64,000 bases of DNA from Vulcanimicrobiota bacterium. Lineage in GTDB: Bacteria; Vulcanimicrobiota; Vulcanimicrobiia; Vulcanimicrobiales; Vulcanimicrobiaceae. The notes under the pieces were generated by a model. That model made no database searches. It was not told where the DNA came from and saw only the letters and a list, made by a program, of their open reading frames with translations. The stretch spans positions 759,049-823,048 of the forward strand of contig CAWEIR010000003.1 in assembly GCA_963809255.1 (NCBI GenBank), given 5' to 3'. Positions 1 to 64,000 of the stretch are shown piece by piece; position 1 is the first letter of the stretch, and every line of letters begins with the position of its first letter. The translations under genes were made by a program, and so were the position numbers.

Positions 1-622
1 GGAAGTGATAATCGCTCCAGGTGATTCGCTCGTGCGCCGGTTTGCCGCCGACTTGCGCGGTGGCATCGGCAACGACCGGCATCCAATACTTGCCGAAAGG
101 CCCGAACTCGACCTCGCCGCTGCCGTCGACGCCGGCACCGCCGCTCTGAAAGTGGACGGTGCGCGGAAGGAAGTTCGAGCCGTCGATCGTCAATCGGTCG
201 ATCCGGGCACCGGAAGCACGATTTAACGGCGTCGCTTCGTAGACGTAGTCAAAATGCCGGCCGTCTTTGACGGTCCCGAGGAAGAGCAGCTCGTACGATC
301 CGGTACTCGGCGCAAAGCGCACGATCGCATAACGATCCACATGGCGTGAGATGCGCACCACCTTGCGAAGCAACGTTATTCCGTCGACTGAAAGGGTATC
401 GTCCCGCACGTCTAGTCCGCTGCGATAAATTCGATGGTGCTGCTCGATGTTGCTCGGCCCTACTTGCGAGACGGTGTACGAGAAAACGACGACTTTCGGG
501 GCGGAGACTGCTTGGAGCGCCGAAGCGTATCGCTGCAAAACGTATTGCGAGTCGAGGTGACTTGCGCTCGCGCCCACCGACGCCACCAGTGCGAGCATCG
601 AGATCACACGCAAGGGGCTCAC
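1..622 (-). CDS. secreted hypothetical protein, possibly LolA/lipoprotein-sorting-like fold (C-terminal end runs off the window)
   Basis: Absent from the ORF track because there is no stop inside the window. Reverse translation from GTG 622..620 gives VSPLRVISMLALVASVGASASHLDSQYVLQRY... (signal-peptide-like) and stays open to position 1. The GTG overlaps the alaS stop as GTGA (619-622). ATG 598 is an alternative start. The fold assignment rests on general resemblance only. Confidence 0.6.
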   Translation of the reverse strand, partial: MSPLRVISMLALVASVGASASHLDSQYVLQRYASALQAVSAPKVVVFSYTVSQVGPSNIEQHHRIYRSGLDVRDDTLSVDGITLLRKVVRISRHVDRYAIVRFAPSTGSYELLFLGTVKDGRHFDYVYEATPLNRASGARIDRLTIDGSNFLPRTVHFQSGGAGVDGSGEVEFGPFGKYWMPVVADATAQVGGKPAHERITWSDYHF

Positions 623-3247
623 GTCAGCACGGCGTCGCGAATCACTTGGAGTGCCGCCTCGGCGCCGGAGCCGTCACTTCCGCCGCCCTGCGCCAACGCC
701 GCCTGCCCGCCACCTTTACCCGCGACCAGCGGCGCCGCCAGCTTCAGCAGCTTGCCCGCGTGAATGCCATCACCGATTAGATCATCGCTCGCGCTCACCA
801 AGAGACTGACGGTGCCGTTGTCGATACCGGCCAGCGCTACGACGCCGCTGCGAAAGCGATTTCGGATCGCCGTGTTGAGATGGCGAAGAGCTTCGCCGTT
901 GGCTTCATGGAGCACCACGCCGACAAAGGCGCGATCCCCTTTGCGCTCGGCCTTGGCAACGTAGACGTCGGCTTCGGCCGCCGCAAATCGAGCGCGCAAC
1001 TGCCCAACCGCCGTCTGCATCTCTTTGAGGTCGCGCTGCATCCGCTCGAGCCGCTCGAGCAACTCCTCGGGCGCCGCCGACATCGAGGCCGAAAGCGTAC
1101 CGATGAGATCGCTCTGCTTATTGACGTGTTCCTCGGCAGCCGCCGAAACGCATGACTCGATCCGGCGAATGCCGCTGCCGATCGACGATTCCGACAAAAT
1201 TACGAAAAGCCCCAACTCGCCGGTTGAGTGGGAATGCGTGCCGCCGCAGAACTCAATCGAAGGCCCCGCCTCAACGACGCGAATCATGTCGCCGTACTTT
1301 TCCCCGGCCATCCAAACCGCTCCGGTCTTTCTTGCTTCGTCGAGCGGAAGCACGCGTGTGACCAGATGCGCATCGTCGCGGATCATCTCGTTGACGCGGT
1401 GGGCGACGGCACGCCGCTGTTCGGGCGTCAGCGCACCTTTCGGCGAGCGGAAGTCGAAGCGCATGCGGTCGATGCCAACCCACGAACCGGCTTGATTTAC
1501 CTCGTCGCCGAGCACGTCTTTGAGCGCGCGTTGCAAAAGATGCGCGGACGTGTGGTGCCGCCGAATCTCGCGCCGCCACGATTCAAGAACGCCGGCGCGG
1601 ACCCGATCGCCGGCCGCGAACTCCCCGTCGACAACCCTGCCGTAGTGCGCGATCGCTTCGCCCATGTACTGAGTATCGTGCACGTCGAAGAGCGCCTGCC
1701 CGGAATCTTTCGAAGTAACCACGATTCGCCCGCGATCGCCGATCTGCCCACCGCGCTCTGCATAGAATGGCGTGCGATCCAAAATCAACACACCTTCGTC
1801 TCCGCGCGATAACGAAGCGACGGGCTTTCCTTCTTTGAGCGCCGCCACGACCTCGCCGTCGGCTTCGAGGCCCTCATCGTAACCAGTGAAACTGCTGCTG
1901 ATCGCCGGCAGATCCGTTAGCGCCACCACATCGCGCTTCGCGGCAGCGTCGCGTCGCGCGCGTTCGCGCTGCTCCTCCATCAGGCGGTCGAACGCGACGG
2001 TATCGACGACCGCACCGCGCTCGCCCGCGATTTCACGCGTAAGCTCGAGAGGAAAGCCAAACGTATCGTGCAGCAGGAATGCTTCCTGTCCGCCGATCAC
2101 TCGCCCCGGCCGTTGCGTCGCCTCGTCGATGACGCGTTCCAGCATCGTCATGCCGCGCTCCAGCGTCCGGTCGAACGTCTGCTCTTCTTGACGTAGCGCC
2201 GTCGTTATCCGCGCGGCGCTTTCGCGAAGCTCCGGATAGCCGGGCCGCAGCGAATGCACCGCTGCGGGCACGAGCTCGGAGAAAAAGCCGTCGGGATAGC
2301 CGAGCAGCCTTCCATTGCGAATAGCGCGGCGAATCAGAAAGCGCAGCACGAACCCTCGGTCAGTGTTCGATGGATAGACGCCGTCATTGATTAAGAACGT
2401 CGCCGAGCGAAGATGGTCCGCGATGATATTCTGGCGCGCCCGTTGTTCGCGATTGTCGAGCGTCGTGTGACCTATCGGTGGCTGCGCCGCGACTAAATCG
2501 GTGAAGAGGTCGGTCTGATACATCGAGGCAAAGCCGTTACACACGGCGAGCATGCGTTCGAAACCGGCGCCCGTGTCGATCGACGTGCGCGGCAGATCTT
2601 CGAGCTTCCCGTCCACCGTTCGATTGTACTGTTGAAAGACGACGTTCCAGATCTCGACGTACCGATTCCCGCGATTGGGCCCAGTGTCGTCGGCGCCGCT
2701 CGCGTGCTCGGCGCCCGTGTCGTAAAAGATCTCGGTGCACGGTCCACACGGACCGGTCGCACCCATCGTCCAGAAGTTGTCTTCGTCAAAACGCGTAATG
2801 CGTGCCGGATCGAGGCCGACTTCCCCGCTCCAAATCCGCGCCGCCTCATCGTCGTCCGTGTGCACGGTGACGTACAGCCGCTTCGGATCCAGACCAAGCA
2901 CCTGCGTCACGAACTCCCACGCCCACACAATCGCTTCGCGCTTGTAATAGTCGCCGAAGCTAAAGTTGCCGAGCATCTCCAAAAAAGTGCCGTGCCGCCC
3001 CGTCCTTCCAACGCTCTCGATATCGCTCTTCGCACCCGCAACCCGAAGGCAGCGCTGCACCGTCACGACGCGCGGCGCCGGCGCCGGCTGCTCGCCGAGA
3101 AAGACGGGCACGAACTGCTCCATGCCGGCGATCGTGAAGAGCGTGGTCAACATCTCGTGCGGAACCAGACTCGCTGGCGCAAGCAGCTTATGCCCCTTGC
3201 CAACCCAGGAAATCAATCCACGCCTGCCTAAGCTCTTGACTCTTCAT
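619..3247 (-). CDS. alaS: alanine--tRNA ligase; the first ~14 codons lie in a different frame from the 865-aa body (apparent 1-nt insertion around 3202-3206)
   Basis: ORF 619..3216 carries AlaRS hallmarks (KGHKLLAPASLVP, FTIAGMEQF, GRHGTFLEMLGNFSFGDYY, HTSAHLL editing motif, C-terminal GKGGG). The canonical N-terminus MKSQELRQAWIDFL is read from ATG 3247 in another frame and stops at 3188. The span is 2629 nt, i.e. 3n+1. Confidence 0.93.
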
Positions 3248-3325
3248 TCTGCCTTACTATAAACCGCCGCGGGTCGAGGCGTCGATGCGTTTGACGCGAT
3301 GCCGAGGAGGCAGCGCAGCAGGAGC

Positions 3326-3470
3326 GGCCAGGGGCCCGGGCGTCCATGCGGCGGGGCGTGCGAAGGAGGAGCGGAGGCAGGATGCCGGGAGCGACGACGA
3401 GCCGAGTAGCTTTTTCGCACGATGCGAAAAAGCGAGCGTCCCCGCAGCATGGACGCGCGGGCCCCTGGCC
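3326..3470. repeat. 145-nt structured imperfect palindrome, copy E1 (sigma-factor gene | alaS spacer)
   Basis: The 26-nt arms 3326-3351 and 3445-3470 are 24/26 complementary. The 93-nt core 3352-3444 is 85/93 identical without gaps to 14219-14311. A perfect inner 11-bp hairpin GCTTTTTCGCA/TGCGAAAAAGC lies at 3409-3433. Confidence 0.85.
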
Positions 3471-3486
3471 GCGGCGCCGGCGCGCG

Positions 3487-4290
3487 CTATTCGGCTAGAA
3501 CGGCGCGGAGCTTGTCGAGCGCCTTGGCTTGGAGGCGCGAGACGTGCATCTGCGAGACGTTGAGGCGCTTGGCGATCTCCGTCTGCGACACCGACTCGTA
3601 AAAGCGAAGGTAGATGATCACACGCTCTCGGCCGGTGAGTACCCGAAAGGCCTGTTCGAGATTCGCGCGATCTTCGAGGAGCTCGAGGCCGGCGTCGGCG
3701 ATGCCGACGGTGTCCGCGAGCGTCTGCGACTTTTTATCGGTCTCGCCGGAGATTTCGCTATCGAGCGAAAGGAGGTTATAAGCCTGACCGAGTTCCTGTG
3801 CCTCCAAAATCTCGTCTTCGCCCGCTCGGAGGTGCTCGGCCAACTCGGTTACCGTCGGGCTGCGGCCAAGCGATATCGAGAGCTTATCGCTCGCGCGGTT
3901 GACGGCGAGATTGAGCTCCTGCAGGCGGCGAGGCACCTTCACCGCCCAGCCCTTATCGCGAAAGTATCGCTTGATCTCGCCGACGATCGTCGGCGTCGCG
4001 TACGTCGTGAACTCGACGCCGCGTTCGAGATCGAAACGGTCGATCGCTTTGAGCAGTCCTACCGTTCCGACTTGCACCAAGTCGTCGAGCGGCTCTCCAC
4101 GATTGGCAAATCTCACTGCGAGAAAACGCACGAGATTGAGATGAACGACGGCGAGTTCCTCGCGCAACCGTTCGTATTGCGAATCCGGGGCCGCATTGTG
4201 TTGCGAGTACTGCTCGCGCCGCTCGATGAAGCGCTCGAAGAGGGCGCGGGTCCGCTCGCGGTCGCGTCGCGCTTGCTCCCGTTCTTGCAC
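3487..4290 (-). CDS. RNA polymerase sigma factor, SigB/SigF/SigG (group 3) type
   Basis: 267 aa with a GTG start. Region 2 DLVQVGTVGLLKAIDRFD and TYATPTIVGEIKRYFRD, region 4 SQTEIAKRLNVSQMHVSRLQ. Lies directly downstream of the anti-sigma kinase and STAS antagonist genes. Confidence 0.9.
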   Translation of the reverse strand: MQEREQARRDRERTRALFERFIERREQYSQHNAAPDSQYERLREELAVVHLNLVRFLAVRFANRGEPLDDLVQVGTVGLLKAIDRFDLERGVEFTTYATPTIVGEIKRYFRDKGWAVKVPRRLQELNLAVNRASDKLSISLGRSPTVTELAEHLRAGEDEILEAQELGQAYNLLSLDSEISGETDKKSQTLADTVGIADAGLELLEDRANLEQAFRVLTGRERVIIYLRFYESVSQTEIAKRLNVSQMHVSRLQAKALDKLRAVLAE

Positions 4291-4297
4291 TATTGGC

Positions 4298-4735
4298 CTA
4301 GTCGTCCGTCGCGGCGGTCAGCCTCTTGACCATCAGCAGATCCGTCCCCTGCGGACTGACGTCGTAGCTAACTTCGTCCATCAATGTCCGAATGAGGAAA
4401 ACCCCAAGCCCGGCGATGCGAGCTTCATCGAAGTTCATGTTCGGCGCTTGCGCGCGCGCGACGCCCTGACGCCCGCTGTCGCGCACGCGAATGCGTAACA
4501 AATCGGAGAGGGCTTCGCAGGTCACGTCGATGAATTCGCCGTGGCCTTCATGCTGAATGACGGCCGTGCACGCCTCCGCGACGGCCAGCTTTACGTCTTC
4601 GATCTCCTCGATCGAAAAGCGCAAACGGTTGGCAACGGTCGCGGCGGCAAGGCGGGCTAGCGCGACCCATTCGGGTCGAAAAGGAATGCGCAGTTCGACG
4701 AGCTCTTTATGGGAGTGCTCGACGGCTGGATTCAT
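4298..4735 (-). CDS. anti-sigma factor serine-protein kinase (RsbW/SpoIIAB family)
   Basis: 145 aa, HATPase_c-like (EEIEDVKLAVAEACTAVI ... AGLGVFLIRTLMDEV). ATGA overlap with the upstream STAS gene, and sits 7 nt before the sigma gene. Confidence 0.85.
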   Translation of the reverse strand: MNPAVEHSHKELVELRIPFRPEWVALARLAAATVANRLRFSIEEIEDVKLAVAEACTAVIQHEGHGEFIDVTCEALSDLLRIRVRDSGRQGVARAQAPNMNFDEARIAGLGVFLIRTLMDEVSYDVSPQGTDLLMVKRLTAATDD

Positions 4736-5076
4736 ACCAACGCTTTCATCGCCGCGTCTTCGCTTTCAAAGATACCGAAGATCTTGACCAACCCCGTTAT
4801 GTCGAAGATCTTCTTAATCTGCGGATTGGTGCATACGAGATTGACCGATCCGCCATGCTCGCGCACGCGTTTGAGTCCACCGATCAAGACGCCCAGACCC
4901 GTGGAATCGATATAACGTACTTTCTCCAGATTTATGACGAGGAAGTAGACGCCTCGGTCGATCAGTTCCCCGATTGCGTCTTTCACCTTCGGTGACGTGT
5001 AGACGTCGATTTCGCCGCTAAGGTCAACCACGTAACAATCGCCGGGAGCCTCCCGCACGTTCACCTTGATGTCCAA
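4732..5076 (-). CDS. anti-sigma factor antagonist (STAS domain, RsbV/SpoIIAA family)
   Basis: STAS pattern VVDLSGEIDVYTSPKVKDAI...VRYIDSTGLGVLIGGLKRV. The track ORF extends to 5244, but that part overlaps the YtxH-like gene. TTG 5076 is in frame and preceded by GGAGGG at 7 nt. Confidence 0.85.
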   Translation of the reverse strand: MDIKVNVREAPGDCYVVDLSGEIDVYTSPKVKDAIGELIDRGVYFLVINLEKVRYIDSTGLGVLIGGLKRVREHGGSVNLVCTNPQIKKIFDITGLVKIFGIFESEDAAMKALV

Positions 5077-5080
5077 ATCG

Positions 5081-5419
5081 CTATCCCTCCGCCTTCCGTT
5101 GGAGTTCGTCGCGAGTCTCTTGCGCCGTCGTCTGCCCCTCGGCGACGGCGGCATCGAAATTGGACCGGGCGCTCTCGACGACTTGCCGGCCCCGTTCGTA
5201 CAGATCCGATACGCTCGACTGCCACTGCGACGTAACGTCGCCAACCTTCTCGCGAAGGTCGCCGGTCGCGTCCATCGCTAAGTTTCCCGCTTCTCGCGCC
5301 TTGTCGGCGAGGCGATCGCGCGCCTCGTCTTGCGTTAAAAACGTGGCCGCGGCCACACCAGCAACCGCACCGATAAGAAAACCGGCGAAGAATCGACCCC
5401 CGCCATTGCCTTTGCCCAT
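5081..5419 (-). CDS. YtxH domain-containing (general-stress-type) membrane-anchored protein
   Basis: 112 aa. N-terminal TM helix FFAGFLIGAVAGVAAATFL followed by a charged helical region, as in the YtxH family. Confidence 0.7.
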   Translation of the reverse strand: MGKGNGGGRFFAGFLIGAVAGVAAATFLTQDEARDRLADKAREAGNLAMDATGDLREKVGDVTSQWQSSVSDLYERGRQVVESARSNFDAAVAEGQTTAQETRDELQRKAEG

Positions 5420-5437
5420 AATTGAATTACTCCCTGA

Positions 5438-5791
5438 CTATTTAGTCTTTCCCGTAACCAAGCGCCGTAAACCGGCGCTGATGCCGCCCAATGCCGCGCC
5501 AACGTTGATGATGGCGGGCGTGACCGCGCTTTTGGTAAGGTCGGCAGTGCGCGAAAGAGTACCTACCGTTTCCTCGATAGATCTTGTCACTTCGTCGACG
5601 TGCGCCAGCGTGTTGCTGACGGGCGTGCCGATGCTTTCGAGTTGCTTGTCGACCTCGTCCAGCGTCGTCCGAAGCCGGCCCAGCGTTTTGGCAAGCGCCA
5701 ACGAAGCGACAAAAATCCCAACGCCGACGAGCAGAATACCCACGCCTGCGAGGACGTCGAGGATGAGTGGACCATACTGCGTTCCGTTCAA
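5438..5791 (-). CDS. DUF948-like membrane-anchored protein
   Basis: 117 aa. One N-terminal TM helix (LILDVLAGVGILLVGVGIFVASLAL) then a coiled region. The TTG start overlaps the upstream stop as TTGA. Family call by resemblance and by the common YtxH/DUF948 pairing. Confidence 0.6.
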   Translation of the reverse strand: MNGTQYGPLILDVLAGVGILLVGVGIFVASLALAKTLGRLRTTLDEVDKQLESIGTPVSNTLAHVDEVTRSIEETVGTLSRTADLTKSAVTPAIINVGAALGGISAGLRRLVTGKTK

Positions 5792-6999
5792 GCTCCTGCC
5801 TCCAGCCGCGCGCGGTTCGTTTCGAGTCTACCCATTCCCCCCGCGATTGTGACGGGGGAGCTCAAAGCCCTTAAATCCGCAACCACGGCGGGGAGAATGG
5901 CGAGAACGCGCTCGATCTCCACCGGCGTCGTCGCCTTGCCCAGCGAGAACCGAACTCCGCTCGCGGGGCCGTCCGGAGCCATCGCCGCGAGCACGTGGCT
6001 GGGCTCGAGCGTGCCCGACGTGCAAGCACTTCCTGCCGAGGCGGAGACTCCCGCGAGGTCGAGCGCGATGATGAGCGCCGATGGGTCGACCCCTGCGAAA
6101 CTCAGGTTGCTGCAGTTGGCGAGCCTCGGGGCATCGCCGCCGTTGACGGCGACGCCGGCCACCCGCGAGCGGATCCCAGCTTCCAAGCGGTCTCGCTGGG
6201 CCGCTACATCCCCGGCGGCTCGGGTGCATTCGGCGACGGCCAGCTCGAGCGCGCGCGCCATGCCGACAATGCCCAGCACGTTCTCCGTGCCGGAGCGGCG
6301 GCCCGACTCTTGCCCTCCGCCAACAACGATCGGGGAAAGGGGAACTCCACGGCGGACGTAGAGCAGCCCGACGCCTTTCGGGCCGTAAAACTTATGCGCC
6401 GAGATCGAGAGCAAATCGACGTCGAGCGCTCGCACGTCGATCGGCAGCCAGCTCGGAGCCGCCACGGCGTCGGTGTGAAAGAGAACGCCGCGGCGGCGGG
6501 CGATCCTCGCAAGCTCGGCGATCGGCTCCACGGTTCCCACCTCGTTGTTTGCGTACATGATCGAGGCCAGGACGGTCTGCGGCTGAAGCGCCCGCTCGAA
6601 CTCTGCCGGGTTGACTCGGCCCTGGCGGTTGACCGGCAGCAAGCTCGTTTCGAACCCATCTTCACCCAGCCGATCCAGCGCTGCGAGGACGGCGCGATGC
6701 TCGATCGCGGAGGCCACGACGCGCGCCGGACGGGCGAGCCTTCGCGTCGCGCCAAGCAACGCCAAATTATTCGCTTCGGTTCCGCCGGATGTGAACAGGA
6801 TCTCGGCTCGGGTCGCGCCGATCGCCGCGGCCACGCAATCGCGCGCGGCGTCCAGCGCGGCACGCGCCCGCCGCCCCTCGAAATGCAGAGAGCTTGGATT
6901 AAAATCGCATTGGCCGGCGGCCTCGCGCATCGCATCCGCAACCTCGGTGCACACCGGCGTCGTGGCCGCGTAGTCCAAATAAATTCGATTTGAATTCAC
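5788..6999 (-). CDS. cysteine desulfurase (class V aminotransferase, NifS/IscS-like)
   Basis: Motifs YLDYAATTP, TSGGTEANN, SISAHKFYGPKGVG (PLP Lys) and catalytic loop SAGSACTSG. The track ORF runs to 7248, but GTG 6999 is in frame and follows GGAG by 6 nt. Confidence 0.88.
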   Translation of the reverse strand: MNSNRIYLDYAATTPVCTEVADAMREAAGQCDFNPSSLHFEGRRARAALDAARDCVAAAIGATRAEILFTSGGTEANNLALLGATRRLARPARVVASAIEHRAVLAALDRLGEDGFETSLLPVNRQGRVNPAEFERALQPQTVLASIMYANNEVGTVEPIAELARIARRRGVLFHTDAVAAPSWLPIDVRALDVDLLSISAHKFYGPKGVGLLYVRRGVPLSPIVVGGGQESGRRSGTENVLGIVGMARALELAVAECTRAAGDVAAQRDRLEAGIRSRVAGVAVNGGDAPRLANCSNLSFAGVDPSALIIALDLAGVSASAGSACTSGTLEPSHVLAAMAPDGPASGVRFSLGKATTPVEIERVLAILPAVVADLRALSSPVTIAGGMGRLETNRARLEAGA

Positions 7000-7093
7000 A
7001 GAATGCTCCAAGTATGCCGCACTATTATTGGGTTGTGCGAAGCTCCAACGCACAACTCCGAGAAGTAGCAACGGGAAACTGGCGGTTCGAGTA

Positions 7094-8383
7094 TCACTCG
7101 GGCCGCCTTCTTTTTTCAGCCTCGCGCTCCGCGATGCTCCGTTCGGCCCCCTCCTTCCTCGGAACGTAATATCTCCGATCGGCCAAACTCGGCGGCAGGT
7201 TGAGTTGCTCGACGTCGTAGTCGTCGTGCGCGTAGTGATACCCCTCACCGTAGCGGAGCTGACGCATCAGCCGGGTCGGCGCGTTACGCAAGTGCAGCGG
7301 CACGGGATCGTTACGCGTATCCAAGACGTCGGCCAGCGCGGCGCCGTAGCTCGAGCCGACACTGTTGCTTTTTGGGGCCGTCGCAAGATAGAGCGTCGCG
7401 TGAGCCAACGGAAAGAAGCCCTCGGGCATCCCGACGAAGTGCACCGCCTGCTGCGCCGCGACGGCCACTTGCAACGCGGCGGAATCTGCAAGCCCGACGT
7501 CTTCCGACGCCAAAATCACCAATCTTCGCGCGATAAAAAGCGGGTCTTCGCCCCCCTCGATCAGACGCGCGAGCCAGTACAGCGACGCGTCCGCATCGCT
7601 TGCGCGAACGGATTTGATCAGCGCGCTGATCGTATCGTAGTGCATCTCGCCGCCCTTGTCGTACCGGACATTGCGGCGCTGCATCGCTTCGCGCACTACC
7701 TCCACGTTGACGTGCGGCGGCTCCCCGCGCGCCGAAGCGGCGGCGAGCTCGAGCGAGCTCAGCGCCGCGCGCGCGTCGCCATTCGCAAGGCCAACCAACA
7801 GCGCTCGGGCGTCATCGTCGATTCGAAGCCCCTTCGCGCCCAGGCCGCGCTCTGCGTCGCGCAGCGCGCCATCGACAATCGTTCCAACCTCCTCATCGGA
7901 GAGCGCGTCAAGCACAAAGACTCGAGCTCGGGAGAGCAACGCCGAGTTGACTTCAAAGGACGGGTTTTCCGTCGTCGCGCCGATCAGCGTAACGGTACCG
8001 TCCTCGACGAAGGGCAAGACGACGTCCTGTTGCGCCTTGTTAAACCGATGAATTTCGTCGATAAAGAGGATCGTCGGCTTCCCGGAGCGCCGCCGAGCTC
8101 TCGCGTCGCCCAGAACCCGCCGCAGGTCGCTGACGCCGGCACTTACCGCCGACATTCGCTCGAAATGGGCGCCGGTACGACCGGCGATAATCTCTGCCAG
8201 CGTCGTCTTGCCGCTGCCCGGCGGGCCCCACAAGATCATCGACGGCACGGCGTCGCGTTCGATCGCAGCGCGCAGCGCGCGCCCCGGCCCTAGCAACGCT
8301 CGCTGCCCAACGAACTCGTCGAGCGTGCGGGGCCGCATTCGCGCGGCTAGCGGCATGACCATTGCCTGAAAATCGAAGAGCAT
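7094..8383 (-). CDS. rarA: replication-associated recombination protein A (AAA+ ATPase MgsA/RarA)
   Basis: Walker A GPPGSGKTTLAE, Walker B ILFIDEIHRFNK, C-terminal MgsA domain (SALIKSVRASDADASLYWLARL). ATG 8383 is chosen because the upstream gene stops at 8394. Confidence 0.9.
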   Translation of the reverse strand: MLFDFQAMVMPLAARMRPRTLDEFVGQRALLGPGRALRAAIERDAVPSMILWGPPGSGKTTLAEIIAGRTGAHFERMSAVSAGVSDLRRVLGDARARRRSGKPTILFIDEIHRFNKAQQDVVLPFVEDGTVTLIGATTENPSFEVNSALLSRARVFVLDALSDEEVGTIVDGALRDAERGLGAKGLRIDDDARALLVGLANGDARAALSSLELAAASARGEPPHVNVEVVREAMQRRNVRYDKGGEMHYDTISALIKSVRASDADASLYWLARLIEGGEDPLFIARRLVILASEDVGLADSAALQVAVAAQQAVHFVGMPEGFFPLAHATLYLATAPKSNSVGSSYGAALADVLDTRNDPVPLHLRNAPTRLMRQLRYGEGYHYAHDDYDVEQLNLPPSLADRRYYVPRKEGAERSIAEREAEKRRRPE

Positions 8384-8393
8384 GTCCCCGCCT

Positions 8394-9161
8394 TTACGGT
8401 GGGGCAGGCACCTTGAGCGGCTTCGGCGTCGCCAATTTCCGGTGAAACTCGCCGGGAAACTGCATCGTAACGTCTTTCTCCGCGTGAGCATCTCCGGTTT
8501 GCGTGTTGTACAACACTTTGCCGGCGTTCATCTTTCGCGTCCCCGCAACAATATGCACGGCGCCTTGCAGAAGCAAGGTATGTGCCTGGTCGTCCAACGT
8601 GCCGCTGTCGGCGGTAACGTTGGTATCGGCTTGCACGTAATGAACGTTTCCGATGGCCCTGTATACTTTCGCCGCTCCGTCGATCTGCGCTTTATCGGCC
8701 GTAAGCGTCGAGGGGCTCGACGGATGAGCGCCGCCTCCACTCTCCGTCAGGCTTCCGGCGCCGCCTTGCGAATCGTGCATCACCACGTGGCCGTTGAGAT
8801 AGAGCGCTTGTTTTTTGTAGTTGCCGTTCGCGCGATCCGCGGTAACGTCGCCGCCGACGCGCGTCATGACGACCTTGGCAGGCGTGCTGAAATCGCCCGT
8901 TTTAAAGTTTGCGTCGAGCGAGCTGGCGTGAACGGTCCAAACGCCGAGATCGAATGCTGCAGGGGCAGAGCCCGGCGAGTGGCTTGTATTCGGCGATCTC
9001 GGAGAACCCGGCGGCAGCGAGGGCGACGCGCTCGCCCGTGCCGAGGGCGAGACGCTCGGCGGCGTTGGCGAGACGCTCGGCTGCTGCGACGTTGCAGGAG
9101 AAGGCTTGGCGAGTGCGACCAGCGCCAAAGTCCCGATGAGCAGCGCAAGAAGGCGAATCAT
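8394..9161 (-). CDS. secreted OstA/LptA-like (LptD_N-type beta-jellyroll) protein with Pro/Ser-rich linker
   Basis: Signal peptide MIRLLALLIGTLALVALA, then a PS-rich linker. Repeated ...TADKAQIDGAAKVYRAIGNVHYVQADTNVTADSGTLDD... pattern typical of OstA-like repeats. Assigned by resemblance only. Confidence 0.5.
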   Translation of the reverse strand: MIRLLALLIGTLALVALAKPSPATSQQPSVSPTPPSVSPSARASASPSLPPGSPRSPNTSHSPGSAPAAFDLGVWTVHASSLDANFKTGDFSTPAKVVMTRVGGDVTADRANGNYKKQALYLNGHVVMHDSQGGAGSLTESGGGAHPSSPSTLTADKAQIDGAAKVYRAIGNVHYVQADTNVTADSGTLDDQAHTLLLQGAVHIVAGTRKMNAGKVLYNTQTGDAHAEKDVTMQFPGEFHRKLATPKPLKVPAPP

Positions 9162-9832
9162 AATAGTTGCGTCCGTACCTTTACCGAAGGACGCTCAATC
9201 GGCCCAAGGAGCGCCGCGAAGCGACTCTCCGAAACGGCCCCTTCACGCAGCAGCCGAGGACGCGCGCCCGAAATATCGATGATGGAGGATTCGACGGCGT
9301 AGGGAACGGGCCCGTGCGCGACGAGCAGATCCGCGGCCGGAAGCATCGAGGCATCGTCATCGCCGAGATATGGGGGGCCGCCCGGACGGATTGCCGTCGT
9401 GCCGGCAATCGGTCCGCAACGTTCGAGCAGCGCGCGGGCGAGGGGCTCGTCAGGCACACGGAAAGCGAGCGTGTGCAAACCTGCGGCCAGCTCGTCGCCG
9501 ATAAAGGCCGGTTTGCGAATCAGCACGATCACGGGACCGGGAAGCAGCCGTTTGGCGACGGTCGCCGCCAGCGGATTCTCAAATGCGTATTCGAGAAACT
9601 CCTGGGCCGATGCCACATGCATCGTCAGCGGCCGGCTGTCCGGTCGCCCTTTGGCCGCATAAACCCGATCGATCGCCGCGGAATCGTAAGGATCGCAGCC
9701 GATGAAGTAACTCGTGTCGTTGGGCAAAATGACGGTCCCGCCGGAGAAGACCGCACGTGCAACCTCCTCGGCAACGTCCTCAATCCGCGCGGCCAATGCA
9801 TCGATGACGCGCCCCACGCATTCCAGAGCCAT
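9158..9832 (-). CDS. tsaC: L-threonylcarbamoyladenylate synthase (YrdC/TsaC/Sua5 family)
   Basis: Motifs GGTVILPNDTSYFIGCDP, AAKGRPDSRPLTMHV and LLPGPVIVLIRKP. ATG 9832 avoids overlap with mreB (stop 9888). ATGA overlap with the downstream gene at 9158-9161. Confidence 0.82.
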   Translation of the reverse strand: MALECVGRVIDALAARIEDVAEEVARAVFSGGTVILPNDTSYFIGCDPYDSAAIDRVYAAKGRPDSRPLTMHVASAQEFLEYAFENPLAATVAKRLLPGPVIVLIRKPAFIGDELAAGLHTLAFRVPDEPLARALLERCGPIAGTTAIRPGGPPYLGDDDASMLPAADLLVAHGPVPYAVESSIIDISGARPRLLREGAVSESRFAALLGPIERPSVKVRTQLL

Positions 9833-9887
9833 TCCCTCATCATTCCTCGCCGACCCGAGTCTTCGCTGTGCCACGGGCCGCAGGCGC

Positions 9888-10871
<984 letters not shown>

Positions 10872-10894
10872 CTAACTCCTACTCTAAGAAAGCG

Positions 10895-12244
10895 CTAGCT
10901 CGCCGAAACTCGCGGATATTCGCTCGTTTCAAAGAATCCCGCCGGCTCGACGAGCGGCGTCACGCCGCTGCTGCGCTGCACCTGGCCCCCCAGCTCCGAA
11001 AGCATCTCTTCCAAACGGTCGTAGCCGCGATCGATGTATTCCAGCCCAATGATTTCGGTTTCGCCGGCGGCTGCCAGGGCGGCGATTACAAGACCCGCGC
11101 CGGCGCGAATGTCTGGTGCCTCCACCGGTGCCCCGGAAAGCTGCTTGGGACCTTTGATAATGGCAGCATTACTTTCCATCGTCACTTTGACCTCGGCTCC
11201 CATGCGGGCGAGCTCGTTGACGTACGAAAAGCGAGCGTTGAAGATTGACTCTTCGACGACGCTGGTGCCCGGACAGGTACAGAGAAAGCCAACCATTTGC
11301 GGTTGGAGATCGGTCGGAAAACCCGGATACGGAGCGGTAAGAATGTCCGTACCGCCGGTAATGCCGTCGGCCTTCACCCGGATCCAGTCGTCGCCCGTAA
11401 CGGTGACGACTCCGCATTCCACCAGCTTATCGGTAAGGGCTCGCAGGTGATCCGGCCGGCAACCGGTCACCGTCACGTCGCCGCGAGTTACCGAGCCCGC
11501 CAGCAAAAGCGTGCCGGTCACGACGCGGTCCGGGATGATCTCATACTCGACGCCGTGCAGCTCGCGGACACCCTCGATGGCGATCGTGTCGGTTCCCTGT
11601 CCTGCAATTCGCGCTCCCATCGCGATCAGAAAGTCCGCGAGGTCCACGACTTCGGGTTCCATTGCAACGTTTTTCAACGTCGTCGTTCCATCGGCCAATA
11701 CCGCGGCAAGCATCGCGTTCTTGGTGGCACCTACGCTTGGGATGCGGAACTCGATCGCAGCCCCGGATAACTTGGAACCCCGCGATGCGGCAATGAGATA
11801 GCCGTGCGCGTTATGCACGTCGCATCCCAAAGCCACGAATGCTTGCTCGTGCATGTCCGTCGCGCGCGTACCCAACACGCAACCCCCGGGAAGCGGAACC
11901 TCGGCTCGCCCAAAGCGTCCCAGGAGCGCGCCGACGATGTCGAACGAAGCGGCGAGCTTTCGCACGAGCGCGTACGGCGCGCGATAGGACGCGACGTTGC
12001 TCGCGTCGATCGTCACCGTGTTCTTGTCTTCGTAGCGAAGACGGGCGCCCAAAGCTTCCAGCAACGACCACATCACCGAGACGTCGGTGATGTGCGGCAC
12101 GCGGTGGAGCGTAACCGTGCCTCGTGCCAGCAGAGCTGCGGCCATAATCGGCAGCGCGGCGTTCTTTGCGCCGTGCGTTGCAACCGAACCTTCCAGGCGC
12201 GCGCCGCCCCGTACTCTGAGCGTCGTTTCGAGGCGATCGAGCAT
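10895..12244 (-). CDS. murA: UDP-N-acetylglucosamine 1-carboxyvinyltransferase
   Basis: Motif HGAKNAALPIMAAALL and catalytic Cys loop LPGGCVLGTRATDMH. Length 449 aa. Confidence 0.95.
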   Translation of the reverse strand: MLDRLETTLRVRGGARLEGSVATHGAKNAALPIMAAALLARGTVTLHRVPHITDVSVMWSLLEALGARLRYEDKNTVTIDASNVASYRAPYALVRKLAASFDIVGALLGRFGRAEVPLPGGCVLGTRATDMHEQAFVALGCDVHNAHGYLIAASRGSKLSGAAIEFRIPSVGATKNAMLAAVLADGTTTLKNVAMEPEVVDLADFLIAMGARIAGQGTDTIAIEGVRELHGVEYEIIPDRVVTGTLLLAGSVTRGDVTVTGCRPDHLRALTDKLVECGVVTVTGDDWIRVKADGITGGTDILTAPYPGFPTDLQPQMVGFLCTCPGTSVVEESIFNARFSYVNELARMGAEVKVTMESNAAIIKGPKQLSGAPVEAPDIRAGAGLVIAALAAAGETEIIGLEYIDRGYDRLEEMLSELGGQVQRSSGVTPLVEPAGFFETSEYPRVSAS

Positions 12245-12280
12245 ATGGGAATCTATCGTTCGCGTAGCCTGCTAACTCGC

Positions 12281-14130
<1,850 letters not shown>

Positions 14131-14192
14131 CTTTCTATACGTTCCTTACTAAAAGCGTGCGCGGTTCTAAAGAGGAGATTGAGCGGTCGGCT

Positions 14193-14337
14193 GGAGCGAG
14201 AGGCACACGCCGGTGCTCCGGGGCGTGTGAAGGAGGAGCGAAGCCAGGATGGCGAGAGCGACGACGAACCGAGTAGCTTTTTCGCTGGATGCGAAAAAGC
14301 GAGCGTCCCCGGGGCACCGGCATGTGCCTCTTGCTCC
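14193..14337. repeat. 145-nt structured imperfect palindrome, copy E2 (atpG | atpD spacer)
   Basis: The arms 14193-14218 and 14312-14337 are 23/26 complementary. The core 14219-14311 is 85/93 identical to E1. The inner hairpin lies at 14277-14301. The element starts 6 nt after the atpG stop. Confidence 0.85.
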
Positions 14338-14343
14338 AAGAGA

Positions 14344-15231
14344 TCACTCTACGCCCAGCGCCTCCGCGCCGCCGACGATTTCTAGGAGCTCCTTGGTAAT
14401 TGCGGCTTGGCGGGCGTTGTTCATGGCGATCGTTAGTTCGTCGATCAGCTTTGAGGCGTTGTCGGTGGCGTTGGTCATTGCGACGAGCTGTGCGGCGAAA
14501 AATGCGGCATCGGTTTCGAGCATTGCCGAGTAGAGCGTGAACTCGAGATACTTGGGCAGCAGGCGGGAGAGTACGAACTCCGGGCTTGGAGAAAACTCGA
14601 CGGCGCCGCGAGTGGCGCGGCTCTGCTCCTGGAGGGGGTCGGTACCGGCGAAAGCCTTTAGATCTTCGGCGAGCACGGGCACGAGCTTACGCGTTTCGGG
14701 GCGCTGCGACATCATCGATACGAGCTTCTGCGAGACGACGACGATCTGGGAGATGGTGCCGTGCACGAAGTCGTCGGCTACGCGATTGGCGACCTCGCGC
14801 GCCGTGATAATCTTTGATGCGCCGAGCGGCCAGGTTGGATGTTCCGAGACGCCCATCCGTCGCACGGCATTACGCGCCTTGAGACCAACCGTGTAGTAAC
14901 GAACGCCGCTGCGGCCGCGGGCGAAGCTCTCGGCTGCGTGAATGACGTTGGAGTTGAAGGCGCCGGCTAGCCCCTTATCCGCGCTCATGAGAACGATGCC
15001 GGTGGGCGCGCTCTCGTTCCCCGGTTTCATGAATGGGTGATCGACGGACGAAACCGCCGCCATCAAGTCCGCAAGCATCTCCGCGAGCGCGTCTGCGTAA
15101 GGACGAGCGCGCTTGCGCGCCTCTTCGGCGCGCCGAATCTTTGCCGCGGCGACCTGCTTCATCGCTTTGGTGATCTGTTGAGTATTCTTGAGCGACCGGA
15201 TGCGGTCGCGCAGATCTCGTACCGACGGCAT
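14344..15231 (-). CDS. atpG: F1 ATP synthase subunit gamma
   Basis: 295 aa. N-terminus LRDRIRSLKNTQQITKAMKQVAAAK and C-terminus QAAITKELLEIVGGAEAL are typical of gamma. Confidence 0.93.
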   Translation of the reverse strand: MPSVRDLRDRIRSLKNTQQITKAMKQVAAAKIRRAEEARKRARPYADALAEMLADLMAAVSSVDHPFMKPGNESAPTGIVLMSADKGLAGAFNSNVIHAAESFARGRSGVRYYTVGLKARNAVRRMGVSEHPTWPLGASKIITAREVANRVADDFVHGTISQIVVVSQKLVSMMSQRPETRKLVPVLAEDLKAFAGTDPLQEQSRATRGAVEFSPSPEFVLSRLLPKYLEFTLYSAMLETDAAFFAAQLVAMTNATDNASKLIDELTIAMNNARQAAITKELLEIVGGAEALGVE

Positions 15232-15234
15232 TTC

Positions 15235-16734
15235 CTAGAAGCTCTTGTTGAACTCTGCCAGCGCCGCGTCGAGTTGCTTGCGAGTGTCGTCCGACAGTGC
15301 GCCGCTCTCTGCGATCGATGTAAGAATCTGCGGATGCCCCGCGCGCAAGAAGTCGATCAGACCCGAGGCCCAGCCGGCGAGCCGAACGGTCGGAACGCCG
15401 CCGGCGAACCCGTTGGTCGCGGCATAAATGATCGCGACCTGCTCTTCGGTCGCCTGCGGTTGATACTGCGGCTGCTTGAGCAGCTCGGTGAGCTTCTCGC
15501 CGCGCGCGAGCTGATTTTGCGTTGCCTTATCGAGATCGCTCGAGAGCTTGGCAAACGCGGCGAGGTCCCGATACTGCGCCAGCTCGAGTTTTAGCTGGCC
15601 GGCCACGGATTTCATCGCCTTCGTCTGCGCCGCCCCACCGACTCGCGAAACGGAGAGACCGATATCGACCGCCGGCCGGATTCCTTGGAAGAAGAGCTGC
15701 GGCGTCAAGTAGATTTGACCGTCGGTAATGGAGATGACGTTGGTTGGAATGTACGCGGAAAAGTCGCCGGCCTGCGTCTCGATCACCGGAAGCGCCGTCA
15801 TCGAGCCGCCGCCCATCTCGTCGGAGAGCTTCGCGGCGCGCTCCAGCAGCCGTGAATGCAGATAAAAGACGTCGCCGGGGTACGCCTCACGTCCCGGCGG
15901 CCGGCGCAGCAATAGCGACATCTCGCGGTACGATTGAGCGTGCTTGGTGAGGTCGTCGTAGACGATCAGAACGTCTTTGCCGGCATACATGAACTCCTCG
16001 GCCATCGCGCAACCGGCAAACGGCGCCAGCCAGCGAAGCGCCGCCGCTTCGGAGGGGCTGACGGCGACGATGGTCGTGTAGGCCATCGCACCTTTCTGTT
16101 CGAGAATCTGGGCGAGCGCGGCGACCGTCGAATTCTTCTGTCCAATCGCGACGTAAACGCAGCATACGTCGCGCCCCTTCTGATTGATGATCGCGTCGAT
16201 CGCCATGGCGGTCTTTCCGGTCGAACGATCGCCGATAATGAGCTCGCGCTGTCCCTTTCCAATGGGGATGAGGGCATCGATCACGCGGATTCCGGTCTGT
16301 AACGGCTGCTTGACAGGTTGGCGCTGCACGACGGTGGGCGCGACGTTCTCGATCGTACGGAAACGCGTCGTTGCAATCTCGCCCTTGCCGTCGATGGCCT
16401 GACCCAATGGATTGACGGTCCGGCCGAGCAAAGCATCGCCGACCGGCACGGAGGCGATGCGGCCAGTCCGCCGCACGCTATCGCCCTCTTTGATCTCGGA
16501 ATCGGAGCCCATGATCACGACGCCGACATTGTCCTCTTCGAGGTTCAGCGCGACGCCCTGCAGCCCGTTGGCAAACTCGACCAGCTCCGAGGATCGTACG
16601 CCGCGCAATCCATAAACGCGAGCGAGGTTCGCGCCGACGGAGATGACCGTGCCAATCTCATCTTCTTGAATCTCGGTCTTGAACTGCTCGATCTGCGTTT
16701 TGAGAATACTGGCGATTTCGTCAGCGTTTATCAT
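15235..16734 (-). CDS. atpA: F1 ATP synthase subunit alpha
   Basis: 499 aa. Walker [10 protein letters not shown], plus [42 protein letters not shown]. Confidence 0.96.
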
Positions 16735-16749
16735 TCATCAACTTTCTTA

Positions 16750-16912
16750 GGAGCCTGTAGGGTTATGGACATTTTCGGATTCGTCGTCGAGTTTTGTTCG
16801 AAGACGAGGCGCGATGAGGGAGCGGAGCCGTAGCTTCGTGACCGAAGAGCAACGAAGCTTTCGGACAAAAGACGACACGAAGACGGAAATGCGCCATAAC
16901 CCTACAGGCTCC
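16750..16912. repeat. 163-nt near-complete palindrome, copy E3 (atpH | atpA spacer), related central module
   Basis: Perfect 19-bp terminal inverted repeats GGAGCCTGTAGGGTTATGG at 16750-16768 and 16894-16912. The interior is an imperfect palindrome with a central 8-bp hairpin AGCTTCGT/ACGAAGCT (16832-16859). It shares the ordered blocks GATG..GGGAGCG..GAGCCG..TAGCTT with E1/E2. Confidence 0.85.
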
Positions 16913-17453
16913 CAGCCGTTGTGTGGAGTTGGCGGGCGAGAGCATCGAGGCGGCCGGCGACGGTCGCATCGATTAAGCGATCCCCCATCAGGAGGCGCAG
17001 GCCGCCGATGAGATCGGCGTTAACCCGTTGCGTGACTTCGAACTTTTTACCGTAGAGGCGCTCGAGTCTCTCGATTAAATCCCGATATTCGGCTGCGTCG
17101 AGCGCTCTTGCGGACTCCACGGCCAGGGTCTCGGCGCCGCGAGCGGCGCGCTCCAACGCAAGATACTCCTCGACGATCGTGCCGAGCAAAGCCTCGCGAC
17201 GTTTACGCACCAAGAGTAGGAGCGTGTGAAGCGCGACCGGGTCGATTCTCTCTTCAAAGGCCTGCGAAAGAACGCGCTCTTTCACGGGACGGTCGATTAC
17301 CGGCGCGACGAAAAAATCGTGGACTAATCCGTGCCGCCCTATCGCCTCTGCGACGGTCGCTAAATCGACGCCGACGCGCTTGACGACGCCGCGTTCCCGG
17401 GCTACGCCGAGCGCGGCAATTGCGTAGCGGCGCGCCAGCGTGCGGTTAACCAC
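16902..17453 (-). CDS. atpH: F1 ATP synthase subunit delta (OSCP)
   Basis: OSCP-like pattern RRYAIAALGVA...LLLLVRKRR...VNADLIGGLRLLMGDRLIDATV. GTG 17453 follows GAGGGG by 7 nt; the longest ORF starts at TTG 17468. The last codons and the TAG stop lie inside the E3 inverted repeat. Confidence 0.85.
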   Translation of the reverse strand: MVNRTLARRYAIAALGVARERGVVKRVGVDLATVAEAIGRHGLVHDFFVAPVIDRPVKERVLSQAFEERIDPVALHTLLLLVRKRREALLGTIVEEYLALERAARGAETLAVESARALDAAEYRDLIERLERLYGKKFEVTQRVNADLIGGLRLLMGDRLIDATVAGRLDALARQLHTTAGSL

Positions 17454-17949
17454 GGCCGATCCCCTCAAGCGAGCCGACGAAGCGTTCGACCAGGCGCGAA
17501 TCGAGCGCGGGATCGACCCGGCTCGCGGCGTCGCGACGCGCTATTTGCAGCGCCCGCTCCAAAAGTTCATCGCGAAGCCGCAGGCGGGCGGCCGCGCGCG
17601 CACGTTCCAACTCGCCGCCGGCATCGCGCAAGGCGCGTTCGCCAGCTTCGGTGGCATCTTTGAGGATCGTCTCGCGCTCGCGTTGCGCGTGAAGCTCCGC
17701 TCGCTGCTCGATCAGCTCGGCATCGCGTCGCGCGCTATCGATCTCCTCGCGCAAAGCGTCAAGGGCACCTCTCGCCTCGTCGCGGTGCCGCTCCGATTCC
17801 GCGATCTGCGCGTTGCTACGCCCCTGCGCGGCCATAACGACCGGCTGTATCCACTTGTTCCAGATGAAAACGAGCGCGCCGAGAAAGAGAATCGACGAAG
17901 CGACCTGACTCCAGATCGAGATCTCGAGATAAAGCCGTTCTTCGTTCAT
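17446..17949 (-). CDS. atpF: Fo ATP synthase subunit b
   Basis: 167 aa. One N-terminal TM helix followed by a long charged helix. ATGA overlap with the upstream b-prime gene. Confidence 0.85.
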   Translation of the reverse strand: MNEERLYLEISIWSQVASSILFLGALVFIWNKWIQPVVMAAQGRSNAQIAESERHRDEARGALDALREEIDSARRDAELIEQRAELHAQRERETILKDATEAGERALRDAGGELERARAAARLRLRDELLERALQIARRDAASRVDPALDSRLVERFVGSLEGIGRG

Positions 17950-18386
17950 CCCGACGCCTCCGGAATAACTCGATCGAGCATGAAGTTCGCCACTCTCCGC
18001 GCCGCCTCCGATTCGCCGCCTTGGGCTTCATCGAACTCGCGCTGCGCGGTTTGCTGCGCATCCCCGACGACGCTTTGGACTCGTTGCGAGTAGCGCGTCG
18101 CCAACTCCGCCGCCTCGTTGGACGCTCGGGCCCGCGCCGCCGCGACGCTGTGCTCCGCCTTGAGCCGGGCCGAAGCTCGAACTGCCTCGGCCTGCTCGCG
18201 TAGACTCCGCGCCTCCGCTTGGTGCTCGTCGTAATCTGAGACGAGGCTATTAATATACTGACGTCTCCGCCGAATCGCCGACGAGACCGGTCGTAAGAAA
18301 ACTACATTCAAAATCGCGAAAAAGATCACGAAGTTGATCAGCTGTACGACCATGGTCCCTGGCGGCCAGATCGACAAAAACGACAT
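17946..18386 (-). CDS. Fo ATP synthase subunit b-prime (second b-type subunit)
   Basis: 146 aa. TM helix VVQLINFVIFFAILNVVFL then a charged helix. Lies between the c and b genes. Confidence 0.8.
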   Translation of the reverse strand: MSFLSIWPPGTMVVQLINFVIFFAILNVVFLRPVSSAIRRRRQYINSLVSDYDEHQAEARSLREQAEAVRASARLKAEHSVAAARARASNEAAELATRYSQRVQSVVGDAQQTAQREFDEAQGGESEAARRVANFMLDRVIPEASG

Positions 18387-18392
18387 GGGGGC

Positions 18393-18671
18393 CTATTTAA
18401 CCAACGCGGTAATGATTGCCGGAACCTTCGCGACCACGAGGAGGATGTAAAAGGAGAGTGCGATCGCGATAAACGGCACGGCCTCCAACACCCCGACGCC
18501 CAGGAACATGAACAGAAAGATATTGGGCCGCGCTTCGGGCTGGCGAGAGATCGCTTCGACGGCTTTTGCGGCGACGGTTCCGTCACCGACAGCCGACCCA
18601 AACGCCACCCCTGAAATGATGATGCCGAAACAGATCAGTGCTGCGGCTGCGATTAATGCTTCTGGATTCAA
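18393..18671 (-). CDS. atpE: Fo ATP synthase subunit c
   Basis: 92 aa helical hairpin with the RQPEA loop and carboxylate in GVLEAVPFIAI. TTG start with AAGGAA upstream. Confidence 0.92.
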   Translation of the reverse strand: MNPEALIAAAALICFGIIISGVAFGSAVGDGTVAAKAVEAISRQPEARPNIFLFMFLGVGVLEAVPFIAIALSFYILLVVAKVPAIITALVK

Positions 18672-18683
18672 GGACGTTCCTTT

Positions 18684-19415
18684 CTAATGTTCGTCGGCAA
18701 GCGCCAGCGAGAGATAGACGATTGCCAGCAGCGTAAAAACGAAAGCTTGGATCGTTCCAACGAAAAAGTTGAAAAACTGGATCAGGAAAGGCACGACTGC
18801 CACGCCGAATGAGAGATTGAATGCCCCAATGCTGATCCGCGCGAGGATGATTGACGATACGATAATGAAGAGCAACTCCCCGACGAAGATGTTGAAGAAG
18901 AGTCGCGCGGCCAGCGTTACGGGGCGAAGAATTTCGTCCAGAACGTTGATCGGGAAAAGGATGGGGAACGGCTTAAAGACGTGGCCGAGATATCCCACCC
19001 CCTTCTTGCGAAACGCCGCAATTTGAATCATGCAAAAAATGAGGAGCGCCATCGGAACGACGGTGTTGAGATCGGCGGTCGGGGAGCCTCCGAACGGCAG
19101 GCCGAACTCCTTGAGCGGCACGATGCCGAACTGATTGAGCAAGAAAATGAAGAGAAAGAGCGCGACGAAAAACGGAACGAACGGTTCTCCGCCCTCTCCG
19201 AGAACGCTCGTGACAAGATCGGCCATGTAGTTGAAAACGGCTTCCAAGACGGCTTGGCGCTTCGTGACGTAGGGCGACCTATAGCTGGCGCCAATCCACC
19301 CGAAGAAAATCAAAGCGACGATCATGACGAGCCAGGTCGTCACAATAGTGTCGGCATGCACCGGTCCGAGCACCGGAAGCTGCCAAAGGTGATGTTCGCC
19401 GATCTGTTCGTGCAC
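18684..19415 (-). CDS. atpB: Fo ATP synthase subunit a
   Basis: Multi-TM protein with the essential Arg motif LAARLFFNIFVGE. The start is uncertain: GTG 19415 is the first start after the atpI stop at 19430, while the longest ORF reaches 19523. Confidence 0.88.
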   Translation of the reverse strand: MHEQIGEHHLWQLPVLGPVHADTIVTTWLVMIVALIFFGWIGASYRSPYVTKRQAVLEAVFNYMADLVTSVLGEGGEPFVPFFVALFLFIFLLNQFGIVPLKEFGLPFGGSPTADLNTVVPMALLIFCMIQIAAFRKKGVGYLGHVFKPFPILFPINVLDEILRPVTLAARLFFNIFVGELLFIIVSSIILARISIGAFNLSFGVAVVPFLIQFFNFFVGTIQAFVFTLLAIVYLSLALADEH

Positions 19416-19429
19416 TGATGTTTGGTCCG

Positions 19430-19798
19430 TTAAGGCTTCGGTCGAAAGACTCGCAACGCACTCCACGCGTACGCGGCGAGCGGAATAAAGAAACCGGCAA
19501 GAAATGGCCCGAGCGACCACCACGGTCCGCGGGCCGCTAACGCCGCGGCTACTATACTAAAGGCGGCCAGCCGCGGTAAACTACTTAACCCAAAGAAGAC
19601 GGCGCTGCGCGTTTCCACCAGTCGCTCGCTCCCCCGCATTATGGCAAGCATGTTGGTAATCCCGCACGTGGTCCCGATCAAGAGCGCCAGACCGGCATAC
19701 CAAACGAACGGAACCAGCAACAGCGCGACGACCGCAGCAACCGCGAACGATCCGGCAGCCACGCGCCATTTGAGACGGTAGTAAGCCGCAAGAGCCAT
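19430..19798 (-). CDS. atpI: ATP synthase protein I (AtpI)
   Basis: 122 aa with 4 TM segments, immediately upstream of atpB. ATG 19798 is preceded by GGGGAGGA. The 388-aa track ORF is a longest-ORF artefact. Confidence 0.75.
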   Translation of the reverse strand: MALAAYYRLKWRVAAGSFAVAAVVALLLVPFVWYAGLALLIGTTCGITNMLAIMRGSERLVETRSAVFFGLSSLPRLAAFSIVAAALAARGPWWSLGPFLAGFFIPLAAYAWSALRVFRPKP

Positions 19799-19824
19799 AT
19801 CCTCCCCGCCGCCGGTGGAGGGTA

Positions 19825-20013
19825 TCATTCCATGGACTTCGCCAGGAGCCGGAGCGCGGCGTAGCCTCCGACGATCAACCCAAGCGTCAAGCCGGCGGGA
19901 ACAAGCAAAGGTACGCTCAATCGCTGACCCGCGACGACCCCTGCCAGGAGCCCGAGTATCGCCGCGCCGGCAAAACTTCCGCCGGCGAAGAGCACCGGCA
20001 GAACGACCCTCAC
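19825..20013 (-). CDS. AtpZ/AtpI-type small membrane protein (putative F0F1-ATPase-associated subunit)
   Basis: 62 aa with two TM helices (VVLPVLFAGGSFAGAAILGLLAGVV / LTLGLIVGGYAALRLL). GTG 20013 overlaps the restored wecB stop as GTGA. Confidence 0.6.
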   Translation of the reverse strand: MRVVLPVLFAGGSFAGAAILGLLAGVVAGQRLSVPLLVPAGLTLGLIVGGYAALRLLAKSME

Positions 20014-21180
20014 GAGCCTTGCGCGGCGGTCGCTTGCGCTTCGAAGGACTCGGGGTACTCTCCGCCTCGCAGACGCGCCACGAGCCACCGCACGATTCGC
20101 GAGGCCGCCTGGCCGTCGCCGTAGGGATTACGCGCGTGGGCCATCGCCGCGTAGGCTGCGTGATCCTCGAGCAATAGGCGCGCCGCGTCGAACGATACGC
20201 CGGCGGTCGTGACCGACGAGGGCGAGCGTCCCCGCGGCCAGACCCTCCGGGCGTTCGGTCTCCTCGCGCATAACGAGCACCGGTTTGCCGATACACGGCG
20301 CCTCCTCTTGGAGACCGCCCGAATCGGTAAGAATAAAGGCCGATGCTCTCACGGCCGCAACCATCTCGCCGTAATTGATCGGATCGACCAGCACGACCCC
20401 GGGCATCCCCCCGAGGATTTCGCGAGCGATGGGCGCGACGCGCGGCGACGGATGAACCGGCCAGTAGAGCTGGGGCCGCGACGGCAGCTCGGCAATAGCG
20501 CGCAACGCCGCGCAAATCTCCCGCATATGGTCGTGGTTTTCGCGGCGGTGCGCCGTCACGACAATCGCCGGCGCCCGCGAATCGAGCTCGGTCCACCGGG
20601 GAGGGAGGGAAAGATCCTCGCGTGCCGCCGTTTCGAGAAACGCGTCGATGACCGTATTTCCGGTCACGACGACGTCATCGGCCGCGACGTTCTCTTCGAG
20701 CAAGTGTTCCCGAGCCAAGAGGGTCGGGGCGAAATGGTAGGTCGCAAGCGTCGCCGACAGGCGACGATTCATCTCTTCGGGATACGGCAGCCAACGATTG
20801 CTCGTGCGCAGTCCGGCCTCGACGTGGCCTACCGGAATCTGTTGATAGAAGGCCGCGAGCGCCGCGGCCGTGCTCGTCGTCGTATCACCATGAACCAAAA
20901 CGACATCGGGACGCGCCTCGCGTAGCACCGGTTCCATACCGATGAGCACGCGCGTCGTGATCTCCGTCAGGCTTTGATCCTCGGTCATCACGTTGAGATC
21001 GTAGTCGGGTGCGATCGCGAAGAACTCGAGGAGATCGTCGAGCATCTGGCGGTGCTGGGCGGTAACGCAAACGCGCGCAACGATATCCGGATGGGATTGC
21101 AAAGCGCGAACGACGGGGGCCATCTTGATCGTATCCGGGCGTGTCCCGAACACGCTCATCACACGCAACTCGTTGGCCAT
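20010..21180 (-). pseudogene. wecB: UDP-N-acetylglucosamine 2-epimerase (non-hydrolysing), interrupted as assembled by a 1-nt insertion at ~20191-20193
   Basis: ORF 20128..21180 has FGTRPDTIKMAPV and HVEAGLRT but ends aberrantly (...RRIVRRGAPIARGSRS...). The expected C-terminus DAARLLLEDHAAYAAMAHARNPYGDGQAASRIVRWL continues in the next frame to TGA 20010-20012. The span is 1171 nt, i.e. 3n+1. Confidence 0.9.
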
Positions 21181-21183
21181 TGG

Positions 21184-22233
21184 CTACGTTGCGTGCCGAA
21201 AGACGTGCGTGAACTCGCCGGAGAAGAAGAGCGCTACCGCGCCCAATGCCAAGCACACGGCGTAGAGAACGAGCACCGCCTGTCGAACGTTGAGGCCGAA
21301 GCGGAAAATCAACTGATGGTGAAAATGGCCGCGATCGGCTTCGGTGATGCGTTTGCCGCTGCTGGCGCGGCGCACGATCGCGGCTGCCGTATCCAGCACC
21401 GGCAGCGCCAGCACCAGCAATGGCACCACGACGCTGATCGCAATGGCGGTTTTGCTAGCGCCGATGATCGAAACGGTACCGAATACGTAGCCGATGAAGA
21501 GCGAACCCGAATCGCCGAGAATTATTCGCGCCGGATTGAAGTTATACGGAAGAAAGCCGAGCGCCGCGCCGGCCAGCGCGATCACGACCAGCGCGACGAC
21601 GGGGTTTGCGTGCAGCACCGCGATGACAAAGAGAAAGACGCTCGAGATCGCGGCGACCCCCGCAAGCAGGCCGTCGAGGCCGTCGAGAAAGTTGATCGCG
21701 TTCATCATGCCGACGTACCAGAGCAGCGTCACGGGAACGCCCACCCACAATGGAAAGTCGATCCAGTTGGTTCCGGGATTGTGGTCGAACGGATTCGTGA
21801 TGCCTGGAATGATGAAGCCGTATAACATCGAGATCAACGCCACGACGATCTGAGCGAAGAGCTTGTTCCGAGGACGCATCTGCATCACGTCGTCCCAGAC
21901 GCCGACGCCGACGATCAGCAAGCTTCCAAAGAGTAGTCCCACGAGCCGGTGGACCGCATCGAACTGATCGGCCGCCGGCAGCAACCGCACCGGCGACGTC
22001 ATCGACACGCCCAGAACGGCGAAGAGCGCAAACGAGAACCCGAAGAAGACTGCAATCCCGCCCACGCGCGGCTTTGGGGTGTCGTGCATTCGCCGTTCGC
22101 CGGCGTCCCGGTCAACGATTCCCAGACGATTGGCAAGCCGCACGACCAGCGGCGTTGCCAGCAAGCTGACCACGGCGGCGATGGCAAAGGCCGTGGCATA
22201 AATCGTGCCCGCAATGAGCAAGTGGCGGCTCAA
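21184..22233 (-). CDS. undecaprenyl-phosphate HexNAc-1-phosphate transferase (MraY/WecA/TagO family, GT4)
   Basis: 349 aa polytopic membrane protein with motif NAINFLDGLDGL. Confidence 0.88.
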   Translation of the reverse strand: MSRHLLIAGTIYATAFAIAAVVSLLATPLVVRLANRLGIVDRDAGERRMHDTPKPRVGGIAVFFGFSFALFAVLGVSMTSPVRLLPAADQFDAVHRLVGLLFGSLLIVGVGVWDDVMQMRPRNKLFAQIVVALISMLYGFIIPGITNPFDHNPGTNWIDFPLWVGVPVTLLWYVGMMNAINFLDGLDGLLAGVAAISSVFLFVIAVLHANPVVALVVIALAGAALGFLPYNFNPARIILGDSGSLFIGYVFGTVSIIGASKTAIAISVVVPLLVLALPVLDTAAAIVRRASSGKRITEADRGHFHHQLIFRFGLNVRQAVLVLYAVCLALGAVALFFSGEFTHVFRHAT

Positions 22234-22667
22234 CCCCGGACTCCTTCGAGCGCGGAAAACGCGACCAGGGCTACTCCGGCCTCAGCCAACAACTGACTCG
22301 CGACCGGGTCGGGATACGGCTGGTCGTAAACGATTCTCGTCACGCCAGCGCTAATGAGCAGCTTCGAACAGTTCACGCAGGGCTGGTGCGTGCAATAGGC
22401 CGTGGCATCTTGCAGGCTGACGCCGTGCAGCGCGCCTTGCACGACCGCGTTGGCTTCGGCGTGTGTCGCCCGAAGGCAGTGCTCGCCGATTAGCGTGCAG
22501 CCGACCTCCGTGCAGTGAGCGACGCCGCGCGGGGCCCCGTTGTAGCCCGTCGTCAAGATACGGTGGGCACGCATTAAAACGCAGCCAACCGAAGCTCGCG
22601 GGCAGGTCGCGCGCGTACTGACCGTCTGCGCGATTTGCATGAAATACTCGTCCCAACCGGGGCGCAC
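22230..22667 (-). CDS. dCMP deaminase (ComEB-type cytidine/deoxycytidylate deaminase)
   Basis: Zinc motifs HAEANA and PCVNCSKLL. GTG 22667 is chosen because glyA stops at 22682. Confidence 0.85.
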   Translation of the reverse strand: MRPGWDEYFMQIAQTVSTRATCPRASVGCVLMRAHRILTTGYNGAPRGVAHCTEVGCTLIGEHCLRATHAEANAVVQGALHGVSLQDATAYCTHQPCVNCSKLLISAGVTRIVYDQPYPDPVASQLLAEAGVALVAFSALEGVRG

Positions 22668-22681
22668 GGCGTTACGACCGA

Positions 22682-23929
22682 TTAAGGAACGTCGTAGCGC
22701 GAGGTCAATTCGCGAACCCGTCCCCCAAGCCTCGCAATCTCGCGACGCTCTTCGATGTCGCCGAGGGCGTCGCAAATGATGCGAGCCACTTCGCGACAAT
22801 CCTGCGCCCCAAAACCCCGCGTCGTGATCGCCGGCGTGCCGATTCGAATGCCGCTGGCAACCATGGGCTTTTGAGTATCGAAGGGAATCGCGTTCTTGTT
22901 GACCGTGACGTTGATCTCGTCGAGGTAGGCCTCGACCGCCTTTCCGGTCAGACCCCTTACCGAGACGTCAACGAGCATCAGATGCGTGTCGGTTCCTCCC
23001 CCGACCAAACGCAGCCCGGCACGCATAAACTCCTCGGCCATAACGCGAGCATTTTCCACGACCCGTTCTTGGTACGTCTTGAAATCGGGGCGCAGCGCTT
23101 CACCGAACGCCACCGCTTTCGCGGCAATCGTATGCATCAGAGGGCCGCCCTGAATCCCGGGAAAAACGCTCTTATCCAAAGGTGCGGCCCAGTTCTGCGT
23201 GCAGAGGACGAAGCCGCCGCGCGGGCCGCGCAGCGTTTTGTGGGTCGTGGACGAGACGAAGTCGGCCAGCGGAATCGGCGAGGGATGGAGCCCGACCGCC
23301 ACGAGTCCCGCGATGTGCGCAAAATCGACGAGGAGCGCGGCGCCGATCTCCGATGCGATCTCGCGAAACGGTTCGTACTCCATTATGCGGGGATACGCGC
23401 TCGCGCCGGCAACGATCAGTTTCGGCTTATGTTCGCGAGCGAGCGCCCGAACTTCGTCGAAATCGATGAGCTCGGTGTCTTTACGGACCCCGTAGGCAAT
23501 CGCGTTGTAGAGCTTTCCCGAGAAACTGACCTTAGTTCCATGAGTCAAATGGCCGCCATGGGCGAGCGACATTCCGAGAACCGTATCGCCGGGTTGTAAG
23601 AGGGCCATGAAGACTGCCATGTTCGCTTGAGCGCCGGAGTGCGGCTGGACGTTGGCATGATCTGCGCCGAAGATTTGTTTCAGCCGCTCGAGCGCGAGCG
23701 TTTCGGCGACGTTGACCCACTGACAGCCGCCGTAATACCGCTTGCCCGGATAGCCTTCCGCGTATTTGTTGGTCATCACGCAGGCGTTGGCTTCGCGTAC
23801 CGCCCGGCTGGCGTAGTTCTCCGAAGCAATCAGCTCGAGGTTCTCTCTTTGCCGGAGTTCCTCGCCCGCAATGGCGACAAAGACTTCGGGGTCGCCCGCT
23901 TCGATGCGATTCGGCGTTAGAATGTCCAC
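22682..23929 (-). CDS. glyA: serine hydroxymethyltransferase
   Basis: Motifs [18 protein letters not shown] and [13 protein letters not shown] (PLP Lys). GTG 23929 gives 415 aa; the track ORF is over-extended to 24082. Confidence 0.95.
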
Positions 23930-24019
23930 TACTAAAGGTCTTTGGGGATTTGCCCCCGGTGACCTTCGGTTTCTCGCGATGAGGGTAAGCAACGGCGAGC
24001 GGTCGAAAATCCGAGGCCG

Positions 24020-24754
24020 ATGAAGCTTGCCTGCGCAAGCGGCGCCGTCCACCGCGAGATCGAGAGCGGCGAGCTCACGCAACTAGAGTTCTTGGACTTG
24101 TGCGCGCGCGAATTGGGGTGCGACGGCGTCGTCTTAGACGTGCGGCATTTTCCTAGACCGGACGACGACTATCTCGCGCAGATCAAGAAGATGGCGACCG
24201 ACTGGGGGCTCTCGATTGCGGCGCTGAGCGACTCGAGCTTCTTTTGCTCGGAGCCGGAGCACGTGACGAAGGTTCTTAGCGATGCGGCCTCGCTCGGCGC
24301 GCCGGTGATCGCGGCCCCGCTCGCACTTCAGACCGAATGCTCCTGGAGCGAACAGTTGGAGCGGCTCGCCTTCGCCACGTCGCTGGCAAAGCGCCTCAAC
24401 GTTACGCTGGCTTTGCGCAATGCCCCAAACACATTCGCCGCCGGGACTCAAGATTGCAAGCGCGTCGTCAAGGAGACCGACTCCGCCTGGCTGCGGTACG
24501 GGCCCGATCCACAGGAGCTCGATGCCGGCAGCGACGCACAAGCTCTCGCGCCAAACACCGTCTTACTGTGGAGCGGGCTGCGCACACAGACAGAGCAAAC
24601 GGTCGCCGCCGCGACCCACGCGTTCGCAGCTTTTCGCGGATACGTCGCCATCGACGAGGCGTCGGGCGCGGCAACAAGGGACGGGCTTGCGGCCGCGATC
24701 GCTTCGTGGCGCGGCGCACTTTGCGCCCAATACAAAGAACTCAACCACAAATAG
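24020..24754 (+). CDS. sugar phosphate isomerase/epimerase (xylose isomerase-like TIM barrel) family protein
   Basis: 244 aa. Pattern [17 protein letters not shown]...[15 protein letters not shown]...LALRNAP resembles the AP_endonuc_2 TIM barrel. Divergent from glyA. Confidence 0.55.
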
Positions 24755-25011
24755 CGTCTTGCGTACGCGGTACGAACCTGCATTCTCGCAGGTGGGTGCG
24801 GCCCGGGCGCCGGTTTGGGGCAGGCATCTCGAGCCCGCCGCTCCGTCGTATCCGGAGCTGATGCTCCCTAGGTAGTATAAGTCGGTTCGGTACCTACGTT
24901 CGCTGCGCGCTAAGCGCAGTCGAGCCCCTCTACCGTACCACCGTGAGTCAAGTGGCTCGGCTCCTAAGCCCAAGCCGGTGGAAGCCGGTGCGCCCACGAA
25001 GTGCGAGGCCG

Positions 25012-26031
25012 ATGTCTTCGCTCTCGATCTCGGTCTGCGCGATGGAGCTGCCGCTCGTACACGTCTTCAAGATCGCGCGCGGTGAAGAAGCAATCGCCCG
25101 CACCGCAGTCGTCCGCGTTCGAGCCGCCGGTCTCGAGGGTATCGGCGAGGCCACGCCGATCGAACGCTACGGGGAGTCCGTGGAGAGCGTCATTGCGTAT
25201 TTCAGAGCGCATCCGCTGCCCTGCGACGACCCCTTCCGCCTCGAATCACTGCTGCGCGCGGAGATCCCCGCGGCGGCGCGCGCGGGGCTCGATCTCGCGC
25301 TCCACGATCTAATCGGCAAAGAGCTCGGTAAACCGCTCTACGCGCTGCTTGGTCTCGATCCGTCGCGCGCGCCGCTGACTTCGTTCACGATCGGCATCGC
25401 CGACCCGCAAATGACGCTGCGCAAGGTTGACGAAGCCGCGCACTATCCGATTCTCAAAGTCAAGCTCGGAACCGGCACGCTCTCCGAACAGGTCGAGGTC
25501 GTCGCGGCGATCCGCGGACGTTACGGCGGCGCGCTTCGTCTCGACGCCAACGAAGGTTGGAATGTGGACGAGGCGATTACGATTCTGCGCGAGCTGCAAC
25601 GCTACGAGATCGAGTTTTGCGAACAACCCGTCGCCGCCGGCAACCCGCAGTGGCTGCGAGCGATTCGCGACCGCGTCTCCATACCGATCGTCGCCGATGA
25701 AGATTGCCTCGTTGCAAGCGATCTTCCGCCATTATACGGTTGCATCGACGGCGTCAACGTCAAGCTCGCCAAGGCCGGTGGTATTCGTGGCGCGCTGGCG
25801 ATGATCCACACCGCACGCGCGATGGGATTGAAGGTCATGATCGGCTGCATGGTCGAGAGCGCAATTGCCGCGACCGCCGCAGCACACGTCTCGCCGCTGG
25901 CGGACTGGGCGGACCTCGACGGGCCGCTCTTGATATCGCGCGATCCCTTTACCGGCGTGGGCTACGACGCGGGCAGGGTATTGATCCCGCAAGCGCCCGG
26001 GCTGGGCGTTCGCGAAAGTGCGCCGCGGTGA
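25012..26031 (+). CDS. dipeptide epimerase / N-acyl-amino-acid racemase type enzyme (enolase superfamily, MR/MLE)
   Basis: Motifs ILKVKLG, LRLDANEGW, EFCEQPV, IVADEDC and VNVKLAKAGG. ATG 25012 follows GAGG. Confidence 0.85.
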   Translation: MSSLSISVCAMELPLVHVFKIARGEEAIARTAVVRVRAAGLEGIGEATPIERYGESVESVIAYFRAHPLPCDDPFRLESLLRAEIPAAARAGLDLALHDLIGKELGKPLYALLGLDPSRAPLTSFTIGIADPQMTLRKVDEAAHYPILKVKLGTGTLSEQVEVVAAIRGRYGGALRLDANEGWNVDEAITILRELQRYEIEFCEQPVAAGNPQWLRAIRDRVSIPIVADEDCLVASDLPPLYGCIDGVNVKLAKAGGIRGALAMIHTARAMGLKVMIGCMVESAIAATAAAHVSPLADWADLDGPLLISRDPFTGVGYDAGRVLIPQAPGLGVRESAPR

Positions 26032-27095
26032 CGCGACGTTACGCGATTCTCGCTCCGGATCGCTTCGAGCACGACGCCAAGACCGCACACGGCGTGATTC
26101 GCTATGGCAGTGACGAGGTGGTGGCGGTCATCGACCCGACACACGCCGGGCGGCGCGTGCGCGACGTTCTCGCGTACCTCGACAGCGACGCTCCCATCGT
26201 CGGCAGCGTTGCGGAGGCACTGGAACACGCTCCGACGTCACTGCTGATCGGAACCGCGCCCAAGGGCGGCGGTCTTCCACCCGATTGGCGCGCGGCCGTC
26301 GCGCAAGCAATCGCCGCGAAACTCGAGATCGTCAGCGGCCTGCACGAGATACTCGGAATCGATCGCGAGTTTCGAAGCGCCGCGCGCGCGGCAGGCACGG
26401 CGATCTGGGATGTGCGCGAGCCTCCCGAGGTACCGCTCTTTTCCGGCGACGCCTACGAGGTGCAAGCGCCGATTCTTCTCACGGTCGGTAACGATTGCGC
26501 GGTCGGTAAGATGACGGTCGCACTCGAGCTCGTAGCGGCCGCGTGTGCAGCGGGAAAGAAGGCTCGATTTGTCCCGACCGGTCAGACCGGCATCGTCATA
26601 GCAGGGTGGGGAATTTCGGTTGACCGCATCATTGCCGATTTCGCGGCGGGCGCCGCCGAACAACTCGTGCTCTACGCCGCGCACGAAGGCGCCGATCTCA
26701 TCGTCGTCGAGGGGCAAGGCGCGATCAACCATCCGGCCTATGCACCGGTGACGCTCGCGTTGATGACCGGGTGCGCACCGGACGCGTTGGTCCTCGTCTG
26801 CGATCCAAATCGCGCTCGCATAGAATCCTATGCAACGCCGGTTCTCGGCTATAAACACCTGATCGCCGTTCACGAGGCGTTGCTCGAAACCGTCAAGCCG
26901 GCACCGGTCGTCGGCATCGCTCTGAACACCCGCGGCTTGAGCGAGGCGCAAGCTCGCGCCGAAATCGCGCGGGCGCGCGACGAAACGCAACTGCCGGCCA
27001 GCGACGTCGTCCGCTTTAGTGCGGATGATTTCTTCTCGCAGATCGCTGCACGCATCGTCAAACGGCTGCCGCTGGGCGCGCGACCCCAACCGTGA
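26028..27095 (+). CDS. DUF1611 domain protein (DgcN-type putative N-acetyltransferase family)
   Basis: Motifs AILAPDRFEHDAKTAHGVIRYG, GNDCAVGKMT and VVEGQGAINHPAY. The GTG start overlaps the epimerase stop as GTGA. The track ORF is over-extended to 25704. Confidence 0.75.
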   Translation: MTRRYAILAPDRFEHDAKTAHGVIRYGSDEVVAVIDPTHAGRRVRDVLAYLDSDAPIVGSVAEALEHAPTSLLIGTAPKGGGLPPDWRAAVAQAIAAKLEIVSGLHEILGIDREFRSAARAAGTAIWDVREPPEVPLFSGDAYEVQAPILLTVGNDCAVGKMTVALELVAAACAAGKKARFVPTGQTGIVIAGWGISVDRIIADFAAGAAEQLVLYAAHEGADLIVVEGQGAINHPAYAPVTLALMTGCAPDALVLVCDPNRARIESYATPVLGYKHLIAVHEALLETVKPAPVVGIALNTRGLSEAQARAEIARARDETQLPASDVVRFSADDFFSQIAARIVKRLPLGARPQP

Positions 27096-28714
27096 ACTCC
27101 ATCCGCATCGCGGCGGCTGCGCTGGCGCTGCTCGTCGCAGGTTCCGGTTGCTCGAGAGCGACTGCGCCGTCGAGGGGCGAACGGAACTCCTGGACGATTC
27201 CCGGCGTAGTGCGCATCGGTGAAGATGAAGAGCCCGACAGCCTCAACCTGATGTACGCGCACAGCGCCGCCAGCGACGCGATCGTCGGCCTGCTCTTTTC
27301 ATTCATCCTCCGTTACGACGCGCAGGGAAACTACATCCCCGATCTGGCGACACAAGTGCCGACGCTGCGCAACGGCGGGATCAGCCGCGACGGTAAGAGG
27401 ATCATCGTACATCTGCGTAAAGGCGTCGTATGGGCGGACGGCGCGCCGTTAACGGCGGCCGACTGGCTCTTCACCTATAACGCCGTCCGAAATCCTCTCA
27501 ACGTCGTCAAAACGACATACGGATGGGACGATATCGCCTCCGCGAGCGCTCCGAATCCCTACACGATCGTCATTGCGCTCAAACGGCCAAACGTGGCGGT
27601 CCTAGGAATTCTCGCGATCGGCGGAGCCGCGTATCCGCCGATGCCCGCGCATCTGCTCGCGAAGGGCGACAGCCTGCGCCAGGCGAGCTTCAACGAGAGT
27701 CCACTCTCCAGCGGACCGTTCGTGCTCGAGAGATGGAACCACGGGAGCTCGTTGACGTTCGTGCCGAACCGCCGCTATTTTCGCGGGGCGCCGCACCTCA
27801 AAGAAGTCGTCTGGAAGGTCGTTCCCGACGTCAACACCCTCTTCAACGAGCTCGTGACGCACGAAATCGACGTCTATCCGACCGTTAACGTGAACGATAT
27901 CGCCCGTTTGCAAAGTATCTCCGGCATCACCGTGAAGCGCCGAACGATTGCGAACTGGCGACACCTCGGACTCAATCTGAGCCGGCCGCAGCTGGCCGAC
28001 GCGCGAGTACGCCGCGCAATTGCCGAGGCAATCGATTGGAGGCGCATCGAGGCGACGGTGTATCACGGGGTTGACTCACTCGCGGTCTCGGATATCTACC
28101 CCGAGCTTTGGGCCGCGCCCACGCTACCGTCGTACCGCTACGATCCACCCGATGCGAAGCGCCTGCTCGCGGCAGCCGGATGGAAACCGGACGCCGGCGG
28201 CACTCTCCATAAAGGCGCGCTCGCGATGAATCTGAGCATCTACGCAACGACCGGCCATCAAGAGAACACCGAATCGCAAGTGTTGATCCAATCGATGCTG
28301 CGCGCCGTCGGCATCGACGTCGCGGTTCGTAACTATCCTGGAAACTATCTCTTTGCGATGGAGGGGCCCCTGTATACGGGCAAATACGATCTCGAGTGGT
28401 CCGTCGAAACGAACGGACCGGATCCCGATAACTCCGGGAGCTGGGCCGGCGCCTTCATTCCGCCGCACGGCGCGAACACGTCGTGGCTCAACGATGCTAT
28501 CGTGAACGCGACGAGCCTGGCGGCGGCGAGCACGTTTGACCCCGCGGCGCGCAAGCGGCTCTACCAGCGCGAAGAGGAGCGCATCCGGGAACTGGTGCCG
28601 GCCGTCTTTTTCAGCTGGGAGACCGACTATACGGCGATCAACGACGACCTGAAGAACTACGTTCCAGCGGCGTTCATCGGCGACACATGGAACGCGTGGC
28701 AGTGGCAAATCTAA
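27092..28714 (+). CDS. ABC transporter substrate-binding lipoprotein, peptide/nickel family (SBP_bac_5)
   Basis: Lipobox LLVAGSGC. 540 aa with a DppA/OppA-like pattern. The GTG start overlaps the upstream stop as GTGA. No permease or ATPase genes are adjacent. Confidence 0.85.
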   Translation: MNSIRIAAAALALLVAGSGCSRATAPSRGERNSWTIPGVVRIGEDEEPDSLNLMYAHSAASDAIVGLLFSFILRYDAQGNYIPDLATQVPTLRNGGISRDGKRIIVHLRKGVVWADGAPLTAADWLFTYNAVRNPLNVVKTTYGWDDIASASAPNPYTIVIALKRPNVAVLGILAIGGAAYPPMPAHLLAKGDSLRQASFNESPLSSGPFVLERWNHGSSLTFVPNRRYFRGAPHLKEVVWKVVPDVNTLFNELVTHEIDVYPTVNVNDIARLQSISGITVKRRTIANWRHLGLNLSRPQLADARVRRAIAEAIDWRRIEATVYHGVDSLAVSDIYPELWAAPTLPSYRYDPPDAKRLLAAAGWKPDAGGTLHKGALAMNLSIYATTGHQENTESQVLIQSMLRAVGIDVAVRNYPGNYLFAMEGPLYTGKYDLEWSVETNGPDPDNSGSWAGAFIPPHGANTSWLNDAIVNATSLAAASTFDPAARKRLYQREEERIRELVPAVFFSWETDYTAINDDLKNYVPAAFIGDTWNAWQWQI

Positions 28715-29607
28715 ACGCTCCCGCTTTCGCGCAGACGCTTGGGGCCCAAGGCGGCGCGACGCTCTTCTTCGAACCAACGCGGACCGGGGTATTGAGCTGG
28801 AACACCCTCGCACCCAGAGGACGGATCGCATTTCGTCTGCTGCGCGCGCATCAGACCGACGGCGACTGGCTCGATCATTCGGAATGGCAAAGCGATGCCG
28901 CTACGTCATTGAGCCCCGCGCACGCCGGCACGAACGTGGCAGTCGATGTCATCTCCGCTTTGCAGCCCTTCGACGGGATCGAAGTGCGTGCGCCCGGCAT
29001 CCGGTTCGAACTGCTCGCATTCTCCGCGCCCGTACATTCGCGGCCGTCGCTTCCCTACGCGCGAGACTCATTGATTCTCGACGTCCCGGCGCGCTCGCAA
29101 TACCCGAGCCCGACACCAACAAAGGAAGAGCGCGGATGGTGCAGCCCCGCCAGCCTTTCCATGATTCACGCCTATCACGGTATCGATCTCCCCCTGGAGC
29201 AAGCCGCACTCGGCGTCTTCGACCGCGCCTACAACGGAACGGGAAACTGGGCCTTCAACGTTGCCTACAGCGGCAGGCTCGGCTTTCGAGCCGTCGTTGC
29301 GCATCTGGGCAACCTCGACCACGCCCAGCGTCTGATCGAGCGTAATCTCCCGCTGGCCATTTCGTATTCGTGGAGTCCCGGAGAGCTGCCCGGCGCGCCG
29401 TTACCTCATTCCGACGGCCATCTCGCCGTGCTCTGCGGATTTACGCGCAACGGCGACTGCGCGATCAATGATCCCGCCGCTCCAAACGTACGCGTCGTCT
29501 ATCCACGCGCCGAAATCGAGCGGATTTGGCAACGCAACGACGGCATCGCCTACGTCGTGGCGCCGGTCGGCGTCGAGTTCGCCGACGTGCTGGCCGGGAC
29601 GCTGTAA
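28687..29607 (+). CDS. peptidase C39-like domain protein (papain-fold Cys/His)
   Basis: C-terminal half: ERGWCSPASLSMIHAYHG (Cys) ... SDGHLAVLCGF (His) ... INDPAAP. The N-terminal ~130 aa has no recognisable family. Confidence 0.6.
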   Translation: MERVAVANLNAPAFAQTLGAQGGATLFFEPTRTGVLSWNTLAPRGRIAFRLLRAHQTDGDWLDHSEWQSDAATSLSPAHAGTNVAVDVISALQPFDGIEVRAPGIRFELLAFSAPVHSRPSLPYARDSLILDVPARSQYPSPTPTKEERGWCSPASLSMIHAYHGIDLPLEQAALGVFDRAYNGTGNWAFNVAYSGRLGFRAVVAHLGNLDHAQRLIERNLPLAISYSWSPGELPGAPLPHSDGHLAVLCGFTRNGDCAINDPAAPNVRVVYPRAEIERIWQRNDGIAYVVAPVGVEFADVLAGTL

Positions 29608-29610
29608 CCG

Positions 29611-30396
29611 GTGCGAGACCTCGCCGCGATTGCGGCCGCCGTCGTCCGATGCCGGCGCTGCCCGGAGCTCCGAGCCTACACCGCGCAAGTCGCGCGCGAA
29701 AAGAAACGCGAGCATCGCGACTGCAGCTACTGGGGGAAGCCGGTACCGGGGTTCGGCGACACGCTCGCCCGCATGGTCTTGGTTGGGCTCGCTCCCGGAG
29801 CTCACGGCAGCAATCGTACCGGGCGCCCCTTCACCGGTGACGCGTCGGGCGACTTTCTCTATCCCGCGCTCTATCGCGCGGGTTTTGCCTCCGCCCCCGT
29901 TGCACGCGATCGCAATGACGGCCTCGTGCTTGCCGACTGCTACATTACCGCTGCGGCGCGTTGCGCGCCGCCTGCGAACAAGCCGACTCCCGGAGAGCTA
30001 AAGAACTGCTTTCCCTACTTGCTCGAAGAGTTCGATGCCCTCGATCGGATTGTGGTGATGATCGGCCTCGGAGCGATTGGCTTCAACGCCGTCGCGCGCG
30101 TGCTCGACCGGCGCGGCTTTGCGTTCGAACCGCCCAAGCCGGTATTCTCGCATGGGGCGCACTACGTCGCTCGCAATGGACGGCGAACGATTTCCGCGAT
30201 CGCCTCCTTTCATCCGAGCCGGCAGAACACGAACACGGGTAAGCTGACCGTTCCGATGTTCGACGCGATTTTTACCCGCGCGAAGGAGATTCTGGCGCGC
30301 GCCGGAGATGCAGATCCGCGATCAGCTGATCCGGTACCAGGCTCGGCGCATCCATCATCAAATCCCGAGCGCCTTGATTCTTCGGGAACGCAATAA
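29611..30396 (+). CDS. uracil-DNA glycosylase, family 4/5 (UdgB-like, Fe-S)
   Basis: Motifs CRRCPEL, GLAPGAHGSNRTGRPFTGD and FHPSRQN. The 3' ~125 nt overlap the convergent aspS. Confidence 0.85.
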   Translation: MRDLAAIAAAVVRCRRCPELRAYTAQVAREKKREHRDCSYWGKPVPGFGDTLARMVLVGLAPGAHGSNRTGRPFTGDASGDFLYPALYRAGFASAPVARDRNDGLVLADCYITAAARCAPPANKPTPGELKNCFPYLLEEFDALDRIVVMIGLGAIGFNAVARVLDRRGFAFEPPKPVFSHGAHYVARNGRRTISAIASFHPSRQNTNTGKLTVPMFDAIFTRAKEILARAGDADPRSADPVPGSAHPSSNPERLDSSGTQ

Positions 30397-32042
30397 CCTC
30401 ACGAATGTTCTCCTCACCGCATGCAATCATCACGATGCGATCGATGCCCAGCGCCATGCCGCCGTGGGGCGGCGCCCCGTATTCGAGCGCGCGCACGAAG
30501 AATCCAAAACGCTCCTCGATCTGATCCGCGCTCAAGCCCAACATTTCGAAGATTCTGCGCTGCTGCTCGGGCTTGTGGATTCGGATCGAGCCCGAACCGA
30601 GCTCCCATCCGTTGAGCACGAGATCGTAGTGCTGGGCACGCATCTCCATCGGAGCCCGATCGATCAGTGCCCAATCGCCGGGCGCCGGCGCCGTGAACGC
30701 ATGATGCGCGGGCGCCGGCTTTCCGCTCTCCTCGTCGATTTCCAGATACGGAAAACCGGTCACCCAACCGAAAGCAAAGGTCTGCGGGTCGCGCAAATGA
30801 CATCGCTCGCCGACCTCGTTACGCATCTTCCCGGCGACCGCATGCGCGAGCGGAGCCGTGTCGGCAAAGAGCAGAATCGCGTCCCCGGACTCGGCTCCGA
30901 CCGATGCGGTTACGGCAGCAACGTCGGCCTCTGTAAGAAACTTTGCAGCTGAGGATTTCATTCCATCGGGCGCAAGCGAGATCCAGACCATCCCCTTGCC
31001 GCCGAACTGTTTGGCCATCTCGGTCAAGGTATCGAAGTCGCGCCGCGAGAGCGCCGCGCCACCAGGATAGCGCAACGCCACGATCGAGCCGCCGCTCTCG
31101 ATCGCCGACTTAAAGACGACGAACTCGGTGCTGGCAAAGACCGCATCGACATTGGCCAGCTCGAGGCCGAAGCGCAGGTCCGGCTTGTCGAGCCCGTATT
31201 TCGCGATCGCTTCTTGATGCGTCAGCCGCGCGAACGGCGGCAGCTCGATGCCCAGCACCGTCTGCCAGACGTAACGCATGCAGGATTCCATCGTCTCGAG
31301 AACTTCCTCTTGGGTACAGAACGACATTTCGACATCGAGCTGCGTGAACTCGGGCTGACGATCGGCACGCTGGTCCTCGTCGCGCATGCATCGCGCAATT
31401 TGCATGTAGCGGCCGAAGCCCGCGATCATCGAGATCTGCTTGAGCATCTGCGGCGACTGCGGCAGCGCATAGAACGACCCAGGGTAAAGACGGCTGGGAA
31501 CGAGGTAGTCGCGCGCGCCTTCGGGCGTTCGACTTGATGAGCATCGGCGTCTCGATTTCGACAAACCCGCGCTCGTCGCAGAAGTCCCGCATCGCCTTAA
31601 TGATGCGGTGGCGCAAGCGAATGTTCTCCTGCATCCGCGGACGGCGCAGATCGAGATAACGATACTCGAGGCGAAGATTCTCGTCCACGGCCTCATCGGC
31701 ATTGACTTGAAATGGGGGGACGAGCGAGCGGTTGAGAATTTCCAGCTCCTCGATTGCGGCTTCAACGTCGCCCGTTCCGAGTCGCGGATTCTCCGTTCCG
31801 GGCGGCCGGGTGCGAACCGCACCCCGAACGCGCAAGACGTCTTCATTACGTAGATGTTCGGCCTGGGCGAAGCTCGGATGCCCCGGATCGAAAACGATCT
31901 GCGTCACGCCTTCATGGTCGCGGAGGTCGACGAATATCAAACCGCCGTGATCGCGACGGCGATTGATCCAGCCGCAAAGCTCGACGATCTTGCCCGCATC
32001 GGCGGCGCGCAGGGCGCCGCACGAAAGCTTATCTCTCGTCAC
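30272..32042 (-). pseudogene. aspS: aspartate--tRNA ligase, interrupted as assembled by a 1-nt insertion at ~31528-31532
   Basis: ORF 31110..32042 reads ...GWINRRRDHGGLIFVDLRD...FVEIETPMLIKS and then goes out of frame. ORF 30272..31846 resumes TPEGARDYLVPSR...FTQLDVEMSF...GGMALGIDR. The span is 1771 nt, i.e. 3n+1. Confidence 0.93.
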
Positions 32043-32922
32043 GAGCTTGCTTTATCCCGGAGACGTAGTGGTACTGCAGCAAAAGCTCGCGTGCGAGCCG
32101 CGAGCGTTCCGCGCTGCCGGCGATGGCGCCGAGCAGAAGCGGCATCCGTGTAAGCGCGGAGTGCGCCCAAAGCGAGAAAGGAGTCATGCCCAGATTGAAC
32201 ATTACATCGACGTGCGGGTGCTTGCGATAGAAGCGCGCGGTCGAACGCCCGGCCAGCCGCATCTTTTCCTTTTGATCCACGTATGCAACGTCTTGACAAT
32301 GGTAGTTCACCGCAAGCGGTTCGTACACGATCTTGACGCCGAGCCTTTGCAAGCGGTAGCCGAGCTCCAGGTCCTCGTGGCCGTAGCCGGTGAAACTCTC
32401 GTCGAAGCAGCCGGCGCGCAGCAAATCCTCGCGTCGCACGGATGCATTGCCGGTAAGAAAATAAAGCCACGAAAGTTTTCTTCGCGACGGCGGATGCAGA
32501 TGCCCGCGCGCATCGGGATGATCTCGCTTGTACTCGTACTCTTCGAAATCGCGAACTTGAACCTCCAACCCGACGACGGCAATGCCGGTTCGTTTCCCAT
32601 GACGCCGCAGATGCGTCGAGAGGAGATCGGGCGACGCGAAGATGTCGGCATCGTTGAAAAGGACGATGCCGGCGCGCGCCTGCGCGATGCCGGCGTTACG
32701 AGCCGCTGCCCGGCCGCTGTACGGCCCCGCCAGGTGACGGACATTCCCATGCGTTTGAGCGACCCCGGCAAGAAACTCGGCCGTGCCGTCGGTCGAGTTC
32801 GAATCGCAGACGAGCAACTCGTACTGCGATGGCTCGAGGTCTTGCTCGAGGAGCGTCGGCAACACGCGCGAGAGCGTGTCGAGCCGATTGTAGGTCGGAA
32901 TGACGACCGAGATATCAAGCAT
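32029..32922 (-). CDS. glycosyltransferase family 2
   Basis: Motifs VVIPTYNR, CDSNSTDGT and FNDADI (DXD-type). Confidence 0.85.
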   Translation of the reverse strand: MLDISVVIPTYNRLDTLSRVLPTLLEQDLEPSQYELLVCDSNSTDGTAEFLAGVAQTHGNVRHLAGPYSGRAAARNAGIAQARAGIVLFNDADIFASPDLLSTHLRRHGKRTGIAVVGLEVQVRDFEEYEYKRDHPDARGHLHPPSRRKLSWLYFLTGNASVRREDLLRAGCFDESFTGYGHEDLELGYRLQRLGVKIVYEPLAVNYHCQDVAYVDQKEKMRLAGRSTARFYRKHPHVDVMFNLGMTPFSLWAHSALTRMPLLLGAIAGSAERSRLARELLLQYHYVSGIKQARDER

Positions 32923-33895
32923 GCATCAAGCGCGCGACGCCGGCCGTGATTTCGTGGCGAAACCGCTCGAGCAGATCGGGATCTGCACGCGCCGGTTTGC
33001 GCACCAAGACGTGAGGCACGCCGTATGGCGACCACTCTTGAGAGTTTAGCCGGAAGTATGCGTGTTCGAAGGCGACCAGCGTTGGCCGATGGACGGCGCT
33101 TGCGACGTGCGTAGCGCCCGTATCCACGGTTACCACCACTCGAGCGCGTTCCAGCACGGCGGCCCATTGATGGAAGGGCAGGCCGCGCAGACAATGAGTG
33201 ATGTCGCCGCTGGCTTCAAAAGCCGCGGCCTGCGGTTCGCATTCGCGCGCGCAAGTGATGACGACTGGGGCAAGCGAGGCCAGTTCCTTCACCATCGCGA
33301 GCGTTCCCGCCAGCGTGCTGCCGCCGGTAAACCATCTCGGAGCCAGGTGAAGCACGATGGGACTCTCGGGAAGCGTTCGCGCGATCGTTCGATCCGCATC
33401 GACCAAGTCGAGCCGCAGCGACGTGACGCGCCGATGCGCGCCGGCGAGCCCGACCAGATCGAGCAGCTGCAAGACCTCATGGCGCACGGTGCGGTTCGGC
33501 TCGCGGTCGCACAGGTCTGGGTCCGCTTCGGAGACCATGATGCTATTGAGGAAGAGACGAGCCGTCAGCCTAGCAAACCAGCGGCGCTCGTACGTATAGC
33601 CGATTCGAAGGGGCGCCCGCGTTCCTCCGACGATCTGCAGGTTGACGAAACGCGGGGCAAGCGCAACCGCGACGTCGTACCCAGTCAAGGTCGCGCCGAA
33701 CGCACGGGCCTTTACGCCGCGCGGCAGCACGATGATCTCGTCGATGTCGCCGTCGCGCTCCACGACCACGCGGTTGTATTCGCTCGTTACGATGGCGAGG
33801 TGCGCGTCGGGGAACGAGGCTCGGACCGTTGCAATCGCCGGCGTTGAGAGCACTAAGTCCCCGATGCGATCGGTTCGAGAGAGCAGAATCCTCAC
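32915..33895 (-). CDS. glycosyltransferase family 9 (heptosyltransferase-like)
   Basis: Motifs MRILLSRTDRIGDLVLSTPA and VDTGATHVASA. Confidence 0.82.
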   Translation of the reverse strand: MRILLSRTDRIGDLVLSTPAIATVRASFPDAHLAIVTSEYNRVVVERDGDIDEIIVLPRGVKARAFGATLTGYDVAVALAPRFVNLQIVGGTRAPLRIGYTYERRWFARLTARLFLNSIMVSEADPDLCDREPNRTVRHEVLQLLDLVGLAGAHRRVTSLRLDLVDADRTIARTLPESPIVLHLAPRWFTGGSTLAGTLAMVKELASLAPVVITCARECEPQAAAFEASGDITHCLRGLPFHQWAAVLERARVVVTVDTGATHVASAVHRPTLVAFEHAYFRLNSQEWSPYGVPHVLVRKPARADPDLLERFRHEITAGVARLMHA

Positions 33896-34797
33896 GAACT
33901 CGCGGCTCGCAGCGCGCGCTCCAGCTCCTCAAAGTAGGCTTCGTTCGCGAGCGCTCGCGACAGTCGTAGTTCTCGCGACGTGAGTTCTCGCTCGCTGCGG
34001 TCGGGGAGCCGGGCGCGCAGGCGATCTGCCAATCCCAGCCCGCGCCGCCACGCCGCAAGGCGCCGTTGTGCCGGGTTGATTCCGGTCGCAAGATACGCGC
34101 GCCAGTGAGGATGAAGCCGCGCGAGCGCGACGGCGGTACGCGCCTTGGCCTTCGCCTGCGCCACCAAGCCCTCGATGCTGCTTGCGCGAGGGCGCGGCTT
34201 GAAGTGATAGACGAGGGCGCGCGGATTGAAGACCGCCTTAACGCCGGCGGCGCGCAGCCGTAAGCCGACATCGATATCTTCCCAGCCGTACTCCGAGAAC
34301 GACTCGTCGAATCCGCCGATCGCGCGTATCGTCCCTAGCGGCGCCGAGACGTTCGTTGTCCAAAAGTAGTTGCCGCTGTAGTCCGTGATTCCCCAGACGG
34401 GCGGCGGTAACTCGTCGAGCGATCCGACTTCAATCGCGCCGCCGCGCACGATCGCGCCGGGACGCGCGGCAGCGCTGCGCATATGCTCCTGCACAAAGTT
34501 AGGCAGCACGAGCACGTCGTCGTCGATAAAAATGATCCGCTCGCCGGTCGCGCGCGCGATTCCGGCATTCCGAGCGGCGGCAAGTCCGCGGTTAGCTTGG
34601 CTTACGACGGTAAACGGACACGTCGCGCGCAAACGCGCGCGCTCGATGACCGACGGCGTTTCGTCGCTCGAGCCGTCGTTGACCAGCACGACTTCGTACG
34701 CGTTGTCGGGGACCGTCTGATCGAACGCGGCCTCCAGCACCCGGTCGAGCAGCGTCGCGCGATTGTAGGTGCAAAGCTGAATCGTCGTCGCAATCAT
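33892..34797 (-). CDS. glycosyltransferase family 2
   Basis: Motifs IQLCTYNR, VNDGSSDET and FIDDDV. ATG 34797 overlaps the upstream stop as ATGA. The track ORF is over-extended to 35271. Confidence 0.85.
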   Translation of the reverse strand: MIATTIQLCTYNRATLLDRVLEAAFDQTVPDNAYEVVLVNDGSSDETPSVIERARLRATCPFTVVSQANRGLAAARNAGIARATGERIIFIDDDVLVLPNFVQEHMRSAAARPGAIVRGGAIEVGSLDELPPPVWGITDYSGNYFWTTNVSAPLGTIRAIGGFDESFSEYGWEDIDVGLRLRAAGVKAVFNPRALVYHFKPRPRASSIEGLVAQAKAKARTAVALARLHPHWRAYLATGINPAQRRLAAWRRGLGLADRLRARLPDRSERELTSRELRLSRALANEAYFEELERALRAASS

Positions 34798-35804
34798 GCG
34801 ATCAACGAGTCGAGCGCGGCGAGGATTCGGGTACGATCGAGGTTCGCGATGCAAGCGTAGTCGCGACAGCGCTCTTTCGTGTCGCCCGGGTGGCAAGGAT
34901 ACGAGGCCCGCACAACCGCAGTTCGCTCGCCCAGCGGTGCCCATCGTTCGGGAAAATCGGATTGAAAAGGAAAGATACCCACCGTCGGGCAGCCGACGGC
35001 GGCGGCAACGTGCATCGAGCCGGTGGTTATTCCCACGAACGCGCGTGCGCGCCGTGCGAGCGCGCCGAAGGCACCCACGCTCGTGCGACCCGCAATCGAA
35101 TCGATTTCTTCCCGGCGATCGAGGAGACGAACGATGCCTTCCGTCAACTGTGCGTCCGCCGGCGAACCGCTCACGAGCACGCGCGCGTCGTAGCGCTCGT
35201 GAAGCGCGCGCGCCAGTGCCGCCCAGCCCTCGAGCGGCCAGAAGCTGCGCCGCGATGCAATCGCGTTGCAAGGATTGAGGATGATGAAGCGCTGGGAACC
35301 GGCAAGAAGCTCTGCGGCCTCGCGCTCATCATCCGCCGTGGGCACAAAACGATAACGAGGGTCCCCGGTGTCGCAGCCGATCGCACGCGCGAAATCGAGC
35401 AGCACGTCAGACCAGTGAGAGGTTACGTCGCCTCGTTCACTTCGAACGACGACCTTGTTGGTGAAGCGAAACGAGTACAAGCGGCGCGCCTGGCCGACTC
35501 GAACCGGGATGCCCGCACGCTGCGGAACTCGCGCGGCTCTTGAAGTCGCCCACGTCACGACGCAGGCCTTGTATCCGCAGCGCGCGAGTTCCGCCGCGAT
35601 CTCGCCATCCTCGCCCGCATCGACCAAGACGCGATCGACGTCCGGCACCCGTTCGAGCAGCTCGCGATGCGACGGCAGCGTGAGCGCGTTGACCCTTGCG
35701 AACCGCTGGTGCAGGGCACGGGCAACGACCGAGGCAACGAGCGAGTCACCGATGCCGCCGCCGGCGCAATAGAGCAACGCTCGCTCAGCGCACATCGCCG
35801 GCAT
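34794..35804 (-). CDS. glycosyltransferase family 9 (heptosyltransferase-like)
   Basis: Motifs GGGIGDSLVASVV and GITTGSMHVAAAVG. Confidence 0.8.
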   Translation of the reverse strand: MPAMCAERALLYCAGGGIGDSLVASVVARALHQRFARVNALTLPSHRELLERVPDVDRVLVDAGEDGEIAAELARCGYKACVVTWATSRAARVPQRAGIPVRVGQARRLYSFRFTNKVVVRSERGDVTSHWSDVLLDFARAIGCDTGDPRYRFVPTADDEREAAELLAGSQRFIILNPCNAIASRRSFWPLEGWAALARALHERYDARVLVSGSPADAQLTEGIVRLLDRREEIDSIAGRTSVGAFGALARRARAFVGITTGSMHVAAAVGCPTVGIFPFQSDFPERWAPLGERTAVVRASYPCHPGDTKERCRDYACIANLDRTRILAALDSLIA

Positions 35805-36663
35805 CGAGCGCGCGAACGAGCTCTCGAGCGTACAGTCCGTCCAAGAGTTGTCCGCGGCTTACGCGCCGCAGCCATCCCGGTGCATCGCTGGTGGACAGTC
35901 CTGCATAGAGCGCGAGAAGGCGGTCGGGCAAGAAGTAACGAGCCCGCAGAAGGTTGAGCGCATGGGCGCCGGTCGCCAAGCGCGCACGGCGTGAAGGATG
36001 CTTGGTGAGAAAGCGGCCCGCCATGCGCGCCTTCTCAATCGCTTTTTGGATTTCGATTTCGAGTGTGTTCTGCGCGGGCGGCTTGACGTGCCAGAGAAAC
36101 GCATCCCAGGCAAACTTCCAGCGGCACTTCGCCTGGCGCAGGCGCACGCCAAGCTCGGTATCTTCCCAGCCGTAGAGATCGAACGCTTCGTCGAATCCAC
36201 CGGCACGGAAGAAGGCTTCCCTCGAAAGCGACGCGTTGCACGTGCAGAGAAATGCGCGCGAATAGTTGGCCAGTGTGGGCGACGGTCTCGCGTCGTACGA
36301 CGGCACGTTGAGAATCGGCCCGTTGACGACCTCGTAGTCTCCCGTTTGCGCGGCCCCGTGCGCGGCGACCCAGGCGGGCGGCAGCCAGACGTCGTCGTCG
36401 CAGAACAGTAGATACCGGCCGGCCGCGACCCGCGCGCCGCGATTGCGCGCCTTGCCGCGATTAGGCTGCGGCTCGGTAACGTAATGCACCGGAATGGAGC
36501 GGACTGCGAAGGCTTGCACGACGCTTTTTGTCTCATCGGCGGAGCCGTTGTCGACGACGATCACTTCAAACTGCGGCGCGCGCATTTGACCCTGCAACGA
36601 TTCCAGCGTCCGCCTGAGATACTCGTGCCGGTCTTTCGTCGCGATCACGACCGAAAAGTCCAT
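35785..36663 (-). CDS. glycosyltransferase family 2
   Basis: Motifs VVIATKDR, VDNGSADET and FCDDDV. Confidence 0.85.
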   Translation of the reverse strand: MDFSVVIATKDRHEYLRRTLESLQGQMRAPQFEVIVVDNGSADETKSVVQAFAVRSIPVHYVTEPQPNRGKARNRGARVAAGRYLLFCDDDVWLPPAWVAAHGAAQTGDYEVVNGPILNVPSYDARPSPTLANYSRAFLCTCNASLSREAFFRAGGFDEAFDLYGWEDTELGVRLRQAKCRWKFAWDAFLWHVKPPAQNTLEIEIQKAIEKARMAGRFLTKHPSRRARLATGAHALNLLRARYFLPDRLLALYAGLSTSDAPGWLRRVSRGQLLDGLYARELVRALDAGDVR

Positions 36664-36670
36664 TCTTGTT

Positions 36671-37885
36671 CTACGCCGCCATGCGGATCAGCGAATCAGC
36701 CATCCGATCGGCCGCCCCGATATGATCGCGATAGAGCGCCCCCAACGCGTCACCGGATGTGCGAATCCAGGCCTGATCGTCGTACGAGTCGAGCGCGATC
36801 CGTGCGATTCGACCGGGCGTGACCGTTCCGTGCACTTCGCGCACGAGCGCGCAACCCGCGTCGATGTTCGGCTGCGTGTGAAAAGCAAAGCGGCGAGCGA
36901 CGGCGACCGCTGCCGCGCGTTTGAGCGGGACTCCGACGAGTGGGATGCGGTTGAGATAGGTAAGCGGGCCGTTAATTGCAACGAGCTCCGGCGCGTTGAG
37001 CGGCGTGATCGCGATCACCGGCTTACCGAGCACCGCCAGCTCGATCGTTTTCGTCCCGGGAATGGTCAAGACCAAACGCGCGCTGCGGGCCGCTGCCAGA
37101 GCGTTGGTGAGAAGGGGAATGCGCACGTCGTCGGACTCCGTGGCGAGAAAGTCGCGCCCGGTCTCGGTTACGAGCCGTCCGCTTCGACCGAACATTCGCG
37201 GATGGCCGCCGCCTGCGATCGCCGCCGCGACCTGCGCGCGCGACGTAAACGGTGAAAGGGCAAAGGCAATCCGAAGCCCGGGACGCTCCCGCAGCATGCG
37301 CAACGCCACCGCAAAATAAAACGGAACGAGATTTTCTATCTCGTAGGATCGAGAGCCGGGCATGATCAGCACGCCGTCGGACGGCGTTCCCGGTTCTCGT
37401 TCCAGACCGGCCTCGAAGAGCGCGCCGTCGATTGCCAAGTTTCCAACTCGCTCGATTCGCTGCGGCGGAGTTCCCCACGCAGCAAGCTGTTCGACGTTAC
37501 GTGCGTCCACCGCGAAGGCACGATCGAAGAGCGAACGATACGATCGGCGCGAAAACTTATAGGTCGCGGCGCGGCCCTTCAACCGCGCGTGAACGCGCGC
37601 GGCGTGCAACAGATCGCCTCCAATGTACTGTACCAGATCCGCGCGAGCCGGCAGACTCTCGAGCCGCGCGCCCAACGCGAACTTCAGGTACTCTTTCGGC
37701 GTGAAGACGCGAGCCGCCGGAAACGAGTCGCGCACCATTTTCGCTTCGAAGCCGGTAGCATAATCGTCGGGCACGAGAAAGACCAGCGCTTCCAAATCCG
37801 GTTGCCGCCGGTAGAGAGCGCGCAGCAGCGGCCGTAGCCACCCGGCAACCTCACCGGGACCGTTAGCCGTGACGGCTATACGCAT
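36671..37885 (-). CDS. lipid-A-disaccharide synthase-like glycosyltransferase (LpxB/GT19-related)
   Basis: The motifs IMPGSRSYEIENL, IPGTKTIELAVLGKPVI and QPNIDAGCALVRE parallel LpxB LLPGSR..E, ASGTA.LE and LPN..AG..V.E. ATG 37885 (MRIAVTANGPGEVAG). Confidence 0.6.
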   Translation of the reverse strand: MRIAVTANGPGEVAGWLRPLLRALYRRQPDLEALVFLVPDDYATGFEAKMVRDSFPAARVFTPKEYLKFALGARLESLPARADLVQYIGGDLLHAARVHARLKGRAATYKFSRRSYRSLFDRAFAVDARNVEQLAAWGTPPQRIERVGNLAIDGALFEAGLEREPGTPSDGVLIMPGSRSYEIENLVPFYFAVALRMLRERPGLRIAFALSPFTSRAQVAAAIAGGGHPRMFGRSGRLVTETGRDFLATESDDVRIPLLTNALAAARSARLVLTIPGTKTIELAVLGKPVIAITPLNAPELVAINGPLTYLNRIPLVGVPLKRAAAVAVARRFAFHTQPNIDAGCALVREVHGTVTPGRIARIALDSYDDQAWIRTSGDALGALYRDHIGAADRMADSLIRMAA

Positions 37886-38366
37886 CGAGGATGCGGGCGA
37901 TCGTCTCCGTCGTACTCTTCCCGGCCGCGTGCGGGGCGAGCGCGATTCGGCCGCCGTATGCGAGGACGACGCTTCGCTCCGGAAGCTCCGCTTCACGGTA
38001 CTGATCGCTCTTGACATGGACGTCGGGCCGAATGCGATCGAGTAAGACCTCCGGCGTACGCTCGGAAAATCCCACGACGCCGTCGACGCTGCGCAGCGCC
38101 AACAACAGTTCGGCTCGGTCCGGGAACGGAACGATCGGCCGGGCCCTGCCTTTGATCTGGCGCACCGAATCGTCCTCGTTCAAACCGACGATCAAAGCGT
38201 CGCCTTGCGCGCGCGCCCATGCAAGATACTCCACGTGACCTGCATGCAGCACGTCGAAGCAGCCGTTAGTGAAGACGACGCTCCGGCCGTCGCGGCGCAA
38301 CTCTTCGCGCCAGTCGACCGCCTCCTGCGTGCTCAGCAGCCGGCCAAAGAAGAGTGCCGCGCTCAT
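37863..38366 (-). CDS. D-glycero-beta-D-manno-heptose 1-phosphate adenylyltransferase (RfaE domain II type)
   Basis: Cytidylyltransferase motif TNGCFDVLHAGHVEYL. ATG 38366 overlaps the upstream stop as ATGA. The track ORF is over-extended to 38756. Confidence 0.85.
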   Translation of the reverse strand: MSAALFFGRLLSTQEAVDWREELRRDGRSVVFTNGCFDVLHAGHVEYLAWARAQGDALIVGLNEDDSVRQIKGRARPIVPFPDRAELLLALRSVDGVVGFSERTPEVLLDRIRPDVHVKSDQYREAELPERSVVLAYGGRIALAPHAAGKSTTETIARILDAYSRHG

Positions 38367-39337
38367 CCCGGGCCCGTCGCCGGCTCGACGAGGGCCACGA
38401 TCTCTTCGGGCGACGCGGTTGCGGTTCCGAGCTTCTCGACGACGACTCCGGCGGCAAAGTTGGCGAGTTGCATTGCCTGTTCGATTGCCGCACCGGCCGC
38501 CAGCGCCAGCGCCAGCACGGCAATAACCGTATCGCCCGCACCGCTCACATCGTAAACGGTCCGCGCGACGGAGGGAATTCTCAAACGCTGACCGTTGCGT
38601 CCAAAGAGCGCCATGCCGTGTTCGCCGCGTGTAATGACCGCGTACCGGCAATCGAGCATCTCGAGGAGGCGCACGCCGGCCCGTTCGAGGCTCGCATCGT
38701 CGACGATGGCGATGCCCGTCATCGTGGATGCCTCGGCCACATTCGGCGCGACACACGTCACGCCGCGCAGCAGCTCAACATTCTGCGGTTTGGGATCGGC
38801 CAGTACGAGGGGACAGATCGACGTCGCCTCGACGATTTCGCGACAGAGCAGCCCTTTGGCGTAGTCGCTCAAAATAACGGCGTCGCAATCTGCCGCGCGC
38901 CGGCGAACGAACGCTGCAATCCGTCCGCGGTCGTCGTCGGGAGGCGGCGCAGTGGACTCCCAATCCGCGCGCACGACCTGCTGGTTATGTGCCACGACTC
39001 GCGTCTTGCGCGTGGTTGGCCGGCCGGCCAACGTGAAGATTCCCGAATCGTCCACCTGCTGCTCTTGCAGCAGGCTGCGCACCTGCACGCCGAACGCGTC
39101 GTCACCGATCGTTCCGGCGAAAACGACGCCGGCGTGCAACGCCCGCAAATTGCTGGCAACGTTCCCGGCTCCGCCCAGCGTGAACGAATGGTCCGCGACG
39201 GCGACGACGGGAACGGGCGCCTCGGGTGAGATGCGCGTGACCGTACCCCAAATCCACTCGTCGATCATCAGGTCGCCGATGACGAGAATCCGGCGCCCCT
39301 TCGCACGTTCGAAGAGCGTCCGCGCGTCTGGTGCCAT
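38363..39337 (-). CDS. D-glycero-beta-D-manno-heptose-7-phosphate kinase (RfaE domain I, PfkB family)
   Basis: Motifs ILVIGDLMIDEW, GGAGNVASNL and DVSGAGDTVIA. Confidence 0.85.
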   Translation of the reverse strand: MAPDARTLFERAKGRRILVIGDLMIDEWIWGTVTRISPEAPVPVVAVADHSFTLGGAGNVASNLRALHAGVVFAGTIGDDAFGVQVRSLLQEQQVDDSGIFTLAGRPTTRKTRVVAHNQQVVRADWESTAPPPDDDRGRIAAFVRRRAADCDAVILSDYAKGLLCREIVEATSICPLVLADPKPQNVELLRGVTCVAPNVAEASTMTGIAIVDDASLERAGVRLLEMLDCRYAVITRGEHGMALFGRNGQRLRIPSVARTVYDVSGAGDTVIAVLALALAAGAAIEQAMQLANFAAGVVVEKLGTATASPEEIVALVEPATGPG

Positions 39338-39345
39338 CAGCGCGG

Positions 39346-39939
39346 TCAGGGCAAGCCGCCTTCGAAGATCAAGCGCTGCTCTACTAAATCGCAGACGATG
39401 TGCGCCATCACCTGGTGGACTTCTTGGACGATCCCAGCGTATCCATCGGGGCCGATCAACGCGAGGTCGGCAAATTCGAGGACCTCGCCGCCACCGTTGC
39501 CGGTAAACGCAACCGTTACCGCACCGCGCCGCTTCGCGACTTGCAGCGCGAGCACGACGTTGCGCGAGCTGCCGCTGGTCGTCATGCCGATCAGGACGTC
39601 GCCCGGTTTCGCAAACGCTTCCACCTGGCGAGAGAAGACGAAGTCATACCCGTAATCGTTGCCGACGCACGTCAGCGTTGACGAATTAACCGAAAGAGCT
39701 TCGCTGTTTAGGGCCGGCCGCTCGCGCAGGTAACGTCCGGAAAGTTCGGCAGCCATATGCTGTGCTTCGGCCGCGCTGCCCCCGTTGCCGCACCACAATA
39801 CCTTCTTGCCCGCTCGAAGGGCCGTAACGACCGCATCGACGATGGCTTCGACTTGCTCGCGATACTTCGGCACATCGAGAAGCCCGCGCCGGTCGGCGAG
39901 CAACTCGTCGAAATCCCGGCGTCCGTGGTATCGCGCCAT
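39346..39939 (-). CDS. gmhA: phosphoheptose isomerase (SIS domain)
   Basis: Motifs CGNGGSAAEAQHMAAEL and GMTTSGSSRNV. ATG 39939 lies just after the accB stop at 39948. Confidence 0.85.
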   Translation of the reverse strand: MARYHGRRDFDELLADRRGLLDVPKYREQVEAIVDAVVTALRAGKKVLWCGNGGSAAEAQHMAAELSGRYLRERPALNSEALSVNSSTLTCVGNDYGYDFVFSRQVEAFAKPGDVLIGMTTSGSSRNVVLALQVAKRRGAVTVAFTGNGGGEVLEFADLALIGPDGYAGIVQEVHQVMAHIVCDLVEQRLIFEGGLP

Positions 39940-39947
39940 CTGCTCGT

Positions 39948-40391
39948 TCACGAATGCGACTCGATCCAAAAAAGTTCTTGACCCTGCGAGACCAGCTCGC
40001 CGTTGCCGGGAACGATGCGCACGATCGTACCTGAATAATCGCTCTGAATCTCGTTGAAGAGCTTCATCGCTTCGAGCACGCACAGGACGTCGCCGGTCTC
40101 GACCCGGTCGCCGACGTTGACATACGGCGCGGTATCGGGTGACGATGCAAGATAGAACACGCCGGTCAGCGGCGCCAGCACTTTGGTAACGTTCGCACCC
40201 GCCGCCGCCGCGCTTTCGCCGGTTGACGCGGAAGAGAAGCCGTCGGCTTGCGGCGCCGGTTCGGAGTTCGCACGCGAGAGCTCGTAGACTGCGTCGCCCA
40301 GTCTTACCTTAATCGTGTCGAGGTCGTGCTCGTGCATGAGTGCGAGCAGCTCGCGTAACGTTTGTGTCTCTTCGGCATAGCGCTCGTCCAT
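39948..40391 (-). CDS. accB: acetyl-CoA carboxylase biotin carboxyl carrier protein (biotinyl domain)
   Basis: Biotinylation motif VLEAMKLFNEI in the C-terminal domain, plus an Ala/Pro-rich linker. No accC is adjacent. Confidence 0.8.
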   Translation of the reverse strand: MDERYAEETQTLRELLALMHEHDLDTIKVRLGDAVYELSRANSEPAPQADGFSSASTGESAAAAGANVTKVLAPLTGVFYLASSPDTAPYVNVGDRVETGDVLCVLEAMKLFNEIQSDYSGTIVRIVPGNGELVSQGQELFWIESHS

Positions 40392-41666
40392 TACAGTCCC
40401 GCTTCTACGAGAAGCTCGACAAGGACTCTTATCGAACCCAACGGCACTCGGCGATCGCTTCGGTGCTCCAGGTCCCGCAATACCGCCTCACCCGCGGCAA
40501 GCTCGTCGCTCCCGAGAATCAACGCGTAGCGCGCCCGGTTACGGTCGGCGATCTTCAACTGAGCGAGCAGCTTACGCTCGAGATAGTCGGCGAAGGTTGG
40601 CGCCTCGAGCGTGCGGCGCAGCTCTGCGACAATCGGCGCCAGGACCGTGCGCGCTTGTGCTCCTAGCGCGATGGCTTGGAGGCCGCTTCGCGGGCCTTGT
40701 TCTTGCGAGTCGCGGACCTGGAGCATCATAAGGAAGCGTTCCATGCCAAGGGCAAAGCCGACCGCGGGCACGTCCGGGCCGCCAAGTGATTTCACCAAGC
40801 TATCGTACCGGCCGCCACCGCAAACGCTGCTTTGCGCCCCGAGTACGCTCGACGTGATCTCGAAAACGGTTCTTCCATAGTAGTCGAGTCCGCGCACGAT
40901 GCGCGGGTTGATCGTATACGGAATGGCGGCCAAATCGAGGTACGATTTGAGCGCGTCAAAGTGCTCCCGGCAGGGCGCGCACAGAAACGATTCCAATGCC
41001 GGCGCGCTTTGCACGTATGGAGCGTCCGCCGGATCCTTGCTGTCGAGCAACCGCAGCGGGTTGCGCTCGATTCGAAGCCGCGATTCCTGACTCAGCGCGG
41101 CCAGGTGCGGGCTGAAGTGCGCAACCAACGCGTCGCGATAGGCCGGCCGGCAACACTCGTCGCCGATCGAGTTGAGATTGAGCACCGCATCGCCGATCCC
41201 ATATCCGCGCACCAGCTCCCACGCGAGCGAGATAACTTCCAAGTCCGCTTCGGGACCCGCGAAACCAAAACACTCGACGCCAAACTGATGCGACTGGCGA
41301 TAGCGGCCCTTCTGCGGACGCTCGTAGCGAAAGATCGGTCCGATGTAATAGAGGCGCTGCGGCCCGAGCGAAAAGAGATGATGTTCGAGCGCGGCACGGA
41401 CCACCGGCGCCGTCCATTCCGGGCGCAGCGTCAAACTGCGGCCGGAACGGTCGGCGAACGTGTACATCTCTTTTTCCACGATGTCGGTCTGCGCGCCGAC
41501 GCCGCGGATGAAGAGTTCGGTTCGACTCGAAGACCGGTGTGCGAATCTCGCCGTAGCCAAAACGCGCCGCGAGAACGTGTATCCGTGCTTCGAGCTCGTT
41601 CCAGCGCCCCGACTCGGGAGGAACGAAGTCCTGGGTGCCGCGGGGGGCGCCAAAGTTCTCGGGCAT
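40391..41666 (-). pseudogene. hisS: histidine--tRNA ligase, interrupted as assembled by a 1-nt insertion at ~41521-41525
   Basis: ORF 40956..41666 reads MPENFGAPRGTQDF...GYGEIRTPVFES and then goes out of frame. The ORF ending at 40391 resumes TELFIRGVGAQTDIVEKEMYTF...RPEWTAPVVRA...FRYERPQKGRYRQSHQFG. The span is 1276 nt, i.e. 3n+1. Confidence 0.93.
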
Positions 41667-41745
41667 ACTGCTAAGACTCGTCTCTCATCCGGCCGACCGG
41701 TTCGCCGGGTCGATTGACTAGCCATTGCGAGGGCACGCGTGATGG

Positions 41746-42885
41746 TTGCCGGTGCGTATCGTACTCTACGCAGTCGCACTGCTCGCCCTTGCAACGCTCT
41801 CCACGCCTGACGCCCTGCGCTGCGCGCTGGCAACGTCGGCGAGCGCTCTTTTTGAAGCCGCACCATTCTTGCTCGCCGGCATCATTGCCGGACGCCTCTT
41901 ACGCCACTCCAATGCCATGGCGTATCTCGGTTGCGGCTGCACGGCCGGACCATCGGCGCGCTCACTTCCCGCAGCGGCTGCGACGTGGCTACTCTTCGGT
42001 CCGCTCGTCGCCGCCGCGCGGTTCGGCGCCGCCGTCGTGGCCGCGCGTTTGCTCCGCCACGAAGATCGCCGGCCCGGCTGCTCGCAGCCGCCGGATCTGC
42101 TCGGCGAGTTTGCCACGCTTCTTCCGCCGGCAATCCTCACCGGTGCCACGACACAGTTCGCCGCCGCAGTCGACCCTGCAAAGCTTCCGCCGCTGCTCGG
42201 CGCGGCGGCAGGCGCGATGCTCGGATTCACGACGGCGCCCTGTGGGCTTGGGGCCATCGCGGTCGCGGGCGCGCTGCGCGTCCAAGCCCCAATCGCGGCG
42301 GCGGCCTTTCTCTGCGTGGCCGGAATCATCGACTTACGTGCGCTTCGGCAGCCGACGCACTCGGACAACGGCCACGATGCGCTCGCCTACGCGCTGCTAG
42401 CCGCGGCGTTTGCAATCGTCGCGTCACGGCGCGGCGACGCCCTCGTTCATCCCGCAATCACGCCCCTGATGGCGGCGTGCGCCGGCGCGGCGCTGATCTG
42501 CGCGATTGCGTATCGACGCGAGCAAAACCCGGCGCGGCGATGCGCGCCCGTTTTGATGTTGGCCGGCGCGATGATCGGCGCCCCGCCGCCGCAGTACCAC
42601 GCCACCGAAACGACGCTCGCCGATCTCTTTGCGGGCGAGCATTTGACGTTCACTGGAACGCTTGCGCGCAGCGGGGCGGAGAGCGCTTTGGTGCGCTATG
42701 CGATCACGTGTTGTCGCGCCGATGCGGCTCCCGTCGTCGTCCGTCTCGACCGCGCCCCCCGCTTCGCCACGGGGAGCTGGCTGCGCGTTGACGGACGCAT
42801 CGAGAGCATCGGCGGCAACCTTCGCCTGATTGCCGGCAGCGCGCAACGCATCGCGCCGCCGACCGATCCCTTCATCTACCGCTGA
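41746..42885 (+). CDS. polytopic membrane protein: permease-like N-terminal part (GCGC motif) with a TIGR03943/DUF1980-like C-terminal domain
   Basis: Motif LGCGCTAGP and several TM helices. The C-terminus has ...VRYAITCCRADAAPVVVRL...WLRVDGRI, resembling the CC-motif domain of DUF1980 proteins. Assigned by resemblance only. Confidence 0.45.
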   Translation: MPVRIVLYAVALLALATLSTPDALRCALATSASALFEAAPFLLAGIIAGRLLRHSNAMAYLGCGCTAGPSARSLPAAAATWLLFGPLVAAARFGAAVVAARLLRHEDRRPGCSQPPDLLGEFATLLPPAILTGATTQFAAAVDPAKLPPLLGAAAGAMLGFTTAPCGLGAIAVAGALRVQAPIAAAAFLCVAGIIDLRALRQPTHSDNGHDALAYALLAAAFAIVASRRGDALVHPAITPLMAACAGAALICAIAYRREQNPARRCAPVLMLAGAMIGAPPPQYHATETTLADLFAGEHLTFTGTLARSGAESALVRYAITCCRADAAPVVVRLDRAPRFATGSWLRVDGRIESIGGNLRLIAGSAQRIAPPTDPFIYR

Positions 42886-42894
42886 TGAGTATCG

Positions 42895-43278
42895 CTAACG
42901 AGGCTCCAAGAGCTCGACCGGGATGCCGTTTGGATCTTCGACGAAGGCGATCGCGCGGGTACCGCCCGGAGACTTGTAGACGTCTTTTAAAATCTTCACG
43001 CCCTTGGATCGCAGCGCATCGACGTACTCGCGAAGATCGCCGTCGGCTTCGAGGGCCAGGTGTTCGTAGCGGTTACCCAACGCATACGGGGGATGCTCTT
43101 CCAAGTCGTAGACGAGCTCGACGTACGCGTCCCAATCGCGGCCGACGAACGCCATATCGGCGTTACCGGGATAGTGAAACGGGCCGTCGAGCAAACGCAA
43201 TCCAAGTTTCTCGGTGTAAAAGTCGATCGACTCGTTCATGTCGTTGACAAAGATCGACGTGTGAAGGAAACGCGGCAT
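42895..43278 (-). CDS. VOC family protein / lactoylglutathione lyase (glyoxalase I-like)
   Basis: 127 aa with LHTSIFVNDMNESIDFY...YEHLALEA...FVEDPNGIPVELLE. Confidence 0.8.
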   Translation of the reverse strand: MPRFLHTSIFVNDMNESIDFYTEKLGLRLLDGPFHYPGNADMAFVGRDWDAYVELVYDLEEHPPYALGNRYEHLALEADGDLREYVDALRSKGVKILKDVYKSPGGTRAIAFVEDPNGIPVELLEPR

Positions 43279-43290
43279 TCGAGGCTCCTC

Positions 43291-44874
43291 CTAATGCAGA
43301 AAATAGCGATAGCTCGAAAAAACCAGCGCGACGTCGAGGCGATCGGCCGCTGCGACGACTTCACCGTCTCGAACCGATCCGCCGGGCGCGATAATCGCCG
43401 TGCATCCACCGGCGACGGCGGCTTCCAAACCGTCGGCAAACGGAAAGAACCCATCGCTAGCGCACGCGGCGCCTTTGGCATGCTCGCCGGCGCGCTGCGA
43501 CGCAATCTGCACGGCACTCACGCGGTTTGTCTGCCCCGCGCAGATTCCACGGGTCGTTCCGCCGTTAACGATCGCGATGCCGTTGCTTTTCACGTGCCGG
43601 ACGACATCCCAAGCAAACGCGAGATCGTGCCACTGCTGCGGGCTTGGTTGTCGACGACTGACGACGCGCCACTCTTCTGCCGGTGCGGCCGGATCGTCAT
43701 TTTCAGCGAGGACCCCGCCGAGCGCGCTTCGGAGGCGCAGCTCGTGCGCCAGCTCGTCGGGGAGCGATTTTCCAAAGCGCATGATGCGAAGGTTCTTCTT
43801 TTGCCTGAGCAGGTCGAGCGCATCCGGATCGAAGTCCGGCGCGGCGACGATCTCGAGGAAGTATCGGCCAAGCGCTTGCGCAGCCGCGGCGTCGATCGGA
43901 GCGTCGGCTGCAACGATTCCCCCGAATGCCGAAACCGGATCGGCTTCGAGCGCTTCTCGAACGGCCAAGCCAACGTGCGAACGTTGGGCGACGCCGCAGG
44001 GAACCGTATGCTTCACCACGGCCGCGCGAATGAAGCGTTCGCGATCGCTTCCGAACTCGGCGCCGAGCGGTGCGCGGGAGAGCAGCCGCAGCGTCGCATC
44101 GAGATCGAGCAAATTATTATAGGAAAGCGCCTTTCCGTGGAGCTGCTCGGGCAGACGCTCGGGCCGGTCGAGGTAGAACGCGGCGCGCTCCTGCGGATTT
44201 GTGCCGTACCGCAGACGTTTGGCAAGAGGCAACGTCAGTGCCAGCGCGCCGGGGAGCTCGCTGGGTAAGATTTCCCCCGCTGCGGCAAGATAGTGCGAAA
44301 TGGCAACGTCGTACTCTGCGGTTCGTTCGTAGGCCGCGATTGCATACTTGCGGCGCAGCGCCGGCGGCACGTCACCCGACTCGATCGCGCTGCGATATTC
44401 CGCATACTGCGAAGGATGCGTGAGGACGGCGACGTGCTCGAAGTTTTTGGCCGCAGCTCTCAACAACGCAACGCCCCCGATATCGATCTGCTCGATCGCT
44501 TCTTCTTCCGTCGTACCGGGGCGCGCGACCGTCGCTTCGAAAGGATAGAGGTTCACGACGACCGCGCAGATTTCCGCAATCGCGTATTTTTGCGCTTGTG
44601 ATTTGTGCTCGAGATCGGTTCGATCGAAGAGTATCGCGCCGAAAATCTTGGGATGCAGAGTCTTGACCCGGCCGCCGAAGAGCGCCGGAAAACCGGTGAC
44701 GTCCTCAACGTCTCTGGCCCGTACGCCCTCCCGCTGTAGGAAAGCTCGCGTTCCGCCCGTTGCGTAAATCTCAACCCCGCGCCGCTCGAGCGCGCGGGCC
44801 AGCTCGGCCGAACCGGTCTTGTCGAAAACAGAGATGAGTGCTGCTCGTCGCGTTGCCGCCGGGGCGTCAGGCAA
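43291..44874 (-). CDS. purH: bifunctional AICAR formyltransferase / IMP cyclohydrolase
   Basis: Motifs ALISVFDKTG, TGGT, GGRVKTLHPKI, KHVKSNGI and C-terminal RYFLH. Confidence 0.95.
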   Translation of the reverse strand: MPDAPAATRRAALISVFDKTGSAELARALERRGVEIYATGGTRAFLQREGVRARDVEDVTGFPALFGGRVKTLHPKIFGAILFDRTDLEHKSQAQKYAIAEICAVVVNLYPFEATVARPGTTEEEAIEQIDIGGVALLRAAAKNFEHVAVLTHPSQYAEYRSAIESGDVPPALRRKYAIAAYERTAEYDVAISHYLAAAGEILPSELPGALALTLPLAKRLRYGTNPQERAAFYLDRPERLPEQLHGKALSYNNLLDLDATLRLLSRAPLGAEFGSDRERFIRAAVVKHTVPCGVAQRSHVGLAVREALEADPVSAFGGIVAADAPIDAAAAQALGRYFLEIVAAPDFDPDALDLLRQKKNLRIMRFGKSLPDELAHELRLRSALGGVLAENDDPAAPAEEWRVVSRRQPSPQQWHDLAFAWDVVRHVKSNGIAIVNGGTTRGICAGQTNRVSAVQIASQRAGEHAKGAACASDGFFPFADGLEAAVAGGCTAIIAPGGSVRDGEVVAAADRLDVALVFSSYRYFLH

Positions 44875-47800
44875 CCGACATCTCCGCCTGCGCTGCGAGT
44901 TCCGCCGAAACGATCGCGCTGACTCCGGCTTCTTTGGTCGTTACGCCGTATAGACGATCCGCACTCTCCATCGTCTTCTTATTGTGCGTGACGATGAGCA
45001 TTTGAGACTTTACGGCGAACTCGCGCACCATCTGGCAGAACCGTTCGATGTTCGCATCGTCAAGTGCGGCGTCCACCTCGTCGAGCAGATAGAACGGCGC
45101 GGGCTTGATCTCGATGAGCGCAAAAATCAACGCCGCAGCGGTCATGGCGCGTTCGCCGCCCGAGAGTGCAGTCAGCGGCATCTGTTTTTTGCCAGGCGGC
45201 TGCACCGCGATTTCAATGCCCGTTTCCGCGAGGTTGGCGGGCTCCGTCTGCCACATCTTGGCCTGGCCGCCCGCAAAAAGCCGGCCATACATTGTCGAGA
45301 ACGCGGCGGCCACGCGCTCGAAGGTCGCATTGAACTGCGCTTGACTCTCCCGTTCGATCTCTTGGATTGACTCGAGCAGCGTCGCACGCGCCTTCGCGAG
45401 ATCCTCGAGCTGCACGCGCAGAAACTCCTCGCGCTGCGCGACGTCATCGCGCTCGGCCTCGGCGTTGAGGTTGACGTTCGATTCCAAACGCACGAGGTCG
45501 TCGCGAAGCCGTGGAAGCTCTTCGACCACCGCATCGGCTTCGTCCCGATACCGGCTCTCCACGTCGGCGCATTCTTCATTCGTAGCTGGGTGCTGCGCGA
45601 ACTGCGAGACAAGCATTCCCAGTTCGGCTTCGATCTGCGCTAATCGCGTGCGGTGACGCTCGCCGCCGGCTGCAGCGTCGCGCTCTTCCTGTTCGGCCAG
45701 CCTCAGCTCCGATTCGACGCGAGCCTGTCCCGTTACGAGTTCCTCACGCTCTTTGCGAGATTGCTCGAGCCGCGCGTCGAGCGAAACAACGCCGCGCCAC
45801 AAACCTTCGAGATGAAGGTGCGCGCTGCGGGTCTCTTCCATCAGCAAAGCGATCTCGGCCAACATGCGCTCCCGTGCCGACCCGGCGCGCGCACGATCCT
45901 GATCGAGCATTCCGAGCCTCGCGTTGGCCGCATCCCGTTCGGCAGCGAGCCCGCCGGTTCGCTCGCGCAAATCGGCGGCGTGCGCGCTCGCCGCGGTCTG
46001 CGCCGTTTGCGCGGCAGCAATCTCCTCACGGACGCGGGCAAGCTCGGTTTCCAAGCGTAGCCGTTCGTCGTCGCTTTTTTGGGCTTCGGGATCGCTGCGC
46101 TCGTACTCGCGCTGGAGCTCTCGCGATTGGAGGACCTGCTCGTGCAGGGAAGCCGTTGCGCCGCGCCCCGTTTCGAGCTCGGCCTGCGTCCGCTCGACTT
46201 CTTCGGTAAGGGCCGCGGTTTGCGCGCGCAAGCCGACGAGTTGCGATTCCGCGCGTGCCTGCCGCTCGCGCGCTGCGTCGCGCTCTCCAATGGCAGCGTG
46301 GGCACGAGCCTGAGCTCCTCGCAGGGCCTGCTCGGACTCGTCGAGTCGCAGCCGCATGTCCGCCAACGCTTCGCGAAGGCTCGCAGCCAGAAATCGCCGC
46401 GAAAGGATCGAGCGCTCGCGCGCAAAGCGTCCGCCGGTAATCGCACCGCCTCCGGTGATTTGCTCGCCGCCCAGCGTCACGATCGTGTCTCGCACGCCCC
46501 GCTCCCGGACGAGTTCGATGCCGGTCTCGAGCCGATCGACGATCAAAACGTTACCGACCAAGAAGTTGACGATGCTCGCATAGCGCGGCGCCGTCTGCAG
46601 CAGCGTGTGCGCATAACCGAGAACTCCGGGCACGGCGGCCAGCCCAGGTTCGAGATTTCGGCCTTGACGATCGGAGAGGGTGTCGAGCGGCAGAAAAGTC
46701 GCGCGGCCGGCCTCTTTACGATTGAGAAATTCGACGCACCGTTCGGCGTCTTCGGAGGTCGTCGTGACGACGTTGGAAAGCCGGGCGCCGAAAGCAACGT
46801 CCATCGCCCGAGCGTACCGCTCTTGCGTCGTGATCAGATTCGAAACGATGTCCTCGATCCCGCGCAGCTCGCCGCGCTGCCGCGCTTCGACGACTGCGCG
46901 CGTTCCCGGAACGTGCCCCTCGAGCGAGTTTTCCAGCTCTTCGATGGTGTGCAGACGAGATTGCGCCGCTGCGACGTCGCCAGTTTGATCGCGATGCGCG
47001 CCCAGCGCCGCCGCGACTTCCTCTTGCGCGGCCCCGGCCTGGAGTTCCGCATTCTCCGCGCGACCGCGCGCATCGAGCAGTTCTTCTTCGAGCGCTGCGA
47101 TTTGGCGGTGGCATTGCCCGTGACGGTGTGATGCCCCACCCGCGGCAATCTCGAGTTGCTCTGCGCGCTCGCGAGCGGTCTGCTCTTCTCGCTCGAGCCG
47201 CTCGACTTCGGTGCGACGCGTTTGTGCTTGAACCCGCCGCTCCGCCTTGCGGGTGGCCTGCTCCGTCGCGCCAGCTTCGACTTCGCGCAGCTCGGTGAAA
47301 ACCTTTTCCAGTTGCGCGCGCGCCTGTGAGAGCGTCGCTTGCGCCTCGAGCTCGCGCTCCCGCGCTTCTTCCAGCGCTTGCGATAGCGGCCCGAGGCGTG
47401 CCTCCAGCTGCTCCATCGCCGTAACGAGCAGCGCGCGCTCTCCAAGCACCCGCGCAGTGTCCTCTGAGGTTTGCGTCGATTGCCGCTCGAGTGCTTCGCG
47501 ACGCGCGAGCGCGGCGGCATACTCCGCCTCTACCCGTGCGACGTCGTTGCGCTCGCTTTGTGACTTCGAGCGCAACTCTTCGAGCTGCAGTTCGCATCGG
47601 TAGAGCTGCGTTCGCAGGCGCGTGACTTCCGCGCCTAGCGTTGCAGCCTTTGCGGCGGCCGCCGCTCGCTGCTCCTCGCCTCGTTCGAGCTCGTCACGTA
47701 ACGAGACCCTTTCGGCGCGGCGTGACGCGCCGGCTCGCAGATAACCGAGGATTTCCAGGTCGCGCAGACGCGCGCTGACGCGGCGGTAGCGCTTCGCCCG

Positions 47801-48430
47801 GCGAAGTTGACTCTCCAACTCGGGAATTCGCCGTTCGAGCTCCGCAATAAGATCGCTGATGCGAATGGCGTTCTGCTCGGTGCGTTCCAAGCGGCGCATC
47901 GACTCGTGTTTGCGCGCCAGAAACTTGCCGATGCCCGCGGTCTCTTCGAAGAGCGAGCGCCGCTCGGCCGGCTTGCTGACAAGGATTGCATCGATCTGTC
48001 CTTGCGAAACGATGGCATAAGAGCCGGGTCCGAGGCCGGTGCCCATGACCAAGTCGAGCACATCGCGTAAACGTACCTGGCTGCGGTTGATGAAATATTC
48101 GCTCTCACCCACGCGATAGGCGCGCCGGGTTATTTCGACTTCGTTGAAGTCGATCGGCAACGCACCGTCGGAGTTATCGAACAGTATCGAGACTTCGGCA
48201 AGACCGAGCGGCTTGCGGCTTTCGTTGCCGGCGAAGATGACGTCTTCCAACCGTCCCGATCGAATGCTCTTGGTCGACGTTTCCCCCAGCACCCATCGAA
48301 ATGCATCCACCAGGTTGGACTTCCCCGAACCGTTCGGACCGACGATCGCCGTGACGCCGTCGCCGAACTCCAGCGCCGTTGGTTCGGCAAACGTTTTGAA
48401 GCCGAACGATCGAATCTTCTTGAGCTTCAC
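44867..48430 (-). CDS. smc: chromosome segregation protein SMC
   Basis: 1187 aa. Walker A GPNGSGKSN, long coiled coils with a hinge, signature LSGGERAMTA, Walker B YLLDEVDAALD. GTGA overlap with rnc. Confidence 0.96.
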   Translation of the reverse strand: MKLKKIRSFGFKTFAEPTALEFGDGVTAIVGPNGSGKSNLVDAFRWVLGETSTKSIRSGRLEDVIFAGNESRKPLGLAEVSILFDNSDGALPIDFNEVEITRRAYRVGESEYFINRSQVRLRDVLDLVMGTGLGPGSYAIVSQGQIDAILVSKPAERRSLFEETAGIGKFLARKHESMRRLERTEQNAIRISDLIAELERRIPELESQLRRAKRYRRVSARLRDLEILGYLRAGASRRAERVSLRDELERGEEQRAAAAAKAATLGAEVTRLRTQLYRCELQLEELRSKSQSERNDVARVEAEYAAALARREALERQSTQTSEDTARVLGERALLVTAMEQLEARLGPLSQALEEARERELEAQATLSQARAQLEKVFTELREVEAGATEQATRKAERRVQAQTRRTEVERLEREEQTARERAEQLEIAAGGASHRHGQCHRQIAALEEELLDARGRAENAELQAGAAQEEVAAALGAHRDQTGDVAAAQSRLHTIEELENSLEGHVPGTRAVVEARQRGELRGIEDIVSNLITTQERYARAMDVAFGARLSNVVTTTSEDAERCVEFLNRKEAGRATFLPLDTLSDRQGRNLEPGLAAVPGVLGYAHTLLQTAPRYASIVNFLVGNVLIVDRLETGIELVRERGVRDTIVTLGGEQITGGGAITGGRFARERSILSRRFLAASLREALADMRLRLDESEQALRGAQARAHAAIGERDAARERQARAESQLVGLRAQTAALTEEVERTQAELETGRGATASLHEQVLQSRELQREYERSDPEAQKSDDERLRLETELARVREEIAAAQTAQTAASAHAADLRERTGGLAAERDAANARLGMLDQDRARAGSARERMLAEIALLMEETRSAHLHLEGLWRGVVSLDARLEQSRKEREELVTGQARVESELRLAEQEERDAAAGGERHRTRLAQIEAELGMLVSQFAQHPATNEECADVESRYRDEADAVVEELPRLRDDLVRLESNVNLNAEAERDDVAQREEFLRVQLEDLAKARATLLESIQEIERESQAQFNATFERVAAAFSTMYGRLFAGGQAKMWQTEPANLAETGIEIAVQPPGKKQMPLTALSGGERAMTAAALIFALIEIKPAPFYLLDEVDAALDDANIERFCQMVREFAVKSQMLIVTHNKKTMESADRLYGVTTKEAGVSAIVSAELAAQAEMSVA

Positions 48431-49155
48431 GTCCCGACCGCGCGCGCCAAGTTTTCGTCATTTGCCGGAGTAAGCGAGATCAGTGCGGCCTCGGCCGCCG
48501 CTTGCTGCGCGGTTTTTTTCGAGGGCCCGTGCCCCTTGCCCACGAGCTTACCGTTGACGGTGACCCTGGAATGGAAGGCCGGGCGTTGCGGCGTGCCCCG
48601 ACTGGTCTCGCGGTACACGGGGGTGGCCGCCAAATGTTCCTGCGCGTAGTGCTGCAAGCGAGTCTTGGCGTCGAGCAACGCGTCCGCGGAGTGATCCAAC
48701 TGCTCGATGTGATACTTAACGACGAACGCGCGTGCCTTGTCGAGCCCGTAGCGCAGGTAGAGCGCGCCGACAAAAGCTTCGACGGCGTCGGCCAGCACCG
48801 ACGTATTATCGCTTCCGCCCGCGGCCCGCATTCCCGCCCCGAGCAGCGTGAGCTCTGAGAACCGTAGCCGTCGCGCCGTTCGGGCAAGCTGCGCGTCGTT
48901 GACGATGGCGGCTTTGCGCAACGTCAGCAATCCCTCGGACTCGTCGGCGAATTGCTCGAAGAGCCATCCCGCCGTGATGCAGCCGAGCACGGAGTCGCCA
49001 AGAAACTCCATTCGGTCGTTCGAGCTGCCGCCGCGCTCTTTTGCATAGCTCTGATGAACGAACGCCATTTCGAATACGCTTAATTCGTCGCGCTTGCGAA
49101 TGCCTGCAAGACGAAGCAGGGCGCGCAACCGCCGCCGATACGCTTCGCCGCTCAT
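48427..49155 (-). CDS. rnc: ribonuclease III
   Basis: Signature NDRMEFLGDSVLG and a C-terminal dsRBD (GPSKKTAQQAAAEAAL). Confidence 0.94.
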   Translation of the reverse strand: MSGEAYRRRLRALLRLAGIRKRDELSVFEMAFVHQSYAKERGGSSNDRMEFLGDSVLGCITAGWLFEQFADESEGLLTLRKAAIVNDAQLARTARRLRFSELTLLGAGMRAAGGSDNTSVLADAVEAFVGALYLRYGLDKARAFVVKYHIEQLDHSADALLDAKTRLQHYAQEHLAATPVYRETSRGTPQRPAFHSRVTVNGKLVGKGHGPSKKTAQQAAAEAALISLTPANDENLARAVGT

Positions 49156-49156
49156 G

Positions 49157-50419
49157 CTACGGTCCGGAACGAACCTTGCCGAGGACGATGACGCTGTTGT
49201 GGCCGCCGAAGCCGAACGAGTTCGAGAGCGCGACGCGAATCGGCGCGTGGCGCGCGACGTTGGGCACGTAATCGAGCCGGCATTGCGGATCGGGGAACTC
49301 GTAGTTGATCGTCGGCGGCATGATATCGTGGTACACGGCCAGCGCCGTCGCTACGCCTTCGATGCCGCCCGCGGCGCCGAGCGCGTGCCCGTGCATCGAT
49401 TTTGTCGAACTTACTCCGATTTTGGAGGCGTGCTCTCCAAAGCTTTTTTCAATCGCACTCGATTCGGCGGGATCGCCCATTGGCGTCGACGTCCCATGCG
49501 CGTTGATATAATCGACGTCCTCGGGGGCGATGCCGGCGCTTGCGAAGGCACGAGCGAAGGCCAAGCGGACGCCCCTGCCCTCTGGATCCGGCGCGACGAG
49601 ATCGTAGGCATCGGCCGATTGGCCGTAGCCGAACAGTTCGCAATAGATCTTGGCTCCGCGAGCCAGCGCGTGTTCGTACTCCTCGAGGACGAGGATCCCC
49701 GCGCCCTCGGCGAGGACGAATCCGTCGCGCTCGCGATCGAACGGGCGGCTCGCTCGGGCCGGATCATCGTTGCGGGTCGACATCGCTCGCATGGAACAAA
49801 AGCCGCCGATCGCCAGCGGCGATACCGTCGCCTCGCTGCCTCCGGCAATCATGGCAATGGCGTCGCCGTACGCAATGGCATTAAATGCAGTCGCGATGGC
49901 ATCATTGCCGCTCGCGCAGGCGCTCGCGGCCGCGAAGAACGGTCCCTGAAAACCGTAGGCCATCGAGATGTGCGCCGTCGCCGCGTTGGCCATCAGCATC
50001 GGAATGAAGAAAGGCGTCACCTTCGACCACGTTCCGTTTTCATTGGCTTTATCGGAGTTGAGCCAAAAGGTGATGATTCCACCAATGCCCGTCCCGACGA
50101 CGCCCCCGACTTGCTGCTTGAACTCTGGATTCTCGGGCAGCTTGGCATCCTCAATTGCTTCCCGTGCGGCAACAAACGCGAACTGCGTGAAGCGGTCCAT
50201 GCGGCGCGCTTCTTTGCGTCCGATGAGCTGCTCGGGATTCCACTCTTTTACTTCGCCCGCGAAACGCGTATCGAAGAGGCTGGCGTCGAAAGCCGTGATT
50301 GGAGCGATTCCGGATTCGCCGGCAATCAGGCGTCTCCAAAAATCCTCGCGGGTGTTTCCGACCGGAGTAACCGCTCCCAGGCCCGTCACGACGACTCGTC
50401 GGCGGGCAGGCGGCTGCAT
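49157..50419 (-). CDS. fabF: beta-ketoacyl-ACP synthase II
   Basis: Motifs RRVVVTGLGAVTP, active-site ASACASG, HGTSTPMGD and GHALGAAGG. ATG 50419 is preferred; the longest ORF starts at TTG 50434. Confidence 0.93.
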   Translation of the reverse strand: MQPPARRRVVVTGLGAVTPVGNTREDFWRRLIAGESGIAPITAFDASLFDTRFAGEVKEWNPEQLIGRKEARRMDRFTQFAFVAAREAIEDAKLPENPEFKQQVGGVVGTGIGGIITFWLNSDKANENGTWSKVTPFFIPMLMANAATAHISMAYGFQGPFFAAASACASGNDAIATAFNAIAYGDAIAMIAGGSEATVSPLAIGGFCSMRAMSTRNDDPARASRPFDRERDGFVLAEGAGILVLEEYEHALARGAKIYCELFGYGQSADAYDLVAPDPEGRGVRLAFARAFASAGIAPEDVDYINAHGTSTPMGDPAESSAIEKSFGEHASKIGVSSTKSMHGHALGAAGGIEGVATALAVYHDIMPPTINYEFPDPQCRLDYVPNVARHAPIRVALSNSFGFGGHNSVIVLGKVRSGP

Positions 50420-50494
50420 TCTGGAGGGGCTCAAAACTTCAGCAAGTTACGGCGGCATCGGGGTGGTTCCCCCTGCCTTTCGCCGAGCTCTGCC

Positions 50495-50523
50495 TTGCGC
50501 TGACCCCGCGCGCCGGATATAAT
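50495..50523 (+). promoter_or_regulatory. candidate sigma-70-type promoter of the rpmH operon
   Basis: TTGCGC (50495-50500), a 17-nt spacer, then a perfect TATAAT (50518-50523), 57 nt upstream of the rpmH ATG. AT-rich hexamers are rare in this genome. Confidence 0.4.
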
Positions 50524-50580
50524 CAGGGGCTGTCTGCCGCATAGGGGTGTGGGGCACTACTCGATCACCGAAGGGACGTT

Positions 50581-50715
50581 ATGAAGCGGACTTATCAGCC
50601 GCACAATCGCCGCCGCAAGCGTGTGCATGGATTCTTAGAACGAATGAGCACCAAGGCCGGACGTAAGGTGCTGGCGCGCCGCCGGAAGAAGGGACGCCAT
50701 CGTCTCACGGTCTGA
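50581..50715 (+). CDS. rpmH: 50S ribosomal protein L34
   Basis: Too short for the ORF track. Direct translation gives [51 protein letters not shown] lies upstream. The stop overlaps the rnpA ATG (TGATG). Confidence 0.95.
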
Positions 50716-51041
50716 TGCGCCGCGTGGCGAGCCTGCGCCGGCAAGTGGATTTTGCCCGGTTGCGCCGCCAGGGCCGGCGCGTTTCGACCAAGAGTCTGAC
50801 CATTTACCATAGCGGTGCGCCCACGGGCGACGCGCCCTCGCTCGTCGGGATCACCGTCAGCAAGTCGATCGGAAAGGCCGTGGTCCGCAACAAGCTGCGC
50901 CGGCGTTTGTCGGCAATCGTTCGGGAAGCGCTCGCGTCGCGTGCCGCGATGCGGCTGCTCGTCGTCGCGCGGCCGGTGGCGGCCGAGGCTCGGTTTTCCG
51001 ATTTACGAGCCGAAGTAACTTCGGCTCTGGGACCCGCGTAG
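50715..51041 (+). CDS. rnpA: ribonuclease P protein component
   Basis: 108 aa basic protein directly after rpmH, with the [12 protein letters not shown] (RNR-type) motif. Confidence 0.88.
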
Positions 51042-51049
51042 TAGATCGC

Positions 51050-51298
51050 ATGCGAGCCGCCGTCTTGGGACTCATCCGCGCTTACCAGCTCGTCATTTCC
51101 CCGCTGCTTCCTCCGGCTTGCCGTTTCTATCCGAGCTGCTCGGCGTATGCCGCGACCGCAGTGCGGGAGCACGGAATCGGCCGAGGTGGCTGGCTAGCCC
51201 TTTCTCGCCTTGCTCGCTGCCATCCGTGGCACCCGGGCGGCGTCGATTTCGTGCCCGCCGCCGCGACCCACGGCGCGCGCCCCCTGGAATCGAGGTAG
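51050..51298 (+). CDS. yidD: membrane protein insertion efficiency factor YidD
   Basis: Motifs [23 protein letters not shown] and [10 protein letters not shown]. Confidence 0.92.
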
Positions 51299-51301
51299 GC
51301 G

Positions 51302-52180
51302 GTGCACGTTTTACTGGCCACATCGTGGCTGGACCCCTTCGTAAGCTTCATCTGGTCGGTCGTGCTCGCGATCAACAAGCCGATCGGAAATCTCGGCTGG
51401 AGCATGATCGTTCTGGCGGCGCTGATCAGGCTGGTCTTTTGGCCGCTCAATACGGCGCAGTTCAAGGCGTTCTTGAAGATGCAAAAGATTGCGCCGATGC
51501 TCAAACGCCTCCAAGAACGCTTCAAGGACGATAAGCAAAAACAGCAACAGGAAACGATGGCGCTGTACAAGGAGCAGGGCGTCAATCCGTTTGCCGGCTG
51601 CTGGCCGATGCTCGTACAGTATCCCGTCATCATCAGCGTCTATTACGTGGTGCTCAATCACAAGACGGAGTTTGCTAATCAGAGTTGGATGTGGATCGGG
51701 AGCGCTTTCTCCAAAGCGATCTCGTCGCCGTCGCTCTTCGGGACGCACATCTTCGCCGCAAGCCTGGCGCTCCCCGATCTCTTTTTGATCCTGGTCTACG
51801 CGCTCTCGATGTATCTCAGCGTTCGCTACGTGAGCATGCCGGCCACCGATCCGCAGCAAGCTCAGATGCAGCGGTCGATGGCGGTTTTTTCACCGCTGAT
51901 GCTCGGCTTTCTCGGCTGGCGCTATCACTGGCCGTCGGCAATGGTCCTCTACTGGTGCTGCTACAACATTTTCACGATGGCACAGCAGTTCTATCTGCTG
52001 CGCCGCTACCATCAGCCCCTGGCGTTGATCGACAGCGAGCACGTCATTACCGAAAGCGTTTCCGGCGGCAAAGCACCTTCCGGAAAGGCTCTGCCGAGCA
52101 GCAATGGCGCCGCGCAGTCGAGCCAGCCTGGCGCGGCGCGCTCCTCGCGATCGAAGCGAAAGAACAAAAAAGGTAACTAA
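51302..52180 (+). CDS. yidC: membrane protein insertase YidC (short form)
   Basis: Motifs GWSMIVLAALIRLVFWPL, MQKIAPMLKRLQERFKDD, YKEQGVNPFAGCWPMLVQ and a basic C-terminal tail. Confidence 0.93.
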   Translation: MHVLLATSWLDPFVSFIWSVVLAINKPIGNLGWSMIVLAALIRLVFWPLNTAQFKAFLKMQKIAPMLKRLQERFKDDKQKQQQETMALYKEQGVNPFAGCWPMLVQYPVIISVYYVVLNHKTEFANQSWMWIGSAFSKAISSPSLFGTHIFAASLALPDLFLILVYALSMYLSVRYVSMPATDPQQAQMQRSMAVFSPLMLGFLGWRYHWPSAMVLYWCCYNIFTMAQQFYLLRRYHQPLALIDSEHVITESVSGGKAPSGKALPSSNGAAQSSQPGAARSSRSKRKNKKGN

Positions 52181-52181
52181 C

Positions 52182-52793
52182 ATGCTCTACGAAGACGATT
52201 TTGAGTTCGAGGAACAGCCGGCCGACGTGCGCGACCGCCCAATTCCGGGCAAGTCGGGAGGCGGAAGAGACGGCGGTGGCACTCGCCGGCGGCGCGACCC
52301 CCGCCCAAGCAAGACCGCGCCGCGCAATCGGCAAGAGCTCCCCGACGAGGCCAAACCGGCACACGACTTTCTTGCCGAGTTACTCGAGCGAATGGGCGCT
52401 GGCCCGATCGAGATCGAGTATATCGCGCGCCCCGAGGGCGAGTATCTCGAAGTAACCGGACCGAACCTCGGCATGTTGATCGGTCGCCACGGCAATACGT
52501 TGGAAGCGCTCAACCTCGTGTTCAACAACGTGCTCAATGCCGGCGTTCGAAACAATCGCCGATACTTTACCATCGACGCCGAGGGTTACCGCGCCGCGCG
52601 TGCCGACCAGCTGAAAAATCTCGCGCTTGCAACGCTCGAACGCTGTGTCCGCGAGCGCTTGCCGCAGAAGCTCGAACCCATGCTGCCGTCGGAACGGAAG
52701 ATCGTGCATCTCGCAATCGCCGATTCGGAGTTGGTGCGCACGGAATCGGAAGGGGAAGAGCCCGAACGCCGAGTCGTCATATTTCCCCGTTGA
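52182..52793 (+). CDS. jag: Jag/SpoIIIJ-associated RNA-binding protein (KH + R3H)
   Basis: Motifs GMLIGRHGNTLEALNLV (KH) and LEPMLPSERKIVHLAI (R3H). ATG 52182 lies just after the yidC stop. Confidence 0.85.
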   Translation: MLYEDDFEFEEQPADVRDRPIPGKSGGGRDGGGTRRRRDPRPSKTAPRNRQELPDEAKPAHDFLAELLERMGAGPIEIEYIARPEGEYLEVTGPNLGMLIGRHGNTLEALNLVFNNVLNAGVRNNRRYFTIDAEGYRAARADQLKNLALATLERCVRERLPQKLEPMLPSERKIVHLAIADSELVRTESEGEEPERRVVIFPR

Positions 52794-52798
52794 GCTGA

Positions 52799-54154
52799 AT
52801 GCTCGACGGGTCTTCGACGACCATCGTCGCCGTCGCGACGCCTCCCGGAAAGGGCGCGGTCGGCATCGTCCGAGCCAGTGGTCCATCGGTCCCCGAACTC
52901 GTCCACCGCTTAGTTCAAACGAAATCCCGCTTGCGCCGCCGTGTGGCGACGTACGCGACAATCGTTGACGAAAAGGGCGAGCTGCTCGACCGCGGACTGG
53001 CGATTTTTTTCGAAGCGCCGCACAGCTACACCGGCGAGGATTTGCTCGAGCTTCAGATCCACGGCTCTCCGGTGGTCGGCCGCGAAGTCGTTCGCGCGAT
53101 GCTCGCGTGCGGCGCTCGGCTAGCCGAGCCGGGCGAGTTCACCCGTCGCGCATTCTTCAACGGAAAAATGGCGCTGCACGCCGCGGCCGCGGTTGCGGAC
53201 ATCATCGACGCTCAGACACGTTGCGCCGCGCGCGCCGCGCTAGCGAACTTTGAGAGCGGGTTGGCGCAGGAGGTTCGCGCAGTGCGCAGCGCTCTAGCGA
53301 CAATTCTCCAAGAACTCGAGGGCGCGATCGACTTTCCGGACGAAGTTCCCGAGCCCGCACGCGGCGGACTGCGGGAACGACTGGCGCCGATTCGCGCTCG
53401 TTTGGAGCGTCTTGCGCGTGACGGCGAGCTCGGACGTCTCGTGCGAGAGGGCCTCGGCGTCGCGATCGTAGGCCCACCCAACGCCGGAAAGTCGTCGCTG
53501 CTCAATGCCCTGTTGGGTTCCGATCGCGCGATCGTCTCCGACATCCCGGGAACCACCCGCGACACGATCGAGGAAAGTGTGGTAGTCGACGGAGTACCGG
53601 TGCGGCTGATCGATACGGCCGGCATCCGATCCCACGCCGACTGCCTTGAGGCGCACGGCATCGCCCGCACCGAGCGCGCGCTAGACTCGGCTGCCATCGC
53701 CCTCGTCGTCGCCGACGGCTCACAACGGCCGGACTCGGCCTCAAGGCAGCTGATCGAACGTACCCGGGACCGGCCGCGCATACTTTTTCTCAACAAGGCC
53801 GACTTGGGAACTGACCCAACGTTCGCGGCCGTATGGCCGGGCGCAATCGTTGGAAGCGTGCGGAATCCCGAGACGCTGGAGCGGATTCGCGATGCCATCG
53901 CAAGCACCGGCTGGAACGGCGAACGCTTTGACGCAACTCGGCCTCACCTGGCGGGGCTTCACGAGTTCGAGGCCACCTACGCCGCGATCACGGCGCTCGA
54001 GCGCGCCCGCGACGCGCTCGACGCGTCCGAGCCGATCGATTTCGTGGCGACCGAGCTAGCGCACGCGTTTTCGCAACTCGGGCATGTAAGCGAGCAGGTT
54101 GCCGCCGAAGAGATCGTCACTGGCATCTTCTCCCGTTTTTGCATCGGTAAGTAA
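52799..54154 (+). CDS. mnmE: tRNA modification GTPase MnmE
   Basis: Motifs IVAVATPPGKGAVGIVRASG, G-domain GPPNAGKSSLLN and DTAGIR, C-terminal FCIGK. Confidence 0.95.
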   Translation: MLDGSSTTIVAVATPPGKGAVGIVRASGPSVPELVHRLVQTKSRLRRRVATYATIVDEKGELLDRGLAIFFEAPHSYTGEDLLELQIHGSPVVGREVVRAMLACGARLAEPGEFTRRAFFNGKMALHAAAAVADIIDAQTRCAARAALANFESGLAQEVRAVRSALATILQELEGAIDFPDEVPEPARGGLRERLAPIRARLERLARDGELGRLVREGLGVAIVGPPNAGKSSLLNALLGSDRAIVSDIPGTTRDTIEESVVVDGVPVRLIDTAGIRSHADCLEAHGIARTERALDSAAIALVVADGSQRPDSASRQLIERTRDRPRILFLNKADLGTDPTFAAVWPGAIVGSVRNPETLERIRDAIASTGWNGERFDATRPHLAGLHEFEATYAAITALERARDALDASEPIDFVATELAHAFSQLGHVSEQVAAEEIVTGIFSRFCIGK

Positions 54155-54179
54155 CGCACCGACTCACAAGGAGATCGAT

Positions 54180-54278
54180 ATGCAACGCATTCTTCTAATT
54201 GGGCTAACCTCTGCAGCAGATGTTAAGTTATGCACGGGGCAGCGCGTTATTCTCGCCAACGGAAAAGTATTGCAATAA
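54180..54278 (+). CDS. candidate 32-aa small ORF (MQRILLIGLTSAADVKLCTGQRVILANGKVLQ) in a low-GC spacer
   Basis: AAGGAG lies 6 nt upstream of the ATG. The ORF ends 3 nt before the hdeD-like ORF. The local sequence is visibly AT-richer than its surroundings. No homology could be assessed. Confidence 0.3.
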   Translation: MQRILLIGLTSAADVKLCTGQRVILANGKVLQ

Positions 54279-54281
54279 CTC

Positions 54282-54857
54282 GTGCACTCGATTGAAATGG
54301 CCGGCGGCATAGCACGAAACTGGTGGCTGTGGTTGATCCGTGGAATCGTTGCGATTCTCTTCGGCGTGTTCGCACTTCGGTGGCCCGGGGACACACTCGT
54401 CGTCGTCGGGTTTCTCTTTGGTGCCTACGCGCTCGTGGACGGCATCTTAGCGATTGTTGCGACGATACGCGCTGCAGAGACGCATCGGCGCTGGTGGCCG
54501 CTCTTGTTCGAAGGCGTCGTGGGAATACTCATTGCCGCAATAACGTTTTGGGATGTCCGGATCACGTTGCTCGCCCTCTATTTCACGATTGCAGCGTGGG
54601 CTTTTATTACCGGAGTTCTGGAGATCGTGGCGGCAATTCATTTGCGCTCGCACTTAACCAACGAATTCTGGCTCATCATCGGTGGAATTGGTTCGATTCT
54701 CTTCGGCATCTTGATGATTTGGTATCCACTCGCCGGCGCGCTCGCACTCGTTTGGCTGATCAGCGCGTACGCGATCGTTTTCGGGATTGTAATGATAGCT
54801 TTTTCGCTCCGCTTGCGCGGGCACTCCGCCGCTTTAGCAGCCGAGTCAACGCGTTGA
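54282..54857 (+). CDS. HdeD/DUF308 family membrane protein
   Basis: Repeated DUF308 pattern [20 protein letters not shown]...[13 protein letters not shown]...[14 protein letters not shown], six TM helices. ATG 54297 is an alternative start. Confidence 0.8.
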
Positions 54858-54862
54858 CCTCT

Positions 54863-56725
54863 ATGCTCGACGACGCCGGCACGATCGTCGTCGGCGGCGG
54901 CCATGCCGGCGTCGAGGCTGCATTAGCGGCGGCGCGTCTCGGCGTTCCAACGATACTCGTGACCGGCGATCCGCAGAGAATCTGCACGTTGCCCTGCAAC
55001 CCGTCGATCGGCGGGAGCGCCAAGGGCCAGTTGGTTCGCGAGATCGACGCGCTCGGCGGGGCCATGGCCGGCATCGCCGATCGCTGCAGCGTTCACGCTC
55101 GTTTTCTCAATGAGAGCAAGGGGCCCGCGGTGCGAGCCCTACGCCAGCAGATGGACAAGCCCGCGTACGGCAGACTCGCGACGGCGCTGCTGCAATCGCA
55201 GACGAATCTCACGATCGTCCAGGGTCTGGTCGAAGACCTGATCGTAGAGGGGGGCGCGGTTCGTGGCGTCGTCTGCGCCGGCGACGCCCGCTATCGCGCC
55301 AGAAGGATCGTCCTTGCGACGGGCACTTTTCTGGGTGGAAAGTCATTTTGCGGAAGCGTCGTGCGCGCCGAAGGACGCTTTGGCGAGGCGCCGGCGCGCG
55401 GCCTAGCCGCTGCACTGCGTCGTCTGGGCTTTCCGGCAGCGCGACTGAAGACCGGTACGCCGCCGCGCATCGACCGGCGCACCGTGAATTATGACGCGAT
55501 GACGCTGCAGCCGCCCAGCTCGCATCCATTGCTGTTCTCGTACGCGAGCGAAAAAAAGTTCGCGGGACCCCAACTGCCGTGTTACGTCACGCAAACCAAC
55601 GCGCACACGCATGCCTTAGTGCGAGAGAATCTTTCCAAGTCGCCGCTCTATGGACTCGATTTGATTCGAGGCATCGGCCCGCGATATTGTCCGTCGATCG
55701 AAGACAAGGTCGTAAAGTTCGCGCATAATCCGGCGCATCAAATCTTTATCGAGCCGGAAGGCTGGGACGAGCCTACGCTTTACGTGGGCGGCTTTTCGAC
55801 CTCGCTGCCGGCCGAGATCCAGCTTGAGATGCTTCACACGCTGCCCGGCTTGGAAGCGTGCAGCATGCTTCGAGCCGGCTACGCGGTGGAATACGACATG
55901 GTGCCCCCTACGGAGCTGCGTGAGACGCTGGAGACCCGCCGGATCGCCGGCCTCTACCACTGCGGGCAGCTCAACGGCACCTCCGGTTATGAGGAGGCCG
56001 CGGCGCAAGGACTCGTCGCCGGCATCAATGCCGCGCGGGCAGCCCGTGGCGAGGAACCGCTTCGGCTGAGCCGAGCCCAGGCCTACATCGGCGTGCTCAT
56101 CGACGACTTGGTGACCAAAGGCGTCAACGAGCCCTATCGCATGCTCACCTCGCGCGCCGAACATCGCGTCCTGCTGCGGCACGATAACGCGGATCTGCGC
56201 CTGACGCCCGTGGGCCGCGAGATGGGAATGATCGACGATCGGGCCTGGGAGGGCTTCCAGCGACGGCGCGAAGCGCTCCAACTCGCGCGCACCCGAGCCG
56301 AGAAGACTCGCATCTCAGAGGAGCGCGTGGGCGAGGAACGCTTCGCCGCCGGGAGCACGATCGCGGACGCCCTGCGCCGGCCGACCCTCGAGTTCGGCGA
56401 CGTTGCCGCCCGCTTTGACCCGGTTCTCGATGACGAAATCGGCGAACGGCTGGCTATCGAGCTCAAATGCGCGGGCTACGTGCGCCGTCAAGAGCTTGCG
56501 ATCGAGAAGGCCTCGAAGACCGAGAATGCGATGATACCGGCCGATTTCGACTACCAATCGATTGCGGCGCTCTCGGCGGAGGCGCGCGAAAAATTTACCG
56601 CGCAACGGCCCCGAACGCTTGGGACGGCCGGGCGAATTCCCGGCATCACGCCCTCCGATGTCGCCATCGTCGGCCTTTTCGTCTATAGGGGCTCCCGCGA
56701 GAGCCTCCCCGTTCCCGCGGTCTGA
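54863..56725 (+). CDS. mnmG: tRNA uridine 5-carboxymethylaminomethyl modification enzyme MnmG (GidA)
   Basis: Motifs [34 protein letters not shown] and [11 protein letters not shown]. The 800-aa track ORF is fused in frame with upstream non-gene sequence. Confidence 0.95.
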
Positions 56726-56729
56726 CCAA

Positions 56730-57398
56730 ATGGCGGCCCTCGAAGACCTTCTCGCCGCAGAGGGGCTGGGCGAAGGCCACGTCGCGGCCCTGGCGCTCTA
56801 CGGCCGGCTCGTTCTCGAAGCCAATCGCCACTTCAACGTGACGGGAGCCCGCTCGCCCGAAGAGATCGCGCGCCATATCGCCGACAGCCTTTCGGTCGTT
56901 CCGTATCTGAGGGAGCCGTATGTGGACGTCGGATCGGGCGCCGGCTTCCCCGCGATTCCGGTCGGGATCGTGACCGGAATGCCCGTCACGTTGATCGAGG
57001 CGACCCAGAAGAAGGCTCGCCTGCTTGGATCGCTCTTAGAGCGGCTCGAGCTCCAAGGAATCGTCATCGCGGAACGCGCGGAAGCCGCCGGCCACCGGCC
57101 CGAGCTGCGCGAGCACTTCACGACCGGAACCTGCCGAGCGGTGGCCAGCGCCCCAGCGGTCGCGGAGCTCCTTTTGCCCTTCATCGGAATCGGCGGAGCG
57201 GCGGTCTTGCAGCGCGGCCGCATCGACGAACGCGAACGCAGCGCCCTCGAAGACGCATCGTTGATGCTGGGAGGCTCGGTTGAGGTCGAGGATGAGCTCG
57301 GCGGCGCTCGCCGTATCGTTCTCCTGCGCAAGCAGCGGGCGACCCCCAGCCGATTTCCCCGCCGCACCTGGGCACAGAAGCGCCCGCTCTGCGATTAG
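56730..57398 (+). CDS. rsmG: 16S rRNA (guanine527-N7)-methyltransferase RsmG
   Basis: Motifs NRHFNVTGARSPEEIARHIADS and SAM motif VDVGSGAGFPAIP. Confidence 0.9.
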   Translation: MAALEDLLAAEGLGEGHVAALALYGRLVLEANRHFNVTGARSPEEIARHIADSLSVVPYLREPYVDVGSGAGFPAIPVGIVTGMPVTLIEATQKKARLLGSLLERLELQGIVIAERAEAAGHRPELREHFTTGTCRAVASAPAVAELLLPFIGIGGAAVLQRGRIDERERSALEDASLMLGGSVEVEDELGGARRIVLLRKQRATPSRFPRRTWAQKRPLCD

Positions 57399-57496
57399 TC
57401 AAGGATTTCCGAATTGTTTCCCGTGAAACACGCGCTCCGGCGGCCCCACAAGCCCGGGGCGATTGAATCCGGCCGGGTCCGTAGAAGATAGCGCTG

Positions 57497-58882
57497 ATGC
57501 AGCCTGCTCATTCGATCGATGCTCTGCTTGCGGCCGCTCTTCCCGAGGGAAGCCTTTATGCCGTGGGTGGAAGGGTGCGTGACGAGCTGCGGGCGGAACT
57601 CGAATCGGCTCCGGTCACAACCAAAGACTTAGACTATGTCGTGGCCGGGATGCCGCTGGAGGGCCTCGTTGCAGCGCTACGGCCGTTAGGACGGATTGAC
57701 GTCGTCGGCGCCTCGTTCTCCGTCGTGAAGCTCTCCGTTGGCTCCGAAACCGTCAACGTAGCCCTGCCGCGGCGGGAGCGTTCCGTCGGCATCGGGCACC
57801 GAGAGTTCCAAGTCGAGGCGGGCCCCAGCGTCACCCTCGAAGAGGACCTCGGCCGACGCGATTTCCGCATGAATATGCTCGCGCGGGGGCTTCCGTCCGG
57901 TCTCTTGATCGACCCGTATGGCGGCCAGGACGACATCCGGCAACGCCGCATCGATATTCTCGCGCCGGCAAGCTTCCGTGAAGATCCGCTGCGGATGCTG
58001 CGCGCCGCTCAGTTCGCCGCTCGTTTCGAATACTCGACCACGGCAAGTCTCCGCGCGGCAATGACCGAGTCCGCGCCGCTAGTGGCAAGCGTTTCGGCCG
58101 AGCGAATCCATGACGAGCTGACGAAGCTCTTTGTGAAGGCGCGCAAACCGTCGATCGGGCTGGAGCTGCTTCGCGAGACCGGAGTCTTGGCGTTCCTTTG
58201 GCCGGAGCTGCTCGAAGGGGTCGGCGTCGAGCAGAACGAGTGGCACGCCTACGACGTCTGGACTCATTTGCTCGCAACCCTCGACGCCTCTCCGCCTGGC
58301 GACCTTACCATTCGCTTAGCAGCCTTGCTGCACGACGTGGGCAAGCCGAGAACCAAGGATGGTCCTCATTTTTACCGTCATGAGATCGTGGGCGCCGAGA
58401 TGGCCGAAGCGATGCTCGAGCGTTTCCGGTTCCCCAATGGGGTCGTCAACGCGACCGGCCACTTGGTCCGCCATCATATGTACAACGGGGATCCGCAGCT
58501 TACCGACGCGGCGCTGCGCCGTTTCATCCGGCGGGTTCACCCGGAAAACATCGAACGTTTGTTCGTATTGCGGCAGGCGGACGTTCGAGGCAGTGGGCTG
58601 CCGAAGCGCGACGACAGCAACGAACGCTTCGAGGCGCGCGTCCACGCGGAGCTTGCCAAGAAACCGGCCTTCTCCCTCGCCGATCTGGCCGTCAACGGCG
58701 ACGACGTCATTGCGGCACTCCTGCGCCGAGAGGAAGTATCGCCTGGATTTCCGGGCGACGAGCGCGTCGGCGCCGCGTTGCGCTGGCTCTTCGAGCAGGT
58801 CACCGACGAGCCCGAACGTAACGAGCGGACGTTGCTGCTGCAAAGCCTCGAGCAGTACCTCGATCGCGTCGGCACTCCATAG
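57497..58882 (+). CDS. CCA-adding tRNA nucleotidyltransferase / poly(A) polymerase family with HD domain
   Basis: Motifs AVGGRVRDEL..DLDY, RRDFRMNMLA and HD motif AALLHDVGKP. Confidence 0.85.
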   Translation: MQPAHSIDALLAAALPEGSLYAVGGRVRDELRAELESAPVTTKDLDYVVAGMPLEGLVAALRPLGRIDVVGASFSVVKLSVGSETVNVALPRRERSVGIGHREFQVEAGPSVTLEEDLGRRDFRMNMLARGLPSGLLIDPYGGQDDIRQRRIDILAPASFREDPLRMLRAAQFAARFEYSTTASLRAAMTESAPLVASVSAERIHDELTKLFVKARKPSIGLELLRETGVLAFLWPELLEGVGVEQNEWHAYDVWTHLLATLDASPPGDLTIRLAALLHDVGKPRTKDGPHFYRHEIVGAEMAEAMLERFRFPNGVVNATGHLVRHHMYNGDPQLTDAALRRFIRRVHPENIERLFVLRQADVRGSGLPKRDDSNERFEARVHAELAKKPAFSLADLAVNGDDVIAALLRREEVSPGFPGDERVGAALRWLFEQVTDEPERNERTLLLQSLEQYLDRVGTP

Positions 58883-58902
58883 ATAGCACGGAGAGAAACC
58901 CT

Positions 58903-59676
58903 CTGGGTCGCATCATCGCGCTGGTCAACCAAAAAGGCGGCGTTGGGAAAAGCACGACGGCCGTTAATCTTGGCGCGGCATTGGCGATGCTCGGCAGTCG
59001 CGTACTCGTGATCGACAGCGATCCGCAGGGAAACACGACGACCGGCCTAGGCATCGACAAAGGACGGTTGACGCACGACATCTATCACGCGCTCATGCAA
59101 GAGACGCCGCTCGAGAGCGTCGTCGTGCGAACCGAAATCGAAAATCTGATGCTCGCTCCCGCAACGATCAATCTCGCCGGCGCGGACGTCGAACTCGTGG
59201 CCGCGCTCTCGCGAGAGACGCGGCTTCGTCAAGCGCTCGCGCCGGTCGCGAGCGCGTACGATTTCGTACTGATCGATTCACCGCCGTCGCTCGGCCTATT
59301 GACGATCAACGCGCTCACCGCCGCGGACGACTGTCTCATTCCCGTGCAGGCCGAGTTCTACGCTCTCGAGGGACTGGCGCAGCTAACCAGCGTGATTTGG
59401 CGCGTACGCGACGCGCTCAATCCGACGCTGCATGTCAGCGGCGTTCTCGTCACGATGTTCGACGGCCGCACGCGTTTGGCGCTCGAAGTGATTCGCGAAC
59501 TCGAGAAGTACTTTCCAGAGCAGATTTTCAAAACGCAGATCCCTCGTAACGTGCGCATCTCCGAGGCGCCCTCGTACGGTAAGCCGGTGCTGCTCTTCGA
59601 TCTCAAGAGCCGCGGAGCGCAAGCCTATCTCGCCGTCGCGCGCGAGATGCTCGAACCGGCGCGAGCCTCCGCATGA
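58903..59676 (+). CDS. parA: chromosome partitioning ATPase ParA/Soj (apparent non-canonical CTG start)
   Basis: The deviant Walker A NQKGGVGKSTTA (58927-58962) lies upstream of the first in-frame ATG/GTG/TTG (58981). CTG 58903 is preceded by GGAGAG at 7 nt. Also has IDSDPQGN and LIDSPPS. Confidence 0.85.
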   Translation: MGRIIALVNQKGGVGKSTTAVNLGAALAMLGSRVLVIDSDPQGNTTTGLGIDKGRLTHDIYHALMQETPLESVVVRTEIENLMLAPATINLAGADVELVAALSRETRLRQALAPVASAYDFVLIDSPPSLGLLTINALTAADDCLIPVQAEFYALEGLAQLTSVIWRVRDALNPTLHVSGVLVTMFDGRTRLALEVIRELEKYFPEQIFKTQIPRNVRISEAPSYGKPVLLFDLKSRGAQAYLAVAREMLEPARASA

Positions 59677-60536
59677 GCGCGCCGAAGCGCGGTTTGGGCA
59701 GAGGGTTGGCGGCGCTGCTCGGCGAGAGCGTCGTGCCGATTTCGAGCTCTCAAGACATCGTGCGAGAGATCCCGTTGACCGAGATCACACCCAATCCGTT
59801 TCAGCCTCGAAAGACCTTCGACGGCACGGCGCTCGACGAGCTCAAGGCTTCGATTGCCGAATACGGCATCTTGGTACCGGTTATCGTGCGGCGGCGCGGC
59901 AACGGATACGAGCTGATTGCGGGTGAACGGCGTTGGCGCGCGAGTGCCGCCTTGCAACGGCCGACGATTCCCGCCATCGTTCGATCCAGCGACGATCGTC
60001 AAACGCTCGAGTTTGCGATCGTCGAGAATCTGCAGCGCGAGGATTTGAATGCACTCGAAGAAGCCGCCGGCTTTCAATATCTCATCGACGAACACGGCCT
60101 GACGCAAGAAGAAGTTGCACGCCGCCTCGGCAAGAGCCGGCCCGCGATCGCCAATACGCTGCGCCTACTCGCGTTGCCCGATTCGATCAAAGCGATGCTC
60201 GCCGACGCACGGCTTTCGGCTGGTCACGCGCGAGCGCTGCTCTCCGCGCCCGAGTCCGCGCGCGTTCCGCTGGCGCAGCGCGCCGCGAGCGAAGGCTTAA
60301 CGGTTCGCGCACTAGAGCGATTGGCGGCCGCAGGAACCGTTGCGCATCCCAAAGTCATCCCCACGCCGCGCGCACTCACACCTGACGAGCACGATTTCGA
60401 AAGACGGCTGCGCGAGCGCTTTGGCACTCACGTCGTGCTCGTCCGTTACCGGCGCGGGGGTCGGGTCGAGTTTCGCTTCCAGAACGACGACGAACTCTTG
60501 CGTCTTGGCGACCTCTTTATGCAAAAAGAACCGTAG
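59673..60536 (+). CDS. parB: chromosome partitioning protein ParB/Spo0J
   Basis: Motifs KRGLGRGLAALL, IVRRRGNGYELIAGERRWRA and IVENLQREDLN, plus an HTH. ATGA overlap with parA. Confidence 0.94.
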   Translation: MSAPKRGLGRGLAALLGESVVPISSSQDIVREIPLTEITPNPFQPRKTFDGTALDELKASIAEYGILVPVIVRRRGNGYELIAGERRWRASAALQRPTIPAIVRSSDDRQTLEFAIVENLQREDLNALEEAAGFQYLIDEHGLTQEEVARRLGKSRPAIANTLRLLALPDSIKAMLADARLSAGHARALLSAPESARVPLAQRAASEGLTVRALERLAAAGTVAHPKVIPTPRALTPDEHDFERRLRERFGTHVVLVRYRRGGRVEFRFQNDDELLRLGDLFMQKEP

Positions 60537-60548
60537 GAATCAGTCTTC

Positions 60549-60731
60549 GTGCTCGTACCGGTTTCGCGAGTGGTCGCAATCGTCATGGCTGGCGTGCTTT
60601 GCTTCGGCATACTGGTGCCGCTGTCGCTGGCGCGCCACAATATCGGGCTGGCCGTCTTTACGGCGGTCGTTTTCATCGCCTATCTCGCCGCAAACGTGAT
60701 TCTATGGCAACGCATGCGCCCGCGCGCGTGA
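60549..60731 (+). CDS. small two-TM hypothetical membrane protein
   Basis: 60 aa with two hydrophobic helices (VVAIVMAGVLCFGILVPLSL / AVFTAVVFIAYLAANVILW). GTG start with AGGAA 9 nt upstream. Overlaps the possible thiE starts. Confidence 0.4.
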   Translation: MLVPVSRVVAIVMAGVLCFGILVPLSLARHNIGLAVFTAVVFIAYLAANVILWQRMRPRA

Positions 60732-61339
60732 CGCGTGCGGCGCGGGTCGAACTCTTGCATGGAATCTACCCGATTCTCAACGAGGGAGCGCGGACGCTCG
60801 AGCTCGCGCGCGCGGTTCTCGATGCGGGAGTTCGCATCGTTCAGTACCGTGCGAAGAACGGAATCCGCTCAGAGTGCGTGCGCGCGTTGCGCGGGCTCAC
60901 CCGAGAACGCGATGCGCTCTTGATACTCAACGACGACTGGCGGGCGGCGCTTGCATACGACTGTGACGGCGTTCATCTCGGACCGGACGACGACGGATTC
61001 GCAGCAGTGGCGGCGGTCCGTAACGCAACGCAGGAGTGCCTGATCGGTCTCTCGTGCGGTACCGCAAGCGAGGTACGCGACGCCGGCGACGGCGACGTCG
61101 ATTATCTGGGAATCGGCCCAGTTTTCGAGACGGCCTCGAAATCGGACGCCGGGCCGCCGCTGGGCATCGACGGCCTGCGCAGCCTCGCGAGTCAAACGCT
61201 GCTCCCGGTGGCGGCAATCGGGGGGATCACCGTCGCTCGCCTTGACGAGATACGGCGCAGCGGCGTCGCTATGGCGGCCGTTATTTCGGCCGTGACCGAA
61301 ACCCAGCGGCTCGTTTCGCGGTGGGGCACCGCCGGCTAA
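60704..61339 (+). CDS. thiE: thiamine-phosphate synthase
   Basis: Motifs LHGIYPILN, VQYRAKN, GVHLGPDD, DYLGIGPVF and AIGGI. The start is either ATG 60704 or GTG 60728 (GTGA with the small ORF). Confidence 0.88.
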   Translation: MATHAPARVTRAARVELLHGIYPILNEGARTLELARAVLDAGVRIVQYRAKNGIRSECVRALRGLTRERDALLILNDDWRAALAYDCDGVHLGPDDDGFAAVAAVRNATQECLIGLSCGTASEVRDAGDGDVDYLGIGPVFETASKSDAGPPLGIDGLRSLASQTLLPVAAIGGITVARLDEIRRSGVAMAAVISAVTETQRLVSRWGTAG

Positions 61340-61353
61340 GCCGGCCACCGCCA

Positions 61354-62085
61354 ATGGCTGTCATCGTTCTCTCGATCGGCACGACTCATCCGTGGAACGT
61401 CGCGGGCGTGGGACGCGATCTCGTCGTTGGTTGCGCCAGGGAATGCCGGGTCTTCACCGCCGTGGCGGCGGTCAGCGCGCAAGACTCAACCGGCGTGATC
61501 GCGCTGGGTCCCGTCGAGCAGGAACTCTTCGAGGCTCAGCTCTCCGCATTGCCGTGGGAGAGCGCTGGTGCCGTTCGCGTCGGGGCGCTCCCAACGGCAG
61601 CCGCCGTCCGCGCCGTCGCGGCGGTCCTGCAGGCACGTCTCTGGCTGCCGGCCGTCGTCGATCCGGTGTTTGCAGCCAGTCGCGGCGGCGAACTCTCCGT
61701 TCGGGCGGCGCGCGACGCGCTTGAAGCGGAGTTGGCAACGCTCTCGAGCGTCATTTTGACGCCGAACCTGCGCGAAGCCGCCGCATTGCTGAATGAAGAC
61801 GCGATCGAGCGAAGCAATCTCGGCGAAGCGGCAACTCGACTGCGTGCGCGCGGGGCCGGCGCCGTGCTGCTGACGGGAGGGCACATCGAGGGCGACCCGG
61901 CCGATGCTCTTGCCACGAAAGACGGCGTAGAAATTTTCAGCGAGCCGAGGATAGCCGGAGCGATGCACGGCACGGGCTGTACGTTAGCGATGGCGCTCGC
62001 CTGCGAGCTAGCCTCGGGCACGCCGCTTCGGGAAGCGGTGCGCTCGGCGCGCGCCTTCGTTCGTGCGGAAATCGCAAGGCATTGA
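61354..62085 (+). CDS. thiD: hydroxymethylpyrimidine/phosphomethylpyrimidine kinase
   Basis: Motifs VLSIGTTHPWNVAGVGRDL, ILTPNLREAAALL, LLTGGH and HGTGCTLAMALA. Confidence 0.85.
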   Translation: MAVIVLSIGTTHPWNVAGVGRDLVVGCARECRVFTAVAAVSAQDSTGVIALGPVEQELFEAQLSALPWESAGAVRVGALPTAAAVRAVAAVLQARLWLPAVVDPVFAASRGGELSVRAARDALEAELATLSSVILTPNLREAAALLNEDAIERSNLGEAATRLRARGAGAVLLTGGHIEGDPADALATKDGVEIFSEPRIAGAMHGTGCTLAMALACELASGTPLREAVRSARAFVRAEIARH

Positions 62086-63110
62086 CGACTCCACGTAACA
62101 TTGACGCGCGGATGAGCTTGACCAAACGGCGCGTGATGTCGGGCATGCGGCCAACCGGCGAACTTCACCTCGGGCACCTCGTCGGCGTGCTGACGCAGTG
62201 GGAGACGTATAGTGAGAACGACGACGCGTTCTTTGAGATTGCCGACCTGCACGCGTATACGACCGAGTTTGCAGATCCCTCGATGGTGCGTGACGCGCGT
62301 GAAGCGATGGTGGCGGTCTGGTTGGCGGCCGGAGTCAACCCACAGCGTTCCACGATTTTTCTGCAGTCGGGGGTCCCGGAGATCGCCGAACTGCAAGCGC
62401 TGCTTTCCATGATAACTCCCGTCTCATGGCTCGAGCGCGTGCCGACCTACAAAAGTCAAATCGAGGCGCTCGGCGCGAACATCGCGACCTACGGATTTCT
62501 CGGCTATCCGTTGCTGCAGCTCTGCGATATCGCGGTCGTGCGCGGCCAGTACGTGCCGGTCGGGCGCGATCAAGTCGCGCACTTAGAACTTGGGCGCGAG
62601 ATCGTCCGCCGCTTCAACCACCTCTACGGCGAGGGGCGCGAAATTCTCATCGAGCCGCAACCGACGCTCTCGGAGTTTCCCGAGGTTCCGGGTATCGACG
62701 GCCGCAAGATGAGCAAATCGTACGGCAACGCCATTCTTATCTCCGACGACGAAGATACGACCACGAAGAAGGTGCGAGCGATGATCACCGATCCGCTCAA
62801 GGTCCGCCGCGGCGATCCCGGACGCCCGGAGATTTGTCCGGTCTTCGCCCTCTGGCGGTTCGTCAATCCGCTGCGGCTCGACGCGATCGCACTGGAGTGC
62901 CGTTCGGGAGCGCTGGGCTGCGTGCAAGATAAGAACGACTTCGCCGAGCAGCTCAACGCCTATCTGCGCCCCGTACGGGAGCGCTACGCGCAATACTGCG
63001 GTGATCCGGAAACGGTGCGGCGCATCATCGCCGAAGGCACGGCCGCAACGCGAGAGATCGCCGCCGCGACGCTGCGCGACGTCAAGCACGCGATGCGGCT
63101 TATTCCTTGA
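62082..63110 (+). CDS. trpS: tryptophan--tRNA ligase
   Basis: Class I motifs GELHLGHLVG and KMSKSYGN. TTG 62082 overlaps the thiD stop (TTGA). ATG 62112 is an alternative start. Confidence 0.93.
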   Translation: MTTPRNIDARMSLTKRRVMSGMRPTGELHLGHLVGVLTQWETYSENDDAFFEIADLHAYTTEFADPSMVRDAREAMVAVWLAAGVNPQRSTIFLQSGVPEIAELQALLSMITPVSWLERVPTYKSQIEALGANIATYGFLGYPLLQLCDIAVVRGQYVPVGRDQVAHLELGREIVRRFNHLYGEGREILIEPQPTLSEFPEVPGIDGRKMSKSYGNAILISDDEDTTTKKVRAMITDPLKVRRGDPGRPEICPVFALWRFVNPLRLDAIALECRSGALGCVQDKNDFAEQLNAYLRPVRERYAQYCGDPETVRRIIAEGTAATREIAAATLRDVKHAMRLIP

Positions 63111-64000
63111 ACTTCGGAATCGTCTTCGCGATGGAATCCAATGCCCAGTCGATGTCTTCCAGCGAGGCCGCATAGGAAAAGCGCAGATAGCCCTTGCCGG
63201 CGGCTCCGAACGACGAACCGCCGCCGCACGCCACGCCGCCCTCCTCCAAAAGAAACTTCGCCAGCGCGCGATCGTCCTGCGTAATCGCGGTGACGTTGGG
63301 GAACGCGTAGAACGCGCCTTCGGGAAGCAGACATGAGATGCCCGAAATATCGTTGAGTCCTTCGACGAGTCGATCCCGGCGCTGACGAAAGATCTCGTTC
63401 ATGCGCAGCACGGGTTCGTCGGGACCGGTCAGCGCGGCGATGCCGGCCATCTGCACGAACGTCGCCACGCAACTGAACGTGTTGTTGTTGAAGAGCGTGA
63501 CCGTTTTGGCCAGCCGCTCGGGCAAGATTGCGTAACCCAGACGCCAGCCGGTCATCGCGTAGGCCTTCGAAAAACCGTCGACGACGATCGTGCGCTCCCG
63601 CATTCCGGGGAGCGACGCGATCGACAGATACTCGGCATCCAAGTAGAAGTTCCGGCTGTAGATTTCGTCGGCGAGAACGAGGAAATCGTAGCGCTCGGCC
63701 AGTTCGGCGATGAACTCCAAGTCGCTCTTGGTCAGGACGCCCCCCGTTGGATTATGGGGCGAGTTGATGACGATCACTTTGGTTTTCTCAGAGACGATGC
63801 GTGCCAGCTCGTCGAGATCCATCCGCCAGTTGCGCGACTCCCGAAGCGGAATGGCATGGACGTTCGCCTGCAGATACGTTGCGCAGGATGCGTAGGCCGG
63901 ATAGGCGGGGTCGAAATAAATGAAATCGTCGCCCGGATCGAGCAGCGCGCTCAAGGTATTCCAAATGATTGGCTTTGCGCCCGGGCTAACGACGACGTTT
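63100..64000 (-). CDS. pyridoxal-phosphate-dependent aminotransferase, class I/II (AspC-like); N-terminal end off window
   Basis: Motifs NSPHNPTGG and PLP Lys motif DGFSKAYAMTGWRLGY. The frame stays open to position 64000 (...NVVVSPGAKPIIWNTLSALLDPGDD). Overlaps the trpS 3' end by 11 nt (convergent). Confidence 0.9.
   Translation of the reverse strand, partial: NVVVSPGAKPIIWNTLSALLDPGDDFIYFDPAYPAYASCATYLQANVHAIPLRESRNWRMDLDELARIVSEKTKVIVINSPHNPTGGVLTKSDLEFIAELAERYDFLVLADEIYSRNFYLDAEYLSIASLPGMRERTIVVDGFSKAYAMTGWRLGYAILPERLAKTVTLFNNNTFSCVATFVQMAGIAALTGPDEPVLRMNEIFRQRRDRLVEGLNDISGISCLLPEGAFYAFPNVTAITQDDRALAKFLLEEGGVACGGGSSFGAAGKGYLRFSYAASLEDIDWALDSIAKTIPKFKE

Follow-up and report, generated by a model that had tools for sequence, protein, structure and literature searches.

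Two intergenic elements, E1 and E2, raise the question of why a bacterial chromosome would keep one sequence at the centre of two long hairpins whose arms have nothing in common. Both lie in the window, by which we mean the whole 64-kb stretch of DNA analysed, E1 at 3326-3470 and E2 at 14193-14337. They share a core of 91 nt, with GGGG...CCCC as its natural limits, which is set in arms that are self-complementary within each copy and unrelated between copies. A first-pass annotation, made from the letters and open reading frames, had aligned 3352-3444 with 14219-14311 without gaps at 85 of 93 positions. Recomputation gave the same value, as it did for the self-pairing of the arms (24/26 in E1, 23/26 in E2) and for their low likeness between the two copies (11/26 on the left, 10/26 on the right). 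The arm pairing extends past these 26 nt, over 56 nt at 79% in E1 and over 43 nt at 81% in E2.

The E1 core consists of P1 (GGGGCGU / GCG(U)CCCC), a purine-rich linker GAAGGAGGAGCG, hairpin 1, a GAGCGACGACGA linker, GUAG and hairpin 2. The hairpin GCTTTTTCGC/GCGAAAAAGC is present in both copies as claimed, and so is the swap in the mini-stem of hairpin 1, GGCA-gga-TGCC in E1 and GCCA-gga-TGGC in E2. This swap from G:C to C:G is real, but it marks two core subtypes and is not an event of the individual copy; since both subtypes recur in many genomes, it represents one event or a few. The core 20-mer GCGAAAAAGCGAGCGTCCCC occurs twice in the window against 0.05 expected occurrences. Long inverted repeats of such quality were found only three times in the 64 kb, as E1, E2 and a third element, E3. 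As RNA, E1 and E2 fold at -101.9 and -95.6 kcal/mol (z = -9.0 and -10.7 against dinucleotide shuffles).

The genes flanking E1, E2 and E3 are all on the minus strand. E1 is located just past the stop codon of a sigma-70 family gene, to which its core is antisense, and the stretch from E1 to alaS includes a minus-strand site that resembles a promoter (3285-3256). E2 lies between atpG and atpD. The latter is split by a 1-nt insertion near 13688, located by alignment to atpD of a related contig (L025). The window also contains rnc, which means that the genome encodes an enzyme that would be expected to cleave long RNA duplexes of the E1 and E2 kind. The genes yidC, jag, trmE, gidA, gidB, parA and parB are found at 51-60 kb of the window, the plus-strand GC skew is negative over 1-56 kb, and the window is near the replication origin. 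Judged from its atpG homologs, the organism is adjacent to "Candidatus Cybelea" (Eremiobacterota).

Table 1 Positions of the hairpin elements, their parts and selected genes in the window.
Feature	Position	Strand	Remarks
E1 left arm, locus-specific	3326..3352	+	pairs with 3444-3470; 24/26 complementary
E1 extended arm pairing	3301-3356 / 3440-3495		79%
E1 core, type A subtype 1	3353..3443	+	covariance model 134.8 bits
E1 hairpin 1	3376..3386	+	GGCA-GGA-UGCC, loop GGA
E1 hairpin 2	3409..3433	+	GCUUUUUCGC-ACGAU-GCGAAAAAGC
E1 right arm	3444..3470	+	ends 17 nt from the sigma-factor gene stop codon
E2 left arm, locus-specific	14193..14219	+	23/26 complementary
E2 core, type A subtype 2	14220..14310	+	covariance model 133.8 bits
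E2 hairpin 1	14243-14253	+	
E2 hairpin 2	14276-14300	+	
E2 right arm	14311..14337	+	ends 6 nt from the atpG stop codon (14344-14346)
E3	16750..16912	+	between atpH and atpA; long arms, purine-rich conserved core; inverted repeat of 53 nt at 74%
alaS, downstream of E1	619..3216	-	Pfam tRNA-synt_2c
Sigma-70 family gene	3487..4290	-	Pfam Sigma70_r2, r3, r4; final gene of a STAS / RsbW-like kinase / sigma cluster
atpD, downstream of E2	12693..14130	-	Pfam matches on both pieces
atpG, upstream of E2	14344..15231	-	homologs named ATP synthase gamma
rnc (RNase III)	48427..49155	-	Pfam Ribonuclease_3 and dsrm

Copies in related genomes and selection at orthologous loci

A structured intergenic family had been proposed from the two copies of the window. 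We scanned a genome collection and metagenomes with core patterns, which gave 7 and 11 true loci, respectively, at about six site types, and added copies from the atp, CDF-transporter and nuo neighbourhoods fetched from relatives. About 20 further distinct copies were identified, all on Eremiobacterota-type contigs ("Ca. Cybelea"/Baltobacteraceae) from MAGs and metagenomes, and these bear the proposal out, as the core is kept in them and the arms differ from locus to locus. Two of the scanned contigs bear MAG labels of other phyla, though they are Eremiobacterota-type. The E1 core is 87.9-93.4% identical over its full length to those of 12 other full-length copies, and a full-length type-A core at least 88% identical to E1 is present in 15 of the 17 complete copies compared. 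A covariance-model match at 53643-53747 (E = 0.05), inside trmE, and a match with 3 mismatches at 54793, inside gidA, were taken as chance. The pattern scan of a viral contig collection found no copy, and a phage origin was rejected on this ground.

Type-A copies occupy the sigma|alaS site (E1, L002, L006/L011, L014, L015/L019), atpG|atpD (E2, L018, L025-27), the spacer between a CDF transporter gene and a thiolase gene (L003, L004, L005, L007, L009, L020), nuoD|nuoE (L001/L016, L039, L040), nuoK|nuoL (L040) and two other sites (L008/L013 and L012). The element always starts 0-17 nt past a stop codon, which is often within the stem. Homology between paralogous loci is limited to the core plus or minus about 4 nt. 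The arms pair within each copy and are unrelated between loci, across six or more locus types. The covariance model also picks up diverged members in more distant genomes (types B, C and D, 26-47 bits); these occupy the same sites in atp, CDF and nuo, with the architecture and the GGA loops of both hairpins retained. At atpG|atpD, CDF|thiolase and nuoD|nuoE, a member of the family was present in all relatives examined except L030-32, whose 181-nt spacer is unrelated, and L036, where a 39-nt mini version is found. No clean empty site for the type-A core was found among these relatives. The window has two type-A copies in its 64 kb. The family appears to be low in copy number and to reside between cistrons at a few conserved places, unlike a dispersed repeat of high copy number.

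We then compared the rate of change of the core with that of the neighbouring genes. At orthologous loci, the core has changed at 1-8% of positions against 21-38% of four-fold sites, and its change is 3-30 fold slower than that of four-fold or synonymous sites. At the sigma|alaS site, the window differs from L006 at 30 of 144 four-fold sites, 2 of 88 core positions and 5 of 27 positions in each arm, with three fully compensated pairs, and from L014 at 37 of 132 four-fold sites and about 4% of the core (core and arm counts for both relatives were read off the sequences). At the atp site, one of 91 core positions has changed relative to L018 (17/45 four-fold sites, atpG) and 7 of 91 relative to L025 (41/167 four-fold sites). 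At the CDF site, L004 and L003 differ at about 23% of four-fold sites and 1/91 core positions while their arms cannot be aligned. L004 and L007, at 16-24% of four-fold sites, differ at 9/91 core positions, the core being of the other subtype, and at only 2/58 arm positions. Core change so far below that of four-fold sites indicates purifying selection on the core in place.

The arms behave differently from the core. In L006 and L014, the orthologous counterparts of the E1 arms carry double changes that compensate each other. Arms are held to pairing but are at times replaced wholesale. They are locus-specific, are copied in part from the local flank and covary among orthologous copies only. 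The "arm drift" of the first-pass annotation therefore needs qualification: pairing is kept, but the arms of E1 and E2 have probably not drifted from one ancestral arm. Because homology between paralogs stops at the core boundary, cores are exchangeable between paralogous copies.

Fold, folding strand and renewal of the arms

To characterize the fold, we used RNAalifold and explicit pair counting on the 16 type-A copies. Both describe a three-way junction formed by P1 (GGGGCGU / GCG-U-CCCC), the purine-rich linker and two hairpins with GGA loops, in which the GAAGGAGGAGCG and GAGCGACGACGA linkers are single-stranded. A 2-bp junction helix has G:C, C:G or A:U at pair 20:86. Hairpin 1 is GCCA-GGA-UGGC with the stem variants GGCA/UGCC and GCCC/GGGC; its pair 61:69 is C:G in 10 copies and G:C in 5, its pair 63:67 is A:U in 15 copies and C:G in one, and its GGA loop is invariant. 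The stem of hairpin 2 varies between CGC/GCG and CAC/GUG (the latter compensated, in L012 and L008), with an extra U:A pair as a further variant. Its loop is AGGAU or UGGAU in most copies and contains GGA in nearly all members. The hairpins of the members are framed by GGAGCC...GGCGRGAGCG.

Among the 16 type-A copies, from which the covariance model R1 was built, pairing is seen in 96% of the cells of modelled pairs, where column shuffles give 80% and slid partners 39-50%, and 16 of the 33 pairs show double changes. Covariation clearly above both controls upholds the earlier claim of selection on an RNA or single-stranded DNA fold. Across the superfamily of 21 members, the proportion of paired cells is 94%, and double changes occur in 23 of 33 pairs; these figures are biased towards structure, as this alignment was fitted to the covariance model.

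The wobble pairs show which strand folds. Of the modelled pairs, read on the purine-rich strand, 54 are G·U and 3 are A·C; the paired arms contain about 23 G·U against 2-5 A·C, with the same polarity in sense and antisense copies. This polarity in core and arms identifies the purine-rich strand as the folding one and makes arms and core parts of a single oriented unit. G·U far above A·C on one strand agrees with the single-strand fold that had been suggested. Mutational bias was rejected as the source of the G·U excess by reasoning, since deamination of an exposed strand should reverse the polarity in antisense copies. A fold of single-stranded DNA would give the same strand signal. The complementary pyrimidine-rich strand folds strongly too, at -94.8 kcal/mol (z = -9.2).

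We analyzed the orientation of the copies and found the purine-rich strand to be antisense to the operon in about 18 of 25 locus-lineages, including all sigma|alaS and nuo copies and most atp copies. The sense-oriented copies (L005, L009, L020, L025, L024, L033 and L034) agree with the antisense ones in their conserved core and wobble polarity. Since the same locus flips at a fixed replication direction, neither the host transcript nor the replication strand can set the constraint. Two explanations are left: an RNA made by any correctly directed transcription, which would be processed and kept stable through its own stem, or a folded single-stranded DNA recognised by a trans-acting factor.

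The scan detected no promoter for the purine-rich strand and no promoter-like site inside E1 or E2. A sigma-70 promoter of the element's own was considered at TTGACT-N16-TATAAA upstream of E1 and rejected, as it overlaps the apparent ribosome-binding site of alaS; its TATAAA fails the scan rule that requires T as the last -10 base. An intrinsic terminator was rejected because the arms have no T-runs beside them and copies lie inside operons. A small protein starting from the AUG of hairpin 1 was rejected as well, as the ORF enters the variable arms and the AUG is missing in L008 and L040.

Close relatives record how the arms are renewed. The E2 arms are also found in L018 and in L025, whose atpG is 95% identical and in which the entire unit, arms and core, is inverted. 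In L025, the far arm is longer by AAGAGTCACTCTACGC, which repeats the atpG end and spacer in inverted form and abuts the downstream flank GCGCTCACCTC that is conserved in L024. A replication template switch within the palindrome is expected to give just this product. The arms of L021, L022 and L024 contain inverted copies of the final atpG codons and stop codon. Flips were also observed at the CDF locus (L003, L004 and L007 versus L005, L009 and L020) and for type B (L024 versus L028). L028 has the outer arms of E2, but other inner arms and a type-B core.

Long hairpins lacking a core were found neither in the window nor in 3 x 20 kb of relatives, which indicates that the arms are tied to cores and are not pre-existing terminators. 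A mobile core entering pre-existing terminator hairpins was rejected in its simple form, given that there are no empty long hairpins and that the wobble polarity of the arms follows the core. A central deletion followed by re-insertion into the remnant hairpin is possible (a remnant in L024 and the outer arms of L028).

Candidate roles of the element

We read E1 and E2, tentatively and with a little less than even confidence, as lineage-specific hairpin modules that carry a conserved 91-nt core on a locus-unique stem of 26-55 bp and likely act as RNA. In the proposed mechanism, the module would most likely act as RNA and the long duplex would be a processing or protection stalk, a substrate of the RNase III type like the stalks that flank rRNA. 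This stalk would excise or present the core from any transcript crossing it in the right direction. The core would then be a sequence-specific platform whose GGA loops and purine tract are read by a putative protein or RNA partner. The arms are renewed locally: template switches in the palindrome invert the unit and copy the adjacent flank and upstream stop codon into the far arm, and deletions between microhomologies remove element centres. A fuller version, in which the core nucleates its own stem, template switches renew it, an excised trans-acting RNA links the atp, nuo and stress sigma operons, and at least two families (types A-D and E3) exist in Baltobacteraceae, appears doubtful to us and is offered as speculation.

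The element might instead be a non-autonomous mobile or selfish element that works as folded single-stranded DNA, similar to REP/REPIN-RAYT systems or IS200/IS605 PATEs. A transposase encoded elsewhere would recognise both hairpins and GTAG on the purine-rich strand, the core would be copied between loci, and the arms would arise later by palindrome dynamics. Such copying would explain why paralogous loci have only the core plus or minus 4 nt in common, why the core subtype is swapped under unchanged arms (L004 versus L007) and the core type replaced within common outer arms (L028 versus the window), and why E3 is gained or lost between close relatives. It is harder to reconcile with a low copy number and with the occupation of the same loci in genomes with only 79-97% identity to the queries in the atpG, CDF and NuoE proteins, and a core that changes 3-30 fold below the four-fold rate is not expected of decaying insertions. 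A strand-specific fold that tolerates G·T and is independent of orientation towards transcription or replication suits single-stranded DNA, and the GTAG beside the hairpin resembles REPs; the antisense bias could merely keep a strong Shine-Dalgarno-plus-AUG off the operon mRNAs. On the other side, there is no conserved target sequence, target-site duplication or terminal inverted repeat, the viral contig collection has no copy, and the Pfam scan of the window's 50 largest ORFs agrees with the first-pass annotation in finding no transposase, reverse transcriptase or integrase. We consider this explanation, the main rival, possible but unlikely, and favour structured RNA over single-stranded DNA.

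The remaining alternatives differ in what would recognise the element. The pyrimidine-rich strand could be the active one, acting in cis on operon mRNA through CUCCUCCUUC, CGUCGUCGCUC and UCC loops in the atp, nuo and sigma transcripts. It could serve as an anti-Shine-Dalgarno mimic, a loading platform for Rho or S1, or a stable 3' hairpin that sets the ratio of neighbouring cistrons. The frequent antisense position of the purine strand (about 18 of 25 locus-lineages), the start close behind a stop codon that the stem often includes, and the strong fold of the complement all agree with this. However, the 54 wobbles of the purine strand would be A·C mismatches here, against 3 the other way, and the seven sense copies keep both core and wobble polarity, which makes the explanation improbable. 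A site for a dimeric DNA-binding or nucleoid protein in double-stranded DNA, comparable to BIMEs with IHF and gyrase, appears very improbable. The seeming orientation independence and the palindromic form of both hairpins in duplex would allow it, but wobble polarity and covarying stems with invariant loops fit a folded single strand and not an operator, and a protein site would have no need for variable 30-bp arms.

The GGA-loop hairpins of the core presumably resemble CsrA/Rsm sites, and the element could be a sponge or binding site of this type, with two CAGGAUG-type loops and a GGA-rich linker binding a CsrA dimer. As in a sponge, several GGA motifs lie in hairpin loops; GGA is invariant in hairpin 1 and near-universal in hairpin 2, over covarying stems. 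The loop motif appears to equal the consensus of the CsrB repeat, CAGGA(U/C/A)G. However, the Rfam models of CsrB, RsmX, RsmY and RsmZ do not match, and most copies are antisense to their own operon. No csrA was seen in about 0.5 Mb of fetched DNA, which is weak evidence, and a literature search on Eremiobacterota with CsrA gave nothing. In many lineages outside the gammaproteobacteria, csrA accompanies flagellar genes. The sole cultured member of the phylum, V. alpinus, has no flagellin (PMC9758169). We regard the CsrA reading as quite improbable. The core also has, like CsrB, RsmY and RsmZ, GGA in short hairpin loops and purine-rich single strands, with CAGGAUG-type loops; unlike them, it has only two hairpin sites, a long closing stem and no promoter or terminator of its own.

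We compared the element with known systems. Rfam 15, whose families include CsrB/Rsm, 6S, Y RNA, retron msr and ribozymes, gave no match at gathering thresholds over the whole window, consistent with the earlier statement that the element was not recognised as a named ncRNA family; around E1, at E<=10, the best match was ctRNA_pGA1 (14.1 bits against a threshold of 45), which we attribute to chance. The family is real, selectively maintained and as yet unnamed. The claim that it is not a classical MITE also stands: the terminal inverted repeats are not conserved (arms 11/26 and 10/26 between E1 and E2), and no direct repeat that could be a target-site duplication flanks E1, E2, or the atp or nuo copies. 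The CTAG that borders the CDF-locus copies belongs to the stem and is a palindrome in its own right. ERIC/IRU, Correia/NEMIS, RUP and BOX repeats are, like E1 and E2, imperfect palindromes of 100-200 nt in transcribed intergenic regions, with variable presence and internal insertion variants, and some repeats of this type are reported to affect mRNA stability. They differ in having conserved terminal inverted repeats and usually target duplications, neither of which the E1/E2 family has.

REP sequences (REP/BIME, REPIN) are intergenic hairpins just past stop codons, found in both orientations, with vertical inheritance, compensatory stem changes and GTAG 5' of the hairpin. E1 and E2 share this position within operons, the occurrence in both orientations, the long vertical inheritance with compensatory stem changes, and the GTAG. 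The pattern of conservation is reversed, however: REPs and REPINs have a conserved, recognised stem and a variable loop, whereas E1 and E2 have free arms and a fixed 91-nt centre. REPs also occur in hundreds of copies, against a handful for the E1/E2 family, and no RAYT gene was seen in the 64 kb and in flanks of about 20 kb. The niche and palindromic nature place the element among the bacterial interspersed intergenic hairpin repeats, with this reversed pattern of conservation, which also sets it apart from MITEs. Like IS200/IS605 PATEs, the element has two similar subterminal hairpins on one strand and no terminal inverted repeats or target duplications, and strand-specific recognition would be expected for both. 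Unlike PATEs, it has no conserved target tetranucleotide at the left end (the left flanks are GCGGC, GCTCC, GTGA, GTCGC and TTCGT, where a fixed 4-5 nt target would be expected), its loci are conserved, and no TnpA is nearby. No guide-and-target pattern was seen at the two hairpins.

Further known systems were compared as well. A retron would adjoin a reverse transcriptase; the neighbours are alaS, the sigma-factor gene, atpG and atpD. The element is not an inverton either, as the arms vary, there is no internal promoter-like site and no recombinase is nearby; the unit does invert, but, unlike an inverton, with a template-switch signature. The R''/R' motifs of attC sites (RYYYAAC / GTTRRRY at the outer ends) are absent, and the ends are unrelated. 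Processing stalks of rRNA and RNAs excised by RNase III have, like E1 and E2, a conserved RNA between long flanks that are conserved in pairing only. They differ in that E1/E2-type copies lie inside protein-coding operons, often antisense, and cleavage to a stable product is only predicted.

Eremiobacterota (WPS-2) is a widespread phylum of soil and peat with a single cultured member. Searches of Rfam and the literature gave no described ncRNA or repeat family of the phylum. The element lies inside the ATP synthase and NADH dehydrogenase operons and has unusually clean comparative support. It also lets the building, inversion and erosion of long palindromes in bacterial chromosomes be followed in a natural case. 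Should the core be a platform for binding protein or RNA, it would define a regulon uniting energy metabolism with a stress sigma factor; if it is mobilised as single-stranded DNA, it would be a new kind of non-autonomous element.

A second family between atpH and atpA

The covariance model R1 does not match E3. The element is absent at the atpH|atpA site of L021, L022, L025, L028 and L030, and L024 has a deletion remnant of it, GGAGCCTGTAG|GCTCC, in which the centre was lost between AGG microhomologies. Insertion of E3 newly supplied the C-terminal codons and stop codon of atpH. Homologs of the E3 core were identified in the nuoA|nuoB spacer of L039 and L040, where the arms are unrelated. This indicates that a second family shares the architecture of E1 and E2.

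Families of long-armed palindromic elements

Besides the two type-A elements E1 and E2, the window carries a third long-armed hairpin, E3, whose core is purine-rich and unrelated to the cores of E1 and E2. In five relatives the atpH-atpA site lacks E3, and in one relative's contig (L024) a remnant of E3 was left by microhomology deletion. Insertion of E3 created the final codons of atpH (AGSL*). Cores homologous to that of E3, flanked by different arms, were found between nuoA and nuoB in two relatives (L039 and L040). The core of a further palindromic element, in the relative contig L021, was related neither to type A nor to E3, and these genomes therefore hold several families of such elements.

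Coordinates of long-armed elements, a mini element and mini-repeat sites (L numbers denote contigs of relatives)
Feature	Location	Context	Structure
E3	window 16750-16912	atpH-atpA spacer	third hairpin with long arms
Further palindromic long-armed element	L021 725-912	AP-endonuclease-like gene/rpiB spacer	32-nt arms, 124-nt centre
39-nt mini element	L036 10865-10903	CDF/thiolase spacer	5-bp closing stem, single hairpin GCGCCAC-AGGAG-GUGGCGC, then GACGAGCGA
~30-nt mini-repeat	L006 4505-4531; L015; L039 5806-5837, 5934-5954, 11604-11622; L030 12674-12694; L028 12713-12731		(A)GCCCTTCGACTCCGCTCAGG(A/G..)ACAAGC

Variants of the core element and a mini-repeat

Diverged members of the E1/E2 family (type B) differed in length: 41 nt of the L024 core (10920-11017) were missing from that of L011 (10854-10928). 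A direct repeat, GCCTCCTC, flanks these 41 nt, which suggests that L011 lost them from its core by slippage. The 39-nt version in L036 may have been left behind by a deletion or may represent the element in its minimal form. At L008 4700-5000 (equivalent to L013), a type-A core was found with nested and duplicated arms, the arm sequence CTCGGCGCT.GGGAGGGCCCGTC occurring twice on either side of the core.

The mini-repeat was found repeatedly, and at two different loci it occupied the identical insertion point in the type-A core. It was also present in spacers and within atpC, which encodes 151 aa in L028 and L030 versus 139 aa elsewhere.

The atp operon, the probable replication origin and contig labels

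Compared with its ortholog in L025, atpD of the window (12693-14130, minus strand) is split into two frames by one extra base at ~13688 (CCGGCATTAAAGTCG[T]TCAACTTG); this base is an error of the assembly or else marks the gene as a pseudogene. At the atpH-atpA junction of L028 (~8460-8500) and L030 (~8465-8500), the 16-nt segment CTAAGAAAGTTGATG(A), which contains the atpA ribosome-binding region, was tandemly duplicated; it is single-copy in L025.

The gene order at window 51302-60536 (yidC, jag (KH/R3H), trmE, gidA, gidB, a CCA-adding/poly(A) polymerase-like gene, parA and parB) and the cumulative GC skew, which levels off around 56-64 kb, together suggest that the window's right end coincides with, or stops just short of, the replication origin.

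Two contigs are labeled as Candidatus Babeliales (L001, DASRXM010000048.1) and Candidatus Acidoferrum (L006, DATMKR010000113.1). Both were probably mis-binned, judging from their Eremiobacterota-type genes and from the presence of the E1/E2-type element in synteny matching Cybelea contigs.

Follow-up and report, generated by a model that had tools for sequence, protein, structure and literature searches.

The palindromic element that lies between atpG and atpD in this genome, here referred to as E2, is a non-coding hairpin repeat of the Eremiobacterota (Vulcanimicrobiota), a group of soil bacteria, rather than a structure made for the atp operon. It is very probably one copy of a dispersed family, and the tract in its loop that resembles an anti-Shine-Dalgarno (anti-SD) sequence is incidental to the operon in which it resides. 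The CUCCUCC tract found in the atp mRNA is shown to be the complement of GGAGGAG, a conserved motif of the repeat, and to be present owing to the current orientation of the element only. Because the element is reversed or missing in close relatives, the tract is in all likelihood incidental. As far as the atp operon is concerned, this is a deflationary result: the anti-SD look-alike is the reverse complement of a repeat motif and does not merit annotation as a regulator. The family is of more interest as a repeat, since it reverses the usual logic of REPs and MITEs, the loop being conserved and the stem private to each locus. It is also unusual in having arms that copy the end of the neighbouring gene, a loop whose orientation changes between species and a fold maintained on a single strand.

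The explanation as a whole, namely a resident copy of a lineage-specific hairpin repeat that carries an incidental tract, is recognised as a single strand and has templated arms, is on balance considered probable. Its mechanistic part, the single-strand form and the templated arms, is put forward tentatively, with chances a little short of even. The genome, G000, is a MAG of 3.3 Mb in four contigs, and the window, that is, the whole stretch of 64,000 nucleotides that was analysed, corresponds to C3:759049-823048, with the atp operon on the minus strand. Positions given without a contig are those of the window.

The atpG–atpD junction in this genome and its relatives

The original prediction had singled out two long gaps in a compact operon, and the recomputed spacers agree with it: atpH–atpA measures 167 nt and atpG–atpD 213 nt, and the remaining junctions are of 12 nt or less (atpB–atpE 12, atpE–atpF′ 6, atpF′–atpF −4, atpF–atpH −23, atpA–atpG 3 and atpD–atpC −8 nt). 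Both gaps are also filled by palindromes, as had been claimed. E2, a 145-nt hairpin at 14193-14337, separates atpG from atpD, and in the mRNA sense its stem does start at 14337, 6 nt past the atpG stop codon; the atpH–atpA gap is likewise palindrome-filled, though by a type unrelated to E2. This second element, E3, occurs in four copies, with 80-93% identity over the full 165 nt, and is, as judged from its sequence, an ordinary MITE-like repeat, in contrast to E2.

The features of the junction are listed in Table 1, in which the ‘+’ sense of the family is that of the GAAGGAGGAG strand (GGAGGAG on top). The two arms of E2 are strongly paired in MFE folds, and the ends of the core, GGGG and CCCC, form the closing helix. 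The junction RNA folds to −110.5 kcal/mol, compared with −85.5 ± 4.7 kcal/mol for shuffled sequences (z = −5.3; 0 of 200 shuffles as good), and E2 itself folds to −98 kcal/mol in the plus sense and −87 kcal/mol in the minus sense, forming a duplex in either sense. Neither a sigma-70-like promoter nor an intrinsic terminator was found in 13800-14700.

Table 1. Features of E2 and its surroundings, with the core of the second copy in the window, E1.
Feature	Position in window	Strand	Basis or remark
atpG stop codon, UGA	14344-14346	-	ORF 14344-15231
E2 arm on the atpG side (5′ arm in atp mRNA), locus-specific sequence	14307-14337	-	Pairs with 14193-14223; arms vary among copies
Conserved 92-nt family core	14220-14311	+	Fixed match boundaries in relatives; core alignment
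Hairpin P-a, GCUUUUUCGC-UGGAU-GCGAAAAAGC	14276-14300	+	Fold
Hairpin P-b, GCCA-GGA-UGGC	14243-14253	+	Covarying pairs across copies
GAAGGAGGAG tract, CUCCUCCUUC in atp mRNA	14229-14238	+	Invariant in core alignment; predicted unpaired in multiloop
E2 arm on the atpD side (3′ arm in atp mRNA)	14193-14223	-	Pairs with 14307-14337
Native spacer remnant with atpD RBS (AAGGAA at 14142-14147), outside the element	14131-14192	-	Same block in element-free relatives
atpD start codon, AUG	14128-14130	-	Sequence
E1 core	3353-3443	+	Same orientation as E2; between a sigma-70-family gene and alaS

The tract on which the original prediction had centred is indeed there, repeated at 3362-3371 and reading ...CUUCGCUCCUCCUUCAC... 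on the minus strand, and in the mRNA sense the E2 loop does bear a CUCCUCCUU tract like the 16S tail of this genome. The 3′ tail of the G000 16S rRNA is GGAUCACCUCCUUUCUAA, with CCUCCUU (7 nt) common to the tail and the mRNA tract. Its two occurrences are not independent, because the tract belongs to the repeated core. In the nested fold ensemble, it is unpaired with a probability of 0.66-1.0 per base, within a multiloop closed by the ~31-bp stem, and the expected number of pairs formed with the 20 nt that precede the atpD AUG amounts to 0.0, pseudoknots such as a loop-to-RBS kissing interaction being outside the model. The atpD Shine-Dalgarno (SD) sequence, AAGGAA, has only ~5 bases complementary to the tract. 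It lies in a block, ...CTCGCTAA.. plus TAAGGAA, that stands upstream of atpD in G000 and in the element-free genomes G005, G013 and G002, and the RBS block beside E2 is therefore native and not part of the element. The TAGTAAGG block downstream of E1 and E2 was considered as a part of the element and rejected, being the native atpD RBS, found in element-free relatives.

The same junction in 24 same-genus genomes takes several forms. It is short and palindrome-free in five (G005, G002, G013, G014 and G021), 39-74 nt separating the stop codon from an anchor ~12 nt inside atpD. In six others, the gap is filled by a conserved ORF of 103-104 aa, for which a Pfam search with the 104-aa product returned no match. 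In 11 genomes, it is occupied by palindromes 187-234 nt long, which fall into at least four core types. The E2-type core has one orientation in G000, G019 and G016 and the reverse in G017; a second core type is found in G011 and G004, with G018 carrying it inverted; a third, containing a 32-nt module, occurs in G022 and G015, and further types are found in G007 and G009. Absence from close relatives, which the original prediction had named as a point that would weaken a role in the operon, is thus what is seen: five same-genus genomes lack the element and have the same native AAGGAA SD sequence, and six have the ORF instead. Nor are its presence and orientation relative to the atpD RBS fixed, the element being inverted in G017 and missing in 11 of the 24 genomes.

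In relatives, the far arm of the palindrome contains the exact reverse complement of the last 6-9 coding nucleotides of atpG together with its stop codon. The exact inverted copy of the atpG end extends to 46 nt in G017, 28 in G019, 23 in G011, 22 in G004, 18 in G022 and 13 in G009, and it tracks the codons of each species (GTCGAGTGA, GTTGAGTGA, GTTGCGTAA or GTAGAGTGA). The AtpG C-terminus EALGVE* occurs in element-free genomes as well, and for this reason the arm appears to have been copied from the gene and not the gene from the element. In G000 the outer, atpG-copied layer is decayed, and the stem begins 6 nt past the stop codon.

A dispersed repeat with a conserved core and locus-specific arms

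E2 is one of four copies of its family in G000. Its core matches three other places in the genome, at 100% (C1:68631-68722), 91% (E1) and 93% identity (C1:3341-3465, with an insert), and the arms of the copies cannot be aligned with each other beyond ~12 nt, yet each pair is complementary; those of E1 (3301-3356 and 3440-3495) are unrelated to those of E2. The limits of the core match are constant (query 6/7-98) in 29 of 41 relatives, and a block with the same limits is present in 21 of 24 same-genus genomes, with 1-11 copies each. A diverged form of the core gives 18 matches in G035, which belongs to a different family within the class. When 185,579 species representatives were scanned for a pattern, 48 exact matches were returned, nearly all in Eremiobacterota MAGs; hairpin P-a served as the pattern for this search, and its invariance in the scanned set is therefore partly a product of selection. 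The core pattern was not found in viral contigs, and a phage origin was rejected. In the window, Rfam gave no match at the gathering score, and at E≤10 just plant miRNA precursors, that is, generic long hairpins. Family B is larger in G000, with 15 copies, and has a 32-nt module in common with the E2-type core.

Pairing of the arms is maintained while their sequence changes. The arms, compared over 42 copies, have a mean length of 44 nt and 36 Watson-Crick pairs on average, and those of different loci are unrelated; stems are 30-45 bp long, with only the innermost ~12 bp common to copies and the rest locus-specific. An alignment of 41 copies has 94.1% of its cells paired, whereas shuffled alignments reach 77.4% and slid partners 35-48%; cells with double changes number 295, against 82 in shuffles, and compensatory changes are present in all 22 arm pairs. 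No conserved motif was found past the inner 12 nt of the arms, and no promoter or terminator is shared among the copies. The core is asymmetric and comprises two small hairpins and purine-rich single-stranded tracts, including GGAGGAG. Variants of P-b covary (GCCA/UGGC, GGCA/UGCC, GCCC/GGGC and GCCU/GGGC), as in pairs 55/64 (CG in 37 copies, GC in 4) and 57/62 (AU in 30, CG in 8, UG in 3), and GGA is retained in the loop of P-b always and in that of P-a in ~55% of copies. Core identity is 85-97%, and at the same orthologous loci the core is better conserved than the arms. With core identity above the neutral expectation, a low copy number and sites conserved across species, a benefit to the host fits as well as, or better than, selfish spread.

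A coding function of the core was considered, as AAGGAGG is followed by AUG on the plus strand, but the AUG is missing in 13 of 41 copies (GGAGGGC variants) and there is no synonymous bias; this candidate was rejected. In practical terms, such elements fragment assemblies and yield spurious ORFs in essential operons.

Copies are shown to abut or overlap the upstream stop codon at unidirectional or convergent junctions. With the ‘+’ sense of the element up, both flanking genes lie on the opposite strand (‘--’) in 24 cases and on the same strand (‘++’) in eight, four junctions are convergent and none is divergent; the palindrome is located between −28 and +16 nt relative to the upstream stop codon, with the following start codon farther off. 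The recurrent sites are atpG–atpD, NuoD–NuoE, NuoK–NuoL, the junction of a sigma-70-family gene with alaS and that of a CDF transporter with a thiolase. The C-rich sense is present in the mRNA for 29 of 38 transcribed copies, a bias that could be meaningful or could reflect mere ancestry.

Orientation is variable between species. In G017, whose AtpG is 94% identical and which is the closest relative with the element at this junction, the whole loop is inverted, and the atp mRNA reads GGGAGGAG, ...GGGAGGAGCGAAGCCAGGAUGG... Of the other conserved sites, three of four vary in orientation, i.e. four of five including atpG–atpD: the ratio of ‘--’ to ‘++’ copies is about 5:4 at sigma–alaS, about 8-9:1 at nuoD–nuoE and about 3:2 at CDF–thiolase, and it is 6:0 at nuoK–nuoL among the called copies, or 7:0 with L092, which the gene caller left unassigned. 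An identical E2 in one orientation is found in three assemblies with identical AtpG (this MAG, ENA ERZ25039484 and Logan SRR28042117). As these same-strain assemblies agree, the flips look like rare evolutionary events and not like rapid switching.

The strand on which pairing is maintained can be read from the mismatches in the arms, in which G·T and A·C are scored alike, an A·C on the ‘+’ strand corresponding to a G·U on the ‘-’ strand. The first 32 stem positions contain 60 G·T on the ‘+’ strand, against 13 A·C. When orthologous copies are collapsed into unique events at stem positions 5-27, 45 G·T stand against five A·C (p = 4e-9), and the excess is found whether the host mRNA has the ‘-’ sense (28 vs 5) or the ‘+’ sense (12 vs 0). 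Since 45 of the 50 mismatch events are G·T on the GGAGG strand, pairing is not optimised in the sense of the atp mRNA. Whole elements fold better in the plus sense in 42 of 42 copies, a difference that is partly compositional, the strand being G-rich, and for this reason the mismatch counts and the folds of the arms alone were relied upon; with the core swapped for a neutral tetraloop, 38 of 42 copies, among them 27 of the 29 ‘--’ copies, have arms that fold better in the ‘+’ sense. At the level of sequence, these comparisons show that the strand predicted to pair best is the GGAGG strand whatever the transcription of the host, and in E2 this strand is antisense to atp. Two other sources of strand bias were considered and rejected: a transcription-linked deamination bias would give the opposite sign in ‘--’ copies, and a replication-strand bias or lagging-template model finds copies divided 2:2 in family A, that of E2, and 8:7 in family B relative to the local skew (numbers are small and the GC skew is weak). 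No promoter for a ‘+’ RNA common to the copies was found.

Proposed origin and alternative explanations

In the proposed explanation, the stem would be extended, and the likeness of its arms upheld, via templated copying, by fold-back or from arm to arm, as the end states suggest. The loop would flip through recombination or template switching between the arms, and arm-mediated flipping of this kind would give both orientations at the same locus in different species. The element would act, or be recognised, as a folded single strand, which would place it nearer to DNA repeats such as REPs and the Ssn-related motifs than to an mRNA operator. Its effect on atp would be that of a generic intercistronic RNA duplex of ~31 bp, which could be cut by RNase III, block exonucleases or hinder terminating ribosomes. 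Processing, an exonuclease barrier and interference with termination are plausible side effects because the duplex is long either way, an RNase III gene lies within the window (C3:807751-808125) and the onset of the E2 stem falls within the ribosome footprint of the atpG stop codon. Such effects are known for transcribed REPs, for which the hypotheses have been summarised (PMC3733652).

The role put forward originally was that of an adaptive cis-regulator, in which a hairpin for mRNA stabilisation or processing, combined with an anti-SD tract sequestering the SD sequence of atpD, would set the gamma:beta stoichiometry. It can draw on a hairpin that is real and very stable, on a tract that has CCUCCUU in common with the 16S tail and is predicted to be single-stranded, on the position of the element next to the atpG stop codon and on the orientation seen in G000 being that of three of the four genomes with an E2-type element at atpG–atpD. 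A selected role in sequestering the SD sequence is nevertheless very unlikely, as the junction survey, the orientation, the strand asymmetry and the fold ensemble all speak against it: the element is absent from five same-genus genomes with the same SD sequence, replaced by an ORF in six and inverted in G017; the same core occurs at unrelated junctions in both orientations; stem wobbles favour the strand antisense to atp; and the nested ensemble contains no pairing with the RBS, to which the tract is complementary over ~5 nt. The tuning of stoichiometry by an anti-SD tract is thus not upheld. An invertible switch for phase variation, in which frequent core flips within populations would give atpD an upstream tract that is either SD-like or anti-SD-like, would be in keeping with long inverted repeats around a short asymmetric segment and with both orientations at four of five conserved sites. 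The agreement in orientation between three independent same-strain assemblies and the lopsided ratios at nuoK–nuoL (6:0, or 7:0 with L092) and nuoD–nuoE (about 8-9:1) point instead to rare flips and make such a switch extremely unlikely.

Two further explanations assign a function to the hairpin in RNA. That a duplex in either orientation is kept in the atp and nuo operons as an RNase III site or a 3′-exonuclease barrier, with the core as its vehicle, agrees with the enrichment of copies in these operons, always just past a stop codon, with the duplex that E2 forms in both senses (−87 and −98 kcal/mol), with the RNase III gene in the genome and with arm pairing kept across species. It leaves unexplained the 85-97% conservation of a 92-nt core and the one-strand wobble bias, which is found even where that strand is not the mRNA, and relatives manage without the element at the same junction; a generic mRNA hairpin as the full explanation is therefore improbable. 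Alternatively, the plus (GGAGG) sense could function as a structured RNA, such as one that binds a protein and presents GGA loops like those of CsrA/RsmA ligands. The tolerance of G·U and a tandem G·A beside the closing helix are RNA-like, P-b (C-CAGGAUG-G) covaries with its loop GGA retained, and csrA is present in G000 and in 29 of 29 relatives with matches, seven genomes without csrA having none. Against this, the plus sense is antisense to both neighbours in 24-29 of 38 copies and has no shared promoter, the csrA correlation is confounded by phylogeny (2/4 vs 0/7 in the distant family f3), GGA is expected in any purine-rich tract and there is no Rfam match, so that such a function is distinctly improbable. 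As to CsrA itself, the presence of the gene and the GGA loops are suggestive, but a role in host mRNAs is at odds with the orientation data.

Relation to known repeats

The E2 family is of a REP-like kind, and its members are lineage-specific conserved-core hairpin repeats that differ from REPs in several defining characters. REPs are palindromic units of 20-40 bp with a conserved stem and a GTAG or CGTC tag at one end (PMC3733652); they are recognised as folded single strands in a defined orientation and are reported to affect mRNA decay or translation when transcribed (PMC3733652, PMC3116915, PMC3479197). Like REPs, BIMEs and REPINs, the family consists of extragenic palindromes located past stop codons between unidirectional or convergent genes (PMC3733652, PMC3116915, PMC3479197). 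Unlike REPs, which occur in tens to hundreds of copies, it has 1-11 copies per genome; its unit is 145 nt long, with a conserved 92-nt loop or core and a locus-specific stem; and it has no terminal GTAG, with one CGTC at the boundary of core and arm and not at the hairpin end. A search for the Y1/RAYT transposase (PF01797) in G000, which is 96.8% complete, gave 0 matches, the positive controls being detected. As with MITEs, the elements are small, non-coding, palindromic, dispersed and intergenic, but terminal inverted repeats common to the copies in this genus and a partner IS were not seen. No target-site duplication was seen at atpG–atpD when filled and empty sites were compared. In G035, the core lies within a repeat of 270-420 nt that is 82-88% identical between copies, arms included, and this repeat with conserved arms therefore suggests a mobile ancestry.

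Kinship with the Ssn-related motifs (NTS/dRS3) is a lead and not a membership. These motifs are cut as ssDNA by small GIY-YIG nucleases, on one strand only and independently of transcription (PMC11893778), and in that system the identity of the loop is unimportant and loop extensions are tolerated (PMC11893778). The E2 family is likewise directional, with one strand favoured (45 vs 5 wobble events; arms-only folds 38 of 42). The published SRM pattern, HGTCWYN(0-2)YYVSBRHN(0-5)WNVSBRGN(0-2)RNCYNB, matches neither E1 nor E2, whichever strand is taken, and has 20 matches in the whole genome. G000 encodes three small single-domain GIY-YIG ORFs, at C2:1174766, C2:1093614 and C3:260222, two of which are flanked by a ~160-copy GTCATCCTGAG(CGCAGTCGAAGGA) hairpin repeat that is not family A, and, as a difference from the Ssn system, the elements of the E2 family are not adjacent to GIY-YIG genes. 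The GTCATCCTGAG repeat also has locus-specific stem extensions, and variant family-A cores contain an embedded unit of it. The best solved relatives of the small GIY-YIG proteins are UPF0213 structures, the Ssn clade being cd10448, and an NCBIfam search with these proteins returned no name.

The family may also represent an undescribed class of repeat, a strand-specific ssDNA or RNA hairpin module that lodges at stop codons, builds its own stem by fold-back copying of the gene end, flips without a dedicated invertase and is read by a structure-specific protein, although we rate this as rather unlikely. Candidate readers would be the small GIY-YIG nucleases flanked by the related high-copy repeat. 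If a reader protein exists, it could expose a further system of single-strand-specific DNA or RNA recognition in an uncultured phylum.

The inversion of a loop between its arms resembles two other phenomena. In plastids, non-coding hairpin loops undergo ‘flip-flop’ inversions, and in Escherichia coli, template-switch mutagenesis at quasipalindromes corrects and extends imperfect palindromes from arm to arm. In those cases, as here, close relatives can differ in the orientation of a short loop that lies between inverted repeats; the hairpins concerned are arbitrary, whereas at atpG–atpD and the other sites it is a conserved, dispersed family that is flipped.

Repeats related to the E2 core

Within the genome under study (G000), the 92-nt core of E2, the hairpin of the atpG–atpD spacer, is 100% identical to that of the CDF–thiolase copy; the orthologous cores of both sites in the relative G017 carry several differences between each other and with respect to G000. 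This comparison suggests gene conversion or re-copying from core to core inside a genome. Family B, a second palindrome family, comprises 95–140-nt palindromes at 15 loci of G000, each containing one or two 38-nt units (GGAGCGnAGCCnGGATGGCGGAGCGA) in common with the E2 core, and arms in which similarity falls off outward (CTCTGATTAAT...GTGCGTGATGC) with compensation kept. All copies are found at gene 3′ ends, in 5 convergent, 8 '--' and 2 '++' arrangements.

A homologous E2-type core is also present in G035, from another family of the class, inside a 270–420-nt repeat with 18 hits in all and 82–88% identity among the seven sampled copies (L118–L124). Outer inverted repeats of its own give this repeat the look of a composite element that is being actively spread.

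Other repeats of the genome

E3, which fills the atpH–atpA spacer, is a palindrome of a different kind from E2. The identity of its four copies (80–93%) extends along the entire ~165 nt, including the arms, and E3 is therefore an ordinary MITE-like repeat; its strands are unequal, one folding better by 13–35 kcal/mol. The genome further contains ~160 copies of a short repeated hairpin (TGTCATCCTGAGCGCAGTCGAAGGA...), none of them within the window; tandem arrays are frequent, as are stem extensions specific to the locus. Two small single-domain GIY-YIG genes are located between inverted sets of this repeat, an arrangement resembling Ssn/SRM, in which hairpin repeats are cut as ssDNA by small GIY-YIG nucleases.

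Locations of the repeats and associated genes
Feature	Sequence	Position
E2 core	window	14220–14311
CDF–thiolase copy core	C1	68631–68722
Family B, examples	C3	348065–348200
	C1	140305–140439
	C2	329585–329716
E3	window	16735–16920
E3, all four genome copies	C3	775783
	C2	513451; 1429088; 379040
TGTCATCCTGAGCGCAGTCGAAGGA repeat, examples	C2	716140–716300; 289121–289200
GIY-YIG genes	C2	1174766–1174984; 1093614–1093832
Overlapping atpD ORFs	window	13591–14130; 12693–13967
Extra T in atpD	window	13685–13690
103–104-aa ORF	G012	L042
	G006	L047
	G008	L052
	G010	L055
	G020	L056
	G024	L063

The atpG–atpD junction and its surroundings

In six same-genus genomes, this junction holds a conserved ORF of 103–104 aa (MG.VVVAYRPKPG...LFAGFEA.N), whose start overlaps the atpG stop and for which Pfam returned no family; G023 keeps a remnant of it. 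G011, G004 and G018 have at this junction a second type of palindromic element that is unrelated to E2 (ATTTTCGGAAGAGCAAGCTTTGAAGAAAACATCCTGTT... in alignment A1) and is inverted in G018 relative to the other two; one of its strands likewise carries CAGGAUG-type hairpin loops.

In the window, atpD itself is broken into two overlapping ORFs by one extra T (GTCGTTCAAC in this assembly versus GTCG-TCGAC elsewhere). In an independent ENA assembly that encodes the identical AtpG, atpD is intact at 478 aa. The split most probably reflects an assembly error or a lesion private to the strain, and not a pseudogene.

The cumulative GC skew of contig C3 reaches its minimum near 830 kb, ~7 kb past the right end of the window, being negative to the left of ~830,000 and positive to the right, and a replication origin may lie there, just outside the window. 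Replication from such an origin would run in the same direction as atp, sigma and alaS, all of which are on the minus strand.

Follow-up and report, generated by a model that had tools for sequence, protein, structure and literature searches.

In the window, by which we mean the whole stretch of 64,000 nucleotides from a Vulcanimicrobiota bacterium (genome G000) that was analyzed, atpH runs into a long palindrome, which contains its final codons and its stop, and this raises the question of whether an insertion re-terminated the gene or whether the repeat evolved over the gene's end.

The palindrome at the end of atpH and its family

The palindrome, referred to here as E3, occupies positions 16750-16912, is 163 nt long and imperfect, and carries perfect 19-bp ends. 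As stated in a preliminary description of this DNA, the left terminal inverted repeat GGAGCCTGTAGGGTTATGG (16750-16768, + strand) finds its exact reverse complement in the right terminal inverted repeat (16894-16912, - strand). Allowing for up to 3 mismatches, these are the only two matches to the 19-mer in the window, where 0 are expected by chance. The arms show a complementarity of 74% out to 53 nt, and single-strand folding gives -94.7 kcal/mol for the + strand (z -12.4) and -81 kcal/mol for the - strand (z -11.1); no strand is assigned to the element as a whole, and "+" denotes its better-folding strand. The gene for the F1 delta subunit, atpH (16902-17468, - strand, 188 codons), for which orthologues were detected in 39 of 41 relatives, has the 3' end ...ACG GCT GGG AGC CTG TAG, and the right repeat contains (GG)G AGC CTG TAG. 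The new end Gly-Ser-Leu-stop (16902-16913, - strand) follows the ancestral ...His-Thr-Thr-Ala, and Ser-Leu-stop, together with two bases of the Gly codon, is element sequence, so that the contribution of the right repeat to atpH was described correctly. Contigs derived from the short reads of three runs matched positions 16828/16883-17300 with zero differences and strains that are 2-2.5% diverged and come from other studies possess the same insertion and the same junction. This agreement excludes an assembly error.

A search of the genome for the 19-mer, which had been proposed as a check, reveals that it belongs to a family of sequences repeated in G000 and in its relatives. Four full-length copies of 163 nt with identities of 80-93% are present at unrelated loci in G000, and of 101 genomes from the family to which G000 belongs, 40 contain the element according to BLAST. 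With a covariance model built from 40 copies, 132 of 301 sampled genomes of Eremiobacterota were positive, and with the exception of two weak ones these positives belong to one family and account for 41 of the 100 genera sampled across the phylum. An alignment of 42 full-length copies of 160-165 nt from more than 20 genomes was used for the analyses described below. The terminal GGAGCCTGT is kept across the subfamily. E3 has no coding capacity, as no ORF is conserved among the copies and the ATG of the repeat is missing from most of them; the small ORFs within the element were rejected as candidates since start codon and frame vary between copies. E3 is short and non-coding, is bounded by terminal inverted repeats and duplicates TA, its copies are dispersed and polymorphic, and its ends are common with those of an autonomous element; it is a MITE. 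The E3-type MITE was previously undescribed, is found family-wide in the uncultured soil phylum Eremiobacterota (Vulcanimicrobiota), where Candidatus Cybelea are the nearest relatives, and has a candidate partner in the IS1182 family.

Several variants of the element were also observed. With the same ends, there are elements of 274 bp (three copies, L090, in genome G048), of 221 bp with an extra insert and of 126 bp without the centre (L091/L092, in genome G044). Metagenome contigs contain a core-less form of the same type, in which position 16783/16786 is joined to position 16876. Mini-palindromes such as TA GGAGCCTGTAGGCTCC TA consist of just the two tips of the element between TAs and occur outside the window at G000 C3:726375-726394, C1:113545-113565, C1:157490-157512, and C2:874642-874662; they are probably collapsed copies that arose by deletion between short AGG repeats near each end. 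Also outside the window, at G000 C2:1294091-1294161, a tRNA gene is immediately preceded, at its 5' end, by an incomplete E3-type element that comprises the left half (model positions 17-88).

The atpH-atpA junction with and without the element

In the closest relatives, G117 (95.8% nt identity in atpA) and G112, the two genes are connected by CAC ACA ACG GCC TAA GAAAGTTGATGA ATG, which corresponds to a 12-nt spacer and an empty site whose single TA is the beginning of the stop codon TAA. The junction in G000 reads CAC ACA ACG GC-TG[163 nt]TA AGAAAGTTGATGA ATG. At the atpH-atpA junctions of 29 other genomes from the genus, the order, and the class there was no insert, and the genes either overlap or are separated by a spacer of 7-54 nt. 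None of the AtpH proteins of the relatives ends in GSL. The empty site in the closest relatives and the ancestral stop TAA support a re-termination of atpH by insertion, which was one of the two possibilities considered in the preliminary description, whereas the other one, a repeat that evolved over the end of the gene, is refuted by the empty orthologous sites. More generally, a palindrome formed in place or a chance inverted repeat, which the position of E3 might suggest, would have to be reconciled with copies of 80-93% identity at unrelated loci, with the empty orthologous site and with a chance expectation of 0 for the 19-mer, and such an origin appears extremely improbable to us.

The atpA side of the insertion is preserved in its entirety. 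Between the element and the ATG of atpA (16734), the ancestral spacer (A)GAAAGTTGATGA (16735-16747, - strand) is identical to the spacer of G117 and intact, and the same is true for the adjacent TA (16748-16749), which is the copy of the duplicated target retained on this side. On the atpH side, ACGGCC-TA-GGAGCC is expected and ACGGC-TG-GGAGCC was observed, which means that one base was lost and that A was changed to G; compared with this expected junction, the second TA copy (16913-16914) has decayed to CA on the + strand, that is TG in mRNA sense. The MAG MFD06092.bin.1.223 (L114), which with 93.6% nt identity in atpA is less close than G117, displays ACGGCC TA GGAGCCTCCA TA AGAAAGTTGATGA at the same spot. 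Here a 10-nt remnant, GGAGCCTCCA, is located between two TAs, directly before AGAAAG, and the scar shows the predicted primary junction GCC-TA-GGAGCC, at which atpH stops with TA+G and the protein is unchanged. This remnant is either the scar of an excision or deletion or the trace of another, independent insertion into this stop codon and, accordingly, the site was either hit twice or hit once and then precisely lost in G117 and G112. The terminal repeat contains a second TAG (GGAGCCTGTAGG), and of the three frames leading into the element, two encounter a stop codon within 13 nt. Because this second TAG lies in the frame entered after the frameshift in G000, the frameshift was caught at once.

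From these observations the following course of events can be proposed. A transposase of the IS1182 kind, acting in trans, would have moved the element by cut-and-paste into a TA, usually in the context C/T-TA-G/A, with duplication of the TA. At this locus, after the split from the nearest sampled sister species, the element would have entered atpH at the TA of its TAA stop codon, which was followed after 12 nt by the start of atpA. As the element begins with G, the stop codon would have been re-created (GCC TA|G) and AtpH would at first have been unchanged. Later, the TA copy on the atpH side would have lost one base and changed A to G, in an order that we infer, and the frame would have been extended by three codons (Gly-Ser-Leu) to the TAG within the repeat. 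In the resulting atp mRNA the element would be transcribed and would fold as a long hairpin, with the ribosome-binding spacer of atpA intact at its 3' foot. A metatranscriptome contig does extend from atpH into the element, in a data set whose contigs carry no strand and may include DNA. By joining its own feet, the hairpin would hold the stop of atpH next to the start of atpA once the RNA is folded, and this may be the reason why the insertion was tolerated; the insertion was presumably near-neutral if the hairpin keeps the two signals close in this way. The 19-bp perfect stem is a plausible substrate for RNase III, whose gene rnc is present in G000. No evidence in this analysis requires a host function of E3.

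Taken together, we are confident that E3 is a 163-bp MITE with IS1182-family ends that inserted into the TA of the atpH stop codon in the lineage of G000 and whose junction later decayed to GSL-stop, with the caveat that the atpH-side junction needs two extra mutations in order to fit a TA target. For annotation this means that three extra residues and the stop codon of an ATP synthase delta subunit derive from a transposon end.

Target sites and a candidate partner transposase

The preliminary description reported no obvious target-site duplication. This does not hold for the family, in which TA is duplicated, and at the atpH site one TA copy is intact and the other one is decayed, as described above. 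Among the 42 aligned copies, TA flanks the left side in 39, the right side in 34, and both sides in 33. The commonest context is CTA|..|TAG (22 copies), and TTA|..|TAA and mixed forms are present as well. Because the outer base varies symmetrically, it reflects a target preference and is not part of a 4-bp repeat; a 4-bp duplication (CTAG) was rejected, as TA is constant at non-CTAG sites, where the bases outside it are not the same on both sides. For the other three copies in G000, the joined flanks align uninterrupted in the sister genomes G117 and G112. Two of these copies provided exact junction pairs (L002 and L004, each compared to G117): the filled site GGGTATT-TA-[el]-TA-GCGGGCG corresponds to the empty site GGGTATT-TA-GCGGGCG, and CAGCTT-TA-[el]-TA-AATGACG corresponds to CAGCTC-TA-AATGACG, each with an exact duplication of TA. 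The reverse case was found as well, with a filled site in G117 (G117:C23:61943-62104, CCC-TA-[el]-TA-GCG) and an empty one in G000 at about position 49160 of the window (CCG-TA-GCA). This empty site (about 49150-49170) is located beside rnc (G000 C3:807526-808134). The filled and empty pairs amount to three clean TA duplications, to which the atpH site, with one TA copy decayed, is added as a fourth. As filled sites occur in both G000 and G117, the family has moved in both lineages since their split.

Stop codons are frequent targets. At 25 of the 42 copies, a flanking long ORF with high GC3 ends in TA plus the G of the element, and the second TAG within the repeat is used as stop codon in E3 and in one other copy (L017). 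Of the genes at the stop-codon copies, 14 run into the left end of the element and 12 into its right end, from which it is evident that orientation is random. Orientation relative to the replication strand appears mixed, as judged by eye from coordinates in two near-complete genomes. According to a crude census of G000, about 13% of the non-coding YTAR sites are at stop codons (761 vs 5033), and based on heuristic ORF calls and this crude gene census the enrichment has a binomial P of about 2e-12, or of 2e-6 if the true share were 25%. We read this enrichment as TA target choice plus selection, since an element whose first base is G rebuilds the stop codon as TAG when inserted into a TA target and is harmless there. 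Such a stop-rebuilding design may explain how elements of this type persist inside essential operons.

A candidate for the enzyme that moves E3 was obtained when the terminal 14-mer was searched for in 101 genomes of the family. Inverted pairs about 1.53 kb apart were detected in G070 (G070:C17:79336-80871) and in G051 (G051:C271:104-1636), delimiting TA-flanked long elements of 1.53 kb that begin with GGAGCCTGTAGGGTTTT. Their 455-aa ORF scores 342 bits (341.6) against NF033551, the NCBIfam model of the IS1182 family (cut-off 270), and also matches DUF772, DDE_Tnp_1_6, and DDE_Tnp_1 of Pfam. The ends of E3 (GGAGCCTGTAGGGTT) match those of these elements: its first 15 nt recur without a mismatch in their left ends, in G070 as well as in G051, and the agreement across the four ends amounts to 12-18 of 19 positions. 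The similarity between E3 and the 1.53-kb elements is limited to the first 15-18 nt, and their interiors are unrelated. On the basis of these shared ends of about 15-18 nt and of the shared TA flanks, E3 was most likely mobilized by an IS1182-type transposase. The partner transposase is present in only 5 of the 101 genomes and was not found in G000, so that the four copies of G000 are now stranded without a matching transposase. In G080 there is a relative of the transposase with 56% identity, with the ends CTAG|GAG...CTC|CTAG. At another locus (L089, G059:C1:1645799-1650886), an IS1182-type copy is split by an IS21-like gene pair (ORFs of 530 aa and 308 aa), and the span between the matching ends is 4.1 kb. 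Eight further elements share the centre of E3, the length of 161-164 nt and, mostly, TA flanks, and have variant ends (GTGCGCCTCG.., GCAGGCCTGTGAAAAA.., GTGCCTCCC..); in all but one of them, the first base is G. For the end type GCAGGCCTGTGAAAAA, no long partner was found in the 101 genomes, where only pairs about 163 nt apart were detected.

IS1182-linked, TA-duplicating MITEs are of an already known kind, which E3 joins. In Methanosarcina, IS1182-linked MITEs of 160-169 bp have been described (PMC3852290). Those associated with ISMac2 in Methanosarcina acetivorans (160 and 169 bp; PMC3852290) resemble E3 in their length of about 160 bp, in the lack of an ORF, in being multi-copy, and in their IS1182-family ends. 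However, their tabulated direct repeats are of 4 bp or 0 bp, compared to 2 bp (TA) in E3, they occur in a different host phylum and, unlike in these MITEs, the interior of E3 shows no relation to the IS and exceeds the ends in conservation.

Two other transposase types were weighed against the IS1182 partner. MITEs of the IS630/Tc1-mariner superfamily also duplicate TA and share with E3 a CTAG-like target preference, but no matching DDE_3 partner was found here: DDE_3 (PF13358) was absent from six of the seven genomes searched, including G000, and in the seventh (G044) it is represented by a 137-aa fragment with no matching end nearby. Since, in addition, the only long elements with E3 ends encode an IS1182-family transposase, we consider it very improbable that E3 belongs to the IS630/Tc1-mariner group. 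Likewise, ERIC/IRU and REP/REPIN sequences are imperfect palindromes in transcribed intergenic regions of operons, as is E3, and E3 is palindromic, intergenic, and multi-copy as would be expected of REP/BIME or REPIN-type palindromes that depend on a RAYT (Y1/HUH) transposase for their spread. Yet REPINs need RAYT, and Y1_Tnp (PF01797) gave no match in G000, whereas the same search was positive in 6 of 14 control genomes; REPINs make no target duplication, whereas E3 has one of 2 bp (TA) and has ends in common with a DDE-type IS. A RAYT-dependent origin can be given hardly any credence. ERIC sequences are unrelated to E3 and confined to enterobacteria.

Strand asymmetry, the conserved centre and neighbouring elements

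One property of the family is not explained by a plain double-stranded cut-and-paste model, namely the asymmetry between its strands. In all of the 42 copies the + strand folds better, by a mean of 25.5 kcal/mol as RNA and of 7.4 kcal/mol with DNA parameters, and the + strand is also the better folder in all eight of the variant-end elements. Within the predicted pairs, 230 cells are G·T and 14 are A·C, across many polymorphic positions. Pairing is kept in 97.9% of the cells and compensatory changes occur in 34 of 61 pairs, a number that was reached by none of 500 shuffles and that was unapproached when partners were slid by 1-3 columns. In-place homogenization of the arms could produce the same compensatory pattern without an RNA function. 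The centre is 95-100% conserved across genera and the arms drift with compensatory changes, which is the reverse of a textbook MITE.

The conserved centre (16813-16848, + strand) is defined by covariation and by conserved G and A positions. Although the central 8-bp hairpin of the preliminary description exists (16832-16839/16852-16859), covariation among 40 copies does not support it and favors in its place a 7-bp hairpin with the loop CGTA (16822-16828/16833-16839), by which a single long rod is continued. On the + strand, three tandem G·A/A·G pairs (16813-14/16847-48, 16816-17/16844-45, and 16820-21/16840-41) alternate with covarying Watson-Crick pairs, among them, in alignment A1, 67-101 (AU 29, UA 8, GC 3) and 70-98 (AU 18, GC 16), and the whole is capped by the hairpin 16822-16839. 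Two motifs considered for the centre were dropped: a hammerhead-like CUGAUGAG...GAA in the consensus, since E3 reads CCGAAGAG, has no stem II and Rfam is silent, and a d(GCGAAGC) mini-hairpin, since its heptamer covaries with a downstream partner. What is kept among the elements is a length of 161-164 nt, the TA-G termini, the rod-like fold, and the G·A-rich centre, and the arms, even the terminal 15 nt, change with compensation, with G·T tolerated on one strand only.

These features might indicate that E3 acts as a functional single-stranded nucleic acid, be it a structured RNA, such as a signal between atpH and atpA for the processing or stability of mRNA or an sRNA of its own, or an ssDNA hairpin as the actual substrate of a transposition that depends on structure. 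The consistent folding advantage of the + strand in both sets of elements, the excess of G·T over A·C cells, a centre that seems non-palindromic and closes on the + strand through three conserved tandem G·A pairs, and the conservation of this centre beyond that of the ends all speak for it, as do the RNase III encoded in G000 and the reported action of IS1272, an IS1182-family element, on stem-loops (PMC5678879, PMC4923244). However, the atp mRNA corresponds to the strand that folds less well, the + strand being antisense to it, the orientation relative to the gene hit at its stop codon is random (14 vs 12), the nearest sister species lack the element at atpH|atpA, and the related copies are not independent samples, so that part of the asymmetry is inherited. 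Moreover, a scan of the element for promoters and terminators found nothing, and no RNA run with the element was found among those listed; an intrinsic terminator was rejected because, in mRNA sense, UAAGAAAGUUGAUGA follows the hairpin and no terminator-like site was called. The Rfam search of E3 assigned no family, with the best match (SNOR75, E 4.8) reaching 16 bits where the gathering threshold is 50, and for ten other copies nothing was found at the element. On balance, a functional single strand in this general sense is unlikely. It is somewhat less doubtful, and is put forward here as a tentative reading, that E3 is a mobile hairpin selected as a single strand and not an ordinary MITE recognized by its sequence. 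Such a hairpin would fit an IS1182-type transposase that recognizes folded ssDNA or a cruciform, as proposed for IS1272; within the same reading, the element could alternatively act through its own RNA.

Two members of the IS1182 family are of interest in this respect, as their transposases belong to the family of the presumed E3 partner: ISPsy36 targets the palindrome GGCC (PMC8027508), and IS1272 targets stem-loops or hairpins (PMC5678879, PMC4923244). IS1272 differs from the E3 family, in which TA is cleanly duplicated at YTAR sites, in that its insertion produces no duplication and deletes the target hairpin. If the strand asymmetry of the E3 family reflects mechanism, it would offer a handle on substrate recognition by the poorly understood, reportedly hairpin-targeting transposases of the IS1182 family.

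A further comparison concerns the Correia elements (CREE/NEMIS) of Neisseria, whose RNA hairpins are substrates of RNase III and which undergo in-place inversion (PMC10969869). They are 100-160 bp long and co-transcribed with neighbouring genes, as E3 probably is in the atp operon. Correia elements duplicate TA. Their sequence is unrelated to that of E3 and no cognate transposase is known for them, whereas E3 has a candidate IS1182-type partner; in addition, no promoter or IHF site was found in E3. In-place inversion is seen here for the neighbouring element E2.

The window contains two other elements, E1 (3326-3470) and E2 (14131-14343), and E3 had been assigned to one family with them. Homology was not shown: in reciprocal nhmmer searches (E<=10 and E<=1) the profiles miss each other, the profile of E3 copies failing to detect E1/E2 at E<=10 and the profile of the E1/E2 core failing to detect E3. 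The remaining links are short shared blocks, the rod-like architecture, TA flanks, and one hybrid; exact TA flanks are found on one of four E1/E2-type copies (G000 C1:3343-3456). The hybrid, located outside the window at G000 C1:~81985-82166, combines E3-like, TA-flanked ends (GGAGTCCGTCGGGTTACGG) with an E1/E2-like centre (AGGAGCGCAGCCAGGATGGCGGAGCGACGAG), which suggests a modular mixing of arms and centres. With E2 between atpG and atpD and E3 between atpH and atpA, both long spacers of the atp operon, whose genes are otherwise tightly coupled, are insertions of mobile elements and not regulatory leaders.

In G112 (L105, G112:C63:89300-91000), the atpG-atpD junction contains no E2; its place is taken by some 300 nt that contain an ORF of roughly 100 codons. 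In G117 (L104, G117:C23:96200-97700), E2 is located at the same junction as in G000 (14186-14339 of the window) but in the opposite orientation over its entire length: of 145 positions, 128 agree when the two are compared as reverse complements and 95 when they are compared directly. The element seems to have been inverted in place between its own arms. The arms of E2 in G117 extend further outwards and contain, in inverted copy, the final codons of atpG (GCGTAGAGTGAGCTCTTGAAGCG ... CGCTTCAAGAGCTCACTCTACGC), so that part of what appeared to be a locus-specific arm is copied host flank.
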